Shown here: piece after piece, positions 1-64,000 of the stretch
How positions within the stretch are numbered: the first letter of the stretch is position 1
Layout of the letters: each line of letters begins with the position of its first letter
Assembly (NCBI GenBank): GCA_038749025.1
Contig: JBCDIL010000017.1
Location: 6,960 to 70,959, forward strand
Source of the DNA: Pseudomonadota bacterium
GTDB taxonomy: Bacteria > Pseudomonadota > Gammaproteobacteria > Steroidobacterales > Woeseiaceae
Length of the DNA stretch: 64,000 nucleotides
Direction of reading: 5' to 3'
Position numbers and translations under genes: made by a program
Notes under the pieces: model-generated
Seen by the model: the letters and a program-made list of their open reading frames with translations, nothing else
The model's database searches: none
Told to the model about the DNA's origin: nothing

Positions 1-1
1 C

Positions 2-1006
2 GATATGGTGTTTGGTGCGCTCGTACCGCCGGCCGACAGCATCGGTAGCTTTGCCGTCACGGTTTTACCCGTCGTTATTTTCTTCGCCTCGTTAATGGGT
101 GTGCTCTATTACCTAGGCATTGCGCAGTTTTTCGTCCGCGTATTCGGCGCTGCCATACGCGCCATCGTCGGTACCCGATCGATCGAGTCGCTAAACGCGG
201 CCGGCAATATTTTTATTGGGATGACCGAGTCGCCATTGATCGTAAAGCCCTATCTCGCGCGACTGTCCGATGCGCAGATTTTTACCGTGATGGTCTCTGG
301 CATGGCATCGATTGCTGGAACGGTATTGGCCGCCTACGCCGGCATGGGAGCAAAGCTCGAGTACCTCTTGGCCGCAAGCTTCATGGCCGCCCCCGGTGGT
401 CTGTTGATGGCGAAATTGATGATGCCGGACCCAACCGAGGCAACCCGCGACGCGGCGGACGACCGACTAACGCTAGACGATGAACGCGAAGCCAACGTCA
501 TCTTGGCTGCGGCCAACGGCGCGGCCGAAGGTCTGAAACTTGCGGCCAATATCGGTGCGATGCTGATCGCCTTTGTTGCGCTCATCGCACTGCTGAATGG
601 CTTGATCGGCGGCGTCGGCTCGCTGATCGGTGTTGCCGACCTGACGCTTGAGAAAATCCTTGGCTGGGTGTTCTCGCCGTTGATGTTCCTATTGAGCGTG
701 CCATGGGAAGAAGCGCAGCAGGCCGGCGCACTGTTCGGCGAGAAACTGATCTTGAACGAATTCGTCGCGTTCTTTCACTTCGGGCAAATAGCCGCGGACC
801 TTAGCCCGCGGACGCAAGCGATCGTCACATTCTCATTATGCGGCTTCGCCAATCTGTCATCGATCGCGATCATGCTCGGTGGTTTGGGGATATTGATCCC
901 AGAAAAACGCGAGCTAATCGGTCGCTTTGGCTTGCGCGCATTGCTGGCCGCATCGCTCTCAAACCTAATGAGTGCAGCGCTGGCCGGTATGATCCTAAGC
1001 AGCTAA
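2..1006 (+). CDS. NupC/CNT-family concentrative nucleoside transporter, C-terminal part (5' end outside window)
   Basis: Frame is open from the window edge to TAA at 1004-1006. The product is very hydrophobic. Motif GNIFIGMTESPLIVKPYL and the C-terminal helices are typical of the NupC family. Confidence 0.8.
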   Translation, partial: DMVFGALVPPADSIGSFAVTVLPVVIFFASLMGVLYYLGIAQFFVRVFGAAIRAIVGTRSIESLNAAGNIFIGMTESPLIVKPYLARLSDAQIFTVMVSGMASIAGTVLAAYAGMGAKLEYLLAASFMAAPGGLLMAKLMMPDPTEATRDAADDRLTLDDEREANVILAAANGAAEGLKLAANIGAMLIAFVALIALLNGLIGGVGSLIGVADLTLEKILGWVFSPLMFLLSVPWEEAQQAGALFGEKLILNEFVAFFHFGQIAADLSPRTQAIVTFSLCGFANLSSIAIMLGGLGILIPEKRELIGRFGLRALLAASLSNLMSAALAGMILSS

Positions 1007-2067
1007 CGCGGGTTAACGGCAAGCTCGGCGGTCACAGGCCAGTGATCCGAAACGCCTAGTGCCGCGGGTAGGTCGAACGACTGCGGTCTGCCGTCGGGTG
1101 ATGTCTGGTACGGCGCTTCGTTCGACAGTCGAACATCGACTATGCGAACGGCGGGGCCAGCATCGCTTGGGCGTCGCCACATGATCAGATCAAGGTGATT
1201 CCAGACTTGATCACGCCGGTAATAGAACGTGCCTGGACAGCCCTCGCAGCCGTTTTCGTGGGCTAGCTCCCACGCCGGATAAACAAATCGATCGAATAAC
1301 GCATGCTCGTTGTTCTCTTGCTCGGTCGTGTTGAAATCGCCTGCGGCAATAACGAAGCGCTCGCCATCGACGTTGTCTGCGAGCCGATTGAGGTGCTCGT
1401 AGGCTTGCTCGCGCATCACCAGTGGATGAAACGGCGCGGGAAAGTGCACGGCGAAAACCGTGGCCACGACACCGTTCGGTAAGCGCAAGCTCGCTTCGAG
1501 AATGCCGCGTGTATCGTTGCGCGGCTCGTCGGGGTAGTCGTCGAAATAACCGGGATGCAGCGTCGGCGAACCGTCGAGCGGGAAGCGGCTCAGAATGGCG
1601 ACGTCGATTCCCCGCGTGTCTTGCCCTTCGATCAAGACCAGCGTGCCGTAGTCAGCGTCACTGAGAAACCGGTCCCGGAGCGTCGCCACGACGCCCCGAT
1701 TCTCGACCTCTTGGAAGATGACTATATCGGGCCCGAGGCCATCGTTCTCCTGCAAAATCGCGGCCGCGACGCGTTGCAACTTGGTCGTGTACACCGCGTC
1801 GTTCCAATCCCACTCTAAGCACTCCCGCCGCCAGACGTCGACAGGAATGTCCGCGCACAATGCCCGGTGGGCGGCAGTTTGCTTCGCGCTGAGCGGCAGA
1901 TAGGTTTCATCGCGCCGGTCAAGGTCGTCGACGGTGTCAAAAAGGTTCTCGACATTAAACGTCATGACCGTGAACGCGTCGGTCGCAGGTGCAGGTGTAC
2001 GCGCGCACGCACCGGCACAAACAACGAGTGCGACGCTAAGGCAGCGGGATACGAAAGACTGGGGCAT
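1003..2067 (-). CDS. endonuclease/exonuclease/phosphatase (EEP) family lipoprotein
   Basis: Signal/lipobox-like N-terminus (LVVCAGAC). EEP blocks MTFNVENLF, IVIFQEVE, GDFN and SDHWPV are present. Confidence 0.75.
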   Translation of the reverse strand: MPQSFVSRCLSVALVVCAGACARTPAPATDAFTVMTFNVENLFDTVDDLDRRDETYLPLSAKQTAAHRALCADIPVDVWRRECLEWDWNDAVYTTKLQRVAAAILQENDGLGPDIVIFQEVENRGVVATLRDRFLSDADYGTLVLIEGQDTRGIDVAILSRFPLDGSPTLHPGYFDDYPDEPRNDTRGILEASLRLPNGVVATVFAVHFPAPFHPLVMREQAYEHLNRLADNVDGERFVIAAGDFNTTEQENNEHALFDRFVYPAWELAHENGCEGCPGTFYYRRDQVWNHLDLIMWRRPSDAGPAVRIVDVRLSNEAPYQTSPDGRPQSFDLPAALGVSDHWPVTAELAVNPR

Positions 2068-2935
2068 GGCGACCCTCGAAGGTAGTGATCAACGCGGTCT
2101 CCGGCGAGTCGAAACATACCGACTCGGCCCGCTTAACGGGCGGCATCGGTACGCTGGTCGGCGATCCGTTCAGCGCCTCAAGCCATGACTGTTGCGGTTG
2201 CCGTGAGAAAACGAACGCCCGCCAGTTGGTGACGACGACCGCCCGGTCGCCACCGCTGCTGAAACTCATCGCCGTCGGTTGCCAACCGAACTGGCCGCGC
2301 CGCGGCGCATCGGCTAGCTCACGCACAGTCGGCGGTGGTAGTGACGTGACTTTGCCCAAGTACTCCACTTCAACGATGTCGTCGCCGCTTGCGTCGATAC
2401 GGGCTCGATACAGCTCGGGCGGTAATGTCCGTTTCGTCATAACGTAGAGCCAATCGCCATGTACGGCGATGGACTCCGCATCGCGACCGCCACCGGGGTA
2501 CGCCAAGCGAATAGTCCGATCGACCTTTAAAGACGCCATGCGACCTCGGCCGGGCAGCGTCGTCGGCTCCTTCACTATGTGAACGCGCAGCTCCGAGCGC
2601 ACCCCGTTATTGTCGCCAATGTCAGCAATAATGAGATACGGCACGCCGTCGAGTTCGAAACTATCGAGATCCTCCCAGTCGACGTTACCGATGCCACGTG
2701 GTACCAACGCTCCGAGGCGTTCGCCGCGGCTGTCCATCGCATAGAGAATGGCCGCGTTGCCGCTATCGTTGATCACCCAGTAGCGGTCATCCGCGACGCG
2801 TGAACGCGCCAAACCACTCGCCTCATCGATGCTTGGATGCGCCAGCTTGCCGAGTCGCTCCGGTTCAGCGACAGCGCCAATAAGCCCGCCAACGGCCGCT
2901 GCGATAACAATCTTGCGCAGAAAATTCACGATCAT
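2036..2935 (-). CDS. hypothetical membrane-anchored or secreted protein (possibly beta-propeller, SdiA-regulated/phytase-like)
   Basis: 299-codon ORF with an N-terminal hydrophobic anchor. Blocks IDEASGLA, YWVINDSGN and DWEDL are present. Its 3' end overlaps the downstream EEP gene by 32 nt. Confidence 0.5.
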   Translation of the reverse strand: MIVNFLRKIVIAAAVGGLIGAVAEPERLGKLAHPSIDEASGLARSRVADDRYWVINDSGNAAILYAMDSRGERLGALVPRGIGNVDWEDLDSFELDGVPYLIIADIGDNNGVRSELRVHIVKEPTTLPGRGRMASLKVDRTIRLAYPGGGRDAESIAVHGDWLYVMTKRTLPPELYRARIDASGDDIVEVEYLGKVTSLPPPTVRELADAPRRGQFGWQPTAMSFSSGGDRAVVVTNWRAFVFSRQPQQSWLEALNGSPTSVPMPPVKRAESVCFDSPETALITTFEGRHAPVFRIPLP

Positions 2936-3043
2936 CCGTTAAGTGTAGCTCATCGTTGTCACTGTTTTGCCGCGACACAGTGTTTGCGAGCGCCCCAATC
3001 TGTTCGCGACAATGGGGACTCGGTTTATCGTTTGACGGCTCTT

Positions 3044-3784
3044 GTGGCGAAAATTTCCGAGACAGTCCGCCGAGTGGCTCGCGACGTTAATACACTGCAT
3101 CGTGAGTACCTCGACGACGACGCGTTAGCGGCTGCCTTCCGGCAATTCCTTGAATGGCAGAGCCGCTATTTGTTGGCGCAACACGCCGCATTCGCCGAAC
3201 GCGACGAGTACCGCGATGCGACCGCCTTCGTCGTCAACGACCTCACCGGTTTCGAGGTCAGCAAGCGCGACCAGGACCTCGCCAGAATCATCCCGCTGAT
3301 GAGCCGCGTCTTGCCCGATTCGGTACTGGCGACACTGGCCCGTGCACTCGAGCTCAACGCCGGGGCGCTCGCAATGAACTTGAAAATTTGTCGGGAGATT
3401 GAGGCCACCGGCGCGATTGAGCGGCTGACAGAACAGCGCTACGCCGCCGCACTTCGAGCCGTTACCGATCGCGAAGCGGCGCTGTCGATGGTGCTCGCTA
3501 TCAAAGATATCGGTCGCGAGCTCGACCGGATCGTACAGATACCGATGATCAGCTCGACCCTCACCAGCATGGGTCTACCGGCCCGTTTGATGGGGTTTCA
3601 AGCCTTGCACCGGTTTTTAGCCGAGGGCTTTCGCGTGTTTCGCGCGTTGCCGAATACCGACGTGTTTCTCGATGAGCTGGAAACCCAAATGCTCACCGTT
3701 TATGCGCGACTCTACGACAGCCCTCTGGACTCTCTCGACGCAGCGGGTACGAGCGCTTCGACCACTTCGTTGGACGGTAATTGA
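3044..3784 (+). CDS. hypothetical protein
   Basis: Track ORF 2837..3784 overlaps the divergent gene upstream. The first plausible start clear of that gene is GTG 3044. No family recognised with confidence. Confidence 0.4.
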   Translation: MAKISETVRRVARDVNTLHREYLDDDALAAAFRQFLEWQSRYLLAQHAAFAERDEYRDATAFVVNDLTGFEVSKRDQDLARIIPLMSRVLPDSVLATLARALELNAGALAMNLKICREIEATGAIERLTEQRYAAALRAVTDREAALSMVLAIKDIGRELDRIVQIPMISSTLTSMGLPARLMGFQALHRFLAEGFRVFRALPNTDVFLDELETQMLTVYARLYDSPLDSLDAAGTSASTTSLDGN

Positions 3785-4989
3785 TAGGCCTTCAAACCAA
3801 AACGGTTCAGTACGGCCAACAGGTGATCGAAAATATCCGATTGAATCGCTTCGTAGTCGCCCCAGGCCGTCGTCGACGTGAAGCAGTAAATCTCGATCGG
3901 AAGCCCTTCGGCCGTCGGCTGTAACTGGCGGACCAGCAGCGTCATCGACTTATGGATGTGCGGGTGCTGGCGCAAGTAATTGAGCGCATAGGCACGGAAT
4001 GTCCCAATATTGGTCAACCGTCGTAGATTGACGGCTTCGTCGAGATCGGCATCGATCGCCGCGTTGTAGTCGGCGAGCTCCTGTTCTTTGTCTGCGAGGT
4101 AGTCGGCCAGCAACACCATCCGTCGAAAGTGCTCGATCTCCTCTTTCTCGAGGAAACGAATGCTGGCGATGTCGATGACAAGCGAACGCTTAATGCGCCG
4201 ACCGCCCGACTCACTCATCCCCCGCCAGTTCTGGAACGATTCGGATATCAACCGATGCGTAGGAATCGTGGTAATCGTTTTGTCCCAGTTTTGGATGCGT
4301 ACCGTGTGCAACGCGATATCGATAACATCGCCATCCGCGTTCAATTGCGGCATCTCGATCCAATCGCCGACACGGACCATATCGAGACTGGATAATTGCA
4401 CGCTGGCGACAAGCGATAAGATCGTGTCGCGAAAAACCAATAACAACACAGCCGTTAGTGCACCGAAACCGGTCAGTAAGACGAACGGCGACTCGCCAAG
4501 CAGCGCCGAAACAATAAGAATCGCGCCGCAGCAATAGGCGAACAATGTCGCCAGCTGAACGTAACCCTTGATCGGTCGGCGCCGAGCTTCCGGGCGACGT
4601 TCGTACATTGTATTGATGGTGGTTAGTGCGGCGGCAACAGCGCGCACCGCAATGAAGGCGGCATACGCTAGCGCGACGTTGCGGATACCGTCGCGCCACG
4701 CCTCTCCGATACCCGGAATGAGCCCGACACCGAAATAGACGACGATCGCTGGAATAACATGCGATAGCCGACTGATGACACCGTGATCGATCAGCGCATC
4801 GTCCCAACGGCCGGGTGTTCGTCCAACCGCCAAACGAAGGCTACGAACGAGCTGGCGGCGAACGACGGTATCGCCGATCCAGGCCGCTACACACAACAGT
4901 GATAAGCCACCGGCCGTAACCGCCCACTCTGGCCAACCGGCCGTTAGGCGCTCATAAGTGGCCGTCAGTTCGGCAATCCATTCAAGCAT
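3712..4989 (-). CDS. mechanosensitive ion channel (MscS family)
   Basis: N-terminal TM helices followed by the MscS beta-domain block VRVGDWIEMPQLNADGDVIDIALHTVRIQNWDKTITTIPT. Confidence 0.85.
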   Translation of the reverse strand: MLEWIAELTATYERLTAGWPEWAVTAGGLSLLCVAAWIGDTVVRRQLVRSLRLAVGRTPGRWDDALIDHGVISRLSHVIPAIVVYFGVGLIPGIGEAWRDGIRNVALAYAAFIAVRAVAAALTTINTMYERRPEARRRPIKGYVQLATLFAYCCGAILIVSALLGESPFVLLTGFGALTAVLLLVFRDTILSLVASVQLSSLDMVRVGDWIEMPQLNADGDVIDIALHTVRIQNWDKTITTIPTHRLISESFQNWRGMSESGGRRIKRSLVIDIASIRFLEKEEIEHFRRMVLLADYLADKEQELADYNAAIDADLDEAVNLRRLTNIGTFRAYALNYLRQHPHIHKSMTLLVRQLQPTAEGLPIEIYCFTSTTAWGDYEAIQSDIFDHLLAVLNRFGLKAYQLPSNEVVEALVPAASRESRGLS

Positions 4990-5071
4990 CGGTCACGGTT
5001 ACTCGTTGCATCACGGGGCAGTATGCCGCGTGGCGCGAGTTTACCGGTAAGCGCGTGGTGCCGCGATAGCG

Positions 5072-6121
5072 CTAGCTTTCGGCGATACGCACGTTGGCAC
5101 CATCGGCCAAGGTCTCACCACCGCGAATCGCAACGCGGTCGCCCGCTGCGAGCGAACCTCGAACGGCGATCAAGTCACCGACGCTGTCGCCGAGTTCAAC
5201 CGCAACGCGTTCGGCTACATTGTCCGCAGAGATCCTGAACACGAAACTACCGTCGGTGCGCAGCACCAAGGCGTCTCGCGGAACAGCTAATGTTGACTCG
5301 GCCGCCCGAATCGGGACGCCGACACTGACCAGCTCGCCAACGTTCAATCCGGCTGCTGCGTCAATATCGACTCTGGCCTCGAACGTTTGCGAGCGGATAT
5401 CGCCGGTCGGCACCAACGCACGGATCGTGCCGGCAAGGCGGTTATCGGCATTGAAGATGTCGAGTGAATCGCCGACGTGAATTCGGTTGATGTGTTTCAG
5501 CGGAACAAAGGCGCGCACCTCGAGCTGGGCGAGATCGGTCATCGCCGCCAATGGCGCCCCGGGTGCTACCTCTTCGCCAACCCGGCGCATCCGCTCAGTA
5601 ACGACGCCAGCGAACGGTGCGCGCACCGCTGCGCGGCGAATCCGCTCATCGATTTGACGAATACGCACGGCAATGATCTTCGCATCGGCCCGTGCAAGAT
5701 CGCGGTTCGCCATGGTTTGCTCGAGTTGGAACTCGGAGACAACGCTGGTCGTCGATAGCTCCGCCTGGCGTCGATACTCGCTTTCGAGCTGGCGTGTCTG
5801 GATGCGCGCACGGCTGAGCAACGCCTCCTGTTCCGCTCGCTCAAGGCGCAGCAAGGTCGTGTCGATGCGGGCGATCGGCTCGCCCGCTGCGAGCTCGGTG
5901 CCCGGCTCCGCAACAAACTCCAGACGCCCCGCCACGGCCGCCATCAACTCGGCCTCGTTACGGCTATAGACCGTACCCGGAACAGCCAGGGTCGGTGCAA
6001 TCTCAGCGCGTTGCACGACGGCCACGGCGACAATCGGTGGTGTTCGTTGTGCGTTGGCCGGTGCCGCTAAGACGGTTGCGATGGCGATCAACGCCGTCAG
6101 GGCATAGCGTGAAAAAGTCAT
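5072..6121 (-). CDS. efflux RND periplasmic adaptor (MFP/HlyD_D23 type)
   Basis: Signal peptide, coiled-coil hairpin region, and blocks APFAGVV and VRAFVP. Its ATG overlaps the stop of the RND permease gene (ATGA). Confidence 0.85.
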   Translation of the reverse strand: MTFSRYALTALIAIATVLAAPANAQRTPPIVAVAVVQRAEIAPTLAVPGTVYSRNEAELMAAVAGRLEFVAEPGTELAAGEPIARIDTTLLRLERAEQEALLSRARIQTRQLESEYRRQAELSTTSVVSEFQLEQTMANRDLARADAKIIAVRIRQIDERIRRAAVRAPFAGVVTERMRRVGEEVAPGAPLAAMTDLAQLEVRAFVPLKHINRIHVGDSLDIFNADNRLAGTIRALVPTGDIRSQTFEARVDIDAAAGLNVGELVSVGVPIRAAESTLAVPRDALVLRTDGSFVFRISADNVAERVAVELGDSVGDLIAVRGSLAAGDRVAIRGGETLADGANVRIAES

Positions 6122-9100
6122 CCGTGTGCTCCGAGCGCTTTGGGGTTGGTCGCGGACGGCGTCTGTTCCGCCGCGTTGCGCGTAGTGAGTTTGAGTAACG
6201 CCGGTATGAATACGAGCGTAAACAAGCCGCTAAAGATCATGCCGCCGATAATGACGACGGCGAGGCCGCGGTAAATCTCGGAACCAACACCCGGGATCAG
6301 TGCAAGCGGCAACATGCCGAAAATACTGGTCAGCGTGCTCATGGCGATCGGACGGGCACGGAGCCGCACCGCTTGGCGCGCCGCTTCACGAACGTTTAAG
6401 CCGCTCGCTAAGCCCTCACGGGTTTGCAGCACCAACAATATGGCGTTGTTGACAACGAGCCCCATCAAAATAATGAAACCAATCATCGTCAACAGATCGA
6501 GCGACTGGACGGTGACTAGGTTAAGTCCATTCAGCGCTAAGATGCCGCCGGACAGCGCCACCGGCATCGCCGCGATGACGAGCGCGCTGTCGCGTAGCGA
6601 TCGGAACATCGCGGCCATAATAAAGAACAGGATAACGACGGCTAGCGCGATGTTGCTGCCCATTTGCATTATTGCCGCATCGAGCTTATCGGCGGTGCCG
6701 CGGTAGTTAATCGAGACACCCGCCGGCAGCTGCGCCGCGATACTGGGCCCCACCTCATCACGTAAAATGTCGAGCGCTTCTTCCACGGTCATCTCGGTGG
6801 GCGGCAGGACGGACAAGGTAATGGTCCGATCACCGTCGACGCGCAGCAATTGGGTCGGTCCTACCGTTCGTTCAATCCGGGTCAACTCTCCGAGGGTTTG
6901 AATACCGGCAAGCGGTGTCGTAATCGGCATCGCGGCCAGCGCTTCGGGCGTGTCCCAACGACTGCCGCGCATGATGATGTCCATTCGCTGACTACCATCA
7001 AAGTACTCGCCGACGAATGAGCCACTCGTCACAGTACGGACCGTGTTCGCAACCGTCGCACGGTCGAGACCCGCCGCATTGATGCGCCGGTCGTCCGGTA
7101 CCAACTGCAACTCCGGTTCTGAAATAGCGAGCCCAGGCACCGGTCGAACAACCGCGCCCGGCAAAGCGGCATTGACCTGACCCATGGCCGATGCTGCGAC
7201 CTCCGTTAGCGTACCGATGTCCGCCCCTTGGAAGTCGACATTGATCGAACGTCCGCCGTCGAAGCCAAAATCCAACAGCGTCGTCCGCCGCACAAACGCT
7301 TGTGTGTCCGGCAGGTCGACCAACACCTCGGTGCGCAAGATAGTCATCATCTCTTCGATCCGTGTCGGATCATCGGTGTACAGAAACAGTGCATTAAAGG
7401 ACCCAAAGGCCGACAGGTTATAGCCGCGGATATGCGGCTCTTGCTCGTGTGCCATGTACGGGCTCAAGCGCTCGACAATCGTGCTTGCGATCTCTTCCTC
7501 CAGCATCGTGATAGTGCCACCCGGCGGCAGCATGAAGCCGGCATTGATCGAGTCGGCTGGGGCGTGAGGTAGGAGGTTGGCCTTCGGCACCATCAGCACC
7601 AACACAGCCGCCGATGCCGTTAGTAACGAACCGACCCACAGGGCAGAGCGAATGCGGGTCGCTGTCAGGTGATCGACCCATCCGGCTAGCTTGTCCCAAA
7701 GCGCTGTCCACGGATCGCGGTCTGACATCTTGCCAAGCCAGCCGCGCGCCGCGACTGGCAAGGCCGTCATCGCGACCAAGAATGAGGCCGCAACAGCGAC
7801 GGACAGTGTTAGCGCCAAGTCACGAAACAATTGGCCTTCGATACCGCCGATAAATAAGACAGGCAAGAAAATCGCAACACTGGTGACCGTCGAGGCGAAT
7901 AACGCACCGCTGATCTGCCGCGCCCCCTGTTGTACGGCCTCGTCTTCGCTGACGCCGGACTCGCGTAAGCGCACGATGTTCTCGAGCGTAATGATGGCCG
8001 CGTCCATCACGAGACCCACCGCAAACGCCAGACCGGCTAGCGATATGACATTGAGTGAGCGGCCAGAAAGATCGAGCGCAACGAACGAGACGAGCAACGA
8101 CAGCGGCACGCTCGCCGCAATCAGTATGATGCCGCGGCGACTGCGCATCAGCGCGTACAGCACAGCGACCGCGAGGACTAAGCCAAGGCCGAGGTTGTCG
8201 CGGACCAAGCGAATCGCACGGCGGATATGCACCGACGAATCGAAGCTCAAATCAATCGCGAGGCCGGCGTCGGCGAGCGCCCCGGTATTGAGATCGTCGA
8301 CCGCAGCGTTGATCCCATCGATCATATCGACGGTGTTCGCGCCAAACTCGCGATCGACGGTGATGTAGTAGGCCGGGTAGCCGTTACGCAGCGAAAATCC
8401 ATCCCGGTCGCGGGGCACGACTTCAATACTGGCGACCTCGGATAAATAAACCGGCCGATCGCCACTCTGGCCGACGACCAGCTGGTTCAAGCTATCGGGA
8501 TCAAACTGACCGACGAAGCGCACGGTGTAGCGCCGCCGACCGACATCGGCCGAACCACCGGAAACATCGGTCGCCCGTCCGATAACGCTCGCGATGTCGT
8601 TGAAACTAATGTCGAGTGCAGCGGCTCGGTACGTGTCGACATTGATCTGTAGCTCGCGCGGCTGTTCACCTTGCAGCGACACTCGCCCGACGCCCGGTAT
8701 TCGGGCCAGGCGCGGTTCGACATGTTTCTCAATGACAGCTTGAAACGTGGCTGGATCGCGGCGTGGCTCACCGGGACGCAAGCGGACGAGCAACGACGCG
8801 TCGCCCGGACCAAAGCCACCGCCACCGGCGTTAACTTGCGGCTCAATCGCATCAGGCGGGCGGCCCGTAACTTGGCTCAGGCGATTGATGACATCGACTT
8901 TTGCTTCTTGAATATCGACGCCGGTATCGAAGGTCAGGTTGACCCAGCCGTTGCCGCGGGAAATCCACGACGATATATCGGTCAGCCCCGGCAGGTTGGC
9001 AAGCACGTCTTCTTGCGGCTCGACGATCTCCGCTTCCATCTCCTCGGGAGCCGCAGCCCGCCAAAAATTGCCGATCGAGACCTGCGGTTGCTCGATATTG

Positions 9101-9213
9101 GGCAGCAGCTGGATCGGTAAGCGCGTGGCGGCAAGCACGCCAAAAAGGACCAATAAGGCGACGATGGCGGCGACGGCCGGCCATTGGCGGGTACTTAATT
9201 CTGTCAACTTCAC
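6118..9213 (-). CDS. efflux RND permease (AcrB/HAE family)
   Basis: About 1030 aa, 12-TM architecture with two large periplasmic loops. I place the start at GTG 9213 (VKLTELSTRQW...); the 57 upstream codons in the track ORF look non-coding. Confidence 0.9.
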   Translation of the reverse strand: MKLTELSTRQWPAVAAIVALLVLFGVLAATRLPIQLLPNIEQPQVSIGNFWRAAAPEEMEAEIVEPQEDVLANLPGLTDISSWISRGNGWVNLTFDTGVDIQEAKVDVINRLSQVTGRPPDAIEPQVNAGGGGFGPGDASLLVRLRPGEPRRDPATFQAVIEKHVEPRLARIPGVGRVSLQGEQPRELQINVDTYRAAALDISFNDIASVIGRATDVSGGSADVGRRRYTVRFVGQFDPDSLNQLVVGQSGDRPVYLSEVASIEVVPRDRDGFSLRNGYPAYYITVDREFGANTVDMIDGINAAVDDLNTGALADAGLAIDLSFDSSVHIRRAIRLVRDNLGLGLVLAVAVLYALMRSRRGIILIAASVPLSLLVSFVALDLSGRSLNVISLAGLAFAVGLVMDAAIITLENIVRLRESGVSEDEAVQQGARQISGALFASTVTSVAIFLPVLFIGGIEGQLFRDLALTLSVAVAASFLVAMTALPVAARGWLGKMSDRDPWTALWDKLAGWVDHLTATRIRSALWVGSLLTASAAVLVLMVPKANLLPHAPADSINAGFMLPPGGTITMLEEEIASTIVERLSPYMAHEQEPHIRGYNLSAFGSFNALFLYTDDPTRIEEMMTILRTEVLVDLPDTQAFVRRTTLLDFGFDGGRSINVDFQGADIGTLTEVAASAMGQVNAALPGAVVRPVPGLAISEPELQLVPDDRRINAAGLDRATVANTVRTVTSGSFVGEYFDGSQRMDIIMRGSRWDTPEALAAMPITTPLAGIQTLGELTRIERTVGPTQLLRVDGDRTITLSVLPPTEMTVEEALDILRDEVGPSIAAQLPAGVSINYRGTADKLDAAIMQMGSNIALAVVILFFIMAAMFRSLRDSALVIAAMPVALSGGILALNGLNLVTVQSLDLLTMIGFIILMGLVVNNAILLVLQTREGLASGLNVREAARQAVRLRARPIAMSTLTSIFGMLPLALIPGVGSEIYRGLAVVIIGGMIFSGLFTLVFIPALLKLTTRNAAEQTPSATNPKALGAHG

Positions 9214-9469
9214 GGTCGAAACCCCTACGGAATGGCGCTCATTTGCCGATAAACAAGCCAGACCTATCCTACAAATTAGACACCGTTTGGTCGCCAATGG
9301 TTTGATTCGGTGCGACCACCGGTGGGGCCAGAGCGACGAGCTGAGGACGCTTAGCGTGACGGAGGCCGCATTCCAACCGCTCACAACTGGCGACGCGGGT
9401 TGGGCACCACGCTATAATCCGGCGCGGCATGGATGGGCACATATGTAGTGCCGACGGGAGCACCAGTCT

Positions 9470-9973
9470 GTGAGTCAAGACCAAAAGTTTTTCGATATCT
9501 TCTCGCTCGTCTTGGGCATCCTCGTGGTTGTCGCGTTCGGCATCTACGCGCTGTCAGCGCGTATCGGTAACGCGACCCAAGGTCAGTACATCCAAGCCGA
9601 TGCGACTTACCAGGATCAGGTGAGCTCGGCGATTACGCCGGTCGGTCAGGTATTGATGCCTGGTGACGAAGCAAGTTTCGCCGCCCAAGTGGTGGCCAGT
9701 GCGGAACCGGTGAAAACCGTCTTGTCGGGCCCGCAGGTCTACAACGCGGCTTGTATCGCCTGCCACGGTGCCGGAATCGGCGGCGCACCCACTTACGGTA
9801 GTGCTGACGTGTGGGCGCCACGGATCGCGAAAGGTATCGACACGCTTTACGGCCACTCAATCAACGGGTTTTCGGGCGAAGCGGGTTACATGCCGCCGAA
9901 GGGTGGCCGGACCGACCTGTCCGACGACGAGATTCGGGCCGCGGTCGACTACATGATCGAAGGCTCGCAGTAA
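9470..9973 (+). CDS. membrane-anchored cytochrome c5-type c cytochrome
   Basis: N-terminal TM helix and heme motif CIACHGAG. Downstream MPPKGG and DDEIRAAVDYM blocks are present. GGGAG lies 10 nt upstream of GTG 9470. Confidence 0.8.
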   Translation: MSQDQKFFDIFSLVLGILVVVAFGIYALSARIGNATQGQYIQADATYQDQVSSAITPVGQVLMPGDEASFAAQVVASAEPVKTVLSGPQVYNAACIACHGAGIGGAPTYGSADVWAPRIAKGIDTLYGHSINGFSGEAGYMPPKGGRTDLSDDEIRAAVDYMIEGSQ

Positions 9974-9998
9974 GCGTTTCGAACCGCGCGTTCTAGCG

Positions 9999-10745
9999 AT
10001 GGCGACCTATTCGCCACCCACACCGGCGTTATCGGACACGGCGCTGTTCCTGGATATCGACGGAACGCTGCTGCCATTACAGTCGGATCCTGCTGGCGTT
10101 GCGAGTGACCCCGTACTTCGGCAAAAACTTACCGAACTCGTCACCCGAACAGACGGCGCGCTCGCACTCGTTAGCGGGCGCACGTTGGCTGATATAGATC
10201 GCATCTTCGCGCCACTCGCCTTTAGCGCCGCTGGTACCCACGGCGGCGAAATTCGCCATCGCGGTGCGGACCTGAGCCCGCCGGGGCTTAGCGCGTTAGA
10301 CGAAATGGCGCTGAAGCCGATTGCCGATTTTGTCGCCGCGAACCGCGGCTTGTTACTCGAGAACAAGGGCGTCAGTGTCACCTTGCATTTCCGTGAGCGC
10401 CCCGATCTCGAAGCCGATTGCCGCGCGATGATTGACGCGCTTTACGAACGCCATCCAGAGGGTATGCAGGTGATCGCCGGCAAGATGGTGTTCGAACTGA
10501 CCCCAATCGCCGCCAACAAAGGCGCCGCCATCCAACGCTTGCTGGGCGAGCCACCGTTTCGCGGACGCCAGCCCGTTTTCCTGGGTGACGACACGACCGA
10601 TGAGGCTGGCTTCACCGTCGTGAACGATGCCGGTGGCTTATCCGTGCTGGTCGGAGAGCGCGACACAACCGCGGCGACCCACCGGCTTGAAGGCGTCGCC
10701 GCTGTGCATGGCTGGCTTAGCAACTTGATCGCCAAGCGCGAGTAG
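9999..10745 (+). CDS. otsB: trehalose-6-phosphate phosphatase
   Basis: HAD motif FLDIDGTL, then SGR and GDDTTDE blocks. Clustered with otsA. Confidence 0.85.
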   Translation: MATYSPPTPALSDTALFLDIDGTLLPLQSDPAGVASDPVLRQKLTELVTRTDGALALVSGRTLADIDRIFAPLAFSAAGTHGGEIRHRGADLSPPGLSALDEMALKPIADFVAANRGLLLENKGVSVTLHFRERPDLEADCRAMIDALYERHPEGMQVIAGKMVFELTPIAANKGAAIQRLLGEPPFRGRQPVFLGDDTTDEAGFTVVNDAGGLSVLVGERDTTAATHRLEGVAAVHGWLSNLIAKRE

Positions 10746-10821
10746 CGCACATCATGCACCGGCCGGGTACACTGACGCTCGTGTTTGCTAACTGCCGGCC
10801 GTGTTCGGTGACGCATCGATA

Positions 10822-12609
10822 ATGAGCAGTCTCAACCTTGGTGTAATCGGAAACTGCCAGAGCGCAGCGCTCGTAGATGAGAAAGCCACCGTTGTCTGGT
10901 GTTGCTTGCCGCAGTTCGACAGTGACCCGATCTTTTGCCGGCTGCTGCGGGACGACGCGGAAACGACGCTCCCCGGCTTTTACGAGATCGAACTACTCGA
11001 CTTTGAGAAAAGCGAACAGCGATACATCCAAAACACCTGCATTCTACAAACCGACCTCACCGACAAACACGGCGCGAGCGTTCGAATTACCGACTTCATG
11101 CCGCGCTACATTCATCTCGAGCGCTCGTTTCGGCCCATGATGCTGATGCGCGGACTGGAGCCGATTAACGGACGGCCACGTGTTCGAATTCGTTTGCGCC
11201 CGGCGAGCAACTACGGTGCGGCTGCGTGCACGACGACGAACGGAAGCAACCATATCCGCTATGTGGGTGACCGTGTTGTTTTGAGACTGACCACCGACGT
11301 CGCGGTTACCCACGTTTTGGAAGAAGCGAGCTTCGTTCTAGATCGACCGCGCTACTTGGTATTGGGTCCAGACGAATCGATGCGCGAAGGCCCGGGCGAT
11401 GCATTTCACACGCACTATCGCGGTACACGCGATTATTGGCAGGCCTGGTCGCGCGGTCTGTCGATCCCATTTGAATGGCAGCAAGCCGTTATTCGCGCCG
11501 CGATCACGCTGAAGCTCTGCACCTTTGAGGACACCGGTGCCGTCATCGCTGCGATGACCACATCGGTACCGGAGGCGGCCGGAACCGAGCGTAATTGGGA
11601 CTACCGGTTTTGCTGGTTGCGCGACAGTTACTTCGTCGTGAAGGCGCTGAACCGACTGGGCGCGACACGGACGATGGAGGGCTACCTCAACTACTTGGCC
11701 AACATCGTCGCTGAAACCGACGCCGACGGCTTAAAGCCGCTGTACGGCATTAGCGGGCGCTCGCGGATTGAGGAGACCATCGTCGACAGCTTGTCCGGCT
11801 ACCGAGGCATGGGCCCGGTGCGGATTGGCAATCAAGCCTACGAGCAGATTCAACACGATGTCTACGGCGCGGTCGTGCTGTCGACAGCACACAGTTTCGT
11901 CGACAGCCGCTTACTGCGCGTCGACTTGGACGCCGAATTCACCCGACTTGAAGTGATCGGCGAGTGGGCGCGCGCGAACTACGAACAGCCGGATGCGGGT
12001 TTGTGGGAGTACCGCGGCCGCCAACGTGTCCATACCTTCTCGAGTTTGATGTGTTGGGCCGCTTGCGACCGCCTCGCAAGAATTGCCGCGCATCTCGGCC
12101 GCGAAAAACGTGCCGCCTATTGGGCGGAATCGGCCGAGACCATTCGCGCCGTGATTCACGAGAAAGCCTGGGACGACGAACAACAAGCATTCACTGAAAG
12201 CTTCGGTCGACCGGAGATGGACGCGAGCTTGTTGACGATGCACGACCTCGGCTTTATCGAGGCCACTGACCCGCGCTTTATCGGCACGGTTGAGTGCATT
12301 GAAAAACACCTGCGCCGCGGCAAGCACATGTTCCGCTACAACGCGGCCGACGATTTTGGCGTGCCGGAAAACGCGTTCAATATTTGCACGTTCTGGTTTA
12401 TCGACGCGTTAGCCGCGATCGGTCGGCGCGATGAGGCGCGTGAGCTGTTCGAAAACATGCTAGCGTCGCGGAACCATTTGGGGCTCCTGTCGGAAGACAT
12501 CGACCCACGCAATGGTGACCTGTGGGGCAACTTCCCGCAGACCTACAGCATGGCCGGCATCATTACCGCTGCGGTACGATTAAGCCGGTCTTGGGAAGAC
12601 GCGATCTGA
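10822..12609 (+). CDS. glycoside hydrolase family 15 protein (glucoamylase/trehalase-like)
   Basis: N-terminus MSSLNLGVIGNC, and blocks NWDYRFCWLRDS and LWEYRG are typical of bacterial GH15. ATG 10822 is preferred over GTG 10801. Confidence 0.85.
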   Translation: MSSLNLGVIGNCQSAALVDEKATVVWCCLPQFDSDPIFCRLLRDDAETTLPGFYEIELLDFEKSEQRYIQNTCILQTDLTDKHGASVRITDFMPRYIHLERSFRPMMLMRGLEPINGRPRVRIRLRPASNYGAAACTTTNGSNHIRYVGDRVVLRLTTDVAVTHVLEEASFVLDRPRYLVLGPDESMREGPGDAFHTHYRGTRDYWQAWSRGLSIPFEWQQAVIRAAITLKLCTFEDTGAVIAAMTTSVPEAAGTERNWDYRFCWLRDSYFVVKALNRLGATRTMEGYLNYLANIVAETDADGLKPLYGISGRSRIEETIVDSLSGYRGMGPVRIGNQAYEQIQHDVYGAVVLSTAHSFVDSRLLRVDLDAEFTRLEVIGEWARANYEQPDAGLWEYRGRQRVHTFSSLMCWAACDRLARIAAHLGREKRAAYWAESAETIRAVIHEKAWDDEQQAFTESFGRPEMDASLLTMHDLGFIEATDPRFIGTVECIEKHLRRGKHMFRYNAADDFGVPENAFNICTFWFIDALAAIGRRDEARELFENMLASRNHLGLLSEDIDPRNGDLWGNFPQTYSMAGIITAAVRLSRSWEDAI

Positions 12610-12623
12610 CGGAGCGAGCACCG

Positions 12624-14015
12624 ATGGCTCAGCAAGGACGTCTCATCGCCGTGTCGAACCGCGTTGCCATGCCCCGCAAGGGGCAGGCGGCAGCCGGGGG
12701 TCTCGCGGTCGGCATACAAGCAGCGCTAGCAGATCAAGGTGGTATTTGGTTTGGCTGGAACGGGAAGCTTGTTCGCACCGAAGCGAGCGACGCAACGACC
12801 ACGTCGCAAGACGGCGTTGACTACGCGACGATCTCGCTGAACGAGCGCGATTTCGAGCAGTACTACAACGGCTACAGCAACCGCGTGTTGTGGCCGATCT
12901 GCCATTACCTCAACAACTTCATACTCTATGAAGCCGATGACTTCGAAGGCTACCTGCGCGTAAACAGCGTGTTTGCTCGCAAGCTCGCGCCGCTCATCAA
13001 ACCCGACGACATGATTTGGGTGCACGACTACCACTTGATTCCGCTGGCAGCTGAACTTCGCGCTGCGGGTCTTAAGAACCCGATCGGATTTTTCTTACAC
13101 GTTCCGTTCCCGAGCTACGAGGCGTTTCGCGCGATTCCCGGCCACGACTATTTGTTGCGGGCCTTGTGCGCCTATGACGTCGTTGGCTTCCAAACCGCAC
13201 GCGACTTAGCGGCCTTCCGTACGTGCATGCGCCAGCCAGAAATCGGCGGCGAGGTTATCTCGGATACACAGATTCGTGTCGCCGGTGGCACCATGACGGT
13301 GGATGCGTTTCCGATCGGCATCGACGTCGATGGCCTGCAAGCCGCCGCCGAACAAGCCGTCGATACCGAAGCGGTGCGGCGCATGTACCGAAGCTTGAGC
13401 GGGCGCGATCTTGTCATTGGCGTGGATCGGCTCGACTACTCCAAAGCGCTGACACAACGGTTTTTGTCGTACGAGCGTTTGCTGCAGAAGTACCCAAACA
13501 CGCAGAGCAGCCTCGTCTATATGCAGGTCGCACCGCCGACCCGCACCGGTGTACGCGCCTACGACGAGATTCGCACCGAACTCGAACAGCAAGCCGGCCG
13601 CATCAATGGCCGCTTCGCTGAGGCCGATTGGGTGCCGATTCGTTACTTAAACAAGGGTATCGAGCGTAATCAGCTGATGGGCTTTTTACGCGTTGCGATC
13701 TCTGCGCTCGTCACACCTGTCCGCGACGGGATGAACCTCGTCGCGAAAGAATTTGTCGCGGCGCAAGACCCCGCCGACCCCGGCATTCCGGTCGTCTCGT
13801 CGCTGGCCGGCGCGTCCCGGGAGCTGACCGACGCAGTTGTCGTCAACCCGTACGACAAAGACAACGTGGCCGACGGTATCGCTAGCGTCATCACGATGGA
13901 TGTCGGTGAGCGCCGCGAACGCTATCAGTCGATGATCGAGGTTCTGCGCAAGAATGACATCACCGCGTGGCGGCAGCGCTTCGTTGATGCATTGATTAAC
14001 TGTCGGCGGGATTAG
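12624..14015 (+). CDS. otsA: alpha,alpha-trehalose-phosphate synthase
   Basis: GT20 blocks LIAVSNRV, WVHDYHL, GVDRLDYSKA and DGMNLVAKEF. ATG 12624 is preceded by GGAG; the track ORF start at 12522 overlaps the GH15 gene. Confidence 0.9.
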   Translation: MAQQGRLIAVSNRVAMPRKGQAAAGGLAVGIQAALADQGGIWFGWNGKLVRTEASDATTTSQDGVDYATISLNERDFEQYYNGYSNRVLWPICHYLNNFILYEADDFEGYLRVNSVFARKLAPLIKPDDMIWVHDYHLIPLAAELRAAGLKNPIGFFLHVPFPSYEAFRAIPGHDYLLRALCAYDVVGFQTARDLAAFRTCMRQPEIGGEVISDTQIRVAGGTMTVDAFPIGIDVDGLQAAAEQAVDTEAVRRMYRSLSGRDLVIGVDRLDYSKALTQRFLSYERLLQKYPNTQSSLVYMQVAPPTRTGVRAYDEIRTELEQQAGRINGRFAEADWVPIRYLNKGIERNQLMGFLRVAISALVTPVRDGMNLVAKEFVAAQDPADPGIPVVSSLAGASRELTDAVVVNPYDKDNVADGIASVITMDVGERRERYQSMIEVLRKNDITAWRQRFVDALINCRRD

Positions 14016-14517
14016 TTGCCGCTAGCGTCCGTGCCTGTTTCGCCCACAGAGCGATCTGCTCATGATGAGGCGACCAAGCCTGCCACGTCGATTCCGCCCA
14101 GCGTTTGACCGCCGCGTGGTGCTCCGTCGCGGTGTCTGCTTTTAGTACGTCAACGACTGTCAGACCACCGAAGCTAGCCGGCGGCTCCAACCACGTGAAG
14201 CTCATTGCATCGGCGCAGCGTTGCATCAGACTCATCGCAGCATTTGTCGATAGACCTTGTTCAAGCACGCTGTGCAGCGAAATCAGGTGTACAGCAACGG
14301 ACTGAATCGACTGCGGCGACGGCTTGCCGGGATGCTGCACGGCGTAGGCATCAACGGTGAGTCGATGGACGCTCATGTACGTCGCATCGCTGTACTCGCG
14401 CGTAAGAACCTCGCCGAAAGCCGCCCAGCAACTCGGCGTCGATTCCATGTACTTGTGCACCGGACCGTCGACTCGCGGTAGTACCACACCACAGCCGGGA
14501 CAGGTTTCGTTGGTCAT
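13996..14517 (-). CDS. hypothetical protein with N-terminal CPGCG zinc-ribbon-like motif (DUF5946-like)
   Basis: 173-codon ORF. Its 3' end overlaps the otsA 3' end by 20 nt (convergent). Confidence 0.55.
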   Translation of the reverse strand: MTNETCPGCGVVLPRVDGPVHKYMESTPSCWAAFGEVLTREYSDATYMSVHRLTVDAYAVQHPGKPSPQSIQSVAVHLISLHSVLEQGLSTNAAMSLMQRCADAMSFTWLEPPASFGGLTVVDVLKADTATEHHAAVKRWAESTWQAWSPHHEQIALWAKQARTLAATNPADS

Positions 14518-14579
14518 GAGGTTGTCAGCATAACGGCGCTACCAGCATCGGTGCTTTGGGTTTTAACGACACTGTCGGA

Positions 14580-14879
14580 CTAGTGGCTCTTGGCAGCTGA
14601 GATCGTAGTAAGCATGGCTTTGCATGCACAAATCTCATACATGATCCCAGGCGTCTCGCCCGATAAGTCTTCGGCCCGAACAACAACGTGGACGGTACCC
14701 AGGCTTGGGTCGATGCTCAACGCATCGCAGACTCCACGCTCAATAAAAGGGCGAAAGAGCTTAGTCCTCGCCCCAAGAACCTCGACGCAAAACTTGTCAG
14801 CCACATGGGCTTCGATACGAATGATCACATCGGAGCGAAAGTTAGTGACGCGAGTTAAGCGATATGAACCAGCAAACAT
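14580..14879 (-). CDS. hypothetical protein
   Basis: 99-codon ORF in the AT-richer islet. The minus-strand product looks more protein-like than the fully overlapping plus-strand ORF 14590..14883. No SD seen and no family recognised. Confidence 0.35.
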   Translation of the reverse strand: MFAGSYRLTRVTNFRSDVIIRIEAHVADKFCVEVLGARTKLFRPFIERGVCDALSIDPSLGTVHVVVRAEDLSGETPGIMYEICACKAMLTTISAAKSH

Positions 14880-15036
14880 GTGAGCCGAGCTCGTAAGAGT
14901 TAGCCGGGCGATTTACTGCACGCCCTGCCGTGTTGCGGCGTTCGCCATCGCGCTCCGTGAGCAAGCCGTCTGCGAACAGTGGCCAAATTCGGGCAACGCT
15001 TCGAACCCAACAATCCGCGCGTGTCTTGCAACGCAA

Positions 15037-16251
15037 TTACTGGTCGGTAGCGTACAACTGAATCAAGTGCACCATATCAGCATCCGCCAGTGCTTCGGCA
15101 GCCTCCAGCACCGTTTTCCCAGCGTAGACTTCATGCGGATTCGCGCCGTACTCTAGCAACAAGCGAACGAGCGCCACTCTTTCGGCTTTATCGGGGTTCG
15201 TCTCTAAGACCTGAATCAAATACGGCGGTGGGCACTCTGATTGATGACACCGGCGCACAACTGACGCGTTCGCTTGGAGTAGTAACGAGACGATGTGTTC
15301 ATTGCCAACCATGAGCGCGGATGATAGCGGAGTAACACCCTTAGCGTTTGCGGCATCCGGATCAGCACCGCGCTCGATGAAAAACTGCACAAGGGAAGAA
15401 TTTCCGCGCCCGCTAGCGACCATTAGCGGGGTGACATTGAACTCGTTCGTCACATTAACGGATAGTCCGTTATTTACGAGCCGCCTAACGAGCGCTTCGC
15501 TACCCCATTCAGTTGCGAGCAGTAGTCTGGCGACAGCAGACAAGCGAGGATCGTATAGGTTAGGGCTAAAATCAAAATCCGGTACGCGGACTCCATCGGG
15601 CAGCATACCGAGCGTTAGGGTGTCTGCGTCATCGTGACGATACGGTGGGACATGCAGGTTCCAGTCATTGCCGTGCTGGTGTCCAGCAACAATACGCCCC
15701 GCCAAATCGTAGGACTCCCCGCCGCAAGGGTTATAGAAACCACCAACCCCCTCCATAGGCACGACAGTGGATCGTTGCCGCTTGTCCGCCCTCGTAAGGA
15801 TGGCGCAACCGGTATACGGATCGGACGGAATAACGACGAAAACGTCGTCGCGCAACGACCGTAACCCGGAGTTTGGCAGGGCGCTGTGCATCGCGAGAAG
15901 CTCGTTGGCAAATGACCGGCCATAAGCCAATTGCGCGCCCTCCAGTGACTTTATCAAACCCGAGTCATTGGCCGCTGCGGGTAGCATTTCTCGAGGCTCA
16001 AGCAACCGCGAGATTTGTTGCGAAGTACGCCGACAAATCAGTATGGGCTTCTCATCCCACACCATGCGCTTACAGACGCCTTCTTTGAGGTCTGCGAAAT
16101 CAACTTTCAGGAATGTATCGCCGAGTGCTTCAGCGGTGATGGTCGCCAACAGCAAGGTGGCTAGGCACCGAAACCAGCTCGCTGGTGCAGCTCGTGTCTG
16201 AGATGACGACTCGATCATGTTGCGGTGCTTAAAGTCAGTACCAGGGATCAC
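15037..16251 (-). CDS. membrane-anchored Rieske-like (cluster ligands lost) domain fused to ankyrin repeats
   Basis: The N-terminal half aligns by eye with the bc1 Rieske subunit (VDFADLKEGVCKRMVWDEKPILICRRT; GGFYNPCGGESYDLAGRIVAG; NLHVPPY). The C-terminal half has ANK repeats (TPLMVASGRGNSSLVQFFIERGADPDAANAKGVTPL...). The start could be GTG 16251 or ATG 16218. Confidence 0.7.
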   Translation of the reverse strand: MIPGTDFKHRNMIESSSQTRAAPASWFRCLATLLLATITAEALGDTFLKVDFADLKEGVCKRMVWDEKPILICRRTSQQISRLLEPREMLPAAANDSGLIKSLEGAQLAYGRSFANELLAMHSALPNSGLRSLRDDVFVVIPSDPYTGCAILTRADKRQRSTVVPMEGVGGFYNPCGGESYDLAGRIVAGHQHGNDWNLHVPPYRHDDADTLTLGMLPDGVRVPDFDFSPNLYDPRLSAVARLLLATEWGSEALVRRLVNNGLSVNVTNEFNVTPLMVASGRGNSSLVQFFIERGADPDAANAKGVTPLSSALMVGNEHIVSLLLQANASVVRRCHQSECPPPYLIQVLETNPDKAERVALVRLLLEYGANPHEVYAGKTVLEAAEALADADMVHLIQLYATDQ

Positions 16252-16567
16252 AGCTTACGAATGCGGAGTCTTTAAGCACTTTTATATCAATTGTGTAGTC
16301 CGGATTGTCGGCTTGTAGTGCAGAAACAGCAGCGCGAAGCCTGTCGTACATTAAGTTGGGACAGACACTTATAGTCACCTCGCCGAGCTGTCGCGCCGCA
16401 ACAAACGCAACGAGGTCATCGGTGTTTTCTAACTCTTGACCCTCGGCCCAATAGCTATTGGTACCGATCTGGACCTGAGTGCCGAGTTCTTCATTGAGAA
16501 TCGGACGTTGCTGCCCGCAATAATCGGTGAAGAAACAGACTTGCAATGTGATTAACAACAAAGTCAC
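16235..16567 (-). CDS. hypothetical exported protein
   Basis: 110-codon ORF starting at GTG, with AGGTG 7 nt upstream. The N-terminus is hydrophobic. Low G+C. Confidence 0.45.
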   Translation of the reverse strand: MTLLLITLQVCFFTDYCGQQRPILNEELGTQVQIGTNSYWAEGQELENTDDLVAFVAARQLGEVTISVCPNLMYDRLRAAVSALQADNPDYTIDIKVLKDSAFVSCDPWY

Positions 16568-16584
16568 AGCGAAACACCTGACCC

Positions 16585-16840
16585 TTAATGAACTGCTTTG
16601 ATTGATCCGTTGAAGTGCTCATTGGGATGAACCGTCGATTCATGAAGGTGGATTACCTTGAACTGCACCTGATCACCCACGCTAGCAAGCATCCGACGGA
16701 TGCCGAACGACCGACACCGACAGCTCGGTGATTCGTGTAAGGCCTGGCACTCCTCGTACATCGACCCACAGCCCATAGTGCGCAACGGAGGTCACAATGC
16801 CGCTGTAAATTTCACCAAGCTTTACTGTACCGCCTGTCAA
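16585..16840 (-). pseudogene. S1 RNA-binding-domain gene interrupted by a 1-nt frame change
   Basis: Frame A (TTG 16840 to TAG 16682) encodes MTGGTVKLGEIYSGIVTSVAHYGLWVDVRGVPGLTRITELSVSVVRHPSDAC*. The domain continues in frame B (..SVGDQVQFKVIHLHESTVHPNEHFNGSIKAVH*, stop 16585). The track shows only the frame-B ORF 16585..16785. Confidence 0.55.
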
Positions 16841-16881
16841 TTAATTCCAGCTCGTCCTAGGCGCGAAAGCGCCAGACTTAG

Positions 16882-17259
16882 TCAAGCCACACAAATCCAC
16901 GCGCTCTGGTCCAACAACAGTGCACCGTCTTCTGGTCGGGTAAACAACCACCATTCGCCGGTGCAAGACTGCGCCGGTACGCCGTCGGATCGACACAACA
17001 CTAGCGCGCCATCTGGCGACACAAACCAGAACTCATCGGAGTAGCGGTCGGCCGGTATTTTGAAGTTAGGGTTCTGGTTGGCAAGCGATCTGAGTTCGTT
17101 GGCATTAACCGGAGCGTCCGGCAAGACAAGCCAATCTGCGCCATCTTTTGGTCCGCAATCGGCGCGAAAATCAGCGGATGGACCGGACACGACGCAGCCA
17201 GTGACTAGCGTAGCGAAAAATACGGCAACGCAAGTCCGTTGCAATAAACTCTGACTCAT
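16882..17259 (-). CDS. hypothetical lipoprotein
   Basis: Signal peptide with lipobox LVTGC. 125 codons. No family recognised. Confidence 0.55.
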   Translation of the reverse strand: MSQSLLQRTCVAVFFATLVTGCVVSGPSADFRADCGPKDGADWLVLPDAPVNANELRSLANQNPNFKIPADRYSDEFWFVSPDGALVLCRSDGVPAQSCTGEWWLFTRPEDGALLLDQSAWICVA

Positions 17260-17283
17260 CGGACGTAAGCCTTCGCGGAGCAG

Positions 17284-17988
17284 CTATTGAACCCGTTGCA
17301 GTATGGCGATGTAATCCTTACCGCGGTTGATACGTAAATCGTCGTCGAGGTAAGTCACGGTCGACGTCGATGGGGGTCGCGATGGATCTTGCGGCACGTT
17401 GATCGACAGCGGCGCATTGTCGGCGACGCCCAACGCAGAACGAACGTCGTTCGGTGTTACGTCTGCACGTGTGGGCACGAACGCGATGGTATGGAACGCG
17501 ACTTCAAGAACGTTCGGTGCTTGTTTGGCGACACCGAGATCGGCGGTAGCGATGTAGAGAAACGGTACGTCGGGATCGCCAGCGGTCATCGTCATCATGT
17601 TGCGGTAGAAACGCTTCTCGGGATCGAGCTCCTGCAACACCGTCAGGCTGGTCGCTTTGCGGCCGGGCTTGCCGCCACCCGGCAGTGCTCGGGTCATGAA
17701 CATCAAATCGATCTCGCCGACGACGCCTTGGCTGCTAAACCGGTTGATCCAAATACCTTTGGCCGCACCGGGATTGGCCGCTAAATCAGGAAGCGCCGCC
17801 GTCGCTTCGAGCGCTGCGGCTGCCGCATCGATAGCCCCTAAAACAGCCTCGGTTACTGGCGCACCCGGCTCGTACGCATCAAGTACATCGAGCAAGGAAG
17901 ACTTCGCGACAAGACGCTCGTCAGCCACCACCAGCGAGCTTAGACCACATCCGACGATCACCATCGTTACTAAGGCTTTTTTGAGCAC
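17284..17988 (-). CDS. PAP/fibrillin-like lipoprotein
   Basis: GTG 17988 has GGGAG 7 nt upstream and gives VLKKALVTMVIVGC (lipobox). The C-terminal block VTYLDDDLRINRGKDYIAILQRV resembles the fibrillin/PAP family end motif. Confidence 0.55.
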   Translation of the reverse strand: MLKKALVTMVIVGCGLSSLVVADERLVAKSSLLDVLDAYEPGAPVTEAVLGAIDAAAAALEATAALPDLAANPGAAKGIWINRFSSQGVVGEIDLMFMTRALPGGGKPGRKATSLTVLQELDPEKRFYRNMMTMTAGDPDVPFLYIATADLGVAKQAPNVLEVAFHTIAFVPTRADVTPNDVRSALGVADNAPLSINVPQDPSRPPSTSTVTYLDDDLRINRGKDYIAILQRVQ

Positions 17989-18098
17989 GCTGCAGCTCCC
18001 GCATTTTCGATTCCACGGCAAAGACAATAGCAGCCATTTATCGCCGACCGTAGTCCGATGGCCAGTGCGGGCTGGCGCGACTGTTGACCGAGACAGCG

Positions 18099-19592
18099 CT
18101 AGATATTTCCAACCGTACCTCGAAGCTGCAACGCCTCAGCAACAGCGGCTGGCGCGATGGTAGAGCGCGCAGCCAAATCGGTGATGGTTCGGGCGATCCG
18201 CAATGTCCGCTCAATGGCCCGAGCTGAGAGGTGGTACTGACTCGCCGCCCGCGCTAGTAATGCCTCGCCGTCACCGTCGAGCTGACACTCGGGTTGCTCC
18301 AGCACGCGTTCGAGCCTCGCGTTCAGCGTTCCGGCCCGGTCGAGCTGGCGTTGGCGGGCGACCGCGACGCGGGCGGCGACAACGCAACTCGGCTCGCCAG
18401 GCCGTGTCGTCGACAAGGTATTAAAATCGAGTCGTGGCACCGTTAGCCGGACGTCGATGCGATCGAGCAGTGGCCCCGACAAGCGCTGCTGGTAACGGGA
18501 CGTTTGGTCCGGCGTGCAGCGGCAGGCAACGTCGGGATCACCGCAGTACCCGCACGGGCAAGGGTTCATAGCGGCGACGAATTGGAATCGGGCCGGGAAC
18601 TCGGTTTGCCGTTGCGCCCGCGAAATAACAATGCGGCCGAGCTCAAGCGGCTCACGCAGCGCATCGAGCACGGAGCGTGGAAATTCAGCCACCTCGTCCA
18701 AGAATAAAACGCCACGGTGCGCGCGGGTAATTTCCCCTGGCCTAGGGTCGCGCCCGCCACCGACAAGTGCCGCGGCCGATGCCGTGTGGTGTGGTGCGCG
18801 AAACGGCACGGCAGACGACGCTGCCGCTCCGACCAATGAAGCGATCGCCGCCGCTTCCAGCGCCTCGTCGAGCGACAATGGCGGCAACAGCGACGGGAGG
18901 CGGCGCGCCAGCATGCTTTTGCCACTACCGGGCGGTCCCACTAGCAGCAGGTGGTGGCCACCGGCTGCGACGATCTCAAGCGCGCGGCGCGCCGAATCGT
19001 GACCCCGCACATCGGCAAGGTCCGGCATCGGCTCGCGGTGCTCTGAACACCCGTTGGTCGGCTGGCAACGCGGTTGCGGTGTGAGCCCGTTGAGATGGGC
19101 GGCAACGGCTTGCAACGACCCGATCGCGAAGACAGCGAGTGTGGGAACCTGCGCCAACTCAGCGCCATTGGCCGCCGGCACAATAACGCTACAACCCATC
19201 GCTTGCGCTCTCAATCCGGCTGTCAGCAAAGCCGGTACCGGTTTCACTTCGCCGCTTAATGACAGCTCGCCGTACAACTCGACATTCGCAGCGGCGTCTG
19301 GCGGCAACTGACCGCTAGCAATCAGGATGCCAATGGCGATCGCCAAATCGTAGCGACCGCCGTGCTTTGGCAAGTCGGCCGGGCCCAAGTGCACGGTGAT
19401 CGCATGCTGCGGAAACGAGAACCCCGCTTGAACGATGGCCGCACGAACGCGATCGCGCGCCTCACGAACGGACGTCTCGGCCATACCCACGACGGAGAAG
19501 CGCGGCAAACCGGGTGCCAGATGCACCTCGATTGTGACCATCGGCGCCTCCAGTCCGACCGGCGCACGTGACAGCGTTTGGGCCAGCGGCAT
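18099..19592 (-). CDS. comM: YifB/ComM family Mg-chelatase-like AAA+ ATPase
   Basis: Lon-like N-terminal domain, Walker A GPPGSGKS, block LFLDE, and a C-terminal Mg-chelatase domain. Confidence 0.9.
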   Translation of the reverse strand: MPLAQTLSRAPVGLEAPMVTIEVHLAPGLPRFSVVGMAETSVREARDRVRAAIVQAGFSFPQHAITVHLGPADLPKHGGRYDLAIAIGILIASGQLPPDAAANVELYGELSLSGEVKPVPALLTAGLRAQAMGCSVIVPAANGAELAQVPTLAVFAIGSLQAVAAHLNGLTPQPRCQPTNGCSEHREPMPDLADVRGHDSARRALEIVAAGGHHLLLVGPPGSGKSMLARRLPSLLPPLSLDEALEAAAIASLVGAAASSAVPFRAPHHTASAAALVGGGRDPRPGEITRAHRGVLFLDEVAEFPRSVLDALREPLELGRIVISRAQRQTEFPARFQFVAAMNPCPCGYCGDPDVACRCTPDQTSRYQQRLSGPLLDRIDVRLTVPRLDFNTLSTTRPGEPSCVVAARVAVARQRQLDRAGTLNARLERVLEQPECQLDGDGEALLARAASQYHLSARAIERTLRIARTITDLAARSTIAPAAVAEALQLRGTVGNI

Positions 19593-19629
19593 CGGTACGG
19601 CCGGTGGCCGGCTTCAGCTCAGCGCTGTA

Positions 19630-19869
19630 CTAGTCGTCTGGACTTAGTTCAGCGAGCTGACGTTCCAGGTCTTCCAAGCGCGCCTCGGCTCGCGCCAGTA
19701 CGGTGCGGCTGACCTCAAACTCTTCCCGCGTGACGAGATCGAGCTGACTGAGTGCCGAACGCAAGACGGATTGGAAATTTTGTTCGAGGTCGTCGCCCAG
19801 CGCGCGAACACCGTCGGGGACAGCAGCGGCTAACCGTGCGGCGAGTGTTTCAATCGTGTTTTGGTTCAT
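19630..19869 (-). CDS. ubiK: ubiquinone biosynthesis accessory factor UbiK (YqiC family)
   Basis: 79-aa coiled-coil protein starting MNQNTIETLAARL, with ...LVTREEFEV... Sits between comM and glnK as in Pseudomonas. The track ORF is extended upstream to 20019. Confidence 0.75.
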   Translation of the reverse strand: MNQNTIETLAARLAAAVPDGVRALGDDLEQNFQSVLRSALSQLDLVTREEFEVSRTVLARAEARLEDLERQLAELSPDD

Positions 19870-19871
19870 AG

Positions 19872-20549
<678 letters not shown>

Positions 20550-20584
20550 GCGCAACGCCAAAATAACGAGAAAGGAGCACCTTC

Positions 20585-21910
20585 GTGGAAGAACTCAACG
20601 AACTGGGCATTAAGGTTAGCGAACTGGCCTATGCGCTGGACACGTTTTACTTTTTGGTTTGCGGGGCGCTGGTCATGTGGATGGCTGCGGGCTTTACGAT
20701 GCTCGAAGCCGGCCTCGTACGCGCGAAAAACACCGCTGAAATCCTGACGAAAAACGTTGGCCTGTATTCGATCGCTTGCATCATGTACATGCTCTGTGGG
20801 TACACGATCATGTACCCCGGCGATGCCTTCGAGGGCGGCTTCTTGCAGCTCGGTACCGGTTGGTTAACAGGCGCGGACAACACCGTTGATGACATGTTGG
20901 CCGGTGGTGGCGCCGGCGAATCGGACTATTACTCTGACCTTGCCGATTTCTTCTTCCAGGTCGTTTTTGTCGCGACAGCGATGTCGATCGTCTCCGGCGC
21001 GGTCGCTGAGCGGATGAAACTGTGGTCGTTCTTCCTCTTCGCGACCGTGCTAACGGGCTTTATCTACCCGCTGCAAGGCTATTGGAAATGGGGCGGTGGC
21101 TGGCTTGAGTCCGCGCACTTTCTCGATTTCGCAGGCTCCGGCGTCGTCCACCTTTGCGGCGCCGCGGCCGCGCTCGCGGGCGTCTTATTTCTCGGCCCCC
21201 GCAAGGGCAAATATGGCCCTCGCGGCCAGGTCAATGCGATTCCGGGCGCCAACTTGCCGCTGGCAACGCTTGGCACAATGATCCTCTGGCTCGGCTGGTT
21301 CGGCTTTAACGGCGGCTCCGAATTGGTTGTGTCGAATGTCGGCGAAGCAAATTCAGTCGCCAAAGTGTTCGTCAATACGAACATGGCCGCCGCTGGCGGC
21401 ATGCTTGCGGCGCTGCTACTGGCTCGTGGCTGGTTTGGTAAAGCCGACCTAACGATGGCTCTGAACGGCGCGCTCGCCGGCCTAGTGGCGATCACTGCCG
21501 AACCGCTGGCGCCGAGCCCGATGGCCGCTACCGGTATCGGGATTGTCGGTGGCTTACTGGTGGTCGGCTCTATTGTCTTGCTCGACAAACTGAAAATCGA
21601 CGACCCGGTGGGGGCCATTTCGGTACATGGCGCAGTCGGCATCTGGGGCCTACTCGCCGTTCCGCTTAACCAAGATTATGCGGCGCTTAGTGAAGACTAC
21701 GAAACGACGTGGACGATGCTCGACCAGTACATCGCTCAGTTCACGGGCCTCGGCGCTATCTTCGTTTGGGTATTCATCGCAAGCTCGATCGTCTGGGTCA
21801 TTCTGAAATCGACCGTCGGTATCCGGGTCTCCGAGGAAGAAGAGTACGCGGGCGTTGATGTCGGTGAATGCGGGATGGAGGCCTACCCCGAGTTCGCCAA
21901 AGCCGATTAA
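20585..21910 (+). CDS. amtB: ammonium transporter
   Basis: Amt family blocks (DFAGSGVVH, ..ISVHGAVGIWG..). AAGGAG lies upstream of GTG 20585. Confidence 0.95.
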   Translation: MEELNELGIKVSELAYALDTFYFLVCGALVMWMAAGFTMLEAGLVRAKNTAEILTKNVGLYSIACIMYMLCGYTIMYPGDAFEGGFLQLGTGWLTGADNTVDDMLAGGGAGESDYYSDLADFFFQVVFVATAMSIVSGAVAERMKLWSFFLFATVLTGFIYPLQGYWKWGGGWLESAHFLDFAGSGVVHLCGAAAALAGVLFLGPRKGKYGPRGQVNAIPGANLPLATLGTMILWLGWFGFNGGSELVVSNVGEANSVAKVFVNTNMAAAGGMLAALLLARGWFGKADLTMALNGALAGLVAITAEPLAPSPMAATGIGIVGGLLVVGSIVLLDKLKIDDPVGAISVHGAVGIWGLLAVPLNQDYAALSEDYETTWTMLDQYIAQFTGLGAIFVWVFIASSIVWVILKSTVGIRVSEEEEYAGVDVGECGMEAYPEFAKAD

Positions 21911-21920
21911 GCACCGTTGT

Positions 21921-21950
21921 CAGCGGCGCTGCTAGCGCGCGGCGCCGCTG
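21921..21950 (+). terminator. GC-rich hairpin downstream of amtB (possible terminator, no U-tract)
   Basis: cagcggcgc-N12-gcgccgctg forms a 9-bp stem 11 nt after the amtB stop. No T-run follows. Confidence 0.3.
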
Positions 21951-22098
21951 GCCCCATTGGCTGCCCATCTGTTATACATAATGCACAGGTTCGGGAGCCG
22001 AAAGGGGCTTTGTGCGATGGACGTCACGGAGTTTCTATCGGTCTACGCTTAACGTAAGTGCCGGATAGAGGCGTCAGCCCATGACGGGCGACCGTGAC

Positions 22099-22557
22099 AT
22101 GAAGCAAACCATCGCAATTATCGCTGCTGTTCTTATCGCCGTTCCGGCGCTGGGCGACGTTTACACGTGGCGCGACGAAAACGGCGTTCTTCATTATGGC
22201 GATATGCCGCCAGAGAACGGTGAAGCGACGATCGTACCGCTCCAAACCCGGCGCACCGACAATGCGGCCGTAACCGCCCGGGCGAATGCACAGCGCGAGG
22301 CGCGGACAGCCACTAGCGAGGCCATCGAGAACGCTGAGAGTGCGCAAGCGGCCGAACGCGCCGCCGCCACGTTAGCGGCCGATGAACGCGAAGCGGCTTG
22401 CACGGCTGCGCGCGAACGTCTGCGCAACTACATCAACGCCCGCCGCCTGTACCGCACCAACGAAGCCGGGGAACGCGAGTACCTCGATTCGGCGGAAATC
22501 ACGTCGGCGCGAGCCAACGCCGAAGCCGACGTCGCCGATAAGTGCCGCGGTAGTTAG
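22099..22557 (+). CDS. DUF4124 domain protein
   Basis: Signal peptide MKQTIAIIAAVLIAVPALG, then DVYTWRDENGVLHYGD and an Ala/Glu/Arg-rich coiled-coil tail. Confidence 0.7.
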   Translation: MKQTIAIIAAVLIAVPALGDVYTWRDENGVLHYGDMPPENGEATIVPLQTRRTDNAAVTARANAQREARTATSEAIENAESAQAAERAAATLAADEREAACTAARERLRNYINARRLYRTNEAGEREYLDSAEITSARANAEADVADKCRGS

Positions 22558-22631
22558 ACGGTCGGCCGTGCGGAACGGCCTACCGGTCGACTCCGCTACA
22601 CTAGTCTGGCCGGTACACGCGGAGACGCACG

Positions 22632-23687
22632 GTGCCCACCGACAGCGCTGATCACACCGACCAAGCCGATTTGCCGGACCTATGTTCGGCCAAAGCGGTG
22701 TTGGCCGTCATTCTGATCGCTGAATTAATCGCGATCGTATTGACGCTCGCGAGCCACGGCCCGCAGCCCGGCTTTCTGCTAGCGCTATCGACAACATCGC
22801 TCTACATCCTTTGGCTCGCCTTGGTCTGCGCAGCCGTCACTTGCGCCATTCGTCCTTATCTGACTGGCATGCCGCGGTTAACGGCGTTGCTCATCGTCTT
22901 CGCCCTGCTGCAAGGCATCAACGTGGCGATCAGCGAGGCGGGCTGGTGGCTTAATACGCGTCTTGGCAGCGGCCAGCTAACGGCACTCGATCACGGCGAT
23001 TTCGTCATTCGCAACAGCTTAATTTTCGCCATCGTGTCGGCCATGGCACTGCGTTATTTGTTCGTCGCCGGCGAATGGCGCCGCAATGTAACGCTAGAAG
23101 CCAAAGCACGCATTCGCGCATTGCAGGCGCGGATACGGCCGCACTTTTTGTTTAACAGCATGAACACGATCGCCGCACTGACGCGGTCGGAACCCGCTCG
23201 CGCCGAAGAGGCGATTGAAGATCTCGCCGACTTGTTTCGAGCCACGTTAGCCGAGTCCGAGCACCGCATCGCGCTGAAAGAAGAGCTGGAAGTCGCCCGC
23301 ATCTACCAACGGATGGAGCAGCTGCGCCTCGGCGAGCGCCTTCGCGTGGACTGGCAGGTCAGCGATTTACCGATGCGGGCCTTAATCCCCGGTCTTACCG
23401 TACAGCCGCTGTTGGAAAACGCGATTTACCATGGCATCGAGCCGCTAGCAGACGGCGGCACCGTCGTCGTACGCGGGGCTCGGACCGACAGCGGGCTCAT
23501 CGAACTTACCGTCACGAACCCTGTTGCGCAGCGCAAAGTCCCCAGTGAGCGGCGTGGCAATCAGATGGCACTCGATAACATCCGCCGCCGCTTTGCCCTG
23601 GCGTTCGACGATTCGGCAACGGTAACGATTGAGCAAAGCGCGGATCGCTACGAGGTCCAGCTGCGCTTCCCGGAGGTGACTGGGTGA
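22632..23687 (+). CDS. algZ: LytS-type sensor histidine kinase (AlgZ/FimS-like)
   Basis: Multi-TM N-terminus, His_kinase block RPHFLFNSMNTIAAL, and an HATPase_c domain. Overlaps algR by GTGA. Confidence 0.8.
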   Translation: MPTDSADHTDQADLPDLCSAKAVLAVILIAELIAIVLTLASHGPQPGFLLALSTTSLYILWLALVCAAVTCAIRPYLTGMPRLTALLIVFALLQGINVAISEAGWWLNTRLGSGQLTALDHGDFVIRNSLIFAIVSAMALRYLFVAGEWRRNVTLEAKARIRALQARIRPHFLFNSMNTIAALTRSEPARAEEAIEDLADLFRATLAESEHRIALKEELEVARIYQRMEQLRLGERLRVDWQVSDLPMRALIPGLTVQPLLENAIYHGIEPLADGGTVVVRGARTDSGLIELTVTNPVAQRKVPSERRGNQMALDNIRRRFALAFDDSATVTIEQSADRYEVQLRFPEVTG

Positions 23688-24412
23688 CGCTGCGGGTTGC
23701 CATTGTCGACGACGAAGCACCGGCCCGCGAACGTCTCGGTCAGTTATTGACTGCACTCGACGATTGCACGCTGGTGGCGAGTCTCGCCAGCGGCGAGCAA
23801 GCGCTCGCGCATTGCCGCACGACGCCGACCGACTGCGTCTTGCTCGATATTCGGATGCCGGGCATGGATGGGATAGAAACGGCGGTCGAGCTCGCCCGCC
23901 TTGACGAACCGCCGACTGTCGTTTTCACGACCGCTTATGACCAATACGCGATTGAGGCCTTCGAAACCGAAGCGGTCGGCTATTTATTGAAACCGGTGCG
24001 GCGCGAACGCCTCGCTCGTGCCATCGACAAGGCTGCCCGCCTGAGCGAGAAACGCCTCGCGCCGCTCGCGACGCGGCCTAACGAACCGCGCCGGTTCGTC
24101 ACCGCGCGGCGCGGCGATGAGGTGCGGCTTATCGCAACGCGCGATATTGCCTACTTCGAAGCCGATCACAAGTACGTTCGAGCCTGGCATTCGCGCGGCG
24201 ATGACCTGATCGATGACTCGCTAAAAACGCTCGAATCGGACTTGGAGCGCGATTTTGTCCGGATTCATCGCAAATTGCTGGTCTCGGTCACCCACATTAC
24301 TCGCGTCGAAAAAAGCCGTGGCGGCGGGACAGAGGTACACTTACGGAACCGCGAAACACCGCTGCCGGTTAGTCGGCGGCATGTGGCGCGGCTCCGAGAG
24401 CGACTGAAGTAA
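23684..24412 (+). CDS. algR: LytTR-family response regulator (AlgR-like)
   Basis: Receiver domain (VLLDIRMPGMDG) plus a LytTR DNA-binding domain. Located upstream of hemC, as for algR in Pseudomonas. Confidence 0.85.
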   Translation: MTLRVAIVDDEAPARERLGQLLTALDDCTLVASLASGEQALAHCRTTPTDCVLLDIRMPGMDGIETAVELARLDEPPTVVFTTAYDQYAIEAFETEAVGYLLKPVRRERLARAIDKAARLSEKRLAPLATRPNEPRRFVTARRGDEVRLIATRDIAYFEADHKYVRAWHSRGDDLIDDSLKTLESDLERDFVRIHRKLLVSVTHITRVEKSRGGGTEVHLRNRETPLPVSRRHVARLRERLK

Positions 24413-24422
24413 ACGACAGACT

Positions 24423-25325
24423 ATGAAATTGGTGATCGCTACGCGCCGCAGTCCGCTGGCGTTGTGGCAAGCGCGGCACGTTGCAGACGCATTGACCAAC
24501 CTCGACGACGTCACCGGCGTCGAGTTGCTCGAGTGCGTGACCGAGGGCGACCGGATTTTGGACCGGTCCTTGGCGAAAGTGGGCGGTAAGGGCCTGTTCA
24601 TCAAAGAGCTGGAACAAGCGATGCTCGACGGTCGGGCAGATCTTGCTGTCCATTCGATGAAGGACGTACCGGCGACGCCGCCGCCCGGTTTTGCCTTCCC
24701 GGCGTTCTTACCGCGCGAAGACCCGCGCGATGCCATCGTCGGCAAGCCGGTTGCCGAGCTGCCCACCGGCGCTCGGGTCGGAACATCGAGCCTGCGCCGG
24801 CAAGCGCAACTCGCGGCGCATCGGCCGGACCTCACGATCGAACCGGTGCGCGGCAACGTGGGTACGCGGCTCGGCAAACTCGACAGCGGCGAGTTCGACT
24901 CGATACTGCTCGCGACCGCAGGCCTTAAACGGCTCGAGCTCGAGCACCGAATCGCAGACCGTTTCGCGGTCGAGACGATGCTGCCGGCTTGCGGCCAAGG
25001 CATCGTCGGCATCGAGTGCCGCGCCGATGCCAGCGCTGTTTGCGATGTGCTGGCCAAATTGGACGATCCGATCTCGCGCCGCGTACTAACCGCGGAGCGT
25101 GCCGTCGCCGCAGGTCTTGAGGCCGACTGCCATGCGCCACTCGGTGCGCATGCAATCGTCAATGGCGACGCATTATGGCTGCGTGGTCGTGTCGCAGCGC
25201 CTGACGGCAGCGAAATCATTGACGCAGAAGGGCGCAGCACGGGCGACCCGGCAGCACTCGGCCGCGAGATCGCCGATGCCTTGTTGGCTAAAGGCGCCGC
25301 CCGGTGGCTCGGAGAGTCGACGTGA
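24423..25325 (+). CDS. hemC: hydroxymethylbilane synthase
   Basis: IATRRSPLALWQA, GGKGLFIKELE and GTSSLRR blocks. Confidence 0.95.
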   Translation: MKLVIATRRSPLALWQARHVADALTNLDDVTGVELLECVTEGDRILDRSLAKVGGKGLFIKELEQAMLDGRADLAVHSMKDVPATPPPGFAFPAFLPREDPRDAIVGKPVAELPTGARVGTSSLRRQAQLAAHRPDLTIEPVRGNVGTRLGKLDSGEFDSILLATAGLKRLELEHRIADRFAVETMLPACGQGIVGIECRADASAVCDVLAKLDDPISRRVLTAERAVAAGLEADCHAPLGAHAIVNGDALWLRGRVAAPDGSEIIDAEGRSTGDPAALGREIADALLAKGAARWLGEST

Positions 25326-27280
25326 GCGCTGGCGACGAACGGCGCGTCCTCAACACGCGGCCTGTCGGCCAGACCGAAACGCTAGACGCGGCATTAGCCG
25401 ACGCCGGCTTCGCCGTTGACCACCTACCCGCGCTCGCCATCGAACCGATCGATGCGGCCGCCATCACGTCCGCTTACACGGCCGAGCTGCCGGCCGATTT
25501 TGCCGTCTTCGTCAGTCGCAATGCGGTCGACCACGGGTTTGGCGCGCTCGCGTTCGACACGACCAAAACCCGGATCGTTGCGATCGGCGCTGCGACCGCC
25601 GATGCGCTAACAGCGGCCGGTGTTGGTGATGTCATCGTCAACCCCGGTGTACGCAGCGAAGATTTACTGACGCTCGACGCGTGGCAAGGGGATCTCAGCG
25701 GCCAGCGAATCGTCATTGTGCGTGGCGACGACGGCCGCGAAGTCTTGCGCGATACGTTGCTTGAGCGCGGTGCCAGCGTCGATGTCGTGGACGTCTACAA
25801 ACGGGTCTTGCCGGAGCCCGATCCCAGCGAGGTTGAGCGCGTCTGTACCGCCCTAGACGACGACCACTACAACGCGGTCGCCGTGATGTCGCTGGCCACG
25901 ATGACGAACCTCGAGACGATCCTTGGCACGGGCCGAATGGCCCGCGCCACCGTTGTTACACCAAGCCGTGGCGTTGTTGAGCAGCGTGAACAGGCCGGCG
26001 CTTCCGGCGCGACGATTCTGACCGACAGCGCCGATCCAGCCGCGATCGTGGCGGCGATCCCGACGGAGGCGCCGACACCGGCTAGCGATAGCACTACAGC
26101 GGCGCCGCCTGCCGACACGCCGCCTCCCACACCGCCTGCGCCACCGCCGGTCGAACGCAAAGGCGGCGGCCTGGCGTTGATTCTCAGTATCGCGGCACTG
26201 GCCATGAGCGCGGTCGCGTTGTACCAGACGACACGTTCGCCAGCCGCGCCAGAACCGGTCGCTGCCGCCGAGACGACAACACCAGCGGCGACGACGACAA
26301 CGGTTGATGCTGCCGAGGCCAGCGCAGCACTCGATGCGCTGCGCCGCACGGTTACCGCCGCCGGCGACACCAGTTCGGCCAACCAGACCGCCATCGCCGA
26401 ACTCGAGACGGCACAAGCGGCCTTGCAACGCCGCTTGGCCGAGTTCGATCGGCAGATTGGCCAGCGCCAAGACTTGTTGGAGTCGCTCCCCGGACGCGTC
26501 GAGAACGTCGAACAATCCGTCGCCGGCATTCAAGGTATCGCGGCCGGTACGCGGACCGAATGGCTGCTCGCCGAGGCGGAATACTATTTGCAGCTCGCGA
26601 ACGCGCAGTTGCAGCTGGCGCGCAATCCGACCTTGGCCGCGTACGGCTTAGAACTTGCCGACCAACGGGTGCGTGAACTATCCGACCCCGCCTACACACC
26701 GGTTCGCCGAGCGCTCGCCGATGAGATGCGGGCACTCGCGAGCGTCGAGCAAGACGATCTCGAAGGCGTTGCTTTAGAGCTCGCCAGCTTGGCCGACAGT
26801 GTGGCGACACTACCGTTACGCGATGAAGTGGCCGCGCAGCGAGCCCAGTTACCCGACGAGGTTGCCGAAACGACCGGTGACGATGAAGAAGGCTCGCTCG
26901 GTCGACTGTGGCGGGCCGCTGGCGAACAACTCGGTAAAGGTTTTCGGGTGCGCAAGCTCGACGAATCACTGAAGCCTCTTATGTCGCCGGAGGCGAGCTA
27001 CTTCTTGCGCACCAATCTCGCGCTGAAATTCGACACGGCACGGCTGGCGCTGCTCCGTAACGAGCAAGAGGCCTTCGAGCGCAGCCTCACCGATGCCAAC
27101 GCGTGGCTGCAGGATTACTTCGACACCGACAGTGCTGCCGTCGCCAATGCGCTGACGACCCTCGCGGACCTTAGTGACGCAACGCTATCGACGACGTACC
27201 CGGATATCTCCGGTTCGCTGACGCTACTGCGGCGAACGCGCTCGCTGGCGAGCGGAGTCGCGGCTACCGACGAACCATGA
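25304..27280 (+). CDS. hemD: fused uroporphyrinogen-III synthase HemD / membrane protein HemX
   Basis: A single 658-codon frame. The HemD-like N-terminus (LNTRP...) runs about 250 aa, followed by a Pro/Thr/Ala-rich linker, one TM helix (LALILSIAALAMSAVALY), and a HemX block WLLAEAEYYLQLANAQLQL. The start could be ATG 25304 or GTG 25322 (GTGA overlap with hemC). Confidence 0.8.
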   Translation: MARRVDVSAGDERRVLNTRPVGQTETLDAALADAGFAVDHLPALAIEPIDAAAITSAYTAELPADFAVFVSRNAVDHGFGALAFDTTKTRIVAIGAATADALTAAGVGDVIVNPGVRSEDLLTLDAWQGDLSGQRIVIVRGDDGREVLRDTLLERGASVDVVDVYKRVLPEPDPSEVERVCTALDDDHYNAVAVMSLATMTNLETILGTGRMARATVVTPSRGVVEQREQAGASGATILTDSADPAAIVAAIPTEAPTPASDSTTAAPPADTPPPTPPAPPPVERKGGGLALILSIAALAMSAVALYQTTRSPAAPEPVAAAETTTPAATTTTVDAAEASAALDALRRTVTAAGDTSSANQTAIAELETAQAALQRRLAEFDRQIGQRQDLLESLPGRVENVEQSVAGIQGIAAGTRTEWLLAEAEYYLQLANAQLQLARNPTLAAYGLELADQRVRELSDPAYTPVRRALADEMRALASVEQDDLEGVALELASLADSVATLPLRDEVAAQRAQLPDEVAETTGDDEEGSLGRLWRAAGEQLGKGFRVRKLDESLKPLMSPEASYFLRTNLALKFDTARLALLRNEQEAFERSLTDANAWLQDYFDTDSAAVANALTTLADLSDATLSTTYPDISGSLTLLRRTRSLASGVAATDEP

Positions 27281-28503
27281 AATTCGGGCTGTTCGTCATA
27301 CTCGCGGTTATCGGCGGCGGCTTTTTCGCCCACTTCGTCGCGTCCGACCCTGGCTATGTTGTCATCGAGTTCAGTGGCTATTTAATCGAGACGTCGGTGC
27401 CAGTCCTGATCGCGCTGGTGGCCGCCATCGGTATCGCCGTCTGGTCGATCGTCTGGCTATTTCGCACGCCGCGTCGTCTGGGCGAAGCGTACGGCGCCAT
27501 GCGCCGTGAGCGCCAGACTAAGCAATTTACGCGCGGCCTCATCGCCGCAGCGGAGGGCCGCTTCGCCAAGGGCGAACGGCTACTGACGCGTGGAGCCGGT
27601 GACGCCGAAACGCCGATGCTCAATTACTTGGCCGCGGCTCGCGTCGCCCACCAACAAGGGGCCATTGAACGGCGCGATAACTGGCTTACGCTGGCCTACG
27701 AACAAACCCCCGATGCCGGCAATGCTGTCCTGCTAACGCAGGCGGAGCTGCAGCTGGCGCAAGGGCAATACGAACAAGCCCTCGCGACGCTGGCACGCGT
27801 GCGCCAGGCGGTACCGAACCACCCGCAAGCCCTGACTTTGCTCGCGCGAACCTACGCGGCGCTTGGCGACTGGGCAGCGCTAGGCCAATACCTGCCTACG
27901 CTGTCCAAGCTCGGCCGCTTCGACGAGGCAACGCTTAGCGACTGGTCCCGCCGGGCCGCACTAACCCGGTTCGAGAATTCGGCGGGCGACAAGGCGGCTC
28001 TGACCAGCGCATGGCGCGCGTTGGACAAAACGCAACAAGCCGATCCAGAACTCCTGCTGGTCTATGTCGAACGCCTGATCGATGTCGGCGCCAGTAAAGA
28101 GAGTGAGACGTTGTTGCGTAAAGCGCTCTCCAAGAGCTGGGACGATACCTTGGTGACGGGTTACGGCGAATTGACCGACGCGGCGCCGGCATCACAGCTC
28201 AAAGTCGTCGAAGGGTGGCTCCGCGATCGCGGTGACAACGCGGCCTTGCTGTACGCCGCTGGCCGCATCTGCATACGCGGTGCGCTCTGGGGCAAGGCCC
28301 GTAGCTACTTGGAGTCGGCCATTGCCATCGCCCCAACACCGGCGATGTATCAAGCCTATGGCGAACTCTTAACCGCTCTCGGTGAGGCCGATCCGGCAAG
28401 CGCTGCGTTCCGGCAAGGTTTGGGGATGGCGGCGGGTCGGGCGCCGCTGACATTGCCAGCACCGGACCCCGCAGCGGAAGACGAGTCAGCCACCGAATCG
28501 TGA
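27277..28503 (+). CDS. hemY: heme biosynthesis protein HemY (TPR)
   Basis: Two N-terminal TM helices, then TPR-like repeats. ATGA overlap with the preceding gene. Confidence 0.85.
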   Translation: MKFGLFVILAVIGGGFFAHFVASDPGYVVIEFSGYLIETSVPVLIALVAAIGIAVWSIVWLFRTPRRLGEAYGAMRRERQTKQFTRGLIAAAEGRFAKGERLLTRGAGDAETPMLNYLAAARVAHQQGAIERRDNWLTLAYEQTPDAGNAVLLTQAELQLAQGQYEQALATLARVRQAVPNHPQALTLLARTYAALGDWAALGQYLPTLSKLGRFDEATLSDWSRRAALTRFENSAGDKAALTSAWRALDKTQQADPELLLVYVERLIDVGASKESETLLRKALSKSWDDTLVTGYGELTDAAPASQLKVVEGWLRDRGDNAALLYAAGRICIRGALWGKARSYLESAIAIAPTPAMYQAYGELLTALGEADPASAAFRQGLGMAAGRAPLTLPAPDPAAEDESATES

Positions 28504-29357
28504 GTGCGCCAGATACGCCGATACTGATCGTCGGCGCCGGCTATACCGGGAACCGCCTAACCGAGCGCCTGCGTAATGCAGCTCGCGCCGTGCTCACAGT
28601 GTCCCGGAGCCCGCGCGAGGGCAGCGATCATTACGTCTGGCAAGCCGATAGCGAAGCGCCGTTGGCGTTGCCCACCGGACCTTTGCGCGTCGTTTACCTG
28701 GTACCACCGGCCGCCGGCCGGCCGGAACCACGGTTAGCCCGATTGCTGGCGGCGCTGAACAAGCCACCGGAGCGGGTTGTCTTGGCCTCCACGTCCGGCG
28801 TCTACGGCGATTGCGGCGGGGCGTTGATCGATGAATCGCAACCGCCGCAACCGGGTTCAGAGCGAGCTCGGCGGCGCGTCGAACAAGAGCAGACGCTAGC
28901 GACGTGGGCCACGCAAGCGGGCGTGCGGGCACTGATCCTACGCATCGCCGGCATCTATGGGCCCGGGCGATTACCGCTAGAGCGCATCGCCGCAGGAGAA
29001 CCGGTGATCGCGCGCACCGAGGCCTACCCGGGCAACCGTATCCACGTCGATGACCTCGTCACGGTCTTGATCGCCGCGATCGATCACCCGACGGCCAGCG
29101 GTGTGTTCAACGTCGCAGACGGTCAGCCTATCTCGGGTACCGTTTACTACCGACGGGTTGCGCAGCTGGCCGGGGTAGAGCCACCGAAGGAAATCAGCCG
29201 CGCCGAAGCGAAGCGAACGTTTTCCGCCCAGCGATACTCGTTCCTCGCCGAATCGCGTCGTCTTGACGTAAGCCGGTTACACGATCAGCTGGGCGTAACG
29301 CTACGCTACGCCGATCTTGATGCCGGCATTCGCGCCGCGCTCGCCGCTCAAGGCTGA
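28500..29357 (+). CDS. NAD(P)-binding SDR/epimerase-like oxidoreductase
   Basis: Rossmann motif ILIVGAGYTGNRL. GTGA overlap with hemY. Confidence 0.7.
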   Translation: MSAPDTPILIVGAGYTGNRLTERLRNAARAVLTVSRSPREGSDHYVWQADSEAPLALPTGPLRVVYLVPPAAGRPEPRLARLLAALNKPPERVVLASTSGVYGDCGGALIDESQPPQPGSERARRRVEQEQTLATWATQAGVRALILRIAGIYGPGRLPLERIAAGEPVIARTEAYPGNRIHVDDLVTVLIAAIDHPTASGVFNVADGQPISGTVYYRRVAQLAGVEPPKEISRAEAKRTFSAQRYSFLAESRRLDVSRLHDQLGVTLRYADLDAGIRAALAAQG

Positions 29358-29986
29358 GAGCGCTTCGACTCCAAGAAATCGATCAGCTGTTCCCACTGCT
29401 GCCAGTCGGGCCAAGCGAGGTACTCGGGAAGCTCATGAATGCCAAGGCCGCGGCTGTAGGCACGCACGTAATTCTGCGCTTCGCGTAACCACGATACATA
29501 CGGCACTTTCAGCTTCTGCATGTATTCGTCGAGATCATCGGCGATCTTGGTGTTATCGCGGACCCGATTCGCCATGACCGCCACTTTGCATTTCTTGGTT
29601 TGCACGCGGTGAGTCGACTTCAGCACATCGATGAATTTCGACGTGGCATCCATGTCGATGGGCGAGGGCAAAACCGGCACCAATATCGTATCGGCGTGAT
29701 TGACGAGCTGCGTGAGCTCGCTGCCGACAGTGCGTGCTGGCGCATCCATGACACACAACTCAATGCTGCGCGATAGATGCTTCAACCCGTCTTTGACGGC
29801 ATCAATACCGGCGATCGTCGGCCGGTTATCAGGCCGTCGCGATAGCCAGTTGAGGCTGGAGTGTTGGGGATCGTAGTCAGCCAAGGCGACTTTTTTGCCT
29901 TCACGGGCGTAGTACGCAGCGATGTTGGTCGCGATGGTACTCTTGCCGCTTCCCCCCTTGGCATTCATAACCATGATGTGCCGCAT
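29348..29986 (-). CDS. ParA/MinD-family ATPase (orphan, no parB nearby)
   Basis: Deviant Walker A NAKGGSGKST, plus DYDPQ and MDAP blocks. Confidence 0.8.
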   Translation of the reverse strand: MRHIMVMNAKGGSGKSTIATNIAAYYAREGKKVALADYDPQHSSLNWLSRRPDNRPTIAGIDAVKDGLKHLSRSIELCVMDAPARTVGSELTQLVNHADTILVPVLPSPIDMDATSKFIDVLKSTHRVQTKKCKVAVMANRVRDNTKIADDLDEYMQKLKVPYVSWLREAQNYVRAYSRGLGIHELPEYLAWPDWQQWEQLIDFLESKRSQP

Positions 29987-30125
29987 CGATCTTTCCTGTT
30001 CTATTTGTTGAGTCGATGTGTCTGTTGTTTATGTAAAGTACCGTCGGCGGACAGAAATGTCTACGGTAGTGCGAACAGTGAATGCAATTGCCGACAAACT
30101 AACGGTGCGTGAATCGCGAGAGTGA

Positions 30126-30950
30126 ATGGCAACCAACTTTTTAAAGATGCACGGTGCAGGCAACGACGTCGTTGTCATCATGGCGAACAGCGATGACCCA
30201 TTACCGGCGACAACGCGCGTTCGTGAACTAGCTCACCGGCGGACCGGCATCGGCTTCGATCAACTCATTTGGGTCACGCCGGAGGCGACACCGGGTATTG
30301 ATGCGCACTACCGTATCTATAACGCCGATGGCAGCGAGGTTGAGCAATGCGGCAATGGAGCGCGTTGCCTTGCTCGCGCTTGGCACGACCATACCGGTGC
30401 CGGCCCGCAGCTGACCTTCTCGAGTCCGGCCGGACCGATTGAGGCAGAAATCACCGGTAATGAGGTGGCGCTCAACATGGGGCCGCCGCGGCGGCCGGCG
30501 GCTGATCTACCCAGCGCCGCGAACGACCCGTCACCGTTAGCCTCGATTGAGGCGCTCGGCCAAGCCTGGCCATTGTGGCTGGTATCCATGGGCAATCCGC
30601 ACGCGGTCTTATTGGTTGACGATGTCAGGACGGCGCCGGTCGCAGCACTCGGTCCGGCGCTGCAACAACACCCGGCGTTTCCAGCCGCCGTCAATGTCGG
30701 TTTTCTTGCGGTGACCGCCCGCAATAAGGCGATGCTGCGCGTCTATGAACGTGGCAGCGGCGAAACACTGGCCTGCGGCAGCGGCGCGTGCGCGGCGGCT
30801 GTCGCGGGACGCTTAGCCGGGCATCTGGACGAGCGCGTAACGCTGACACTGCCAGGCGGGGATCTCGTGGTAAGCTGGCGCGGTCTGAACGACCCGGTCT
30901 GGCTTCGCGGACCGGCCGATTACGCTTATCACGGAACCCTCGACTTATGA
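30126..30950 (+). CDS. dapF: diaminopimelate epimerase
   Basis: KMHGAGNDVVV, both catalytic Cys blocks (QCGNGARC and ETLACGSG). Confidence 0.95.
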   Translation: MATNFLKMHGAGNDVVVIMANSDDPLPATTRVRELAHRRTGIGFDQLIWVTPEATPGIDAHYRIYNADGSEVEQCGNGARCLARAWHDHTGAGPQLTFSSPAGPIEAEITGNEVALNMGPPRRPAADLPSAANDPSPLASIEALGQAWPLWLVSMGNPHAVLLVDDVRTAPVAALGPALQQHPAFPAAVNVGFLAVTARNKAMLRVYERGSGETLACGSGACAAAVAGRLAGHLDERVTLTLPGGDLVVSWRGLNDPVWLRGPADYAYHGTLDL

Positions 30951-31666
30951 GCAGCACTCAACGGCAAAGCGTCGCGAACGAAAATGCCGTGGATGCCACT
31001 AGCGTTGCCGAGTATCTGCGCCAGCATCCCGACTTTTTCGAACAAAACCGGTCGTTGTTGAATTCGCTGACCCTGCCGCACGGCGGTGGCGGCGGTACCG
31101 TTTCATTGGTCGAGCGACAGGTCGCTACGCTCCGGCAAAAAAACCTGAAGTTGGATCAGCGCCTGCGCGAACTGGTTGGGATCGCCCAGCAAAACGACAA
31201 ATTGTCGGTCAAGATCCATGCGCTAACGGTTGATCTGGTGGCCAGTAACGGCGCTGATGCGATCGTCGCTCGGTTGGAAGAGCATTTACGGACCGCGTTT
31301 GCTGCTGAATATGCTGTCTTGGTCGTCTTTGCCGACGGGCCACTGGCCGATGTGGGCCTCAGCAAACGCCGCTTTGTACGCCCACTGCCATCAGATGGCG
31401 AGACGCTGGCGCCGTTTCGGACATTCCTAGACAGCAAACGGACCCGCTGCGGACAGATTCGCGACGCGCAGTGCACCGCGTTGTTCGGCGAAGATGGCGA
31501 CGATATTGGCTCGGCGGCCTTGGTACCGCTCGGTACCGACCCATTGCTCGGGTTCCTGGCGATCGGCAACCGCGATCGCAATCATTTCAACCCGGCCATC
31601 AGCACCGAGTTTTTAACCCGCCTCGGCCAGATACTGAGCGCCACACTGCATCGCTCGGCCGGCTAA
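30947..31666 (+). CDS. DUF484 (YigA-like) protein
   Basis: VAEYLRQHPDFF N-terminus and a GAF-like C-terminus. ATGA overlap with dapF. Classic dapF-yigA-xerC order. Confidence 0.75.
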   Translation: MSSTQRQSVANENAVDATSVAEYLRQHPDFFEQNRSLLNSLTLPHGGGGGTVSLVERQVATLRQKNLKLDQRLRELVGIAQQNDKLSVKIHALTVDLVASNGADAIVARLEEHLRTAFAAEYAVLVVFADGPLADVGLSKRRFVRPLPSDGETLAPFRTFLDSKRTRCGQIRDAQCTALFGEDGDDIGSAALVPLGTDPLLGFLAIGNRDRNHFNPAISTEFLTRLGQILSATLHRSAG

Positions 31667-31668
31667 TC

Positions 31669-32580
31669 GTGGCCAAGACGCCGCTGCCCGACCCGGTTAG
31701 CGCGTTTCTCGAGCATCTTCGCAGTGAGCGGCGCTGCGCCGCGCACACACTGCGTAACTACGAACTCGACCTGCAGCGGTTTTGCCGTTGGGTCGACGCC
31801 GAATCGTTGCACTTATTGCACGGCGTCGATGAAACCGCCGTACGTCGGTTTGCCGCGGCCGAGCATCGCCGCGGGCTGGCACCCCGATCCATTCAGCGCC
31901 GGCTATCGGCTGTCCGTGCCTTGTATCGGTTCCTCGGTCGCGAGCAACAGGTCGATGCCAACCCCGCGAGCAGCATCCAAGCACCCAAAGCGGCGAAGCG
32001 CTTGCCGGCAACACTCGATGCGGACCAACTGACACGGTTACTGCAACTACCGGGCGACAGCCCGCTGGTACGCCGTGATCGGGCCATGTTTGAGCTTCTC
32101 TACTCATCTGGCCTGCGTCTCGACGAACTGGTCACACTCGATCTTGGGGACCTCGACATCAGCGACGCGACAGTTCAGGTCCTAGGTAAAGGCAGTAAAG
32201 AGCGAATCGTGCCGGTCGGTCGATTTGCACTGGCCGCTTACGGTGATTGGCTGGCGGTGCGCGGCGAACTCGCTGATCGCGAGACGCCAGCGGTCTTTGT
32301 CAGTCAGCGGGGCCGGCGCATTAGCCACCGCAGTGTCCAAGCTCGGCTCGACTACTGGGCGCGCCGACAGGGGATCGAACAACGGGTCCATCCGCACTTG
32401 TTACGCCACTCGTTCGCCACTCACGTTCTCGAGTCTAGCCATGATCTGCGCGGCGTTCAGGAACTCCTGGGGCACGCCGATATCGGGACTACGCAGGTCT
32501 ACACACACCTTGATTTCCAGCATTTGGCCCAGATATACGACGCTACGCACCCGCGTGCGAAGACCCGCAAGCGGCAATAA
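31669..32580 (+). CDS. xerC: tyrosine recombinase XerC
   Basis: [26 protein letters not shown], and [35 protein letters not shown] blocks. GTG 31669 lies 2 nt after the DUF484 stop. Confidence 0.9.
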
Positions 32581-32594
32581 ATCGAGGCGTTTGG

Positions 32595-33131
32595 ATGGAT
32601 CAGTTTCACGGCACCACGATCGTGTCGTACCGACGTGACGGTACCGTCGCCATTGGCGGCGATGGCCAAGTGTCGCTCGGCAACACCGTCATGAAAGGCA
32701 ATGCCCGCAAAGTGCGGCGCTTGCACGAGGGCCGCGTGCTCGCCGGTTTCGCCGGTGGCACGGCGGATGCTTTCACCTTGTTCGAGTATTTCGAGCGCAA
32801 GCTTGAGCAATACGGCAATCTCACCCGCGCGGCGATCGAACTCGCCAAGGATTGGCGCACCGACCGAGTCCTGCGTCGGCTCGAAGCATTGCTGGCGGTC
32901 GCCGACCACGAAAGCTCGTTGATCATCTCAGGCAACGGTGACGTGATCGAGCCCGAAGACAACCTAATGGCCATCGGCTCAGGCGGCTCCTACGCCCAAG
33001 CGGCGGCGCGGGCGCTAGCGGACAATACGGCGCTTAGTGCCAGCGAGATCGTCGAGAAATCGCTCACTATCGCCGCCGATATTTGCGTTTTCACGAACCG
33101 CAACATCATCGTCGAAACGCTAACTAACTAA
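32595..33131 (+). CDS. hslV: ATP-dependent protease subunit HslV
   Basis: [16 protein letters not shown] with the mature N-terminal Thr motif. Confidence 0.95.
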
Positions 33132-33177
33132 GACTCCGGTAGCACGTGACGCTACCGCTGCATTGATTGAGACGACC

Positions 33178-34512
33178 ATGTCGCAAATGACTCCCCGTGA
33201 AATCGTCCAAGAATTGGACAAACACATCGTTGGCCAGACTTCGGCCAAGCGCTCAGTGGCTATCGCGCTACGCAACCGCTGGCGGCGCGTACAAATCGAT
33301 GAACCGATGCGCAGCGAGATAACCCCGAAGAACATTCTGATGATCGGGCCGACCGGTGTTGGCAAGACCGAGATCGCTCGACGCTTGGCTCGACTTGCGC
33401 GTGCTCCGTTTATCAAGATTGAAGCCACCAAGTTCACCGAGGTCGGTTACGTTGGCCGAGAAGTCGACTCGATCATTCGCGACCTGACCGATGTCGCGAT
33501 AAAAGAAACGCGAGAATTCGAGATGGCGAAGGTTCGCCACCGTGCCGAGGATGCAGCGGAAGAACGGGTTCTCGATGCGTTGCTACCTGGATCAAGCCGA
33601 CAGGTTGGTTTCTCGAGCGATGCCCCGGACACCGGCAACGACACACGCCAGAAATTTCGCAAAATGCTTCGCGAAGGCAAACTCGACAACAAAGAGATCG
33701 ATGTCGAGGTGCAGAACCTGCCGGTCGGTGTTGAGATAATGGCCCCGCCCGGACTCGAGGAGATGACGAGTCAACTAAAAAGTATGTTCCAAAACTTGGG
33801 TGGTGGACGGACGCGACAACGCAAGTTAAAAGTCGCCGACGCGCTCAAACTGCTGACTGACGAAGAAGCCGCCAACCTCGTCGATGAAGAGGAACTAAAA
33901 GCACAAGCGCTGGAGGCCGTCGAACAACACGGCATCGTCTTTATCGATGAAATCGACAAAGTTGCGCGACGCAGCGACAAGATGGGCGCCGATGTGTCAC
34001 GCGAGGGTGTCCAGCGCGACCTGCTACCGCTTGTCGAAGGCAGCACGATCAGCACCAAGTACGGGATGGTGAAAACCGACCACATTCTCTTTATCGCGTC
34101 AGGAGCCTTCCATGTCGCCAAGCCATCAGACCTGATCCCAGAGCTGCAAGGTCGCTTTCCAATCCGGGTTGAACTGGACTCGTTGGAGAGTGCCGATTTT
34201 GTCCGAATCTTGACCGAGCCTGACGCATCGCTGACTCGCCAATACGCCGCACTGCTCGCAACGGAAGGCGTCACCGTCGAGTTCACCGACGATGGGGTGA
34301 AGCGGATAGCCGATGTCGCTGCCGACGTAAACGAAAACACCGAAAACATCGGCGCACGTCGCCTGCATACGGTCATGGAACGCTTGCTCGATACCGTCTC
34401 GTTCGAAGCCGCCGATAAAAGTGGAGCAGCGGTGACGGTCGACAAGAACTACGTCGATGACCACTTGGGCGAGTTGGTCAGTAACGAGGACCTCAGTCGG
34501 TACATCCTGTGA
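33178..34512 (+). CDS. hslU: ATP-dependent protease ATPase subunit HslU
   Basis: [20 protein letters not shown], Walker [16 protein letters not shown], and the C-terminal EDLSRYIL. Confidence 0.95.
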
Positions 34513-34712
34513 ACGACGTCGACCGTCTGACCGCCACCGAAACCAAACTGGCGTACCTCGAAGACGCTGTCGATACGTTGAGCGATGTCGTGATCAAGCA
34601 ACGCGAGATGCTCGACTCGCTACTGCGCCAGCTCACGGAGTTAAGTGATCGCCTCGATGCCGCCGGTGCCGGTACCGACCCGAACGGCGACGAACGCCCA
34701 CCGCATTATTGA
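34509..34712 (+). CDS. slyX: SlyX family protein
   Basis: 67-aa coiled coil ([18 protein letters not shown]). GTGA overlap with hslU. Confidence 0.7.
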
Positions 34713-34734
34713 GGCCTTGAATCGCTCGCCGGAC

Positions 34735-35121
34735 ATGGCCGACCCGCCGCAGAGCCTGACACTAAAGCGTGGCTCGCGTGTTCTGGTGGTCGATTTCGGT
34801 GCCGAGCGCCGCTACGAATTGCCTTTCGAGCTGCTGCGTGTGCTGTCACCGTCAGCCGAGGTGCGCGGTCATGGCCCCGGCCAGGAAACGTTGCCGGTCG
34901 GTAAGGAAGACGTCAGCATCGTTCGTATTGAACCGGTCGGCCACTATGCAGTTCGACTGGTATTCGACGACGGTCACAACACAGGCTTGTACACATGGGC
35001 CTATCTTGCGGAACTAGGTGCGACAAAGGCTGAGAAGTGGCAAGCCTACCTCGACCGCTTAGGTGCGGAAGGGTATGCTCGCAAGCCCTCAATTAGCGAC
35101 GCTAGTGAGAGCAGCGAGTGA
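34735..35121 (+). CDS. DUF971 (gamma-butyrobetaine hydroxylase-like N-terminal domain) protein
   Basis: Blocks [17 protein letters not shown] and [26 protein letters not shown] 34735 is preferred over the track start 34645, which overlaps slyX. Confidence 0.7.
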
Positions 35122-35888
35122 GCGAGTCCCGCACCGACAAAGACAAGGCGAACACACATTTCGGCTACCAAACGGTTCCAACCGGCGAAAAAGCCAATTT
35201 GGTCCGCGGCGTTTTCGATTCAGTGGCCGATCGCTACGATGTTATGAACGACCTGATGTCGGGCGGTATTCATCGATTGTGGAAACGTTTCACGATCGGC
35301 GAGGCGGCGGTTCGTGAGGGCTACCGCGTGCTCGATCTCGCTGGCGGTACCGGCGATCTAGCAGCAAGCTTTGCCAAGCGCTGTGGCAAATCAGGCCACA
35401 TAGTTTTAGCTGACATCAACCATGCGATGCTTGCAGTCGGGCGCGATCGGTTGCTAGACGCCGGTCATATGGCAAACCTGTCGATCGTTCAAGCCGATGC
35501 CGAACACCTGCCCTTCGCCGATAAGCGTTTCGATGTCGTTACGATCGCGTTTGGTTTGCGGAACGTAACCAACAAAGCGGCGGCGCTTGCCGAGATGCAT
35601 CGCGTCCTCAAGCCTGGCGGCAAGTGTTTGATATTGGAATTCTCGCAGCCGCACGACGCGCTGCGCCCAGCGTACGATCTGTACTCGTTTAACGTTTTGC
35701 CCTGGCTCGGCCAACGGATCGCCGGCGACCCGGACAGCTATCGCTATCTCGCCGAATCCATCCGCATGCACCCCGATCAAGAAACGCTGCTGCAGATGCT
35801 CGGCGATGCGGGCTTTGAGCACAGCCGCTATCACAACCTAACCGGTGGCATCGCGGCGTTGCACGTCGGTTTCCGCTGCGCGGTTTAG
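35118..35888 (+). CDS. ubiE: demethylmenaquinone/ubiquinone C-methyltransferase
   Basis: [25 protein letters not shown], and the SAM motif [10 protein letters not shown]. Confidence 0.95.
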
Positions 35889-35900
35889 CCAGCGACGTCA

Positions 35901-36503
35901 ATGGCATTACTAGAGACATTGCTGTCGCCGGCATTGGCGCCGCTGAATCGGCAACTACGCCAAAGCGATGCTGCACTCGACTTGGCCAACCAGTTGGCAG
36001 GTCAGCAACTCGCTGTGCGCTTGCGCGATAGCGCGCTAGCGGTGGGACTGGCCATCGACCCAGACGGCCTGCGGCTCAGTGACGTCAGTGAACCGGATCT
36101 CATTATTGAGGGGTCGATTCCCGGGCTGTTGCGCTTGCTGGGGCCCGATTCGCGTGCGGCGATTCGTGACGGCAGCGTAACGGTGATCGGCGACGTTGAA
36201 GTGGCCGGTCAAATCCAGGACCTACTCGCATTGGGTCGGCCCGACGTCGGCGACGAACTAAGCCGGCTGGTCGGCGATGATGCCGCGAGTGGCATTGTCG
36301 ATGCGGTAACAAGGCTCCGCGAATTCGGCCGGGAGCGGTTAAAAAACGTCGGCGAGCAACTCGCCGAGCGGGTCGCTGAACGCCAAGACCTGCCGCGCAG
36401 CGACGAGATGGCCGATTTCGTTGGCGACGTCCGCGCGTTGCGCGATCGCACAGCGCGGCTGGCGGCTTCGATCGAACAGCTGCAAAAACGCCGCGAGCGC
36501 TAA
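35901..36503 (+). CDS. ubiJ: ubiquinone biosynthesis accessory factor UbiJ (SCP2 domain)
   Basis: 200-aa ORF between ubiE and ubiB. SCP2-like N-terminal half. Confidence 0.7.
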   Translation: MALLETLLSPALAPLNRQLRQSDAALDLANQLAGQQLAVRLRDSALAVGLAIDPDGLRLSDVSEPDLIIEGSIPGLLRLLGPDSRAAIRDGSVTVIGDVEVAGQIQDLLALGRPDVGDELSRLVGDDAASGIVDAVTRLREFGRERLKNVGEQLAERVAERQDLPRSDEMADFVGDVRALRDRTARLAASIEQLQKRRER

Positions 36504-36506
36504 GTC

Positions 36507-38135
36507 ATGCTCAGTTTGCGCCAATTCCTGCGGCTGCTCAGCATTCAACGAACGCTGGTTCGCTACGGTCTCGACGAGTTCATCCCAACCGCTCGTTTCT
36601 TACGACCGTTGCGGTTTGCCTTCTACTTACTGCCGGGTAAGCGCCAATCGGATGCGCCGCGCGGTGAGCGTCTGCGATTAGCACTGGAAGAGCTTGGTCC
36701 GATATTCGTTAAGTTTGGGCAGGCCCTGTCGACCCGTCGCGATTTGTTGCCGCCCGATATTTCCGCCGAACTCGCGTTGTTGCAAGATCAGGTGCCGGCC
36801 TTCGATTCGGCAACGGCGGTCAATATTCTGCGCGAAGCCTGGGGGGCGGAACCGACCGATGTCCTGGCCGAATTCGACCCACAACCGCTGGCGGCCGCGT
36901 CAATCGCCCAAGTACACGCTGGCAAGCTCGGCGACGGCCGTGATGTTGTCGTCAAGCTGTTACGGCCGAACATGCGCGCGATGATCGAACGCGATGTCGA
37001 CTTGCTGCACGGCATGGCGTCACTCGCGCAACGCTATTGGCGTGAAGCTCCGCGCGTGCGTCCCATTGAGATCGTCGAGGAATACGAGAAAACGATCCTC
37101 GATGAGTTGGATTTGATGCGCGAAGCGGCGAACGCCGCGCAGCTCAAGCGTAACTTTGATGGCTCCGATCTGCTGTACGTGCCCGAGGTCTACTTTGACC
37201 ATTGCCGTCGCAATGTCATGGTCATGGAACGTATCTACGGTGTACCGATTAGCGATATCGAAACACTGAAACAGGCCGGAACGAACTTTCGGCGCTTAGC
37301 CGCCAACGGGGTTGAGATCTTTTTCACCCAGGTTTTCCGGCACAACTTCTTCCACGCCGATATGCACCCGGGCAATATTTTTGTGCAAATCGATAACCCG
37401 GAGTTTCCGCGCTACGCCGCCGTCGACTTTGGGATTGTAGGCACACTCGATCCAATCGATCAGAACTATCTGGCCGGCAACTTCCTCGCTTTTTTTGATC
37501 GCGACTATTACCGGGTCGCCAAACTGCACGTCGACTCCGGTTGGGTTCCGCGCGATACCCGTGTTGACGAGCTGGAAGGTGCCGTGCGCACGGTTTGCGA
37601 ACCGATCTTCAACAAGCCGCTATCAGAAATCAGTTTCGGTCAGGTGTTGCTGCGACTCTTCGAAACGGCGCGGCGCTTCAACATGAACGTCCAGCCGCAA
37701 TTGATTCTGCTGCAGAAGACTTTGCTCAACATCGAGGGACTGGGGCGCGATCTGTACCCGGAGCTCGATTTGTGGGAGACCGCGCAGCCGATTCTGCGCG
37801 AGTGGATGACCGAGCGCCTTGGCGGCCGCGCCGCATTGCGAGAGCTGCGCAGTCAATGGCCCGATCTTCAGGAGGCACTGCGCGAAATGCCCGGCGTCGT
37901 CAAGCGCCTCGCCGATTCGAGCGAGAGCGGCCGCCTGAAATTGACCATGGAATCGGATGAGTTGACGGCGTTGCGCCGTGAATGGAACGAAAGCGCCCGT
38001 CGCCAACGGCAATTCAACCTAGGCATGATGAGCGCGGGTGGCGGTGTTGCGCTGCTGGCGTTAACCAGCTTCGCTTGGGTAGGCGGTGCAGTCGTTGCCG
38101 CCGGGGTCGTCGCCATGCTGTGGTCTAGCCGCTGA
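36507..38135 (+). CDS. ubiB: ubiquinone biosynthesis regulatory kinase-like protein UbiB
   Basis: ABC1/UbiB blocks LGPIFVKFGQ.LSTRRDLLP, AAASIAQVH and HADMHPGN. C-terminal TM helices. Confidence 0.95.
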   Translation: MLSLRQFLRLLSIQRTLVRYGLDEFIPTARFLRPLRFAFYLLPGKRQSDAPRGERLRLALEELGPIFVKFGQALSTRRDLLPPDISAELALLQDQVPAFDSATAVNILREAWGAEPTDVLAEFDPQPLAAASIAQVHAGKLGDGRDVVVKLLRPNMRAMIERDVDLLHGMASLAQRYWREAPRVRPIEIVEEYEKTILDELDLMREAANAAQLKRNFDGSDLLYVPEVYFDHCRRNVMVMERIYGVPISDIETLKQAGTNFRRLAANGVEIFFTQVFRHNFFHADMHPGNIFVQIDNPEFPRYAAVDFGIVGTLDPIDQNYLAGNFLAFFDRDYYRVAKLHVDSGWVPRDTRVDELEGAVRTVCEPIFNKPLSEISFGQVLLRLFETARRFNMNVQPQLILLQKTLLNIEGLGRDLYPELDLWETAQPILREWMTERLGGRAALRELRSQWPDLQEALREMPGVVKRLADSSESGRLKLTMESDELTALRREWNESARRQRQFNLGMMSAGGGVALLALTSFAWVGGAVVAAGVVAMLWSSR

Positions 38136-38146
38136 GCCGACTTTAG

Positions 38147-38776
38147 TTAGTGTAATTGTGCAATAGCCCGGTCGGCATCACGGCGATGCCGGCGTAATAA
38201 CGCCTCGGCCGCTTCGCGCTTCGCGGCGAGCGTTGCAAGACGCTGATCGACACGGCCGAGCTCTGACTCCAAACGACGAACATCGCCGAGACTGGCGGTG
38301 TAGGCCATGCTTCCGGAAGCGCTAGTGGTCAGCGTTTGTTGCGCCGCCAGCAGCGAACCGTTCACCGACTTACGCAATTTTTGCTGGACGGCTTGTTCCG
38401 CTGCGATGCGTGCCAGATCCACGCGCAACGCGCGTTGTTCCAGGCCGATGGCATGGGCTTTTTGTGCCGCCGGTGAGGGCCGACCGACGCAATAGTCGCC
38501 GATGTCTTCGCCGTCGACACCTCGTTCGAAAGCATTGCGCGGATTGCAATACCGTTCTAAGCCTGCCGCCAGTCCGGCGGCGTAGTGCTTCTCAGCGGTG
38601 GGATTAGGGTCAAGATCGCAGGTGGCGGCATGATGGTCGACCGCCACCAGTGTTCCGCGCCGACCGTCATCCTCGCCGAGGCCGTACCAGTCCCCTCGCT
38701 CGCAAGGCGAATTGGCAGCACAAGCACCCAACCAGACGACCGGTGCCAGTACCGTCGTAATCTGCAACGAACGCAT
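38147..38776 (-). CDS. DUF2799-like lipoprotein
   Basis: ATG 38776 has GGGAG 6 nt upstream. Signal peptide with lipobox (VWLGAC). Paired Cys repeats and a coiled-coil tail. The track ORF is extended to 39037 into the upstream gene. Confidence 0.6.
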   Translation of the reverse strand: MRSLQITTVLAPVVWLGACAANSPCERGDWYGLGEDDGRRGTLVAVDHHAATCDLDPNPTAEKHYAAGLAAGLERYCNPRNAFERGVDGEDIGDYCVGRPSPAAQKAHAIGLEQRALRVDLARIAAEQAVQQKLRKSVNGSLLAAQQTLTTSASGSMAYTASLGDVRRLESELGRVDQRLATLAAKREAAEALLRRHRRDADRAIAQLH

Positions 38777-38874
38777 ATCGCTCTCCCTTAGTGGGAAGCG
38801 TAGCGTGGCGAATTCGGCAAAACTGTGGACTGGTTCACACTCGCCCAGCCTGTCACAGAACGGTAGCCGCGAAG

Positions 38875-39777
38875 TTAGCTGGCGGACTGGGGGTCGGCGG
38901 TGTTCGCGGGCAGCGCGTTTGCCGCCTTGGCGCGACTTTCCGCCCAGCTCGGGTGAGCAAACAGTGTTTTCCACAACTCGTTGAATGAGCTCGCCCGTCG
39001 AATGTCGCGAACTAGGCCGGGTACCTCGGAAAACCAAACGATCAACGGATTAACGCTGTCGAATGAGCGCTTCAGGCCGAAGCGCGGCGTCTCTTCCTCG
39101 GCTTGGTACGTACCGAAGAGTCGGTCCCAAATGATGAGAATGCCACCGTAGTTTTTATCGAGGTATTTATCGTCACAGCCATGGTGGACCCGGTGGTTCG
39201 ATGGCGTATTAAAGACTCCATCGAGAACACCAAGGCGACCGATAAGCTCAGTATGAATCCATGTCTGATAAGCCAGCACCACGACGATACCGAAGAACAC
39301 CAGCTCGGCAGGAAAGCCGACGAAGACGAGCGGCAGGTGAACCAACGCGGATACAACGCCTTCGAACGGTCCGAACCGAACGCCGACGGCGATGTTCATA
39401 TATCGCGACGAGTGATGCACGGCGTGCTGCGTCCACAGCAGGCGTATCTCGTGGGCGAAGCGGTGCTCCCAGTAGTACAGAAAGTCGCAGGCGATAACGG
39501 CGGCGATGACCGTGAAGACGTTGATGTCGAATGTCCAGCTGACCACCGTGTCGGCGACAACAACATAGCCGACGTAGGCCAACCCAAGGACGAGAATCTC
39601 GACAACGAGATACGGCACTTGAGTCGAAACACTGGCAATCGCATCGAGAACTGGGCCTTTACTGAGGCGGCGGGACCAGAGCGCAGCGAGGATCTCGACC
39701 GCCAGAATCAACAATCCGATCAAGAAAAACGTGTTATCGATAGCGCTTTGTAGCGCTTCGAGGACAACAGCGGTCAT
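38875..39777 (-). CDS. sterol desaturase / fatty-acid hydroxylase family membrane protein
   Basis: His boxes HRFAHE, HAVHHS and HRVHH. ATG 39777 overlaps the TetR stop (ATGA). Confidence 0.8.
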   Translation of the reverse strand: MTAVVLEALQSAIDNTFFLIGLLILAVEILAALWSRRLSKGPVLDAIASVSTQVPYLVVEILVLGLAYVGYVVVADTVVSWTFDINVFTVIAAVIACDFLYYWEHRFAHEIRLLWTQHAVHHSSRYMNIAVGVRFGPFEGVVSALVHLPLVFVGFPAELVFFGIVVVLAYQTWIHTELIGRLGVLDGVFNTPSNHRVHHGCDDKYLDKNYGGILIIWDRLFGTYQAEEETPRFGLKRSFDSVNPLIVWFSEVPGLVRDIRRASSFNELWKTLFAHPSWAESRAKAANALPANTADPQSAS

Positions 39778-40346
39778 TGTGACGCTCCGACGCCGTGGGC
39801 GAATGTTTGCCAAGCCGCATCGGCCGCTTGCGTCGGTACCAGCTCTTGCTCACGAACGGCTTCCCAAGCGGCGTACAACAAGTAATCGTAGGCACGAATA
39901 ACCCAAACGGTGGGCAGCGAGGGGGCGATATGGCCGTCACTTTTGGCCGCGTCGACCAAATCGACCATCTCCCGCTGTTGGCGCTCGAACTCGGCCTGCA
40001 CAGTCGCGTCGGTAATCACCGCTTCGTGGGCAAGAAAACCGTGTCGGTCGCCGAGTGGGATCAACGCCAGTAAGCAATCTTTGAGCGTCGCGAAGGCCGA
40101 TACCGAATGCTGACAAGCGACGTCAACGGCAGCATCCATTTCTGCAATGGCTTGTGTTGCGAGCCTCTGGACGAGTAGTTCCCGCGATGGAAAGTAGCGA
40201 TGTAAGGTCGCGCGAGTAACGCCAGCGGCTGCGGCTACGTCGGCGAGATTGGCACCGGGATTGCGACTGAAGACCTGAAAGCCAGCGTCCAAAAGCGCAT
40301 CGACGGTCGTTTGCGATGATGTAGTCATGAGACTATTTTGTCTCAT
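39774..40346 (-). CDS. TetR-family transcriptional regulator
   Basis: HTH block ANLADVAAAAGVTRATLHRYFPSRE. Alternative start at ATG 40328. Confidence 0.85.
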   Translation of the reverse strand: MRQNSLMTTSSQTTVDALLDAGFQVFSRNPGANLADVAAAAGVTRATLHRYFPSRELLVQRLATQAIAEMDAAVDVACQHSVSAFATLKDCLLALIPLGDRHGFLAHEAVITDATVQAEFERQQREMVDLVDAAKSDGHIAPSLPTVWVIRAYDYLLYAAWEAVREQELVPTQAADAAWQTFAHGVGASQ

Positions 40347-40364
40347 TCTTTACATTTTTGTCAA
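40327..40364 (-). promoter_or_regulatory. candidate sigma-70 promoter plus palindromic operator of the TetR/desaturase operon
   Basis: On the minus strand, TTGACA (40364-40359), an 18-nt spacer, then CAAAAT (40340-40335). A perfect inverted repeat ATGAGAC-N6-GTCTCAT (40327-40346) overlaps the -10 element and both candidate ATGs. Confidence 0.35.
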
Positions 40365-40410
40365 CTTAATCAGGAAATAACCTGTCTCTGAATGCCTAAG
40401 TCACTGTTTT

Positions 40411-41790
40411 TTAGGGTAACGGTGCCGTGACATCGCCAATTTGCACGTCAACTTGTCCCGCCGTATCGCTGTCGAAAACGTAGACTTCGTAAACACGACC
40501 GCGTAGCCAGGTTACCGGGATAGGTCCACCAACGATCGTTGTATCGATCGTATCGGCGTCGTTGTCGTTCTCCACAAACGTCAGCTCGAAGTCGCCTTCC
40601 TGCAGCAACGAGGTCAACTCGAAGCCGGAAACCGGCAGCTGCGACTGCAACGGGTTGATGTCATCGTCAGTGATGTCAGTGCCCGGAGCCGTCAGGTAAA
40701 CATCGAGCAGTGGGAACGTGGCCGCCGCGTTGCGAATACGAAAACGCGCACGGGATGAAATGCCCCGATTATCCTCGGCGTAGACCGCCGTCGTTACCGA
40801 CCCGGTTGGCCCAGCGATGACTTGGGTCTGGAAGGCACCGTTCACCAGGGCCGGCGTTACGTCAGACTCGATAACGCCGGTATTACCCGCGGGCGTCACC
40901 TGCAACTGCGTTTGCCCGCCCGCTACATCGACGTAATCGGTAATGCCTCGCGCCGCCACGTTACCGTGCACGGGCGCGCCAAAATCAGCGTTTGCATAGA
41001 CGTCGACCGGCCCGATCGTTACCGCGCCATTGACGAGGCGCAGCGACGATGTCGCGCTGGAATCTTCAAATAGCACCGGCGTCGCACTGGTGCGGTTTAA
41101 CGCGTTGGCCCGCAACGGGGAGCGAGTCGTGCCGGCACCCGCCAAGATAGCGATCACCGAACTCTCCGCGTCGGTCGGCGAAAACACCGGCGTCTGATAC
41201 AACACGGTTATCGGGTCACCCACCGGAGTAGCCGTCACGCGATACTGACCAGCGGCCAGCAAAAACGGTGTGCCGATCTCTTTAAACGCCAGCGTCTCGC
41301 GAGGGGTCGCGGCCATCAGGTCCGCACCGTCCGCTTCGATATAGATATCGACCGGCGCTGCCCCTCGAGCCGCGTGCAACAGCACGATCTCGGTATTGCC
41401 TGTCTCGACTTCGGTTAGCGGTAACTCGTACTGAGTGAACGCGGGTTCCGGGCCATCGTCAAAGAGCACCAATAACAACTCATTGGGGGCCGTCACTCGG
41501 CGCTCTTCGGAGATGATGCGGATCAAGCCGGTCGGTGTATCGGGGTTCGCGATCTCGGCATTGATCGTGTACGGGCCTTCATCGGCAACGAAGGTGGCAC
41601 TCGACCCACCGTATCCAAAAGCACCTTGGGTGAACTCGACCGTCAGAAAGTCAACGGAACCAACGGAGGGCGCTGCGTGGATAAAACGAATAGCGCCATC
41701 GGGTGGATCTTCAGGCGTATTGCCGGTGCAGGCACCGACAAGTGCTGCGGCGCCAAGGACAAATGCAAAACGGAAATTCGGGTCGAACAT
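40411..41790 (-). CDS. DUF4397 repeat lipoprotein
   Basis: Lipobox LVGAC. Repeated modules of the type RFIHAAP..VDF, LLHAARGAAPVDIY and RLVNGAVTIGPVDVY. Confidence 0.65.
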   Translation of the reverse strand: MFDPNFRFAFVLGAAALVGACTGNTPEDPPDGAIRFIHAAPSVGSVDFLTVEFTQGAFGYGGSSATFVADEGPYTINAEIANPDTPTGLIRIISEERRVTAPNELLLVLFDDGPEPAFTQYELPLTEVETGNTEIVLLHAARGAAPVDIYIEADGADLMAATPRETLAFKEIGTPFLLAAGQYRVTATPVGDPITVLYQTPVFSPTDAESSVIAILAGAGTTRSPLRANALNRTSATPVLFEDSSATSSLRLVNGAVTIGPVDVYANADFGAPVHGNVAARGITDYVDVAGGQTQLQVTPAGNTGVIESDVTPALVNGAFQTQVIAGPTGSVTTAVYAEDNRGISSRARFRIRNAAATFPLLDVYLTAPGTDITDDDINPLQSQLPVSGFELTSLLQEGDFELTFVENDNDADTIDTTIVGGPIPVTWLRGRVYEVYVFDSDTAGQVDVQIGDVTAPLP

Positions 41791-41859
41791 AAGACTGGGC
41801 TGCCGCCGAGGTAAGTCATCAATTGTACCTCGAAGTCGACCGCCGGCGCGGCGGCAAGT

Positions 41860-42195
41860 TCACGCCGGTGCGCTGGCCCCGCAGTTCCAGCAGAGGTGAA
41901 ACTGCGCTTCGTTGTCGCTGCCGCAATGCTCACATCGCCACGCGGGGCCGCTAGGCGTGCCGCCAGCAATGTAATCGGCGACGAGTTGTGTTGCCTTTGT
42001 AACGTCAGCCACGTTGATCAACCAAAGCTCTGGCCACGCCGAAATAGGCGGCAGCTCACCGGCGATTGAGCCAAGGTGCTCGTTACGCAGTTCCGTTTCT
42101 ATCCCTGCCGCTGCCAATACGTTTCTTACCAGTGCAACCTGAGTCAGCGTCTCTGCCGAGTAAACGCGCAGCGGTTGCTCTCGGTCGTTAAACAC
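41860..42195 (-). CDS. DUF2007-like protein with C-terminal zinc ribbon
   Basis: RVYSAETLTQVALVRNVLAAAGIETELRNE followed by CEHCGSDNEAQFHLCWNCG. GTG 42195 overlaps the trpA 3' end by 8 nt. The longer track ORF (to 42360) lies inside trpA. Confidence 0.55.
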   Translation of the reverse strand: MFNDREQPLRVYSAETLTQVALVRNVLAAAGIETELRNEHLGSIAGELPPISAWPELWLINVADVTKATQLVADYIAGGTPSGPAWRCEHCGSDNEAQFHLCWNCGASAPA

Positions 42196-42970
42196 GGGTG
42201 GCGCGTAAACCCGCGAGAAACGCACCGATATCGTCGCCGCGCTCCTGCGCCTCGATGAGCGCTGAACCAACGACGGCACCGTTGACGTGCTGTCCGACGG
42301 CCGCGACGTCGGTCGATGCGCGAATCCCAAAACCGGCGCATACCGGCTTCTCGCCCGCAACGCGCATCAGTCGGGCGAGGTAATCGGTGGTCTCAGCCGG
42401 TAGACCGTTGGCGCCACCGGTAATACCACGCACAGTCACGGCGTAAACGAAACCGTCGCTCGCGGCGACCAATTCATGTTGCCGCTGCTCCGGGGTTGCG
42501 GGAGTCACCAGTTGGATCAACGCGAGGCCTGCATCACGAAACGCCGCGTGCACTGGGGCCGATTCTTCCAGCGGCAGATCCGGGACGATGAACCCGGCGA
42601 CACCCGCTGCCGCGGCTACCTCGCCCAACGGCTCAAGCCCGTACGCTAGCAGCGGGTTCAGGTAGGACATCAACACGATCGGCGCCGTGACTCGGTCACC
42701 GAGTTCGCCGAGCGACGCCAATATCCACGTCAGGCTCGCACCGTTCGCGATCGCATGATGGCTCGAGCGCTGAATCGTCGGTCCGTCGGCCATCGGGTCG
42801 CTGAACGGCACACCGATCTCAACCACATCGGCACGCTCAGTGATGGTAAGCAACGTCTCTGCGAACGCCTCGCAGGACGGGTAGCCGGCCGTGAAGAACG
42901 GGACCAACGCCGTTTCACCCCGTTCGTTCGCCGCGTTGATCGCGGCGCTGATTCGTTCCGCCCCAGTCAC
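42188..42970 (-). CDS. trpA: tryptophan synthase alpha chain
   Basis: LVPFFTAGYP, EIGVPFSDPMADGPTIQ and GFGI blocks. Confidence 0.95.
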   Translation of the reverse strand: MTGAERISAAINAANERGETALVPFFTAGYPSCEAFAETLLTITERADVVEIGVPFSDPMADGPTIQRSSHHAIANGASLTWILASLGELGDRVTAPIVLMSYLNPLLAYGLEPLGEVAAAAGVAGFIVPDLPLEESAPVHAAFRDAGLALIQLVTPATPEQRQHELVAASDGFVYAVTVRGITGGANGLPAETTDYLARLMRVAGEKPVCAGFGIRASTDVAAVGQHVNGAVVGSALIEAQERGDDIGAFLAGLRATRV

Positions 42971-44211
42971 GCGATGTCTCCGATTGTCGTCGCCGGATAT
43001 TGGGTGAGTGTCGGCATGTCTTTGTCACCGCGACCCGAATTACCGATCAAAATTCGCGCGCCACGGTTGGCTTTAGCAAACTCGCCAGCCGCCGAGAAGG
43101 CGTGCGCCGTCTCGAGCGCTGTCAAGATACCCTCGGTCCGGCACAATTCCTCAAGTGCCGCCAAGGCTGGTCCGTCCTCGGCGGACACATAACGTACCCG
43201 GCCGCAGGCTTGTAAAAACGCATGTTCAGGCCCAACACCAGAATAGTCGAGTCCCGCCGATATCGAGTGGGTTTCCTGCACTTGGCCGTCACCGTCTTGC
43301 AGGATGATCGTGTAGCAACCCTGCAGAACGCCGGGGCGGCCGGTCGCAAGGGTGGCCGAGTTGTCGCCTAGGCCAGGGCCACGACCGCCGGCCTCCACAC
43401 CGACGATTTGAACATCCCGATCACCGAGGAACGGGTGAAACAGACCGATCGCGTTCGAACCGCCGCCGACACAGGCGAAGACCGCATCCGGCAAGCCGCC
43501 AACCGCCACCATTTGTTCCCGCGCCTCCTCGCCGATCACCCGTTGCAACTCGCGAACGAGGTAGGGGTATGGGCTTGGCCCGACCGCGGAGCCGAGTAAG
43601 TAATAGGTGCCCTCCGGGTCGGATACCCAGTCGCGAAGGGCCTCATCGATCGCCGCTCGTAAGGTGCGATCGCCGGTCTCAACCGCCATCACCTCAGCGC
43701 CGAGTCGGCGCATGCGGTCAACATTGGGTGATTGCCGAACTATATCCTCGGCACCCATATAGACGCGACACGGCAAACCGATCCGGGCACACGCGGCCGC
43801 CGATGCAACACCGTGTTGGCCCGCGCCAGTCTCGGCGATAACACGCTTAGCGCCGAGGCGCTTCGCGAGCAGCGCCTGGCCCACGGCGTTGTTGATCTTG
43901 TGGGCGCCCGTGTGCGCCAAATCTTCACGTTTTAGAAAGACCTCGGCACCCCATCGCTCACTGAGACGCGCCGCATAACTAAGGGCCGTCGGTCGGCCAA
44001 CCCAATCCTTCAGCTCTGCGCGGTACGCGGCCTGAAAGCTAGGATCCGGTAAATAGGTCCGCACCCCATGATCGAGACGCTCGAGCGCCGGTACGAGTGT
44101 CTCGGGAACGTAGCGACCCCCAAACGGGCCAAACCGGCCGCGCGCATCGGGTAGCTCGCCCGCAAGCAACTGAGCGAATGCCGTGTCGTAGTTTACGTCG
44201 TCGGCCAACAC
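42967..44211 (-). CDS. trpB: tryptophan synthase beta chain
   Basis: GRFGPFGGRYVPE, LKREDLAHTGAHKINN and GGGSNAIG blocks. GTG 44211 has GGAGG 9 nt upstream and lies 6 nt after the trpF stop. The track ORF N-terminal extension overlaps trpF. Confidence 0.95.
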   Translation of the reverse strand: MLADDVNYDTAFAQLLAGELPDARGRFGPFGGRYVPETLVPALERLDHGVRTYLPDPSFQAAYRAELKDWVGRPTALSYAARLSERWGAEVFLKREDLAHTGAHKINNAVGQALLAKRLGAKRVIAETGAGQHGVASAAACARIGLPCRVYMGAEDIVRQSPNVDRMRRLGAEVMAVETGDRTLRAAIDEALRDWVSDPEGTYYLLGSAVGPSPYPYLVRELQRVIGEEAREQMVAVGGLPDAVFACVGGGSNAIGLFHPFLGDRDVQIVGVEAGGRGPGLGDNSATLATGRPGVLQGCYTIILQDGDGQVQETHSISAGLDYSGVGPEHAFLQACGRVRYVSAEDGPALAALEELCRTEGILTALETAHAFSAAGEFAKANRGARILIGNSGRGDKDMPTLTQYPATTIGDIA

Positions 44212-44216
44212 CAGAC

Positions 44217-44813
44217 CTATCCTCCAAATTCGCGGCGCGCTGCCGCTACAAAAGCATGAATGCGTTGCGGGTCTTTGACACCCGGCAGAGCTTCGACACC
44301 ACTGGATACATCGACCCCCGCTGGCTGCACCGCATCGATGGCGGCCGCCACATTGTCCGGATCGAGGCCACCCGCGAGTACCACGGCCGTATCGGCGGCG
44401 AGCTTGCTGGCGGCGTGCCAATCGGCTCTCCCACCGCTGCCACTAGCGTCGCTCTCGTAGAGCAGCGCGGCCGGTAATTCAGCCGCATCGGGCGGGGCAG
44501 AATCACGGTAGACCGGCAATCGGCGAACAGCCACCGGTACATCCATTGCGGCAAAATCAAGGGCATCGGTCTGCACGATATCCGGTTCGAAACCGTCGAT
44601 AACCGCGCGCGCGGCGGCGGCGGTTGGATGGCGCATCACCGCGACGATGTCGACACTACCGCGGGCTGGCTTCGCTAGCGCCTTAGCTTGGGCAACGCCG
44701 ACTTCTCTGACCGAGGGCGCGAACACGAAACCGATCGCATCAGCACCCGCCGCCAACGCCGCCGCCACATCGGCTGGTCCGGTCATGCCGCAGATCTTGA
44801 CCCACCGTTTCAC
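44217..44813 (-). CDS. trpF: phosphoribosylanthranilate isomerase
   Basis: VKICGMT, ADAIGFVF and LAGGL blocks. Confidence 0.9.
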   Translation of the reverse strand: MKRWVKICGMTGPADVAAALAAGADAIGFVFAPSVREVGVAQAKALAKPARGSVDIVAVMRHPTAAAARAVIDGFEPDIVQTDALDFAAMDVPVAVRRLPVYRDSAPPDAAELPAALLYESDASGSGGRADWHAASKLAADTAVVLAGGLDPDNVAAAIDAVQPAGVDVSSGVEALPGVKDPQRIHAFVAAARREFGG

Positions 44814-45610
44814 GGGCCAGTCTCAAGAGCGGCGCTGCGCAGCGCCTGCAGCAGCTGGGTCGGGTCTGCGGCGCGCATTAAGGCGGTACCGATCAAGGCT
44901 CCCTGGTAGCCGGCGGCTTTCGCATCGATGGCGTCGTCTGGCGTTTTAATGCCGCTTTCAGCGATGGTGACCACATCGGTCGGCAGTAACGCCGCGAGCG
45001 TGTTTAGACGAGTCGGGTCGACCGCCAACGTTCGTAAGTCGCGACTGTTGACCCCGTAAAGCACTTGGCGGTTGCTAATCGCCGCCTCAATTGTAGGCAC
45101 GTTCCGAAGCGTGATAAGCCGCGCGATGTCGTCAGCATCGAAGGCCTCAAGCAACACAAACAACGAACGCTCGATCGCGCCGAGCGTTAACGCGCGCAAA
45201 GTCTCGTCATCGAGCATAGCAGCGATCAGCAAAACGCCGCTGGCACGGGCTGAGCACGCTTCGTCCAGCTGGCGAGCGTCGGTCAAAAAGTCCTTGCGCA
45301 TAACCGGCGTCGTCGGCAGCGCGGTCGCGATCGCCTCAAGGTCAGCTAGCGAGCCGCCAAAGCGGCTTGGCTCCGTCAATACGGAGATAGCTGCCGCGCC
45401 ACCGTCGACGTAGCGTTGCGCGCGTACCGCGATATCGTCACGGCTGCCGAGCTCGCCCTCAGCCGGCGACACGCGCTTGATCTCGGCGATCACAGCGAAT
45501 GGGTCGTCGGGAAACGCGATCGGCGTGTGGGCCGGCGCCTTGACACGCTCCGGTAACTCGGCCGCGCGCGCTCGACTTGCCTGCGCCATGTTTACAAGAA
45601 AATCGCTCAT
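44810..45610 (-). CDS. trpC: indole-3-glycerol phosphate synthase
   Basis: VIAEIKRVSPAEG, ISVLTEP, MRKDF and VNSRDL blocks. Confidence 0.9.
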   Translation of the reverse strand: MSDFLVNMAQASRARAAELPERVKAPAHTPIAFPDDPFAVIAEIKRVSPAEGELGSRDDIAVRAQRYVDGGAAAISVLTEPSRFGGSLADLEAIATALPTTPVMRKDFLTDARQLDEACSARASGVLLIAAMLDDETLRALTLGAIERSLFVLLEAFDADDIARLITLRNVPTIEAAISNRQVLYGVNSRDLRTLAVDPTRLNTLAALLPTDVVTIAESGIKTPDDAIDAKAAGYQGALIGTALMRAADPTQLLQALRSAALETGP

Positions 45611-46638
45611 TCGCGATTCGCGTCGAAGTCGGCCAATTTCGCTAACAGCCGCGCCGCATCGCCGTTATCGATAGCGCTAGCCGCTCGCGTCACGCCCTCG
45701 CGTGGCGAATCAACCAGGCCTGCCACTTCCAGCGCCAAGGATGTCGCCATTAACAAGGCATCGCGATGCGGGCCGTAATCCTCACCGTTCAAGACACGCT
45801 GCAGCGCGGCCGCGTTCTGGGCGGCATCACCACCGGCCAGGTGCTCGGCGGAGCAGCGGCCAAGGCCGTAGTCTTCGGGCGTTCTTTCGCTTTCGCGAAC
45901 CTCACCGTCGGCAACGTCGAGTAACAGGAAACTGCCGACCGGCGTCGCCTCATCCCAACCGGGTTCCCCGTGAATAACGAACGAGCGCTTCGCCGGCAAG
46001 CCGGCGAGCGTGGCAGCCAGTAATCGCGCCACGTCGGCCGAAAAAGCACCGATGACGTTGTACGGAGGCGTCGCCGGATTGGTCAGCGGACCGAGTAGAT
46101 TGAAGACCGTCCGTACACCCATGGCTGCGCGGATCGGAGCGATGGCTTTCATGGCCGGATGAAACGCCGGCGCGAAAAAGAACGTAAAGCCAGTCTCAGT
46201 CAGACAACGAGCGGCGTCGGCCGGCGGTAGTGGCAACGTGAGCCCCAGTGCTTCTAGTACATCGGCGCTGCCCGACTGGCTGGATACCGATCGGTTACCG
46301 TGTTTTGCCACCGGTAAGCCCGCCGCCGCGGTTAGTAGGGCCGCACCGGTCGACAGATTGTACGTGCCAGAGCCGTCGCCGCCGGTACCTACGATATCGA
46401 TACAATCAAGCCCGTCGGGCAACTCGGGCACGCGAGCCAAGGCGCGCATCGCTTGGGCAAAGCCGCGAATCTCGTCGGCCGTTTCGCCCTTGCTGCGAAG
46501 TGCCGCCAGCAGAGCGCCTGCTCGCGGTGCCGGCAGCGATTCGTCGGTGAGACTGTGCATCAGCTCACGGGCCGCCGTTTCCGATAGCGACTGCCCATTC
46601 AGCAGCGCCTCTAGCCAATCGCGGGTCGGCTCGCTCAT
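45607..46638 (-). CDS. trpD: anthranilate phosphoribosyltransferase
   Basis: DIVGTGGDGSGTYNLST, PVAKHGNR and FNLLGPLTNP blocks. Confidence 0.95.
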   Translation of the reverse strand: MSEPTRDWLEALLNGQSLSETAARELMHSLTDESLPAPRAGALLAALRSKGETADEIRGFAQAMRALARVPELPDGLDCIDIVGTGGDGSGTYNLSTGAALLTAAAGLPVAKHGNRSVSSQSGSADVLEALGLTLPLPPADAARCLTETGFTFFFAPAFHPAMKAIAPIRAAMGVRTVFNLLGPLTNPATPPYNVIGAFSADVARLLAATLAGLPAKRSFVIHGEPGWDEATPVGSFLLLDVADGEVRESERTPEDYGLGRCSAEHLAGGDAAQNAAALQRVLNGEDYGPHRDALLMATSLALEVAGLVDSPREGVTRAASAIDNGDAARLLAKLADFDANRE

Positions 46639-47243
46639 CGCATCGCTCCAGTGAGGAAGTTGCCCATCAATGTATCGCCTTCCGGGGTCAGGACGCTCTC
46701 CGGATGAAACTGCACACCGGCAAGCGGCAGATCTCGATGCCGTACCGCCATTAACTCACCAGCATCGGTCGTCGCCGTACTGATGAGCTCGGTTGGCAAG
46801 GCATCCGCCTCTGCACACAGACTGTGGTAGCGACCCACTTGCATCGGATTTTGAATGCCTGCGAACAGCTGTTGCTCATCGTGTGACGCGAGCGATGTCT
46901 TGCCGTGCATCAAGCGCGGCGCCTGCACGATCTCACCACCAAAGTGTTGCACGATACATTGGTGACCAAGGCATACGCCAAGCAGAGGAATTTTGTCAGC
47001 AAACGCGCCGATCATGGCCAGCGATACACCAGCGTCTTCGGGGCGTCCGGGGCCAGGTGAAACGACAAGATGGGTCGGGCCCAGCTCGTGAGCGGTCTCA
47101 GTATCGATCTCGTCGTTTCGATACACCCACACTTCGGCACCGAGCGCGGCAAACGCCTGGACAAGGTTAAACGTGAACGAATCGTAGTTATCGATCATCA
47201 ATAAACGCGGCGCACCGGTCGCGGCGGCAAAGTGCTGCATCAC
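46635..47243 (-). CDS. trpG: anthranilate synthase component II (glutamine amidotransferase)
   Basis: MIDNYDSFTFNLVQ, GVCLGHQ and VQFHPES blocks. Confidence 0.9.
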   Translation of the reverse strand: MMQHFAAATGAPRLLMIDNYDSFTFNLVQAFAALGAEVWVYRNDEIDTETAHELGPTHLVVSPGPGRPEDAGVSLAMIGAFADKIPLLGVCLGHQCIVQHFGGEIVQAPRLMHGKTSLASHDEQQLFAGIQNPMQVGRYHSLCAEADALPTELISTATTDAGELMAVRHRDLPLAGVQFHPESVLTPEGDTLMGNFLTGAMR

Positions 47244-48640
47244 AATCCCTCCGCGGCAATCGCTAAGGCCGAGCGCAAAATCGCACTCTTGTGTAAGACC
47301 TCGTGATACTCAGCCGTCGGGTCGCTGTCAGCGACGATGCCGGCGCCCGCCTGAAAACTGTATTGGTCACCGTCGAAGACCAGTGTCCGTATGGTTATCG
47401 CTTGATCCATGTCCCCGCTCTTGCCGAAATAGCCCACGGTCCCGGCGTACAACTCACGGTTGACGGGTTCGAGTTCGTCGATGATCTGCATGGCCCGCAC
47501 CTTCGGCGCTCCGACCAAGGTACCGGCGGGAAACGCTGCTGCAAATAGATCAAACGCGTCAGCGTTGTCGGCCAGTGTTCCAGTAACACCAGAGACAATA
47601 TGCATAACGTGACTGTAGCGCTCTATGGTCATGTACGGATCAACGGCGACAGTACCCACTTCAGCTACCCGGCCAAGATCATTGCGGGCTAAATCGACCA
47701 ACATCACGTGCTCGGCACATTCTTTCGGGTCAGCGAGCAACTCTTGCTCCAGCCGTCGGTCGGCATCGACGGATTCGCCGCGTGGGCGGGTACCGGCGAT
47801 CGGTCGCAATGACGCTTGGCGATCACCACAGCGGACGAGCGCCTCCGGTGACGATCCAGCCACCTGCAGACCGCCGATATCGAGATAGAACATGTACGGC
47901 GACGGGTTCAGCAGGCGTAGCGCCCGATACACATCGAACGGTGGCGGTCGGCCAGTGCCGGCAAACCGCACGGATAAGACAATCTGGTAGATGTCGCCCG
48001 CGCGAATGTACTGCTGACAACGCCGCACCAAGTCCTCAAACGTTTGTTGATCAAGGCTCGCCGTGGGTGGTGACGGCTTCGCGGCGCTCGCCATGACGGG
48101 CAGCGGACCACGCAGTAACTCGATAACGCGTTGTTTCAATCGACGGCGCTCCTCGTCACTGCCGGCATGCAACAACGCCATACGGCGGGTAAGGTGGTCG
48201 AAGACCAACACCGACTCGCAGCCGGCGTAGGCTGCGATGACACCATGCTCGGAAGGACGTTCCGTCGCTAGGCGCTCGAAGAAGCGGACAATGTCGTAAG
48301 CGGCATACCCGACCAGCCCCCCATCGAACGGTAAGTCGTCGATGGCCGGTGACAACGCGGGGGTCGCAGCCAGCGCCTCGCGCAGCAATGCTTTGAGACC
48401 TTCGGCATCGCTCGGCAACGCTCGTGTCGCGTTATCGATGCGTACACCATTGCGGCTGACGATGACTTCGGTAGCGGTTCCGAAACCCAGAAACGAGTAG
48501 CGTGCCAAACGCGTGCCGCCCTCGACGCTTTCCAGGAGGTAACGCGGCTGCAGCGACTGCAGCTTTAGATACGCCGAAACCGGCGTATCGAGATCGGCAG
48601 CGATATCGAAGTAGCCGGGCAGTTGCTCGCGGTCAGTCAT
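47240..48640 (-). CDS. trpE: anthranilate synthase component I
   Basis: LLESVEGG, NPSPYMFYL and GAGIVADSDP blocks. Confidence 0.95.
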   Translation of the reverse strand: MTDREQLPGYFDIAADLDTPVSAYLKLQSLQPRYLLESVEGGTRLARYSFLGFGTATEVIVSRNGVRIDNATRALPSDAEGLKALLREALAATPALSPAIDDLPFDGGLVGYAAYDIVRFFERLATERPSEHGVIAAYAGCESVLVFDHLTRRMALLHAGSDEERRRLKQRVIELLRGPLPVMASAAKPSPPTASLDQQTFEDLVRRCQQYIRAGDIYQIVLSVRFAGTGRPPPFDVYRALRLLNPSPYMFYLDIGGLQVAGSSPEALVRCGDRQASLRPIAGTRPRGESVDADRRLEQELLADPKECAEHVMLVDLARNDLGRVAEVGTVAVDPYMTIERYSHVMHIVSGVTGTLADNADAFDLFAAAFPAGTLVGAPKVRAMQIIDELEPVNRELYAGTVGYFGKSGDMDQAITIRTLVFDGDQYSFQAGAGIVADSDPTAEYHEVLHKSAILRSALAIAAEGL

Positions 48641-48681
48641 AGCGACATCCCGAAACTGTGTTCATTGCTTTTTTCCATGCC

Positions 48682-48715
48682 AAAAAAAAACCCACCTCGG
48701 TGTTGTCGAGATGGG
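48682..48715 (-). terminator. trp attenuator: intrinsic terminator in the trpE leader
   Basis: Minus strand reads CCCATCTCG-acaacac-CGAGGTGGG-TTTTTTTTT, a 9-bp stem with one G-U pair and a 7-nt loop. It lies 42 nt upstream of the trpE ATG. Confidence 0.75.
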
Positions 48716-48744
48716 CTTCCTGTGTCGGACTCTACAGTCGTGCG

Positions 48745-48810
48745 CTAGCGGATCACCCTCTCGTTGGAAGGCCACCACCAGGCTGTGTGCAGAGCGATAC
48801 TCGTCTTCAT
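48745..48810 (-). CDS. trpL: trp operon leader peptide (MKTSIALHTAWWWPSNERVIR)
   Basis: Not in the ORF track because it is too short. ATG 48810, three consecutive TGG codons at 48780-48772, and TAG at 48747-48745. It is followed by the hairpin and T9 terminator, then trpE. Confidence 0.7.
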   Translation of the reverse strand: MKTSIALHTAWWWPSNERVIR

Positions 48811-48816
48811 GGTTGG

Positions 48817-48846
48817 ATTGTTACCGCGTGCGGATGGTGCGGTCAA
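48817..48846 (-). promoter_or_regulatory. candidate sigma-70 promoter of the trp operon
   Basis: On the minus strand, TTGACC (48846-48841, overlapping the DUF885 stop codon), an 18-nt spacer, then AACAAT (48822-48817). The leader ATG lies 7 nt downstream and has no SD, which would mean a leaderless or near-leaderless transcript. Confidence 0.35.
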
Positions 48847-50675
48847 GACTCTTCGAGACCGAGTCGGCGCTGCTCTGCGGCGATAAAGCGACGAATCTCC
48901 TCATCGAGCACGGTCATTGGGATCGGCCCGTTGGCCAAAACCGCATCGTGGAATCGTCGCACATCAAACTGCTCCCCGAGCGCGCTTTGCGCTTCACGCC
49001 GCAGTTGCATAATGCGAATCATGCCAACCTTATAGGCCGTCGCCTGGCCGGGATAGACCAGGTAGCGTTCGATCGCGTTGACGACGTCGCCTTGCGGATT
49101 GGGCGTTGTCTCCAGCAAGTAGTCGATCGCCTGCTCACGACTCCAACGCTTCGCATGCAGCCCGGTATCAACGACCAACCGACAGGCGCGCCACAACTCC
49201 ATAGCGAGCCGACCAAAATCACTGTACGGGTCGGGGTAGGCATCAATCTCGGTAGGCAGCCACTCCGAATAAAGCCCCCAACCCTCCGAGAACGCTGTAA
49301 CGCGTCCGAATCGGCGAAACCGCGGTAACTCACCGAGCTCTTGTTGAATCGCGATTTGCATATGATGGCCCGGAATACCCTCGTGGTAGGCGAGCGCGCG
49401 CATCTGGTAGGTCGGCATGCGCTCCATGCGGTAAAGGTTCGCGTAGTAGACGCCAGGACGGCTGCCGTCCGCGGATGGTCGGCTATAAAACGCTTTGCCT
49501 GCTGATTTTTCGCGGAACGGCTCGACCCGACGGACAACCATATTGGCGGCCGGTTTGCGGGTGAATAACTCGTCGAGTCGCAAGCGCATCGCGTCGATAA
49601 TCGCCGTCGCCTCTTCCAAGTAACGTTGTCGGCCCGCGTCGGTATTCGGGTAGTAGAACTGCGCATCCGTGCGCGTGAATTCGAAAAACTCCGGCAGCGT
49701 ACCGTCAAAATTGACGGCGACCATGATCGCGCGCATCTCAGTATGGATCCGTGCAACCTCGTCGAGACCGATCTGGTGCAGCTCGTCAGCCGTCAGCGTG
49801 GTCGTCGTGTAGCGGCGCAGCATCGCCGCGTAGTACGCATCACCATCGGGCAAGGCCCAGACGCCGTTGTTGCCAACGGCTAATCGTTGGTTGGCACGGA
49901 GCGCCTCGACCAAGCGGCCGTAAGCTGGGCCGACGACATCGACGAGCGCAGCATCAGCGGCGGCCAGCAGTCGATTCGCATCGTCGCGGTCAAGGTTCAG
50001 GGCCGCTACCTTGGCCCGAAAATCAGCACGCAGGGTTGAGTCGTTTCCGGAATCATCGAACGGCGTACCGCGAGTCACATTGCCCGCCGCTTCTAGCGCC
50101 TGCGGAAACACCAAGGCCGGTGCGACGATCCCTTTAGCGGCGGAGCGCTCAAGCTGCGCGATAACCTCATCGAACAGCGGACCAACACCACGCAATCGGG
50201 CGATATAGGTCTCGGCATCGACCGGCGTTCGAACGCTATGGTTATTGATCAAGAAAGCCGGTACGTAGGTGTGAATTCCTGAGCGATGGTCGATGGGATA
50301 GTCGTGATCGCGCCAACGATACTCGGCGACTCGCTCCCGCAAATCGCGCTTTAGCAGACGCAGACTTAGTTCGTCCTGCCCACTAAACACCCGCTCATCG
50401 AATCGTATCGCGGCAGCGGCGAGATCGTTCTTGGTAATTTCGTGGGACTCAGCGGCAGACTCGACGCTGCGATCGCGCCACTCGGCGTCGCGGGTTCGCT
50501 CCCCAACGCGAGTTAGCTGCTCTGGGTTGCGGGCAAGCCGGGCCGCAAACACGGCTTCGAAAAACGTATTCAGCTCGGCGCTTGCCGTTGTGCCGCTGGT
50601 CGCCAAATCGCTGTTGGTCACCGTTTGGCAAGCGGCCAATGCGACGAGCGCGACAGTGGGTAACACCCATCGCAT
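48843..50675 (-). CDS. DUF885 family secreted protein (metallopeptidase-like)
   Basis: Signal peptide with lipobox-like LAAC. HEGIPGHHMQ block typical of DUF885. Confidence 0.8.
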   Translation of the reverse strand: MRWVLPTVALVALAACQTVTNSDLATSGTTASAELNTFFEAVFAARLARNPEQLTRVGERTRDAEWRDRSVESAAESHEITKNDLAAAAIRFDERVFSGQDELSLRLLKRDLRERVAEYRWRDHDYPIDHRSGIHTYVPAFLINNHSVRTPVDAETYIARLRGVGPLFDEVIAQLERSAAKGIVAPALVFPQALEAAGNVTRGTPFDDSGNDSTLRADFRAKVAALNLDRDDANRLLAAADAALVDVVGPAYGRLVEALRANQRLAVGNNGVWALPDGDAYYAAMLRRYTTTTLTADELHQIGLDEVARIHTEMRAIMVAVNFDGTLPEFFEFTRTDAQFYYPNTDAGRQRYLEEATAIIDAMRLRLDELFTRKPAANMVVRRVEPFREKSAGKAFYSRPSADGSRPGVYYANLYRMERMPTYQMRALAYHEGIPGHHMQIAIQQELGELPRFRRFGRVTAFSEGWGLYSEWLPTEIDAYPDPYSDFGRLAMELWRACRLVVDTGLHAKRWSREQAIDYLLETTPNPQGDVVNAIERYLVYPGQATAYKVGMIRIMQLRREAQSALGEQFDVRRFHDAVLANGPIPMTVLDEEIRRFIAAEQRRLGLEES

Positions 50676-50685
50676 CGCGATGTCC

Positions 50686-52551
50686 CTACAGACCGTAGAT
50701 GGCTGGCAAAACCAACGAAAACCCGAGCCACATAATGAGCGTTAGCGGTATACCAACACGCAAGAAATCGGAGAACTTGTAGCCGCCGGCACTGAAAATC
50801 AAGAGGTTGGTTTGATAGCCAATTGGCGTCGCATAACTCATGTTCGCACCGAACAAGACCGCCAGCACAAACGGTTCTGGGTCGGCGCCTAGTTGCGTCG
50901 CAATCGATATCGCGATCGGCGTGCCAATGACCGCAGCCGCGTTATTCGAGACGATGTTGGTGAGTATCGTCATGATCAACATGAAAGCGGCCAGAACGTA
51001 CGGTACTTCGAGCTCCGCGGTCAGCGCGACGAAGCGTTGCGCGATAAACTCGGCCATGCCGGTTTGCATCAAGGCAAAACCCAGCGCTAAGGAGGTAACA
51101 ACGATCATGATGATCGGGGCCGACAGCGCATCGGTGATGTCACGCCAACGCAGACAACCGGTCACCAGCATCAGACCCACGCCGGCAACGGCACCCGTCG
51201 AAATAGGGATGAGTCCGATCGCCGCAAAGCCGATCACCGCAGCCATGATCGCCAGCGCCCGATTGGCGCGATGGGTATGGGGTAAGTCGGTTGTACCGTC
51301 AAGCACCAACATTGTGCCGCTGGACTTTAAGCTCTCGATGGCGCCGCGTTTGCCTTGTACCAGCAAGACGTCACCGGCGCGCAGACGAACATTGCCAAGA
51401 TCGCTGGTGATCCGCGACGACGGCGTTCGGGCCCGATGAACGGCGAGTGGCAGCAATTTGGTGTTGGTTGAGAAATTGGTATCGGTCAGCGTTCGACGAT
51501 GCAGTGGCGAACCACGCGTTACAACGACTTCCGCCAACTGTTGACCCGGTGCGCTCAATGGCGTGTCGCTATCGTCATTCGGGGTAAACAGCTCCGCGCC
51601 GATCTCACGCTCGTAAGTCTTGAGATTGTCTGGCGTGTCTTTCACGTACAAGCGATCGCCCGCTTGCAAAACAACCGACGGTAGCTTCGCGAGAAACAGT
51701 GATTCGGTACGTTGAATACGATCGACGCGCATACGACCTTGCGTCTTCGCCAGTATCTCGGACAGCGTCTTGCCCGTCGCAAAGCCATCGTCGCGAATGG
51801 ACAGCTGCGCGCTGAATACACGAGGGGATGTGTCGTTTAACGGGGGTAAGCGTTGCGGCAGTAAACGTGGCGCGATCAGCCACAAGAACAAGATACCGAC
51901 ACCGCCGACGATTGCGACTGGCAGCGTGAAATCGAACATCGAGAATTGCGTCATGCCTTGCTCGCGGGCAAGACCAACCACCAATAGGTTTGTCGACGTA
52001 CCAATCGTCGTCGACATACCGCCGATGATCGTCGCAAGACCCATCGGCATGAGAACGCCTGACGGTGGTGTTTTGGTATCGAGCGACACAGCGACAAGAA
52101 TAGGCAGCAACAACACGACGATTGGCGTGTTATTCATGAACGCGCTTAACACCGCGCCGGCGATCAGCGTCGACAAAAACGCCAACACCGGCTTCACTCG
52201 CCACGCCCTCGCCACGAAACCCGCTAGCGGCTGCAACGCACCGGTCGCCTCCAGCCCGCGGCCAACGATCATCAGGGCACAAACAGCGACGAGCGCCTCG
52301 TTGCCGAACGCAACAAAGAAGTCGGCCGCGCCAATCTGCCCGTCCAGCCCGTCATACGGGAAAATCTCAAACAGCAGCAGCACGGTCACCAAGATCGCGA
52401 GCGCAGAGCTCTCCAGCGGAATGTGATCGCGTGTAAACAGGTACAACGCGAGCGCCGTCAGCAGCAGCACGACGATGCCGTGGATGTCAGGGGTGGCTTG
52501 CGGCACGCTTCTCTCGCAGTTGGCGCTGGCGTGTAACGGCCTCGCGGCCAT
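50686..52551 (-). CDS. SLC13/DASS-family permease with central TrkA-C domains
   Basis: Two TM bundles flank two RCK_C-like segments (..GKTLSEI..RVDRIQR.. and ..RRTLTD..LLPLAVHR..). Confidence 0.85.
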   Translation of the reverse strand: MAARPLHASANCERSVPQATPDIHGIVVLLLTALALYLFTRDHIPLESSALAILVTVLLLFEIFPYDGLDGQIGAADFFVAFGNEALVAVCALMIVGRGLEATGALQPLAGFVARAWRVKPVLAFLSTLIAGAVLSAFMNNTPIVVLLLPILVAVSLDTKTPPSGVLMPMGLATIIGGMSTTIGTSTNLLVVGLAREQGMTQFSMFDFTLPVAIVGGVGILFLWLIAPRLLPQRLPPLNDTSPRVFSAQLSIRDDGFATGKTLSEILAKTQGRMRVDRIQRTESLFLAKLPSVVLQAGDRLYVKDTPDNLKTYEREIGAELFTPNDDSDTPLSAPGQQLAEVVVTRGSPLHRRTLTDTNFSTNTKLLPLAVHRARTPSSRITSDLGNVRLRAGDVLLVQGKRGAIESLKSSGTMLVLDGTTDLPHTHRANRALAIMAAVIGFAAIGLIPISTGAVAGVGLMLVTGCLRWRDITDALSAPIIMIVVTSLALGFALMQTGMAEFIAQRFVALTAELEVPYVLAAFMLIMTILTNIVSNNAAAVIGTPIAISIATQLGADPEPFVLAVLFGANMSYATPIGYQTNLLIFSAGGYKFSDFLRVGIPLTLIMWLGFSLVLPAIYGL

Positions 52552-52610
52552 CGTTGCTGCGACGCAACACTCGCCGCAGCCATTATGCTAACGCAGGGCT
52601 GACCCGGGCG

Positions 52611-53975
52611 TCATGTACCGCTTGGGCGAGTCAGGGTGGCAGCGAGGTGACCAAACGCCGGTGTATCGCCCATTTTCGTGACGATCGCAGGCCAACGCTC
52701 GCCAAAACCAACACCATCGACGACGTTCAGGGCCTGACACCATGCGGCTGGACGCCGGTTAGACGATTGTCCGGCCCACAAGTCGGACAGGCAGGCCATC
52801 GTCAGATTACGGTGTCGATAAACATATCCGCGGGTGGCTATGCGCCAGCGCTCGCACCACACGTCGTAGTCCGCTCTCCCGATCAGGTGGCCGAGCGCTT
52901 GTTCTGGTGCTAGCGCGGCGTAGCCACCGTCACGGCGCGCCAACGCGGCCGAGTGGTCCTGTGCGGAATCGTTAAATTGACGCAACACGCGAGTCAGAAA
53001 CGCCACAGCGCGCTCGGTGTGGTTACCGAGACCGGCCAGCTGCACGAGCTCGCCTAGGTCGCGCGGCAACAAGGCCAGCCGTCGGTGCCGATAGGTGTCC
53101 CAAACATCGGCCGCGAGCGGCCACCGCACTTCGTCGATCAAGGCATCCGCCGCATCGATGATCTGCGCTAGTGCGCTGCTCAGCTCATCGCCGGCGAGAC
53201 CGCGGCGCGACCAGTAAGGCAGCAACGAAACACTGACCGGTAATGTGACGGCATTCGACGGCAAGCAAAGCCGCAACGTTGGCGACACGGTAGCGAACGG
53301 CTCATCGCCGAGCACCGGCGTCGTCGATCGAAGCCACCGCGGGAACACAGGTATCCAACGCGTTGGCCAGCGCCGTCTTTCACGCGGTAGCTGCGGCAAC
53401 TCGGCGCGCTGCACAATGACATGACAAGGCCACGCGCTAATGCTGCGCTCCTCGCAAAGCGCCGCCGCCTGCTCGAAGGTCACCTGCAATACGACCCGTT
53501 CGCGAGACGTCACGCGTGCGCAACCCAGACCGAGAAAGCGATCGATATCGTCGCAACTGGCCAGCGACAGGTCGACGCTATAAGCGCCGCGCTCAGCGGC
53601 CAATATGCTCGCGATTGCCGTACCGCCAGATAGCCAATCGCGGGCGGCATGTCCGGATATCGATCGTTCGGCAACGATCCACTGGCCGCTGTCCTCGACA
53701 ATGTGTGCGACCGCACGACAACGGCGCAATGCCATTAGGCGGCGCTGGACACGGGTTGTCGCCGCGAAGGAGTCAACCTCAGAAACAGACCGGACAAGCA
53801 TGCGCGTAAGCCTGACCGAGGTACGCGAATAGAGTTGCCCACATAAATCGTCCAATCGAGTGGTTTGGGCGGTGGCGGCCAATCTGCTATCGTCGCGCGC
53901 GTCAACTGATCGGAGCCAATCGTTGAGTTTTCGCGATCTAATAAGCACTTGGGAATCGACTCCCGAGGTACGCAA
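52611..53975 (-). CDS. degenerate ribonucleotide-reductase alpha-barrel-like protein (orphan; possibly a pseudoenzyme or decaying relic)
   Basis: This is the only long ORF in the interval, and third-codon positions are G+C-rich in this frame. Ordered matches to RNR large-subunit C-terminal blocks are listed in the findings. The track start 53975 is TTG without SD and overlaps the divergent small ORF; the first ATG is 53801. Confidence 0.4.
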   Translation of the reverse strand: MRTSGVDSQVLIRSRKLNDWLRSVDARDDSRLAATAQTTRLDDLCGQLYSRTSVRLTRMLVRSVSEVDSFAATTRVQRRLMALRRCRAVAHIVEDSGQWIVAERSISGHAARDWLSGGTAIASILAAERGAYSVDLSLASCDDIDRFLGLGCARVTSRERVVLQVTFEQAAALCEERSISAWPCHVIVQRAELPQLPRERRRWPTRWIPVFPRWLRSTTPVLGDEPFATVSPTLRLCLPSNAVTLPVSVSLLPYWSRRGLAGDELSSALAQIIDAADALIDEVRWPLAADVWDTYRHRRLALLPRDLGELVQLAGLGNHTERAVAFLTRVLRQFNDSAQDHSAALARRDGGYAALAPEQALGHLIGRADYDVWCERWRIATRGYVYRHRNLTMACLSDLWAGQSSNRRPAAWCQALNVVDGVGFGERWPAIVTKMGDTPAFGHLAATLTRPSGT

Positions 53976-54258
53976 GACCGATACCGATTACGCCGTTCGT
54001 TTACCGATCGGTGCTGCCGCCAAACTGCATGCGTTGGCCGATTTATACCCGGGCGCCGGCGTCGAGCAAATAATCACCGACCTGATGGAAATGGCGCTCA
54101 ATGAGGTAGCGACGGCACTGCCGTACGTCCCGGGTGAGCGCGTGATCAGCGAAGATGACTTCGGCGATCCCGTTTACGAAGACGCCGGTCCAACGCCGCA
54201 GTTTGAGCAACTGCGCCGCCAACACGAACAGCGTTTGAGTGAATCGGCAAGCGACTGA
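53923..54258 (+). CDS. small hypothetical protein translationally coupled to the ABC exporter
   Basis: TTG 53923 has GGAG 7 nt upstream. The 111-aa product is acidic at its C-terminus. Its stop lies 20 nt inside the downstream ABC gene. Confidence 0.4.
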   Translation: MSFRDLISTWESTPEVRKTDTDYAVRLPIGAAAKLHALADLYPGAGVEQIITDLMEMALNEVATALPYVPGERVISEDDFGDPVYEDAGPTPQFEQLRRQHEQRLSESASD

Positions 54259-56044
54259 CCCAGCTGGCTTAGGGGTTTTACGCTACACGCGCCGGGCTAT
54301 TGAGCTCGTTTGGCAAACCAGCAAACCGCTAACGATAACGCTCGCTGCGCTCACCATCATGGCTGGCCTCGCGCCGGCCGGGATCGCCTGGGTCGGTAAA
54401 CTGATCGTCGACGCCGTGGTCGCAGCGGCCTCCTCCACTGGCAGCGCGCGCGATGCGCTCGTCTACGTCGCGGTAGAAGGCGTGCTGGTAACGCTGCTCG
54501 CCGGGGCGCAACGCGGCATCGCCATCTGCCAAGCGCTACTGCGCTCACTGCTAGCTAACCGTGTCAATGTGCTGATCCTTGAAAAGGCGTTAACGCTGTC
54601 ACTCACGCAATTCGAGGACTCGGAGTTTTACGACAAACTAAACCGCGCGCGGCGCGATGCGTCATCGCGACCCCTTAGCCTAGTCAACCGCACCTTTGCA
54701 TTAGCGCAAAACGGTATTGCGCTGCTCGGTTTTGCCGGCTTGTTGCTGCAGTTCTCGCCGCTGGCCGTACTGATTCTGACAGCGGCAGGTATTCCGGCTT
54801 TTATCGCCGAAACCCGCTTTTCCGATCAGGCTTTTGCATTGAGTCGGCGTCGGTCGCCTGAGCTTCGCAAACAGTGGTACCTCGAAACGGTGCTGGCGCG
54901 CGAAGACCACGCCAAGGAGGTCAAACTGTTTCGCTTGGGCGAGAAGTTGCTGAGTCGCTACCAAACGATCTTTCAGCGCTTACACACCGATACCCGCGCG
55001 CTGACACTACGGCGTGAATTGTGGGGGCTGGTTCTCGGCATCCTAGGCACGATCGCGTTCTACGGCACCTATGCCTGGATAGCCATCGCGGCCGTCAGCG
55101 GGGCAATTACGCTCGGCGAGATGACGATGTACCTGCTGGTCTTTAAGCAAGGACAGTCTGCCGTTGGTTCTAACTTGTCCGCAATCAGCGGCATGTACGA
55201 GGACAATTTGTACCTGTCGAACCTGTACGAGTATTTGGAACAGCCGGCCGAACGCCATACCGGTAGCGCGACGGTTGGGCGAACTCCCGGCGATGGCGTG
55301 CGTTTCGCCAGCGTTAGCTTCACATACCCGGGAGCCGAGCGAGCCGCGCTGAACAACGTGACCTTGCACATCGCACCCGGCAAGAGCCTGGCGTTGGTCG
55401 GTGAAAACGGCGCCGGTAAAACGACGTTGATAAAACTAATGACCGGCTTGTACACACCGCAGCAAGGTGCGGTGCTACTCGACGGCACGCCGCTCAAAGA
55501 ATGGGATCGAGATGTTCTCGACCGCCGCTTCGGCGTGATTTTCCAAGATTTCGCCCGCTACCAGATGACCGTCGGCGAAAATGTTGGCGCGGGCGATGTC
55601 GACAATTTCGACGATACGGTACGCTGGCATGAAGCCGCAACGAGAGGGCTTGCCCACCCGTTTATTGAACAATTGCCCGATCAATACGCGACCCTGCTCG
55701 GCCGTTGGTTCGCCGGCGGTCAGGAGCTATCGAGCGGGCAATGGCAAAAAATTGCTTTGGCGCGGGCGTTTATGGATCGCTCGGCCGACATTTTGATTCT
55801 GGATGAACCGACCGCCGCCGTCGACGCAGCGGCCGAGGCAGCCATGTTTGAGCATTTCCATGAGATGAGCCGCGACAAGATCACGATCCTAATCTCGCAC
55901 CGATTTTCCACCGTCCGTCGTGCCGATCAGATTGTTGTTGTGGCCGATGGTCAGATCATCGAGCAAGGTGACCATGATGAACTCATGTCAGCCAACGGCC
56001 ACTACGCTACACTCTTCCGGCTACAGGCCGCAGGCTACCGCTGA
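54239..56044 (+). CDS. ABC exporter, fused permease/ATPase (MsbA-like type I exporter)
   Basis: A 6-TM domain followed by an NBD with Walker A GENGAGKTT, signature LSSGQWQ and Walker B ILILDEPT. Confidence 0.9.
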   Translation: MNRQATDPAGLGVLRYTRRAIELVWQTSKPLTITLAALTIMAGLAPAGIAWVGKLIVDAVVAAASSTGSARDALVYVAVEGVLVTLLAGAQRGIAICQALLRSLLANRVNVLILEKALTLSLTQFEDSEFYDKLNRARRDASSRPLSLVNRTFALAQNGIALLGFAGLLLQFSPLAVLILTAAGIPAFIAETRFSDQAFALSRRRSPELRKQWYLETVLAREDHAKEVKLFRLGEKLLSRYQTIFQRLHTDTRALTLRRELWGLVLGILGTIAFYGTYAWIAIAAVSGAITLGEMTMYLLVFKQGQSAVGSNLSAISGMYEDNLYLSNLYEYLEQPAERHTGSATVGRTPGDGVRFASVSFTYPGAERAALNNVTLHIAPGKSLALVGENGAGKTTLIKLMTGLYTPQQGAVLLDGTPLKEWDRDVLDRRFGVIFQDFARYQMTVGENVGAGDVDNFDDTVRWHEAATRGLAHPFIEQLPDQYATLLGRWFAGGQELSSGQWQKIALARAFMDRSADILILDEPTAAVDAAAEAAMFEHFHEMSRDKITILISHRFSTVRRADQIVVVADGQIIEQGDHDELMSANGHYATLFRLQAAGYR

Positions 56045-56073
56045 CGGCGGCTCGCAAACTGAAGGAGACAACG

Positions 56074-57399
56074 GTGCGCTTGAGGCACGGTATAACGGCA
56101 ATTTTCGTAGGCCTGGGGCTGATCGGTTGCGAACCGCCGGCGGACGAGCCGCCGCAACTGCCCATGGGTGTCTGGCAAGCCGCCCTGGAGCTGCCCGGCG
56201 GCAAGACGCCGTTCGGTTTAGAGTTCGGTCGGGAGGGCGACAGCGGCTATCGCGCGACCCTGCTCAATGGCCACGAACGCGTGACGGTCCCGAATGTCAC
56301 GTTCGATAGCGAAACGGGTGACCTGTCGTTGGTTTTCCCAGCGTTCGGCAATCGTATCGATGCCACCCTGCAAGACGGCGTGTTAGTCGGAAACTTGCGC
56401 AAACTGCAACGGACTGAGATTCAGGTTATTCCGTTCTCCGCCAAGCCAGGCACCGTAGCGGACGCCACCGCGCTATCGCAGGTTGACCTATCGGGGCGTT
56501 GGGAGGTCACGTTTACCGAAGACGATGGCAGTACCTATCCCGCCGTCGGTGAATTTGCGCAGCGCGGTGACCGGCTGTTCGGCACGTTTCTGACGACGAC
56601 AGCCGATTACCGCTACCTCGGTGGTCGCGTCGATGGCAACACAATGACGTTATCCACCTTCGATGGCGCACACGCCTTTCTGTTTCGTGGTGAGGTTCGC
56701 CCTAACGGTAATTTGACCGGTGAGTTTTGGTCTGGCCTCGCGTCATACGAAACCTTCGTCGCAATACGCAACAAAGACGCCCGGCTGCCAGACGCCAACC
56801 AGCTGACCTATTTGAACCCGGGTTACGAGCGTTTTGAATTCGAATTCGAAGACGTTAACGGCAATGTCGTGCGCTTCGATGACCCGCGTTTCGACGGCAA
56901 GGTGGTTATTGTGACCTTAGCCGGGAGCTGGTGCCCGAACTGTCATGATGAGGCAGCGTTTATGGCCCCACTGTATGACAAATACCGCGACCAGGGTCTC
57001 GAGATCGTCGCCTTGATGTTCGAACACGTGGGTTCGGATAAAGAGGCAGCCCGTCGTCAGGTCGGCGCGTTCCGCGACAAGTTCGCAATTAACTACGAAA
57101 CGCTGATCGCTGGAACATCAGACAAGGACCAAGCCAGTGAATTGCTGCCGTCATTGAACGCAGTAATGGCGTTTCCGACAACAGTATTCATCGATAGCAA
57201 CGGCGGCGTCCGGCGCATACATACCGGTTTCTCGGGCCCCGGCACCGGCGAACACTACACAGAACTCACGAGCGAATTTACGGCCTTTATCGAAACGCTG
57301 CTCGCCGAAGCTAATGCCACCGACGCAGCGGCCGAAGCAGTGGAAGAGGGTGCGGCGCCCGCTGACGAGGCTGTCGCAACGCCCGAGACAGAGGGTTAA
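56074..57399 (+). CDS. TlpA-like thioredoxin-fold lipoprotein with extended N-terminal domain
   Basis: GAAGGAG upstream of GTG 56074. Lipobox GLIGC. About 250-aa N-terminal region, then a redoxin domain with WCPNC. Confidence 0.8.
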   Translation: MRLRHGITAIFVGLGLIGCEPPADEPPQLPMGVWQAALELPGGKTPFGLEFGREGDSGYRATLLNGHERVTVPNVTFDSETGDLSLVFPAFGNRIDATLQDGVLVGNLRKLQRTEIQVIPFSAKPGTVADATALSQVDLSGRWEVTFTEDDGSTYPAVGEFAQRGDRLFGTFLTTTADYRYLGGRVDGNTMTLSTFDGAHAFLFRGEVRPNGNLTGEFWSGLASYETFVAIRNKDARLPDANQLTYLNPGYERFEFEFEDVNGNVVRFDDPRFDGKVVIVTLAGSWCPNCHDEAAFMAPLYDKYRDQGLEIVALMFEHVGSDKEAARRQVGAFRDKFAINYETLIAGTSDKDQASELLPSLNAVMAFPTTVFIDSNGGVRRIHTGFSGPGTGEHYTELTSEFTAFIETLLAEANATDAAAEAVEEGAAPADEAVATPETEG

Positions 57400-57401
57400 C
57401 G

Positions 57402-57884
57402 ATGCCATCGTTCGATATCGTGTCCGAGGTGGACATGCACGAAGCGCAAAATGCGGTTGACCAGGCCAACAAGGAAGTCAGCACGCGGTTCGACTTCAAA
57501 GGAACGAATTCGAGTTTTTCGCTGCAGGAGTCGGCGATTGAACTCGACGGCGAGGTATCGTTTCAACTGGACCAGATGCGCGGCATTCTGACCGAAAAAA
57601 TGTCACGCCGGGGCATCGATGTCGGCTGCCTCGATACCGGCACACCGATCACCAGCGGCCAACGCGCCAAGCAGACCATTACAATCCGGCAAGGCCTAGA
57701 CAGCGACTTTGCTAAACGCATCGTCAAAGATGTCAAAGCGTCGAAACTAAAAGTCCAATGCGCCATTCAAGGCGATAAGGTGCGAGTCACCGGCAAAAAG
57801 CGCGACGATCTACAGCAATGCATCGCCTTACTGCGAGACGCAGACCTCGGTCTGCCGCTGCAGTTTGAGAATTTCCGGGACTAA
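57402..57884 (+). CDS. yajQ: YajQ family nucleotide (cyclic-di-GMP) binding protein
   Basis: MPSFDIVSEVDMHE..NAVDQANKEVSTRFDFKG. Confidence 0.9.
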   Translation: MPSFDIVSEVDMHEAQNAVDQANKEVSTRFDFKGTNSSFSLQESAIELDGEVSFQLDQMRGILTEKMSRRGIDVGCLDTGTPITSGQRAKQTITIRQGLDSDFAKRIVKDVKASKLKVQCAIQGDKVRVTGKKRDDLQQCIALLRDADLGLPLQFENFRD

Positions 57885-57902
57885 ACGCCGACTCGGCAAC
57901 TC

Positions 57903-60641
57903 GTGGCTGCCTCCAAACAAAGCCTTCGCCAAGGCGATTTAGACTTTACCGAGCACACGCGTGCACTGCGTGCGGAGGTTCGGCGGCTCGGTGAAATGAC
58001 CGGCGAGCTGTTGCGCGAGCAAGGCGGTGAACATCTCTACGAGCTCGTCGAGACCGCGCGGCAACTAGCAATCCGCCGCCGCGAGGGCGATCTTAGCGTC
58101 GGCCGAGCACTGCACGAGCTGCTATCCGGCCTCAACGCCGCCACGGCAGACGATATAGCGCGGGCTTTTTCAACCTATTTCCATTTGGTGAATGCTGCCG
58201 AGAAAGTGCACCGAATTCGGCGGCGGCGCGAATACCTGACTGACGAGAGCCGACCGATGCCGCGGGGTCTCGATCGAACCTTCGTCTTGCTGCGTGAGCA
58301 AGGCTTCGGCATCGATGAGCTGCAGACCTTGCTCGATCAACTCGATATTGAACCGGTATTCACCGGGCAACCGACCGAGCCGACGCGGCGTACCATCCTG
58401 CGCAAAGAGCAGAACATCGTCCGCATGCTGGTCGCGATGCTCGATCCAACGTTGCCGCCACAAGAACGACGGGCTTACGAGGCCAAGATCCGCACCGAGG
58501 TCACAACGATCTGGCAAACGGACGAAAACCCCTCCGAAGCGATGACGGTGGCGGATGAATTGGAACATGTCCTGTTTTTTCTGACCGATGTTCTGTACCG
58601 GGTCGTACCACCGGTCTACGAGAATATGCGTGAAGCGCTGGTTCGCGCCTACGGCGACGAGGGTCGGGCGATCAGGCTACCGACACTGTTCCGGTTCGCT
58701 TCGTGGGTGGGCGCCGATCTTGATGGCAACCCCAACATTAACGCCAAGACAATTCGCAAAACGCTCACTCGGCAGCGCTCGTTAATCCTCAATCTGTATT
58801 TCGAGGAATGCGGCCGTCTTGCAACGCAGTTGAGTCAGACTCTCAGCCGGACCAGCGTCACCGAGGGAATATTGGAGCGAATCTCGGAATACCGTGAGCA
58901 TTTTCCCGATGCGATGCACGCCGTTCCGGCGCGCCATCGCGAGATGCCGTATCGGGTTTATCTGCGTTTGGTACAAGCCCGCATCAAATCGACGTTCGAC
59001 GACAGCGTGTTTCCCTATACGGACGCGGCCGAGTTCGAGGCGGACATTCGCCGACTGGAGGTCAGTCTCGCCGACAACCGCGGCCGTAACGCCGGCTACC
59101 ATCCGGTACGGCGTTTTCTGCGGCGCATCCAAACCTTCGGCTTTCACCTACTCAGTCTGGATATCCGCCAGAACGCAAAGATTCATCGCCAGGTCGTCGG
59201 CGCAGGTCTCGGCGATAGCGAGTGGCTGCAGCGCACACCGGATGAGCGGGTAGCCGCCATCTGTGCCGCGCTCGATTCACGGGAACCCCCCGATGAAGAA
59301 AGCGACACACTAACGCGCAAGACGCTCGCTGTCTTCCAAGCGATTGCTTATGCCCATCGACGCTACGGTGCCGGTGCAATAGGGCCGTTCATCATCAGTC
59401 AATGCGAAGGACCGGACGATGTCTTGGCGGTCTTGTTGCTGGCACAGTGGGGCGAGATGTCGAACCGGCGCGGTGAAGTGGCCCTCGATGTGGCGCCGAT
59501 GTTTGAGACCGATACCGACCTCATCGGCGGTAACGCGATGATCCATCGTCTCCTGGCAATCCCACAATACCGGCAACATCTTGAGCGCCGTAAGCATCGG
59601 CAAGTCGTCATGCTCGGCTACTCGCATTCCAACAAAGACGGTGGCATCGCATCATCTCGGTGGGCGCTCTATCAAGCGCAGCAAACCCTCGTCCATGATT
59701 TCGATGACACCGACATTGAAATTGTGTTGTTCCACGGGCGCGGCGGCAGCATAAGCCGTGGTGGCTCGAATACACGCAGTGCGGTTCGGAGCGCACCACC
59801 CGGCACGATCGGTGGCCACTTGCGCGTCACCGAACAAGGCGAAACGATTAACGAGAAGTACGGACTTCGCAATATCGCTTTGCGTAATCTTGAACAATCG
59901 ATCAGCTCGGTGGCGTGGGCCAGTAGGGAGCCGCTTCGCAACGTCGGGCTACGAAAAGACTGGGTCGATACGATGAACACCATCGCCACCGAGAGCCGGC
60001 GCGCTTACCGGGAGTTGGTCGTCGATACCCCTCGGTTCGTCGATTATTTTCGCGCAGCCACCCCGATCGATGTTATCGAGAGTATGCAAGTCGGCACGCG
60101 CCCGACCGACCAAGCAAACGGACGCGGTATCGACAACTTGCGCGCGATACCGTGGGTGTTCGCGTGGACGCAGAGTCGGCACATGTTGCCTGGGTGGTAT
60201 GGCGTCGGCACTGGTATCGGCAAAGCACTCGAACAATACGGCGAAGAACGCCTACTCGAGATGGCCCACGAATGGCCGTTTTTCGGCATCATGCTGCACG
60301 ACGTCGAGATCGTGATGGGCAAGACGGACTTGGCGACAGCCGTCGAATACTCACAGCTCGCCGAAGACCTGCACGAGCGGATCTTCCCGCGTATCGCGGC
60401 GGAATATGACAACACCCGGACACAACTGTTGGCGCTCACCGAACACGCTGTACTGCTCGAAGAAGATCGCGTGTTGCGCCGAGCGATCCGGCTTCGTAAT
60501 CCGTACCTGGATCCGATGAACGTTCTACAGATCGACTTGCTAAAGCGCTGGCGCGCCGGTGATCGCCAGGACGAGGGCATCAAGAACGCCTTGTTCGAAA
60601 CGGTAAACGGTATCGTGCAAGGCCTTCAAGCCACCGGCTAA
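57903..60641 (+). CDS. ppc: phosphoenolpyruvate carboxylase
   Basis: VFTGQPTE, FHGRGGSISRGG and the C-terminal NGIVQGLQATG blocks. Confidence 0.95.
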   Translation: MAASKQSLRQGDLDFTEHTRALRAEVRRLGEMTGELLREQGGEHLYELVETARQLAIRRREGDLSVGRALHELLSGLNAATADDIARAFSTYFHLVNAAEKVHRIRRRREYLTDESRPMPRGLDRTFVLLREQGFGIDELQTLLDQLDIEPVFTGQPTEPTRRTILRKEQNIVRMLVAMLDPTLPPQERRAYEAKIRTEVTTIWQTDENPSEAMTVADELEHVLFFLTDVLYRVVPPVYENMREALVRAYGDEGRAIRLPTLFRFASWVGADLDGNPNINAKTIRKTLTRQRSLILNLYFEECGRLATQLSQTLSRTSVTEGILERISEYREHFPDAMHAVPARHREMPYRVYLRLVQARIKSTFDDSVFPYTDAAEFEADIRRLEVSLADNRGRNAGYHPVRRFLRRIQTFGFHLLSLDIRQNAKIHRQVVGAGLGDSEWLQRTPDERVAAICAALDSREPPDEESDTLTRKTLAVFQAIAYAHRRYGAGAIGPFIISQCEGPDDVLAVLLLAQWGEMSNRRGEVALDVAPMFETDTDLIGGNAMIHRLLAIPQYRQHLERRKHRQVVMLGYSHSNKDGGIASSRWALYQAQQTLVHDFDDTDIEIVLFHGRGGSISRGGSNTRSAVRSAPPGTIGGHLRVTEQGETINEKYGLRNIALRNLEQSISSVAWASREPLRNVGLRKDWVDTMNTIATESRRAYRELVVDTPRFVDYFRAATPIDVIESMQVGTRPTDQANGRGIDNLRAIPWVFAWTQSRHMLPGWYGVGTGIGKALEQYGEERLLEMAHEWPFFGIMLHDVEIVMGKTDLATAVEYSQLAEDLHERIFPRIAAEYDNTRTQLLALTEHAVLLEEDRVLRRAIRLRNPYLDPMNVLQIDLLKRWRAGDRQDEGIKNALFETVNGIVQGLQATG

Positions 60642-60663
60642 GACATCGAAGGAGGCACCACAC

Positions 60664-60870
60664 GTGTTAGAAACGATTGGCTACGTTTGTTTGGGTATCG
60701 TCGCAGCCGTTTATGTCGTGCTGATGCTGACCGGCATCGTTGCGATGGGTGCGTTCAGTTGGATCGGACTGTTGCTCGCGATTGGCATCGGCGCGTTGTT
60801 CGTTAAGGTGCTCGCCGAACGAATCGCCAATAAAGAAGACGATCACTATTCGAAGAACGTGGAGCGCTAA
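60664..60870 (+). CDS. small two-TM membrane protein
   Basis: AAGGAGG lies 8 nt upstream of GTG 60664. Two hydrophobic helices and a charged tail. The stop lies 2 nt before ybjQ. Confidence 0.5.
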   Translation: MLETIGYVCLGIVAAVYVVLMLTGIVAMGAFSWIGLLLAIGIGALFVKVLAERIANKEDDHYSKNVER

Positions 60871-60872
60871 CG

Positions 60873-61187
60873 ATGTTAATGACGACTCAAGATCGGTTCG
60901 AAGACCGCGAGATTACCGCGACGCTCGGCCTCGTCCGCGGCAATACCATTCGCGCCAGACATGTCGGTAAGGACATCCTCGCTGGTCTGCGCAGTATCGT
61001 CGGCGGCGAAATCGGTGAATACACAAAGATGTTGGCTGAGTCGCGCGAACAAGCGCTAGACCGGTTGCTGGCAGACGCGAAACGCTTGGGGGCCGACGGC
61101 GTTGTGGCGTTAAGATTCGAAACGGCACCGGTTATGCAAGGCGCAGCCGAGCTGCTCGCCTACGGGACGGCCGTTAAACTCGCTTAA
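60873..61187 (+). CDS. ybjQ: YbjQ (UPF0145) family protein
   Basis: TTQDRFEDREITATLGLVRGNTIRARHVGKDI..GGEI..Y is typical of YbjQ. Confidence 0.85.
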   Translation: MLMTTQDRFEDREITATLGLVRGNTIRARHVGKDILAGLRSIVGGEIGEYTKMLAESREQALDRLLADAKRLGADGVVALRFETAPVMQGAAELLAYGTAVKLA

Positions 61188-61193
61188 GCGTCG

Positions 61194-61631
61194 CTAGTCG
61201 AGCAGCGGCGCATCGACATCGATCTCGCGGGCGTAGTCGCGTTCGGAAAGCGCGCGGTCGCGCACCGATATACCAGCGGTATGAACCGTCGCCGGGTCGC
61301 CGCTGACCAGTGGATGCCAATCCGGTAACGGCTCGTCGAGCCAGCGAAGGCGGTAAGCACAGGTGGGCGGCAAGCTCGCGTAGTCTCGCTCACTGGCGCC
61401 GCGAACCTGAATGCAGCCAGGCACGTACCGGCGCCGATGGGCGTAGTACTGACAGCGGCAAGTCATCGTATCGAGTAAGCGGCATGCAATAGCGGTGTAA
61501 ACGATATCGCCGCTAGCGTCGTCTTCGAGTTTGTGCAAGCAACACAAACCGCAGCCATCGCACAGCGATTCCCATTCTTGCTCGCTCAATTGGTCCAGCG
61601 ATTTCGTTTCCCAGAACTTAGTGTCTGCCAC
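61194..61631 (-). CDS. ycgN: YcgN (UPF0260) cysteine-cluster protein
   Basis: FWETKSLDQLSEQEWESLCDGCGLCCLHKLED... is diagnostic of YcgN. Confidence 0.8.
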   Translation of the reverse strand: MADTKFWETKSLDQLSEQEWESLCDGCGLCCLHKLEDDASGDIVYTAIACRLLDTMTCRCQYYAHRRRYVPGCIQVRGASERDYASLPPTCAYRLRWLDEPLPDWHPLVSGDPATVHTAGISVRDRALSERDYAREIDVDAPLLD

Positions 61632-61730
61632 GTGTCGATGATTCCTTGGCGAATGCCCGGTAACGGATCGACCGTCGCCGATCGCACCGTGCCATACTTT
61701 TGGCCGTTTTTCTCACGCAGCGCAAGGCTT

Positions 61731-63164
61731 ATGAGTTCTACCGCTATCGTTTGGTTTCGCCGCGACCTTCGCTTGGCGGATAACCCGGCGCTGAGCGCCG
61801 CGCTGAAGGCACATACCAGCGTTATCCCGGTGTTCATGGCGGACGATGCTGACGACCCGTGGGCTCCGGGAGGTGCCTCGATGGCGTGGCTACACCGTAG
61901 CCTGATTGCCCTCAATGCCGCGTTGTCTCGCCTCGGCAGCCGACTCATCGTTCGTGACGGTCCGGCCGACAATGCCCTCGATGCGATGATCGCTGAGACC
62001 GGTGCCGATGCCGTCTACTGGAACCGTTTGTACGACCCGCATACCCGGCGACGTGACGAAACGCTTAAGCGGCGCTGGCGGGAACGCGGGCTGGATGCCC
62101 GCAGCTTTAACGGCAATTTGCTGATCGAGCCATGGGAAGTAGAAACCGGGACCGGCAATCCTTACAAAGTGTTCACGCCGTTTTGGCGCAACGCCAGCCA
62201 GCGCATTCCAGGCCGCGAACCCTACACCAAACCGCGAAACCTAAAGCCACCGACGAAATGGCCGGAGACACTGCCGATCGAGGCGCTAGCGTTGGCGCCG
62301 CGCATTCGCTGGGACGATGGATTTTGGGAGGTGTTCACACCGGGCGAAGAGGGCGCTCATGCGGCCTTACGGCGTTTTCGCCGGGGCGCGATCACCGGCT
62401 ATCACGAGATGCGTGACGTTCCAGCCGACGATGGCGTCTCACAGCTATCGGCCCATTTACACTTCGGTGAGATATCACCGTTGGCGGTTTGGAACGGTGC
62501 TGGCAGTGCGCCGGGTGCGCCGCCGGTCGATGTCGAGCATTTTCAGCGCGAGCTAGGGTGGCGCGAATTCGCCCATCACGTGCTGTACCACTTCGACCGC
62601 ACACCGACAGAGCCGCTGAATGCGAAGTATCGCAACTTTCCATGGCGAGACGGCCACGAGCCGCTGCTGGCGGCGTGGCAGCGCGGCCAGACCGGTATCC
62701 CATTGGTCGATGCCGGGATGCGCCAGCTGTGGCAAACCGGCTGGATGCATAACCGCGTGAGGATGGTCGTCGCCTCGTTCTTGGTGAAGAATATCCGCGC
62801 GCCATGGCTCGATGGGGCACGGTGGTTTTGGGATACCCTGGTCGATGGGGATCTCGCCAGCAATACACTGGGGTGGCAGTGGGCAGCTGGCTGTGGTGCC
62901 GATGCGGCGCCGTATTTCCGCGTTTTTAACCCGGTGCTCCAAAGCAAGAAATTCGACAAAGCCGGCGACTACATTCGCCGGTTCGTCCCCGAACTTAGCC
63001 AGCTCGATAGCAAAGCGATCCATGAGCCTTGGCTGCACAGCGGTGCGGGTTTTTCGCCAGGCAAAGACTATCCGCTGCCGATCGTAGACCTGAAAACCAG
63101 TCGGGAAGAGGCGTTGGCCGCCCTCGCTGCACTAGATCCCAGCAAGCAAAGTGCGAAGACCTGA
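61731..63164 (+). CDS. phrB: deoxyribodipyrimidine photolyase
   Basis: IVWFRRDLRLADNPAL, GWREF, and TGIPLVDAGMRQLW.TGWMHNR.RM..ASFL blocks. ATG 61731 is preferred; the track start 61533 overlaps ycgN. Confidence 0.9.
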   Translation: MSSTAIVWFRRDLRLADNPALSAALKAHTSVIPVFMADDADDPWAPGGASMAWLHRSLIALNAALSRLGSRLIVRDGPADNALDAMIAETGADAVYWNRLYDPHTRRRDETLKRRWRERGLDARSFNGNLLIEPWEVETGTGNPYKVFTPFWRNASQRIPGREPYTKPRNLKPPTKWPETLPIEALALAPRIRWDDGFWEVFTPGEEGAHAALRRFRRGAITGYHEMRDVPADDGVSQLSAHLHFGEISPLAVWNGAGSAPGAPPVDVEHFQRELGWREFAHHVLYHFDRTPTEPLNAKYRNFPWRDGHEPLLAAWQRGQTGIPLVDAGMRQLWQTGWMHNRVRMVVASFLVKNIRAPWLDGARWFWDTLVDGDLASNTLGWQWAAGCGADAAPYFRVFNPVLQSKKFDKAGDYIRRFVPELSQLDSKAIHEPWLHSGAGFSPGKDYPLPIVDLKTSREEALAALAALDPSKQSAKT

Positions 63165-63199
63165 TAGCATTTGCGCTATCACACCGTACGAGACCGACT

Positions 63200-64000
63200 G
63201 TGAAAGTCCCAGGCAACGTTAATCTGCGCATGTTGAGCTACCTCGTCGCGCTGGATGAGACGCGACACTTCGGCAAAGCCGCCGAAGCCTGTTTCGTCAG
63301 CCAGCCAACGTTATCTGCACAGCTAAAAAAACTAGAAGACCTACTGGGTGTCGCGCTCATCGAGCGCCAACCCGGCAACATCATGTTGACAAGCGTCGGC
63401 GAGAAGGTGGTTGTCAAAGCGCGTGCGATGTTGCGCACCGCTGGCGAAATCGATGACATCGCGCAAACCAGTCGCGACCCCTTTAGCGGGCAACTGCGTA
63501 TAGGGCTGATTCCAACCTTGGGTCCGTATTTGCTGCCGCACATCGTGGCAGCGCTGCGTCACGAGCTGCCGCATCTCGAATGTCGCTTCCTGGAATACCA
63601 GACAGACCCTGTTTTAAAGCGCCTGCGCGACGGCGACATCGACGTCGTCTTGCTCGCGCTACCGATCGATGACGACGGCCTAATCGTACGGGAGCTATTC
63701 GCCGAACCGTTTCGGTTAGCGGTACCGGCGAGTCACGATTTTGCCGACCGTGATGCGGTCGAAGTCGGTGACCTCGACGGGCAATCGCTGCTGCTCTTAG
63801 AAGATGGCCACTGCCTGCGCGATCAAGCGCTGGAAGTCTGTGCGATGTCGAGCGTTGAAGAGGATGGCGACTTTCGCGCAACCAGTCTCGAAACGCTGCG
63901 CCACATGGTGGCCGCCGAAGCCGGCATCACGTTGCTGCCAGCCTTAGCGCTAGAGCCACCGGCGAGCCGTTTCGAGAGCGTGGTCGACTTACGCTTCGTC
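63200..64000 (+). CDS. oxyR: LysR-family regulator OxyR (3' end outside window)
   Basis: Not in the track because there is no stop inside the window. Frame is open from GTG 63200. Blocks LRMLSYLVALDETRHFGKAAEACFVSQPTLSAQLKKLE and LLLLEDGHCLRDQALEVC, including the OxyR redox Cys context. Confidence 0.85.
   Translation, partial: MKVPGNVNLRMLSYLVALDETRHFGKAAEACFVSQPTLSAQLKKLEDLLGVALIERQPGNIMLTSVGEKVVVKARAMLRTAGEIDDIAQTSRDPFSGQLRIGLIPTLGPYLLPHIVAALRHELPHLECRFLEYQTDPVLKRLRDGDIDVVLLALPIDDDGLIVRELFAEPFRLAVPASHDFADRDAVEVGDLDGQSLLLLEDGHCLRDQALEVCAMSSVEEDGDFRATSLETLRHMVAAEAGITLLPALALEPPASRFESVVDLRFV

What the first reader, a model, noticed from the sequence alone, without database searches (positions are those of the whole stretch)
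15037..16251. Cluster-less Rieske (bc1 PetA-like) domain fused to ankyrin repeats behind an N-terminal membrane anchor
Residues about 45-215 follow the cytochrome bc1 Rieske subunit almost block for block:
- VDFADLKEGVCKRMVWDEKPILICRRTSQQI versus VD-x5-G-x5-W-RGKPVFI-RRT-x2-EI
- DVFVVIPSDPYTGCAIL versus W-L-V-x3-CTHLGC-VP
- GGFYNPCGGESYDLAGRIVAG versus GG-W-F-CPCHGS-x-YD-x-[SA]GRI-x-KG
- NLHVPPYRHDDADTLTLG versus NL-x-[IV]P-x-Y-x-F-x5-[IV]-x-[IL]G

Both [2Fe-2S] ligand boxes are destroyed. Box I CTHLGC reads PYTGCA, and box II CPCHGS reads NPCGGE with both His lost. The domain therefore cannot bind a Rieske cluster.

The C-terminal about 170 aa carry at least three or four ankyrin repeats (..NEFNVTPLMVASGRGNSSLVQFFIERGADPDAANAKGVTPLSSALMVGNEHIVSLLLQANA..; ..VRLLLEYGANPHEVYAGKTVLEAAE..). 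The N-terminus (WFRCLATLLLATITAEA) looks like the single membrane anchor of Rieske subunits but lacks an obvious twin-arginine motif.

This would be a membrane-tethered Rieske fold without a cluster, carrying a protein-protein interaction module. I do not recognise this architecture. It could dock on or mimic respiratory-complex partners. A membrane-tethered periplasmic ankyrin precedent exists in AnkB of P. aeruginosa.
Basis: partly seen in the sequence, partly recalled or inferred. Interest (0 to 1): 0.7.

Follow-up and report, generated by a model that had tools for sequence, protein, structure and literature searches.

The report
Cluster-less periplasmic Rieske–ankyrin fusion protein
This gene encodes an exported protein whose front half descends from the iron-sulfur (Rieske) subunit of the respiratory bc1 complex but has lost everything needed to hold the iron-sulfur cluster, and whose back half is a five-repeat ankyrin binding module. 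It belongs to an undescribed family in environmental Gammaproteobacteria whose job is still unknown.

Summary
The ORF (minus strand, stop at 15037, most likely start ATG 16218) is intact. Its N-terminal half is homologous to proteobacterial cytochrome bc1 Rieske subunits:
- TIGR01416: E 1.4e-12.
- Family profile against PDB 8smr_C: E 7.6e-29.
- hhalign against canonical PetA: probability 100%, E 1.6e-43.

All four [2Fe-2S] ligands are replaced (Cys->Asp, His->Tyr, Cys->Asn, His->Gly), and the Pro loop is gone. The two cysteines that form the Rieske disulfide are kept. The C-terminal half is a five-repeat ankyrin domain (AF2 pLDDT 91, pTM 0.85).

It has a 12-residue hydrophobic core, an A-E-A|L site and no twin arginine. 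Three co-varying cysteine pairs point to an oxidising, periplasmic location.

The protein is not a one-off. At least 46 clusters (50% identity) share the architecture, in gammaproteobacterial MAGs. They sit beside a second, membrane-anchored cluster-less PetA-like family. The family matches no Pfam Rieske model and passes no NCBIfam cut-off, and I found no paper describing it.

Gene neighbourhoods differ at all nine loci examined, and none has petBC. The best reading is a non-redox periplasmic binding or adaptor protein; its partner is unknown. I rate it a new variant of a known kind, of moderate interest.

The parts
15037..16218 (-). Coding sequence from the preferred start ATG 16218 (393 codons) to the stop at 15037-15039. 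Alternative starts are GTG 16251 (404 codons, overlapping the end of the upstream ORF) and PGAP's TTG at codon 35 (370 aa).
   Evidence: Family N-termini all begin with a short signal peptide, which PGAP's start would remove.
16126..16218 (-). Predicted Sec-type signal peptide, MIESSSQTRAAPASWFRCLATLLLATITAEA|LG. It has a basic n-region, a 12-residue uncharged core, an A-E-A cleavage motif and no twin arginine.
   Evidence: Median uncharged stretch is 14 in the 46 long family members, 22 in canonical PetA and 20 in the short anchored relatives. RR precedes the core in 3/46 against 29/39. No signal-peptide predictor was available, so this is inferred.
15604..16119 (-). Cluster-less Rieske (PetA head-domain) homologue, residues 34-205 counted from Met 16218.
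   Evidence: TIGR01416, E 1.4e-12; PDB bc1 Rieske chains, family profile 7.6e-29; hhalign probability 100%, E 1.6e-43. AF2 pLDDT is mostly above 90, except 65-67 over about residues 141-160.
15895..15957 (-). Helical insertion of about 21 residues (GLIKSLEGAQLAYGRSFANEL) that canonical PetA lacks.
   Evidence: Gap in the hhalign alignment. AF2 helices 88-99 and 101-113 at pLDDT 89-98.
15805..15822 (-). Box I remnant D-P-Y-T-G-C, aligned to C-T-H-L-G-C. Ligand Cys has become Asp, ligand His has become Tyr, and the disulfide Cys is kept (Cys138).
   Evidence: Alignments. Family columns: disulfide Cys kept in 46/46.
15721..15732 (-). Box II remnant N-P-C-G, aligned to C-P-C-H. Ligand Cys has become Asn, the disulfide Cys is kept (Cys165), and ligand His has become Gly.
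   Evidence: Cys138 and Cys165 co-occur in 48 of 49 members.
15544..15603 (-). Conserved linker (…PDGVRVPDFDFSPNLYDPR…) carrying the family motif D-F-x-P.
   Evidence: Consensus of alignment A1. pLDDT 97-98, and pTM 0.85 for the two-domain model.
15040..15543 (-). Ankyrin domain with five helix-pair repeats. A Cys324-x4-Cys329 loop lies between repeats 3 and 4.
   Evidence: Pfam Ank_2, Ank, Ank_4, Ank_3 and Ank_5 score above their cut-offs. AF2 helices span 228-392. Foldseek target TM is about 0.9 to five-repeat DARPins. The Cys324/Cys329 pair co-occurs in 22 members, is absent in 24 and is single in 3.

Best explanation
**What is shown or strongly supported**

The gene encodes a soluble, Sec-exported, disulfide-stabilised periplasmic protein with no redox cofactor. 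Its N-terminal domain arose from a duplicated proteobacterial cytochrome bc1 Rieske subunit.
- The domain kept the fold-determining core: W..PV.I.RRT, RS, G-C, P-C, YD..GR, NL.IPP, and the intradomain disulfide.
- It lost all four [2Fe-2S] ligands, the cluster-contacting Ser and the Pro loop.
- It gained a helical insertion of about 21 residues.
- A short Sec signal peptide sits where PetA has its twin-arginine signal-anchor. This fits a protein that no longer needs to fold around a cofactor in the cytoplasm.
- It is fused through a conserved linker to five ankyrin repeats, in what the model predicts to be a fixed orientation.

**What is inferred**

It acts non-catalytically as a periplasmic protein-binding or adaptor module. 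The ankyrin groove is the main recognition surface. The pseudo-Rieske domain serves as a rigid scaffold or a second binding face. The partner is not identified. A respiratory or other periplasmic redox protein is possible but not indicated by any evidence obtained here.
For: **Homology and ligand loss**
- establish the homology.
- Searches give the family columns. In 46 long members Cys1 is S/D/E/N, His1 is variable, Cys2 is D/N and His2 is variable. The disulfide Cys pair is kept in 46/46. The canonical P-A-P Pro loop (36, 37 and 27 of 39) is replaced by variable residues plus a 2-residue insertion.

**Export and oxidising compartment**
- Three cysteine pairs appear or disappear together: 49/62 gives 14 both, 35 neither, 0 single; 138/165 gives 48, 1, 0; 324/329 gives 22, 24, 3. 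The mature part has an even Cys count in 42 of 49 members.

**Ankyrin domain and rigid two-domain model**
- (pLDDT 91.3, pTM 0.85).

**A real, conserved family under selection**
- There are 240 hits at E <= 1e-3. Of the top 150, 49 have no cluster motif and carry a C-terminal extension of at least 60 residues.
- Of the 49 sequences aligned in A1 (the query plus 48 long members), 35 score as ankyrin and none as Pfam Rieske.
- In a rough NJ tree the leaves fall into three blocks: canonical, short anchored cluster-less, and long ankyrin-fused.

**Precedents**
- Cluster-less Rieske-like domains used non-catalytically: TEF5/PSB33 (PMC12164590).
- Periplasmic ankyrin proteins: AnkB (Howell et al. 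2000) and Cj1386, as cited in PMC7567364.
Against: - No partner, phenotype or expression data exist.
- Gene neighbourhoods are different at every locus looked at, so context neither supports nor specifies a function.
- The signal-peptide call rests on length, charge and motif statistics, not on a trained predictor or an experiment.
- The Rieske fold of the N-domain was not confirmed by a structure search. Cys-Cys distances and the domain interface therefore could not be measured.
- Polar residues are fairly conserved at the two former Cys-ligand positions (Ser/Asp and Asp/Asn). They could still form a different metal or ligand site.
Confidence: 0.6

Rival explanations
1. Rieske-head decoy or assembly factor for the bc1 complex. 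The cluster-less head would dock on cytochrome b or c1 where the genuine Rieske head docks. It would regulate, protect or chaperone a bc1 complex that lacks its ISP, while the ankyrin repeats recruit another factor.
For: - The closest relatives are bc1 PetA head domains, not other Rieske classes.
- The protein would share a compartment with the PetA head.
- TEF5/PSB33 shows that a cluster-less Rieske-like domain can serve the assembly of a photosynthetic membrane complex (PSII).
Against: - The three loops forming the docking tip (box I, box II, Pro loop) are the least conserved parts of the domain in the family, whereas their target on cytochrome b is highly conserved (general knowledge).
- No petB or petC lies near the gene in the window or at eight other loci.
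- The TM helix that holds PetA in the complex has been lost.
Confidence: 0.17
2. AnkB/Cj1386-like helper. This would be a periplasmic ankyrin protein that supports cofactor (haem) delivery to, or the stability of, a periplasmic haemoprotein such as a catalase, peroxidase or c-type cytochrome.
For: The only characterised exported bacterial ankyrin proteins known to me have this role (PMC7567364 citing Howell 2000 and Flint & Stintzi 2015). The architecture of export signal plus ankyrin repeats is shared.
Against: - No catalase or peroxidase gene lies next to the gene at any locus, whereas ank-kat linkage is typical of that group.
- Sequence relatedness of the ankyrin part to AnkB or Cj1386 was not tested.
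- This reading does not explain the Rieske-derived domain.
Confidence: 0.1
3. One reading: the N-terminal hydrophobic segment is an uncleaved signal-anchor, so the protein is tethered to the inner membrane like PetA.
For: - The segment sits where PetA has its anchor.
- AF2 draws it as one helix, residues 13-31.
- The sister family of short cluster-less proteins does keep an anchor of about 20 residues.
Against: - The uncharged core is 12 residues (family median 14), too short for a typical TM span.
- A-x-A-type sites follow it in the query and in many members.
- A twin arginine is absent in 43 of 46 members.
Confidence: 0.1
4. The former cluster pocket has been rebuilt into a different metal- or small-ligand-binding site using Asp, Tyr and Asn side chains. 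The domain would then be a sensor or carrier rather than an inert scaffold.
For: The two former Cys-ligand columns are restricted to polar or acidic residues: Ser/Asp/Glu/Asn in 40 of 46 and Asp/Asn in 42 of 46.
Against: The two former His columns are highly variable, with more than 10 residue types each, so no complete conserved coordination sphere exists. AF2 confidence is lowest (65-67) in the loop between the box I and box II remnants (about residues 141-160).
Confidence: 0.07
5. Secreted effector aimed at a eukaryotic host, since ankyrin repeats are common in effectors of intracellular bacteria. The Rieske-like domain would mimic the mitochondrial Rieske protein.
For: NCBIfam models for Legionella Dot/Icm ankyrin effectors hit the C-terminal half at E down to 5e-13.
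Against: - Those scores are 48 bits or less against cut-offs of 500-1400 bits, which is generic ankyrin similarity.
- The protein has a Sec signal peptide rather than a T4SS architecture.
- The named hosts are environmental lineages (Woeseiaceae, Rheinheimera and Gammaproteobacteria MAGs).
- The window is ordinary chromosomal housekeeping DNA.
Confidence: 0.04

Closest known systems
Cytochrome bc1 Rieske iron-sulfur subunit (PetA; TIGR01416; e.g. PDB 8smr chain C)
   Same: - Homologous over the whole soluble head domain (hhalign probability 100%, 32% consensus identity).
- Same conserved core motifs and the same disulfide cysteine pair.
- Both are on the periplasmic side of the membrane.
   Different: - No Cys/His cluster ligands, no Pro loop and no cluster-contacting Ser.
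- A helical insertion of about 21 residues.
- A Sec signal peptide instead of a twin-arginine signal-anchor.
- A C-terminal ankyrin domain.
- Not in a petABC operon.
- Scores 48 bits against a family cut-off of 97.4.
Short membrane-anchored cluster-less PetA-like proteins (uncharacterised; e.g. Acidihalobacter prosperus WP_052063966.1 = P0177)
   Same: - Derived from PetA, with all four ligands replaced and the disulfide pair kept.
- Orphan genes without petBC.
- No function is known.
   Different: - They keep an N-terminal hydrophobic anchor of about 20 residues, preceded by an arginine pair in 20 of 53 members.
- They end right after the Rieske-like domain, with no ankyrin repeats.
- They form a separate block in the NJ tree.
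TEF5 / PSB33 (LIL8) of green algae and plants
   Same: A Rieske-like domain that lacks the residues for an iron-sulfur cluster and works non-catalytically through protein-protein contacts with a bioenergetic complex (PMC12164590).
   Different: - It is a chloroplast protein anchored by C-terminal TM helices, with its domain in the stroma.
- It has no ankyrin repeats.
- Its relationship to this family beyond the shared fold class was not tested.
AnkB of Pseudomonas aeruginosa and Cj1386 of Campylobacter jejuni (exported ankyrin proteins that support catalase)
   Same: An exported bacterial protein built on a handful of ankyrin repeats.
   Different: - Those proteins consist of ankyrin repeats only and are genetically linked to a catalase gene.
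- Here there is a Rieske-derived domain and no catalase neighbour.

Membership tests
Cytochrome bc1 Rieske iron-sulfur subunit (PetA, TIGR01416 / PF00355) | Significant sequence homology to the PetA head domain | tested here: met
   E 1.4e-12; family profile 7.6e-29 against 8smr_C; hhalign E 1.6e-43.
Cytochrome bc1 Rieske iron-sulfur subunit (PetA, TIGR01416 / PF00355) | Score above the curated family cut-off | tested here: not met
   48 bits against the TIGR01416 cut-off of 97.4. PF00355 and PF10399 give no hit at E <= 10.
Cytochrome bc1 Rieske iron-sulfur subunit (PetA, TIGR01416 / PF00355) | Box I C-x-H-x-G-C and box II C-x-C-H supplying two Cys and two His ligands for the [2Fe-2S] cluster | tested here: not met
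   The aligned residues are D-P-Y-T-G-C and N-P-C-G. Neither motif occurs anywhere in the protein.
Cytochrome bc1 Rieske iron-sulfur subunit (PetA, TIGR01416 / PF00355) | Disulfide-forming cysteine pair (second Cys of box I, middle Cys of box II) | tested here: met
   Cys138 and Cys165 are present, in 46/46 family members, and they co-occur. The bond itself was not observed.
Cytochrome bc1 Rieske iron-sulfur subunit (PetA, TIGR01416 / PF00355) | Pro loop (G-P-A-P) covering the cluster | tested here: not met
   Canonical columns are P 36/39, A 37/39 and P 27/39. The query has G-N-D, and the family is variable there with a 2-residue insertion.
Cytochrome bc1 Rieske iron-sulfur subunit (PetA, TIGR01416 / PF00355) | Twin-arginine signal that stays as a single N-terminal TM anchor | tested here: not met
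   There is no RR, and the uncharged core is 12 residues against a canonical median of 22.
Cytochrome bc1 Rieske iron-sulfur subunit (PetA, TIGR01416 / PF00355) | Encoded with petB and petC | tested here: not met
   There is no Rieske cluster motif elsewhere in the window. The annotated genes hold no cytochrome b or c1, and none is present at eight homologous loci. The rest of the genome was not available.
Ankyrin-repeat proteins (PF12796, PF00023 and related) | Repeats scoring above the Pfam gathering cut-offs | tested here: met
   Ank_2 56.8 bits (cut-off 27.3), Ank 56.5 (21.1), Ank_4 57 (22.7), Ank_3 42.5 (22.3), Ank_5 42 (27).
Ankyrin-repeat proteins (PF12796, PF00023 and related) | Stacked helix-turn-helix repeat solenoid | tested here: met
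   The AF2 model has five helix pairs at pLDDT mostly above 95. Foldseek target TM is 0.84-0.92 to five-repeat DARPins over 161-170 columns.
AnkB-type periplasmic ankyrin proteins (catalase helpers) | Export signal plus ankyrin repeats | tested here: met
   (the export signal is inferred from sequence statistics).
AnkB-type periplasmic ankyrin proteins (catalase helpers) | Genetic linkage to a catalase gene | tested here: not met
   No catalase lies next to the gene in the window or at eight other loci.
AnkB-type periplasmic ankyrin proteins (catalase helpers) | Specific sequence relatedness to AnkB or Cj1386 beyond the generic repeat | not tested
TEF5/PSB33 cluster-less Rieske-like proteins | Rieske-like domain without cluster ligands | tested here: met
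   the feature is described in PMC12164590.
TEF5/PSB33 cluster-less Rieske-like proteins | Chloroplast transit peptide and C-terminal TM helices; restricted to the green lineage | tested here: not met
   This is a bacterial gene with an N-terminal signal peptide and a C-terminal ankyrin domain.

The most novel reading that the evidence does not exclude
The pseudo-Rieske/ankyrin proteins, together with the short anchored cluster-less PetA-like proteins, would be a previously unseen class of periplasmic accessory factors of the respiratory chain. They would be dead copies of the mobile Rieske head that occupy or guard the head-docking sites on cytochrome b or c1, for instance during assembly, repair or redox stress. 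The ankyrin domain would recruit a second partner. That would add a regulatory or assembly layer to bacterial bc1 complexes that nobody has described.
Probability: 0.15. Interest if true: 0.8.

Novelty: new variant of a known kind. Interest (0 to 1): 0.55.

Why it matters
**An unusually clean case of cofactor loss.** A cofactor-bearing respiratory subunit has turned into a cofactor-free binding protein, and three changes make mechanistic sense together.
- It lost the four cluster ligands and the Pro loop.
- It kept the structural disulfide.
- It has a Sec signal peptide where PetA has its Tat signal-anchor, as expected once no cofactor has to be inserted in the cytoplasm.

**Two uncharacterised families are defined.** One is fused to ankyrin repeats; the other is short and membrane-anchored. 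Public annotation labels them either 'Rieske Fe-S protein' or 'ankyrin repeat domain-containing protein'. The first label is wrong as to function and the second is incomplete.

**If the partner is the bc1 complex or another periplasmic redox enzyme**, the family would be a new kind of accessory factor.

**If not**, it still adds to the very short list of exported bacterial ankyrin proteins and of 'dead' Rieske domains.

Tried and rejected
- **Word-indexed homologue searches.** The search with the N-domain alone and the search with the family alignment both returned nothing. The whole-protein search was swamped by generic ankyrin proteins. Only the exhaustive HMMER search found the family.
- **Single-sequence AlphaFold.** It gave an unusable model, pLDDT 36.
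- **Foldseek on the good model.** It listed only ankyrin/DARPin matches. The Rieske fold and the Cys-Cys distances were therefore not checked structurally.
- **Scan of genome contigs.** With four close sequences it found only two loci.
- **Scan of metagenome contigs.** It gave three short contigs without context.
- **Neighbour conservation.** tblastn of the five neighbouring ORFs against the ten loci held at that point found nothing. Pfam and NCBIfam gave no hit for the 99-, 110- and 125-aa ORFs; the 247-aa ORF (PAP_fibrillin) and the 173-aa ORF (DUF5946) match Pfam only.
- **Promoter and terminator scan.** Counts around the gene were at chance level.
- **Literature searches.** Searches for Rieske plus ankyrin, 'Rieske-like' lacking ligands, and 'cluster-less' Rieske found no description.
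- **Pseudogene or chance ORF.** Rejected. The frame is intact, and the family has invariant residues and co-varying cysteine pairs across sequences 20-45% identical.
Full report
**1. The object**

The ORF runs on the minus strand from 16251 (GTG) to the stop at 15037, 404 codons. It is 100% identical to an NCBI protein from a Pseudomonadota MAG, annotated only as 'ankyrin repeat domain-containing protein' (P0001, 370 aa).

Three starts are possible:
- GTG 16251, which overlaps the last 17 nt of the upstream 110-codon ORF.
- ATG 16218, which lies 16 nt after that ORF's stop.
- PGAP's TTG at codon 35.

I use ATG 16218 (393 aa), and residue numbers below count from it. It yields an N-terminus like those of the relatives. 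PGAP's start would delete the hydrophobic segment that every relative has.

**2. Is the Rieske similarity real?**

Yes.
- Pfam sees only ankyrin families, even at E <= 10.
- NCBIfam TIGR01416 (proteobacterial ubiquinol-cytochrome c reductase iron-sulfur subunit) matches residues 39-215 of the 404-aa ORF (GTG numbering) to profile positions 35-176 of 176. E is 1.4e-12 and the score is 48 bits, below the family cut-off of 97.4.
- phmmer of the N-terminal 236 residues of the GTG-start ORF against PDB sequences returns bc1 Rieske chains as all of its significant matches. Best is 8smr_C at 1.3e-9.
- A profile of 30 family N-domains reaches 7.6e-29 on 8smr_C and 4.8e-28 on 7yr9_A.
- hhalign against 20 canonical PetA sequences gives probability 100%, E 1.6e-43, 146 aligned columns and 32% consensus identity.

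**3. Ligands**

All alignments agree.
- Box I C-T-H-L-G-C corresponds to D133-P-Y135-T-G-C138.
- Box II C-P-C-H corresponds to N163-P-C165-G166.

I aligned 138 domain sequences.
- The 39 canonical proteins have C/H/C/H plus both disulfide cysteines without exception.
- The 46 long cluster-less proteins have S/D/E/N at Cys1 and 17 different residues at His1 (Tyr most common).
- They have D/N at Cys2 in 42 of 46, and many different residues at His2.
- They keep both disulfide cysteines in 46 of 46.

The Ser that hydrogen-bonds the cluster and the P-A-P 'Pro loop' are also lost. The residues that remain conserved are those of the structural core shared with PetA: PG, W..PV.V.RRT, RS, G-C, F.DPC, YD..GR, NL.IPP.

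The family also carries a 21-residue insertion, which the model folds into two helices.

**4. The ankyrin half**

Five Pfam ankyrin families score above their cut-offs.

AlphaFold2, run on the 49-sequence family alignment, gives mean pLDDT 91.3 and pTM 0.85. It shows five helix pairs between residues 228 and 392.

Foldseek aligns 161-170 columns to five-repeat DARPins with target TM 0.84-0.92.

The high pTM and a conserved linker (D-F-x-P, pLDDT 97-98) suggest the two domains are held in a fixed orientation. I could not inspect coordinates.

**5. Anchor or signal peptide?**

The segment WFRCLATLLLATITAEA has a 12-residue uncharged core. A basic n-region precedes it and A-E-A|L follows it.

| Group | Median uncharged stretch | Arginine pair before it |
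|---|---|---|
| 46 long family members | 14 | 3 of 46 |
| 39 canonical PetA | 22 | 29 of 39 |
| 53 short cluster-less relatives | 20 | 20 of 53 |

(All.) Many members show A-x-A-type sites, such as ANA, AFA, VSA and ARA. This is the pattern of a cleaved Sec signal peptide, not a signal-anchor.

Cysteine statistics independently point to an oxidising compartment.
- Positions 49/62 are both Cys in 14 members, neither in 35, and never single.
- Positions 138/165 give 48, 1 and 0.
- Positions 324/329, in a loop between ankyrin repeats 3 and 4, give 22, 24 and 3.
- The mature part has an even number of cysteines in 42 of 49 members.

The query has all three pairs. Loss of the cofactor together with loss of the Tat motif is coherent, because Tat export serves proteins that fold around cofactors in the cytoplasm (established knowledge). 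No trained predictor was available, so this step is inferred.

**6. The family**

The exhaustive HMMER search of 1.84 billion representatives found 240 proteins at E <= 1e-3. The top 150 break down as follows:
- 41 are canonical Rieske proteins.
- 49 lack the motifs and carry a C-terminal extension of at least 60 residues.
- 60 lack them and are short. Some of these are fragments, but most are a distinct type of about 185-200 aa with an N-terminal anchor.

Other points on the family:
- Of the 49 sequences in alignment A1 (the query plus 48 long members), 35 score as ankyrin at E <= 1e-3, and none scores as Pfam Rieske.
- In a rough NJ tree the leaf order falls into three blocks: canonical, short, long. 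This is a distance tree without support values.
- Named sources are MAGs of Woeseiaceae, Gammaproteobacteria, Rheinheimera sp. and Pseudomonadota.
- IMG calls several members 'Rieske Fe-S protein', while NCBI calls them 'ankyrin repeat domain-containing protein'.
- The closest relative, P0121 from a Woeseiaceae MAG, is 45% identical over the N-domain.

**7. Context**

In the window the gene sits in a stretch of slightly lower G+C (0.55-0.57 against about 0.60). Its neighbours on the same strand are small ORFs:
- a 110-aa ORF with no family hit;
- a 125-aa ORF with no family hit and a lipoprotein-like N-terminus;
- a 247-aa PAP_fibrillin-like protein.

This stretch is flanked by otsB/GH15/otsA and DUF5946 on one side and by a ComM/YifB-like gene and glnK-amtB on the other. 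Elsewhere the window holds an RND efflux system, a small c-type cytochrome and a trp operon. There is no Rieske cluster motif anywhere else in the window.

I examined eight other loci carrying family members: L001, L004, L006, L007, L014, L015, L016 and L017. They have entirely different neighbours and no petB/petC, catalase or other recurrent partner. None of the window's neighbours recurs at the loci compared. The short anchored relatives are also orphan genes. Context therefore gives no functional lead.

**8. Interpretation**

- *Shown or strongly supported:* descent from PetA; inability to bind a Rieske cluster; retention of the fold core and disulfide; a five-repeat ankyrin domain; membership of a conserved, widespread family.
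- *Inferred with good support:* Sec export, signal-peptide cleavage and a periplasmic location.
- *Inferred weakly:* the role. The protein has no conserved catalytic or complete ligand-binding constellation. Its conserved residues are structural, and half of it is a canonical protein-binding module. A non-catalytic binding or adaptor function is therefore the most economical reading.

The attractive idea that it mimics the Rieske head on the bc1 complex is not excluded. Three things weaken it: the variability of exactly the loops that make the docking tip, the loss of the anchor, and the lack of any pet linkage.

Precedents exist for both halves.
- TEF5/PSB33 uses a cluster-less Rieske-like domain in photosystem II assembly (PMC12164590).

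Neither is a homologous system as far as was tested.

**9. Novelty and score**

I found no Pfam model, no NCBIfam model above its cut-off and no paper that describes this architecture or either cluster-less PetA-like family. It is built from two well-known folds, and dead Rieske domains are known in plants. I therefore rate it a new variant of a known kind.

Interest is moderate (0.55). The evolutionary logic is clean and the family is testable. There is as yet no evidence for a surprising mechanism.

Noticed in passing
Related proteins P0139, P0141, P0169, P0176, P0177 and others; loci L008 6001-6561 and L009 6001-6555: A second uncharacterised family of short (about 180-200 aa) PetA-like proteins. 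They have an N-terminal hydrophobic anchor of about 20 residues, often preceded by an arginine-rich stretch (e.g. RRRLYLRLTVKLL in P0177). All four cluster ligands are replaced and the disulfide cysteine pair is kept. One example is Acidihalobacter prosperus WP_052063966.1. They are orphan genes with no petBC beside them.
   Followed up: partly
window 16126-16251: The public annotation of this gene (P0001) starts at a TTG at codon 35 and so removes the predicted signal peptide. ATG 16218 fits the family better. GTG 16251 overlaps the upstream ORF by 17 nt.
   Followed up: yes
window 14000-18030: A stretch with lower G+C (0.55-0.57 against about 0.60) holds a run of minus-strand ORFs. Three have no Pfam or NCBIfam hit: 99 aa at 14580-14879, 110 aa at 16235-16567, and 125 aa with a lipoprotein-like N-terminus at 16882-17259. 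A further 247-aa protein at 17284-18027 has a signal-peptide-like N-terminus and matches PAP_fibrillin (E 3.5e-9), a family known mainly from plastids.
   Followed up: partly
window 13996-14517 (-): A DUF5946 protein (E 1.1e-42) with an N-terminal CxxC-like motif lies just downstream of the trehalose genes. Its function is unknown.
   Followed up: no
window 9999-14015 (+): A trehalose gene cluster: trehalose-phosphatase, a GH15/trehalase-like hydrolase and a GT20 trehalose-6-phosphate synthase. A small mono-haem c-type cytochrome at 9470-9973 precedes it.
   Followed up: no
window 42188-48640 (-): A trp operon containing anthranilate synthase I and II, trpD, trpC, a 198-aa ORF likely to be trpF, trpB and trpA. 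This shows the window is ordinary chromosomal DNA.
   Followed up: no
L006 8001-10457: At this locus the family member P0130 is followed 10 nt downstream by a Pyr_redox_2/Reductase_C gene, which is like a ferredoxin reductase. The pairing was not seen at the other loci, so it may be coincidence.
   Followed up: no
L014 1043-3074: Family member P0143 follows, 14 nt downstream, a 388-aa gene that has no Pfam hit. They may be co-transcribed. I did not compare that gene with the neighbours at other loci.
   Followed up: no

Follow-up and report, generated by a model that had tools for sequence, protein, structure and literature searches.

The window analyzed here, a 64,000-nucleotide stretch of DNA from a Woeseiaceae contig, carries on its minus strand, between the genes for a permease and an ABC exporter, an open reading frame (ORF) with a ribonucleotide reductase (RNR)-like product. 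The features of this locus are as follows:

52611-53975, minus strand: the complete ORF, 454 codons from a TTG start.
52611-53801, minus strand: region coding for the RNR-like pseudoenzyme (396 aa and a stop codon), likeliest start ATG at 53801; orthologs of 397-406 aa align from that Met; AlphaFold2 (AF2) pLDDT 93.2, with a confident helix from residue 8; dN/dS 0.14-0.31 against orthologs.
53802-53975, minus strand: open 5' extension to the TTG, 58 codons, probably untranslated; it has no counterpart in the orthologs, overlaps a small divergent ORF of the plus strand in its conserved N-terminus and shows no Shine-Dalgarno-like sequence before the TTG.
52507-52610, minus strand: spacer of 104 nt between the RNR-like gene and the permease gene, containing blocks that a DNA alignment shows to be conserved in L001 and L003, the two closest relatives.
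50686-52506, minus strand: downstream partner, a permease of the DASS/CitMHS type that carries a TrkA_C domain; counted from the start it has in common with its orthologs, it is 606 aa long, and the frame is open back to 52551 (Pfam CitMHS 1e-70, TrkA_C 1e-16; NCBIfam DASS 3e-25).

In line with the composition given in an earlier note on this DNA, the 454-codon ORF encodes two Lys (positions 16 and 434) and is rich in Arg (56), Trp (15), Ala (57) and Leu (54). Open stretches of this kind are rarely expected by chance, with approximately 0.002 of 454 codons and 0.01 of 396 codons predicted for the window; in 100 shuffles, the longest open stretch reached 443 codons at most, the median being 269. 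The note had also proposed a TTG start lacking a Shine-Dalgarno sequence. Whereas none was indeed found upstream of the TTG, the true start is, judging from the orthologs, most likely the ATG at 53801, which would give a protein of 396 aa. A divergent 132-aa ORF at 53860-54258 on the plus strand, whose N-terminus lies opposite the first 58 codons of the TTG frame, is conserved as well, and the RNR-like ORF is therefore not the sole conserved ORF between the permease and the ABC exporter, where it had been described as the only long one.

The relationship to RNR was exposed only by family profiles and by NCBIfam. The window protein alone had no match in Pfam, even at E <= 10, and retrieved nothing from the PDB as a single-sequence query. 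At the family level, however, the NCBIfam 'RNR-like' model was matched by all five close homologs and by 94 of 111 family members, the NrdJ model by 65 and the Pfam RNR barrel by 34 of these 111. A family profile searched against the PDB recovered Thermotoga maritima NrdJ at 2e-5, and at 2e-11 once bridge sequences were added, along with matches to Pseudomonas aeruginosa NrdA and Escherichia coli R1. Profile-profile comparison with genuine NrdJ by hhalign gave a probability of 96% (E = 1e-9), and a tblastn search with the bridge protein P0121 reached the window ORF at E = 1e-8; a graded series of such bridge proteins connects the short family with RNRs. The scores of the window protein itself fell below threshold, with 19 bits for TIGR02504 (NrdJ_Z; cutoff 400) and 22 bits for NF005401 (cutoff 906). 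The latter match covers model positions 342-429 only of 604 and is thus not full-length; the best family member matched this model with E = 4e-11.

Predicted structures pointed in the same direction. The AF2 model built from an alignment of 111 sequences (pLDDT 93.2, pTM 0.92) was used in place of an earlier, poor one from four sequences (pLDDT 55), for which the Foldseek matches had already all been RNRs (TM 0.25-0.30). With the 111-sequence model, the best 50 Foldseek matches in the PDB were all RNR alpha subunits (E ~1e-9, probability 1.0, TM by query length 0.47-0.57). This model shows that the alpha/beta-barrel of RNR is, as predicted, retained together with a central hairpin at residues 171-180, the equivalent of the finger loop. 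Since only eight clear barrel strands, against ten in the RNR barrel, plus an N-terminal beta-meander were predicted, strand beta-A is apparently missing or replaced. Hence, the description of the ORF as a truncated, catalytically degenerate RNR large-subunit barrel nearest to NrdJ was backed independently by sequence profiles, hhalign and the structure model; this interpretation is supported, while the observations on which it had been built were confirmed in part.

The following segments of the protein were compared with RNR:

53301-53327, minus strand: family motif S-x-C-P-L-L-x-x-E, here S-T-T-P-V-L-G-D-E; the family Cys (93/111) is Thr here, and the Glu (108/111), also present in genuine NrdJ, is kept.
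53259-53291, minus strand: finger-loop equivalent, residues 171-181, TVSPTLRLCLP, the tip S173-P174-T175-L176-R177 corresponding to N-P-C-G-E of NrdJ (MAFFT via bridge sequences; AF2 strands 171-172 and 178-180).
53229-53246, minus strand: strand beta-F equivalent, TLPVSV, with T186 at the bottom-face redox Cys of RNR (T. maritima C333, E. coli C462); in the HMMER alignment to 1xje, S337 falls on window S190 (AF2 strand 187-192).
52887-53189, minus strand: best-conserved core, residues 205-305, comprising helix alpha-F, W-P, the invariant D235, H-R-R-L-A-L (K-R-R-I-G-L-G of RNR, strand beta-G) and a long helix ending in the RNR 'ELA..G.(F/Y)P' block; direct sequence match to RNR (NF005401, TIGR02504, PDB 5im3, 1xje, E. 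coli R1).
52806-52817, minus strand: R-H-R-N motif, residues 329-332, aligned with 'I-R-N-S' of RNR before strand beta-H; R331 is invariant in the family.

Based on alignment and predicted secondary structure, the thiyl Cys of RNR corresponds to T175 in the window protein, the neighboring catalytic Asn to S173 and the Glu to R177. Across the 111 family members, the thiyl position is occupied by G, V, A, E, P or T, and never by Cys; Leu predominates at the Asn position and Gly at the Glu position. The nearby C179, four residues from T175, is Cys in only 7 of 111 members. The redox-active Cys pair of RNR, C225/C462 in E. coli and C134/C333 in T. maritima, is not preserved either: the bottom-face position is T186 here and Trp in 99 of the 111, and the strand bearing the top-face Cys (N-C-F-V in NrdJ) has no counterpart. 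The phosphate loop A-P-T-G that follows R-H-R-N is altered to S-P-(Y/W)-S in the family and to C-L-S-D in the window protein. All residues needed for nucleotide reduction have been replaced (thiyl Cys by Thr, Asn by Ser, Glu by Arg and bottom-face Cys by Thr), and the protein therefore cannot be a reductase. As to a radical source, the window contains no nrdB-like gene, Rfam gave no cobalamin riboswitch in the vicinity, and the C-terminal part of NrdJ is missing. We consider it highly probable that the ORF is a real protein-coding gene, that it encodes an RNR-barrel homolog and that this homolog is dead as an RNR.

The finger-loop register was set by sequence alignment and predicted secondary structure. 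It derives from a nearly gap-free MAFFT alignment via bridge sequences, with which both the HMMER register on 1xje and the predicted hairpin are in accord. We rejected the register of a global hhalign alignment, in which the Cys161 motif of the family would come to lie no more than two residues from the thiyl Cys of NrdJ; it contains three gaps and a low-confidence N-terminal half. We also dismissed a reading of the C-terminal '...IAAGV' tail as a glycyl-radical motif, because its Gly is not conserved and there is no activase gene nearby. Of the eight motif blocks that the earlier note had matched to RNR by eye, blocks 4-8 (VSVSLLPYW; IIDAADALIDEVRWPLAADV; RHRRLALLPRDLG...; HSAALARRDGGYAAL; YRHRNLTMACLSD) stood in the same register in our HMMER and MAFFT alignments with genuine RNRs, and the loss of APTG held as well. 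Blocks 1-2 were off by one beta-alpha unit, AERGAYSVDLS aligning with the GGGxGxxFS strand of NrdJ and ERVVLQVTFEQAAAL with RRGA...HPDI. Block 3 had set the thiyl Cys at C179 instead of the aligned T175, so that the supposed retention of the central radical Cys was not borne out. The flanking Asn and Glu are lost as described there, but the residues replacing them are S173 and R177, not R and P.

Far from being an orphan, as it had been labeled, the window protein belongs to a family that, clustered at 50%, numbers 188 representatives or more. It matches the family profile over most of its length, lies in the ~380-450-aa size range and carries the invariant D235, R241 and R331; a profile of the window subfamily retrieved the family with 84 matches at or below 1e-10. 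Four homologs at 48-100% identity were identified, with synteny conserved in two MAG genomes, and the orthologs at the same locus, 48-62% identical, are intact; N-x-C-x-E is kept in none of the 111 family members. The family was found mainly in Woeseiaceae, a dominant group in marine sediments, and in allied Gammaproteobacteria. Its taxonomic range (almost entirely Woeseiaceae) was taken from a genome scan with a 13-sequence subset and is a lower bound, since only one peptide pattern was used in the scan. 'Hypothetical' is the annotation given to the window protein and to its named relatives, and literature searches found no description of the short RNR-like family.

Regarding selection, four lineages keep the reading frame, the length and 107 invariant residues even though dS exceeds 1 between orthologs. 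On unsaturated Woeseiaceae pairs, dN/dS was 0.07-0.26 for the RNR-like gene compared to 0.03-0.06 for the permease, and the former evolves 3-5 times faster than its neighbors. The window clade showed the highest values in the family (0.14-0.31). An overall range of 0.07-0.31 indicates selective constraint and shows that the family is under purifying selection. This, together with the intact syntenic orthologs, contradicts one of the two options entertained at the outset, a neutrally drifting relic, and favors the other, a repurposed RNR-fold pseudoenzyme. Lys depletion, for which the note had offered neutral drift as an explanation, does not signal decay; it is a trait of the whole family and goes with a high G+C content at second codon positions (0.54 vs. 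0.45-0.47 in neighboring genes). The RNR-like gene is nevertheless dispensable, because it is missing from some relatives; in one genome (L045), it is split into two ORFs. Within the family, the window subfamily forms a divergent branch, in which ~40 otherwise conserved positions have changed, among them C161T, W186T, N239H and S337C/P338L. Given these departures and its dN/dS, the highest observed, it may have shifted or partly lost its function.

In nearly all cases, the RNR-like gene lies immediately upstream of the permease gene. An RNR-like gene followed by the permease gene on the same strand was observed in 35 of 38 Woeseiaceae species genomes, and the same holds for members whose identity to the window protein is only ~25%. 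The pair is also kept in all six bridge-group loci, where the flanks are different (GST and ubiB, with no ppc or trp genes) and where, in one case, the stop and start codons of the two genes overlap by 4 bp. Among metagenome loci with a permease at least 60% identical, 39 of 49 carried the RNR-like gene 25-125 nt upstream. However, the permease occurs without it in 10 of these 49 close loci and in 13 of 14 more distant ones, the slot being cleanly empty, and three Woeseiaceae genomes have the RNR-like gene without the permease; thus, the pairing is not obligate either way. Co-transcription of the pair is not assured, because in some lineages a promoter-like element lies between the genes. In the window, the 104-nt spacer yielded neither a significant predicted fold (z = -1.5) nor a consensus promoter or terminator above chance, and no Rfam family matched within 50000-58000. 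The RNR-like gene never stood beside nrd genes in the ~130 loci examined.

Taken together, the best overall explanation, which we consider probable, is that the product is a real cytoplasmic protein of ~396 aa that descends, in shortened form, from a class II-like (NrdJ-like) RNR catalytic barrel and most likely works without catalysis. That it serves as an accessory of the adjacent permease, the likeliest role, is proposed tentatively. The preserved barrel would then act as a binding or regulatory module for the DASS/CitMHS-TrkA_C permease without performing catalysis, for example by sensing a cytoplasmic anionic ligand or through contact with the cytoplasmic TrkA_C domain of the permease. 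In its most specific form, where a radical-enzyme barrel stripped of its chemistry was co-opted by a DASS/CitMHS-TrkA_C anion transporter as a dedicated accessory subunit in the cytoplasm, acting as sensor or gate, the proposal is more doubtful.

A neofunctionalized enzyme, with the barrel re-tooled for a non-radical reaction, possibly on the anion of the permease, was considered unlikely. Such an enzyme would be built around new conserved polar residues of the family, C161, E167, D235, N239, R240/R241, R329-H330-R331-N332 and D362. Strongly conserved polar, Cys and His positions other than those of RNR catalysis are numerous in the wider family, more so than a pure scaffold usually needs; moreover, the gene is under purifying selection, and the neighboring transporter could deliver or clear a substrate. 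Nonetheless, the window subfamily is conserved despite C161T, N239H and S337C/P338L (in the former phosphate loop), a metabolic enzyme would not usually evolve so fast or be lost repeatedly, and Pfam and NCBIfam recognize no cofactor-binding motif. We attach a small probability to the idea that the protein regulates the host's own RNR, or serves as its decoy, by forming hetero-oligomers. This would follow a general pattern among pseudoenzymes (PMC5106787, PMC10211241), and the best-conserved part is the barrel core, including the helices that line RNR subunit interfaces, but the N-terminal helical region, which in RNRs forms the dimer and specificity site, is either absent or replaced, and the neighbor is consistently the permease and not an nrd gene, none being present in the window.

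For the family as a whole, decay is refuted, and an nrdJ-derived pseudogene kept open only by the rarity of stop codons in G+C-rich DNA is very improbable at this locus too. Its rate of evolution relative to the neighbors, the high second-position G+C with abundant Arg, Ala and Trp, as mutation bias would give, and the absent or split copies in relatives are what such a relic would show. These features have to be set against the frame, length and invariant residues maintained in four lineages at dS > 1, an omega of 0.07-0.26 on unsaturated pairs, covariation among 111 sequences strong enough for a pLDDT 93 model, and a chance expectation of 0.01 or less for an ORF of this length. Least credible of all is a minimal RNR that is still active, like the class O alpha subunits of ~430-470 aa, and in which the radical Cys would have moved to C179 or to the family C161. 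Active alpha subunits of similar length do exist (PMC9531940), and a Cys is found near the finger loop, C179 in the window protein and C161 in most of the family. Each of the two is, however, absent from large parts of the family, and the hairpin tip lacks Cys in 111 of 111 members. Besides, Asn, Glu and both redox Cys are absent, A-P-T-G is altered, the curated RNR models score far below their cutoffs (19-22 bits vs. 400-906) and nothing nearby encodes a radical-generating partner.

Few enzyme families have been studied as much as RNR, whose known non-catalytic derivatives come mainly from herpesviruses. A sizeable bacterial family of catalytically dead RNR barrels, abundant in Woeseiaceae and overlooked by routine annotation, provides a natural series in which the reduction of an enzyme fold to a scaffold can be studied, as well as a testable candidate for a new transporter accessory. 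It also carries a practical warning, as weak 'RNR-like' matches in Woeseiaceae genomes do not imply nucleotide reduction. If the accessory-subunit reading is true, the family would represent a class of transporter partner not known before and, among bacterial pseudoenzymes derived from RNR, the first to which a role can be assigned, and the series of ~600, 500, 440 and 396 aa would trace a step-wise reduction from enzyme to binding module.

Among known systems, the best sequence-profile matches were to class II adenosylcobalamin-dependent NrdJ (TIGR02504; T. maritima 1xje, 3o0m), which shares the alpha/beta-barrel with its finger-loop hairpin, the blocks W-P...D...(K/N)RR(I/L)(G/A)(L/I), the long helix ending ELA..G.(F/Y)P and RN before strand beta-H, and the 11 residues that separate the hairpin tip from strand beta-F. 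Apart from the exchanged thiyl Cys, Asn, Glu and redox Cys and the altered A-P-T-G, the window protein differs in being ~200-250 residues shorter, having lost the N-terminal ~110-130 residues (including strand beta-A and the top-face Cys) and the C-terminal ~100-150. The class O alpha subunit from the Synechococcus phage S-CBP4 (PDB 7urg) demonstrates that a barrel of ~430-470 aa folds and functions without long N- or C-terminal extensions (PMC9531940), but it keeps the catalytic cysteines and has a ferritin-like radical-generating subunit as partner, and the window protein has neither. The betaherpesvirus R1 homologs HCMV UL45, MCMV M45 and HHV-6B U28 are enzymatically inactive and kept for a non-catalytic role (PMC5469499, PMC11772975). 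In contrast to the short family, these are viral, full-length derivatives of class I R1 that act on host innate-immune signaling proteins; they have no transporter link and share descent with the short family only at the level of the RNR superfamily.

NF005401 (PRK06948), annotated as 'ribonucleotide reductase-like protein' and the best match of the window protein and of the 94 members mentioned above, appears to describe RNR-derived proteins of unknown function; unlike the short family, its members are ~600 aa long and cover the whole NrdJ barrel. The bridge group comprises proteins of 460-510 aa from gammaproteobacterial MAGs (P0121, P0143, P0145, P0030, P0093 and P0103) that likewise lack the catalytic residues and are encoded directly upstream of the orthologous CitMHS/TrkA_C permease. 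They match the window family at 1e-7 to 1e-30 and RNR models at 1e-18 to 1e-39, and most likely represent a longer, less eroded form of the same module. They differ in an N-terminus that is 60-110 residues longer and preserves a remnant of strand beta-A (A-D-x-F for N-C-F-V), in their flanking genes and in still being recognized by Pfam PF02867. Finally, P0136 is a full-length, NrdJ-like protein without the thiyl Cys, reading T-G-P-A-G-D for T-N-P-C-G-E of NrdJ; it has no adjacent permease and its gene resides in a mobile-element-like context with SSB, H-NS, DUF3150, VWA, MoxR-type AAA and Toprim genes.

The open reading frame (ORF) proposed in the earlier note is present at 52611-53975 on the minus strand (454 codons, TTG start), and its two Lys residues (positions 16 and 434) were confirmed exactly, alongside 56 Arg, 15 Trp, 57 Ala and 54 Leu. 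An open stretch of such length is beyond chance expectation: the number predicted for the window from base composition is approximately 0.002 at 454 codons and 0.01 at 396, and across 100 shuffles the longest open stretch reached 443 codons at most (median 269). As stated in that note, no Shine-Dalgarno-like sequence precedes the TTG. The TTG was not upheld as the start: the 58 codons between it and the ATG at 53801, where the orthologues begin, are probably untranslated, since no orthologue contains an equivalent, the 397-406-aa orthologues align from the Met at this ATG, and the segment overlaps, on the opposite strand, the conserved N-terminus of a divergent 132-aa ORF, for which protein-level conservation was observed in the closest relative. 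The features adopted here were as follows:

50686-52506, minus strand, DASS/CitMHS anion permease with a cytoplasmic TrkA_C domain
52507-52610, minus strand, 104-nt spacer
52611-53801, minus strand, RNR-like gene, 396 aa from ATG 53801
53860-54258, plus strand, 132-aa ORF, divergent from the RNR-like gene, its end overlapping the ABC exporter start (54239) by 20 nt

In the public annotation, an identical protein has 374 aa and starts at the second in-frame ATG (53735 vs. 53801, minus strand). This start is probably too far downstream, and the 396-aa gene was adopted because the shorter version would lose most of a helix at residues 8-27 that is predicted with pLDDT >90 and conserved in orthologues. 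Lys accounts for 0.3-0.5% of residues in all orthologues, compared to 1.2-2.7% in neighbouring proteins, and second-codon-position G+C is 0.54 in the RNR-like gene vs. 0.45-0.47 for its neighbours; the skewed composition is therefore a stable property of a protein under weak constraint, encoded in a genome rich in G+C. The 132-aa ORF, with an acidic C-terminal half, has conserved counterparts in both of the closest genomes (71-84% identity) and at several Woeseiaceae loci, and gave no match in Pfam or NCBIfam.

The proposed reading of the product as an RNR large-subunit barrel was borne out by profiles, by profile-profile alignment together with bridge proteins (longer RNR-like relatives of 460-510 aa), and by the AlphaFold structure model. 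A Pfam search with the window protein gave no match, and NCBIfam returned weak matches over residues 205-305 to NF005401 ('ribonucleotide reductase-like protein', 7e-5) and NrdJ (4e-4), both of which recur in every close homologue. Among 111 full-length members of the family of short RNR-like proteins, 94 matched NF005401 (best 4e-11), 65 the NrdJ model (best 1e-12) and 34 the Pfam RNR barrel PF02867 (best 7e-8). Against the PDB, the family profile detected T. maritima NrdJ (2e-5) and E. coli R1 (4e-4), all other entries scoring no better than 0.2; with the bridge sequences added, NrdJ reached 2e-11 and P. aeruginosa NrdA 3e-7. Alignment of the family by hhalign with P0152, a real NrdJ by 558 bits on TIGR02504, extended over ~350 columns (probability 96%, E = 1e-9). 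A graded series leads from real NrdJ through a 598-aa NrdJ-like protein and Pfam-recognised proteins of 460-510 aa to the 380-450-aa family, and the bridge protein P0121 matched the window ORF directly by tblastn (1e-8). A structure model built from four sequences was poor (pLDDT 55); nonetheless, its top 50 PDB matches were all RNRs. The model from 111 sequences reached a pLDDT of 93.2 and a pTM of 0.92, every one of its 50 best PDB matches was an RNR alpha subunit, from class I or class II (E ~1e-9, probability 1.00, TM up to 0.57 by query length), and 128 structure matches fell below 1e-3. The three lines are independent and agree that the window protein has an RNR-barrel fold.

The MAFFT alignment from real NrdJ via the bridge proteins to the family was almost gap-free through the barrel centre and gave the correspondences listed below.

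Elements of NrdJ and their counterparts in the window protein and the family (n = 111)
Finger loop N-P-C-G-E: window S173-P174-T175-L176-R177
Conserved Pro after the finger loop: window P181; family Pro 108/111
Bottom-face Cys of C-(N/D)-L-G-S: window T186; family Trp 99/111
Top-face-Cys strand (N-C-F-V): no counterpart in the window protein or family; A-D-x-F in bridge proteins
Phosphate loop A-P-T-G: window C-L-S-D; family S-P-(Y/W)-S

Across the family, the thiyl position is occupied by G, V, A, E, P or T and never by Cys, the finger-loop Asn position by Leu in 72/111 and the Glu position by Gly in 63/111. The finger-loop register is fixed, at the level of sequence alignment and predicted secondary structure, by two independent anchors. 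In both HMMER profile searches, T. maritima S337 aligned with window S190, which places C333 at residue 186, and the model predicts a hairpin (strands 171-172 and 178-180, tip at 175) whose tip lies 11 residues before 186, identical to the C322-C333 spacing of NrdJ. A global hhalign register, bringing family C161 (S-x-C-P-L-L-x-x-E) near the NrdJ thiyl Cys, was not adopted because it needs three gaps and contradicts both anchors. The catalytic degeneracy suspected previously therefore holds, with the finger-loop Asn, Cys and Glu and the bottom-face Cys replaced and the top-face-Cys strand without counterpart; as judged from the alignment and the predicted structure, no route to nucleotide reduction is left in the window protein. 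Concerning the eight motif blocks that had been matched to RNR, the register of blocks 4-8 was correct, and blocks 1 and 2 were displaced by one beta-alpha unit: AERGAYSVDLS aligns with the G-G-G-x-G-x-x-F-S strand of NrdJ, ERVVLQVTFEQAAAL with its R-R-G-A...H-P-D-I block and AWPCHVIVQRAEL with its N-x-S-V-x-V-x-D-x-F-M block. The supposedly retained central Cys, C179, lies four residues beyond the tip on the descending strand, and Cys occurs there in just 7/111 members.

Nor is the protein an orphan, as a protein search retrieved an identical protein and three diverged homologues (62, 50 and 48% identity), all annotated as hypothetical. The gene occupies the same locus position in two MAG genomes, with the ABC exporter and the small ORF, divergent, on one side and the CitMHS/TrkA_C permease, DUF885 and trpEGDC, on the same strand, on the other. 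Compared with orthologues, dN/dS was 0.14-0.31, vs. 0.02-0.14 for five flanking genes; in unsaturated species pairs (dS 0.23-0.50), omega was 0.07-0.26, compared to 0.03-0.06 for the permease. Purifying selection thus acts on the RNR-like gene, with a relaxation of some two- to five-fold. When 1.84 billion representatives were searched exhaustively by profile, 188 proteins passed E <= 1e-3 and 84 also passed E <= 1e-10; almost all have 380-450 aa, and all are Lys-poor and Arg- and Trp-rich. Species-representative genomes, scanned with a subset of the family alignment, gave 38 loci, every one belonging to Woeseiaceae or Woeseia or to a MAG labelled just Gammaproteobacteria or Proteobacteria, a range that may in truth be wider as the scan relied on a single peptide pattern. 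Sequence change in the family is very rapid: when the window is compared with a typical Woeseiaceae locus, identity is 68% for the permease, 66% for trpE and 56% for PEP carboxylase, vs. only 25%, across half its length, for the RNR-like protein.

The RNR-like gene, which is real and selected, consistently adjoins one anion permease. The order ppc(-), RNR-like gene(+), permease(+), trpE(+) was found in 35/38 Woeseiaceae genomes, sometimes with a redoxin gene and a small ORF between ppc and the RNR-like gene, and members ~25% identical to the window protein have the identical arrangement with a 19-20-nt gap to the permease. Bridge-protein genes lie elsewhere, with GST upstream and ubiB/ubiE downstream and without ppc or trp genes, a second subgroup having a different upstream gene again; each is followed on the same strand by an orthologous permease (57-62% identical to that of the window), in one case with a 4-bp stop/start overlap. 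The pair therefore outlasts the surrounding synteny, which is the strongest evidence of a functional link. It is breakable from either side, given that three of the 38 genomes (L026, L029 and L043) lack the permease and have trpE directly after the RNR-like gene. In metagenome loci with a permease at least 60% identical, the RNR-like gene lay 25-125 nt upstream in 39/49, compared to only 1/14 at 50-60% identity. Where it was missing, the slot was cleanly empty with no detectable remnant, the permease lying directly next to ppc-yajQ or ppc. This makes the RNR-like gene an accessory one that is present as a rule; certain lineages lost it, in repeated events, or never acquired it, and the permease can do without it. 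One Gammaproteobacteria MAG (L045, 5355-6753) has two overlapping ORFs (225 and 306 aa) in place of a single RNR-like gene, which reflects either a frameshifted pseudogene or a fault in the assembly.

The window spacer contains blocks conserved in the nearest relatives, namely CTGCGYTAGCATA and a short GTTGC...GCAAC hairpin, with no Rfam match, significant fold, or consensus promoter or terminator in the window spacer. Bridge-group spacers (L049 8471-8717, L050 3273-3543, L054 3009-3254) carry a TTGACATAAT box and a promoter-like TTGCGAT-N17-TATACG element between the genes, so that the bridge-group permease may have its own promoter.

Our tentative reading, favoured over its rivals, is that the window protein might work non-catalytically as a binding or regulatory module for the adjacent permease. 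It could sense a cytoplasmic anion or nucleotide for the permease or, alternatively, dock on its TrkA_C domain. A new enzyme using family-specific polar residues is unlikely, several of these having been lost in the window branch. Still less probable is a modulator of the cell's real RNR, as the dimer-forming N-terminal region is absent and the gene was never found near nrd genes. The neutral relic considered in the earlier note is contradicted by the selection tests and is very improbable: although dS exceeds 1, frame, length and 107 invariant residues have all been kept, over a distance at which neutral drift would have broken the frame many times. A cryptic minimal active RNR conflicts with the residue mapping and is scarcely credible.

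Positions conserved in the family (n = 111)
C161: 93/111
E167: 108/111, present in NrdJ too
W186: 99/111
W227: 104/111
D235, R241, R331: invariant
N239: 98/111
R240: 110/111
W315, W319: 106 and 102/111
R329, H330, N332: 101, 88 and 97/111
D362: 107/111

The window branch (the window protein and P0002-P0005) keeps the invariant residues and departs at ~40 other conserved positions, including C161T, W186T, N239H and S337C/P338L; it also lacks the C-terminal '...(F/L)(I/V)AAG(V/A)' tail of most Woeseiaceae members. It is a diverged side branch, whose function may have shifted or become partly relaxed. In family alignment A3, only the Ala of the tail, ...(S/T)(F/L)(I/V)A(A)G(V/A), is nearly invariant (93/111), and a glycyl-radical motif does not fit.

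By descent, class II RNR (NrdJ) and the uncharacterised NCBIfam 'RNR-like' group are closest to the window protein, which fails every defining catalytic feature and curated threshold of both and is therefore a homologue rather than a member. In kind, it most resembles the betaherpesvirus R1 homologues, which are no longer active and have acquired host-interaction roles (PMC5469499, PMC11772975). In class O minimal RNRs, a barrel of comparable size likewise stands alone but, unlike the window protein, is still catalytic (PMC9531940). Full-text searches brought up no account of any bacterial RNR barrel that is both short and catalytically dead, nor of a pairing of such a barrel with a transporter. 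RNR-derived pseudoenzymes are already known; new here are the reduced form of this RNR-fold pseudoenzyme and its genomic partnership. The fold assignment and the catalytic loss, both overlooked by routine annotation, are solid; the function is one we infer, the gene is dispensable and few lineages carry it.

A full-length 598-aa NrdJ-like protein, P0136 (L055 7001-8797), scores just under the NrdJ cutoff, has T-G-P-A-G-D in place of the radical loop T-N-P-C-G-E and apparently represents another, distinct type of dead RNR. Its context is mobile-element-like (SSB, H-NS, DUF3150, VWA/CobT_C, MoxR-type AAA, Toprim, UvrD helicase). Relative to most Woeseiaceae loci, additional inserted genes flank the module in the window lineage (48843-50675, minus strand; 54239-57399, plus strand): DUF885 separates the permease from trpE, and ppc is set apart from the RNR-like gene by the ABC exporter and a redoxin-domain protein, joined by yajQ in the two closest genomes.
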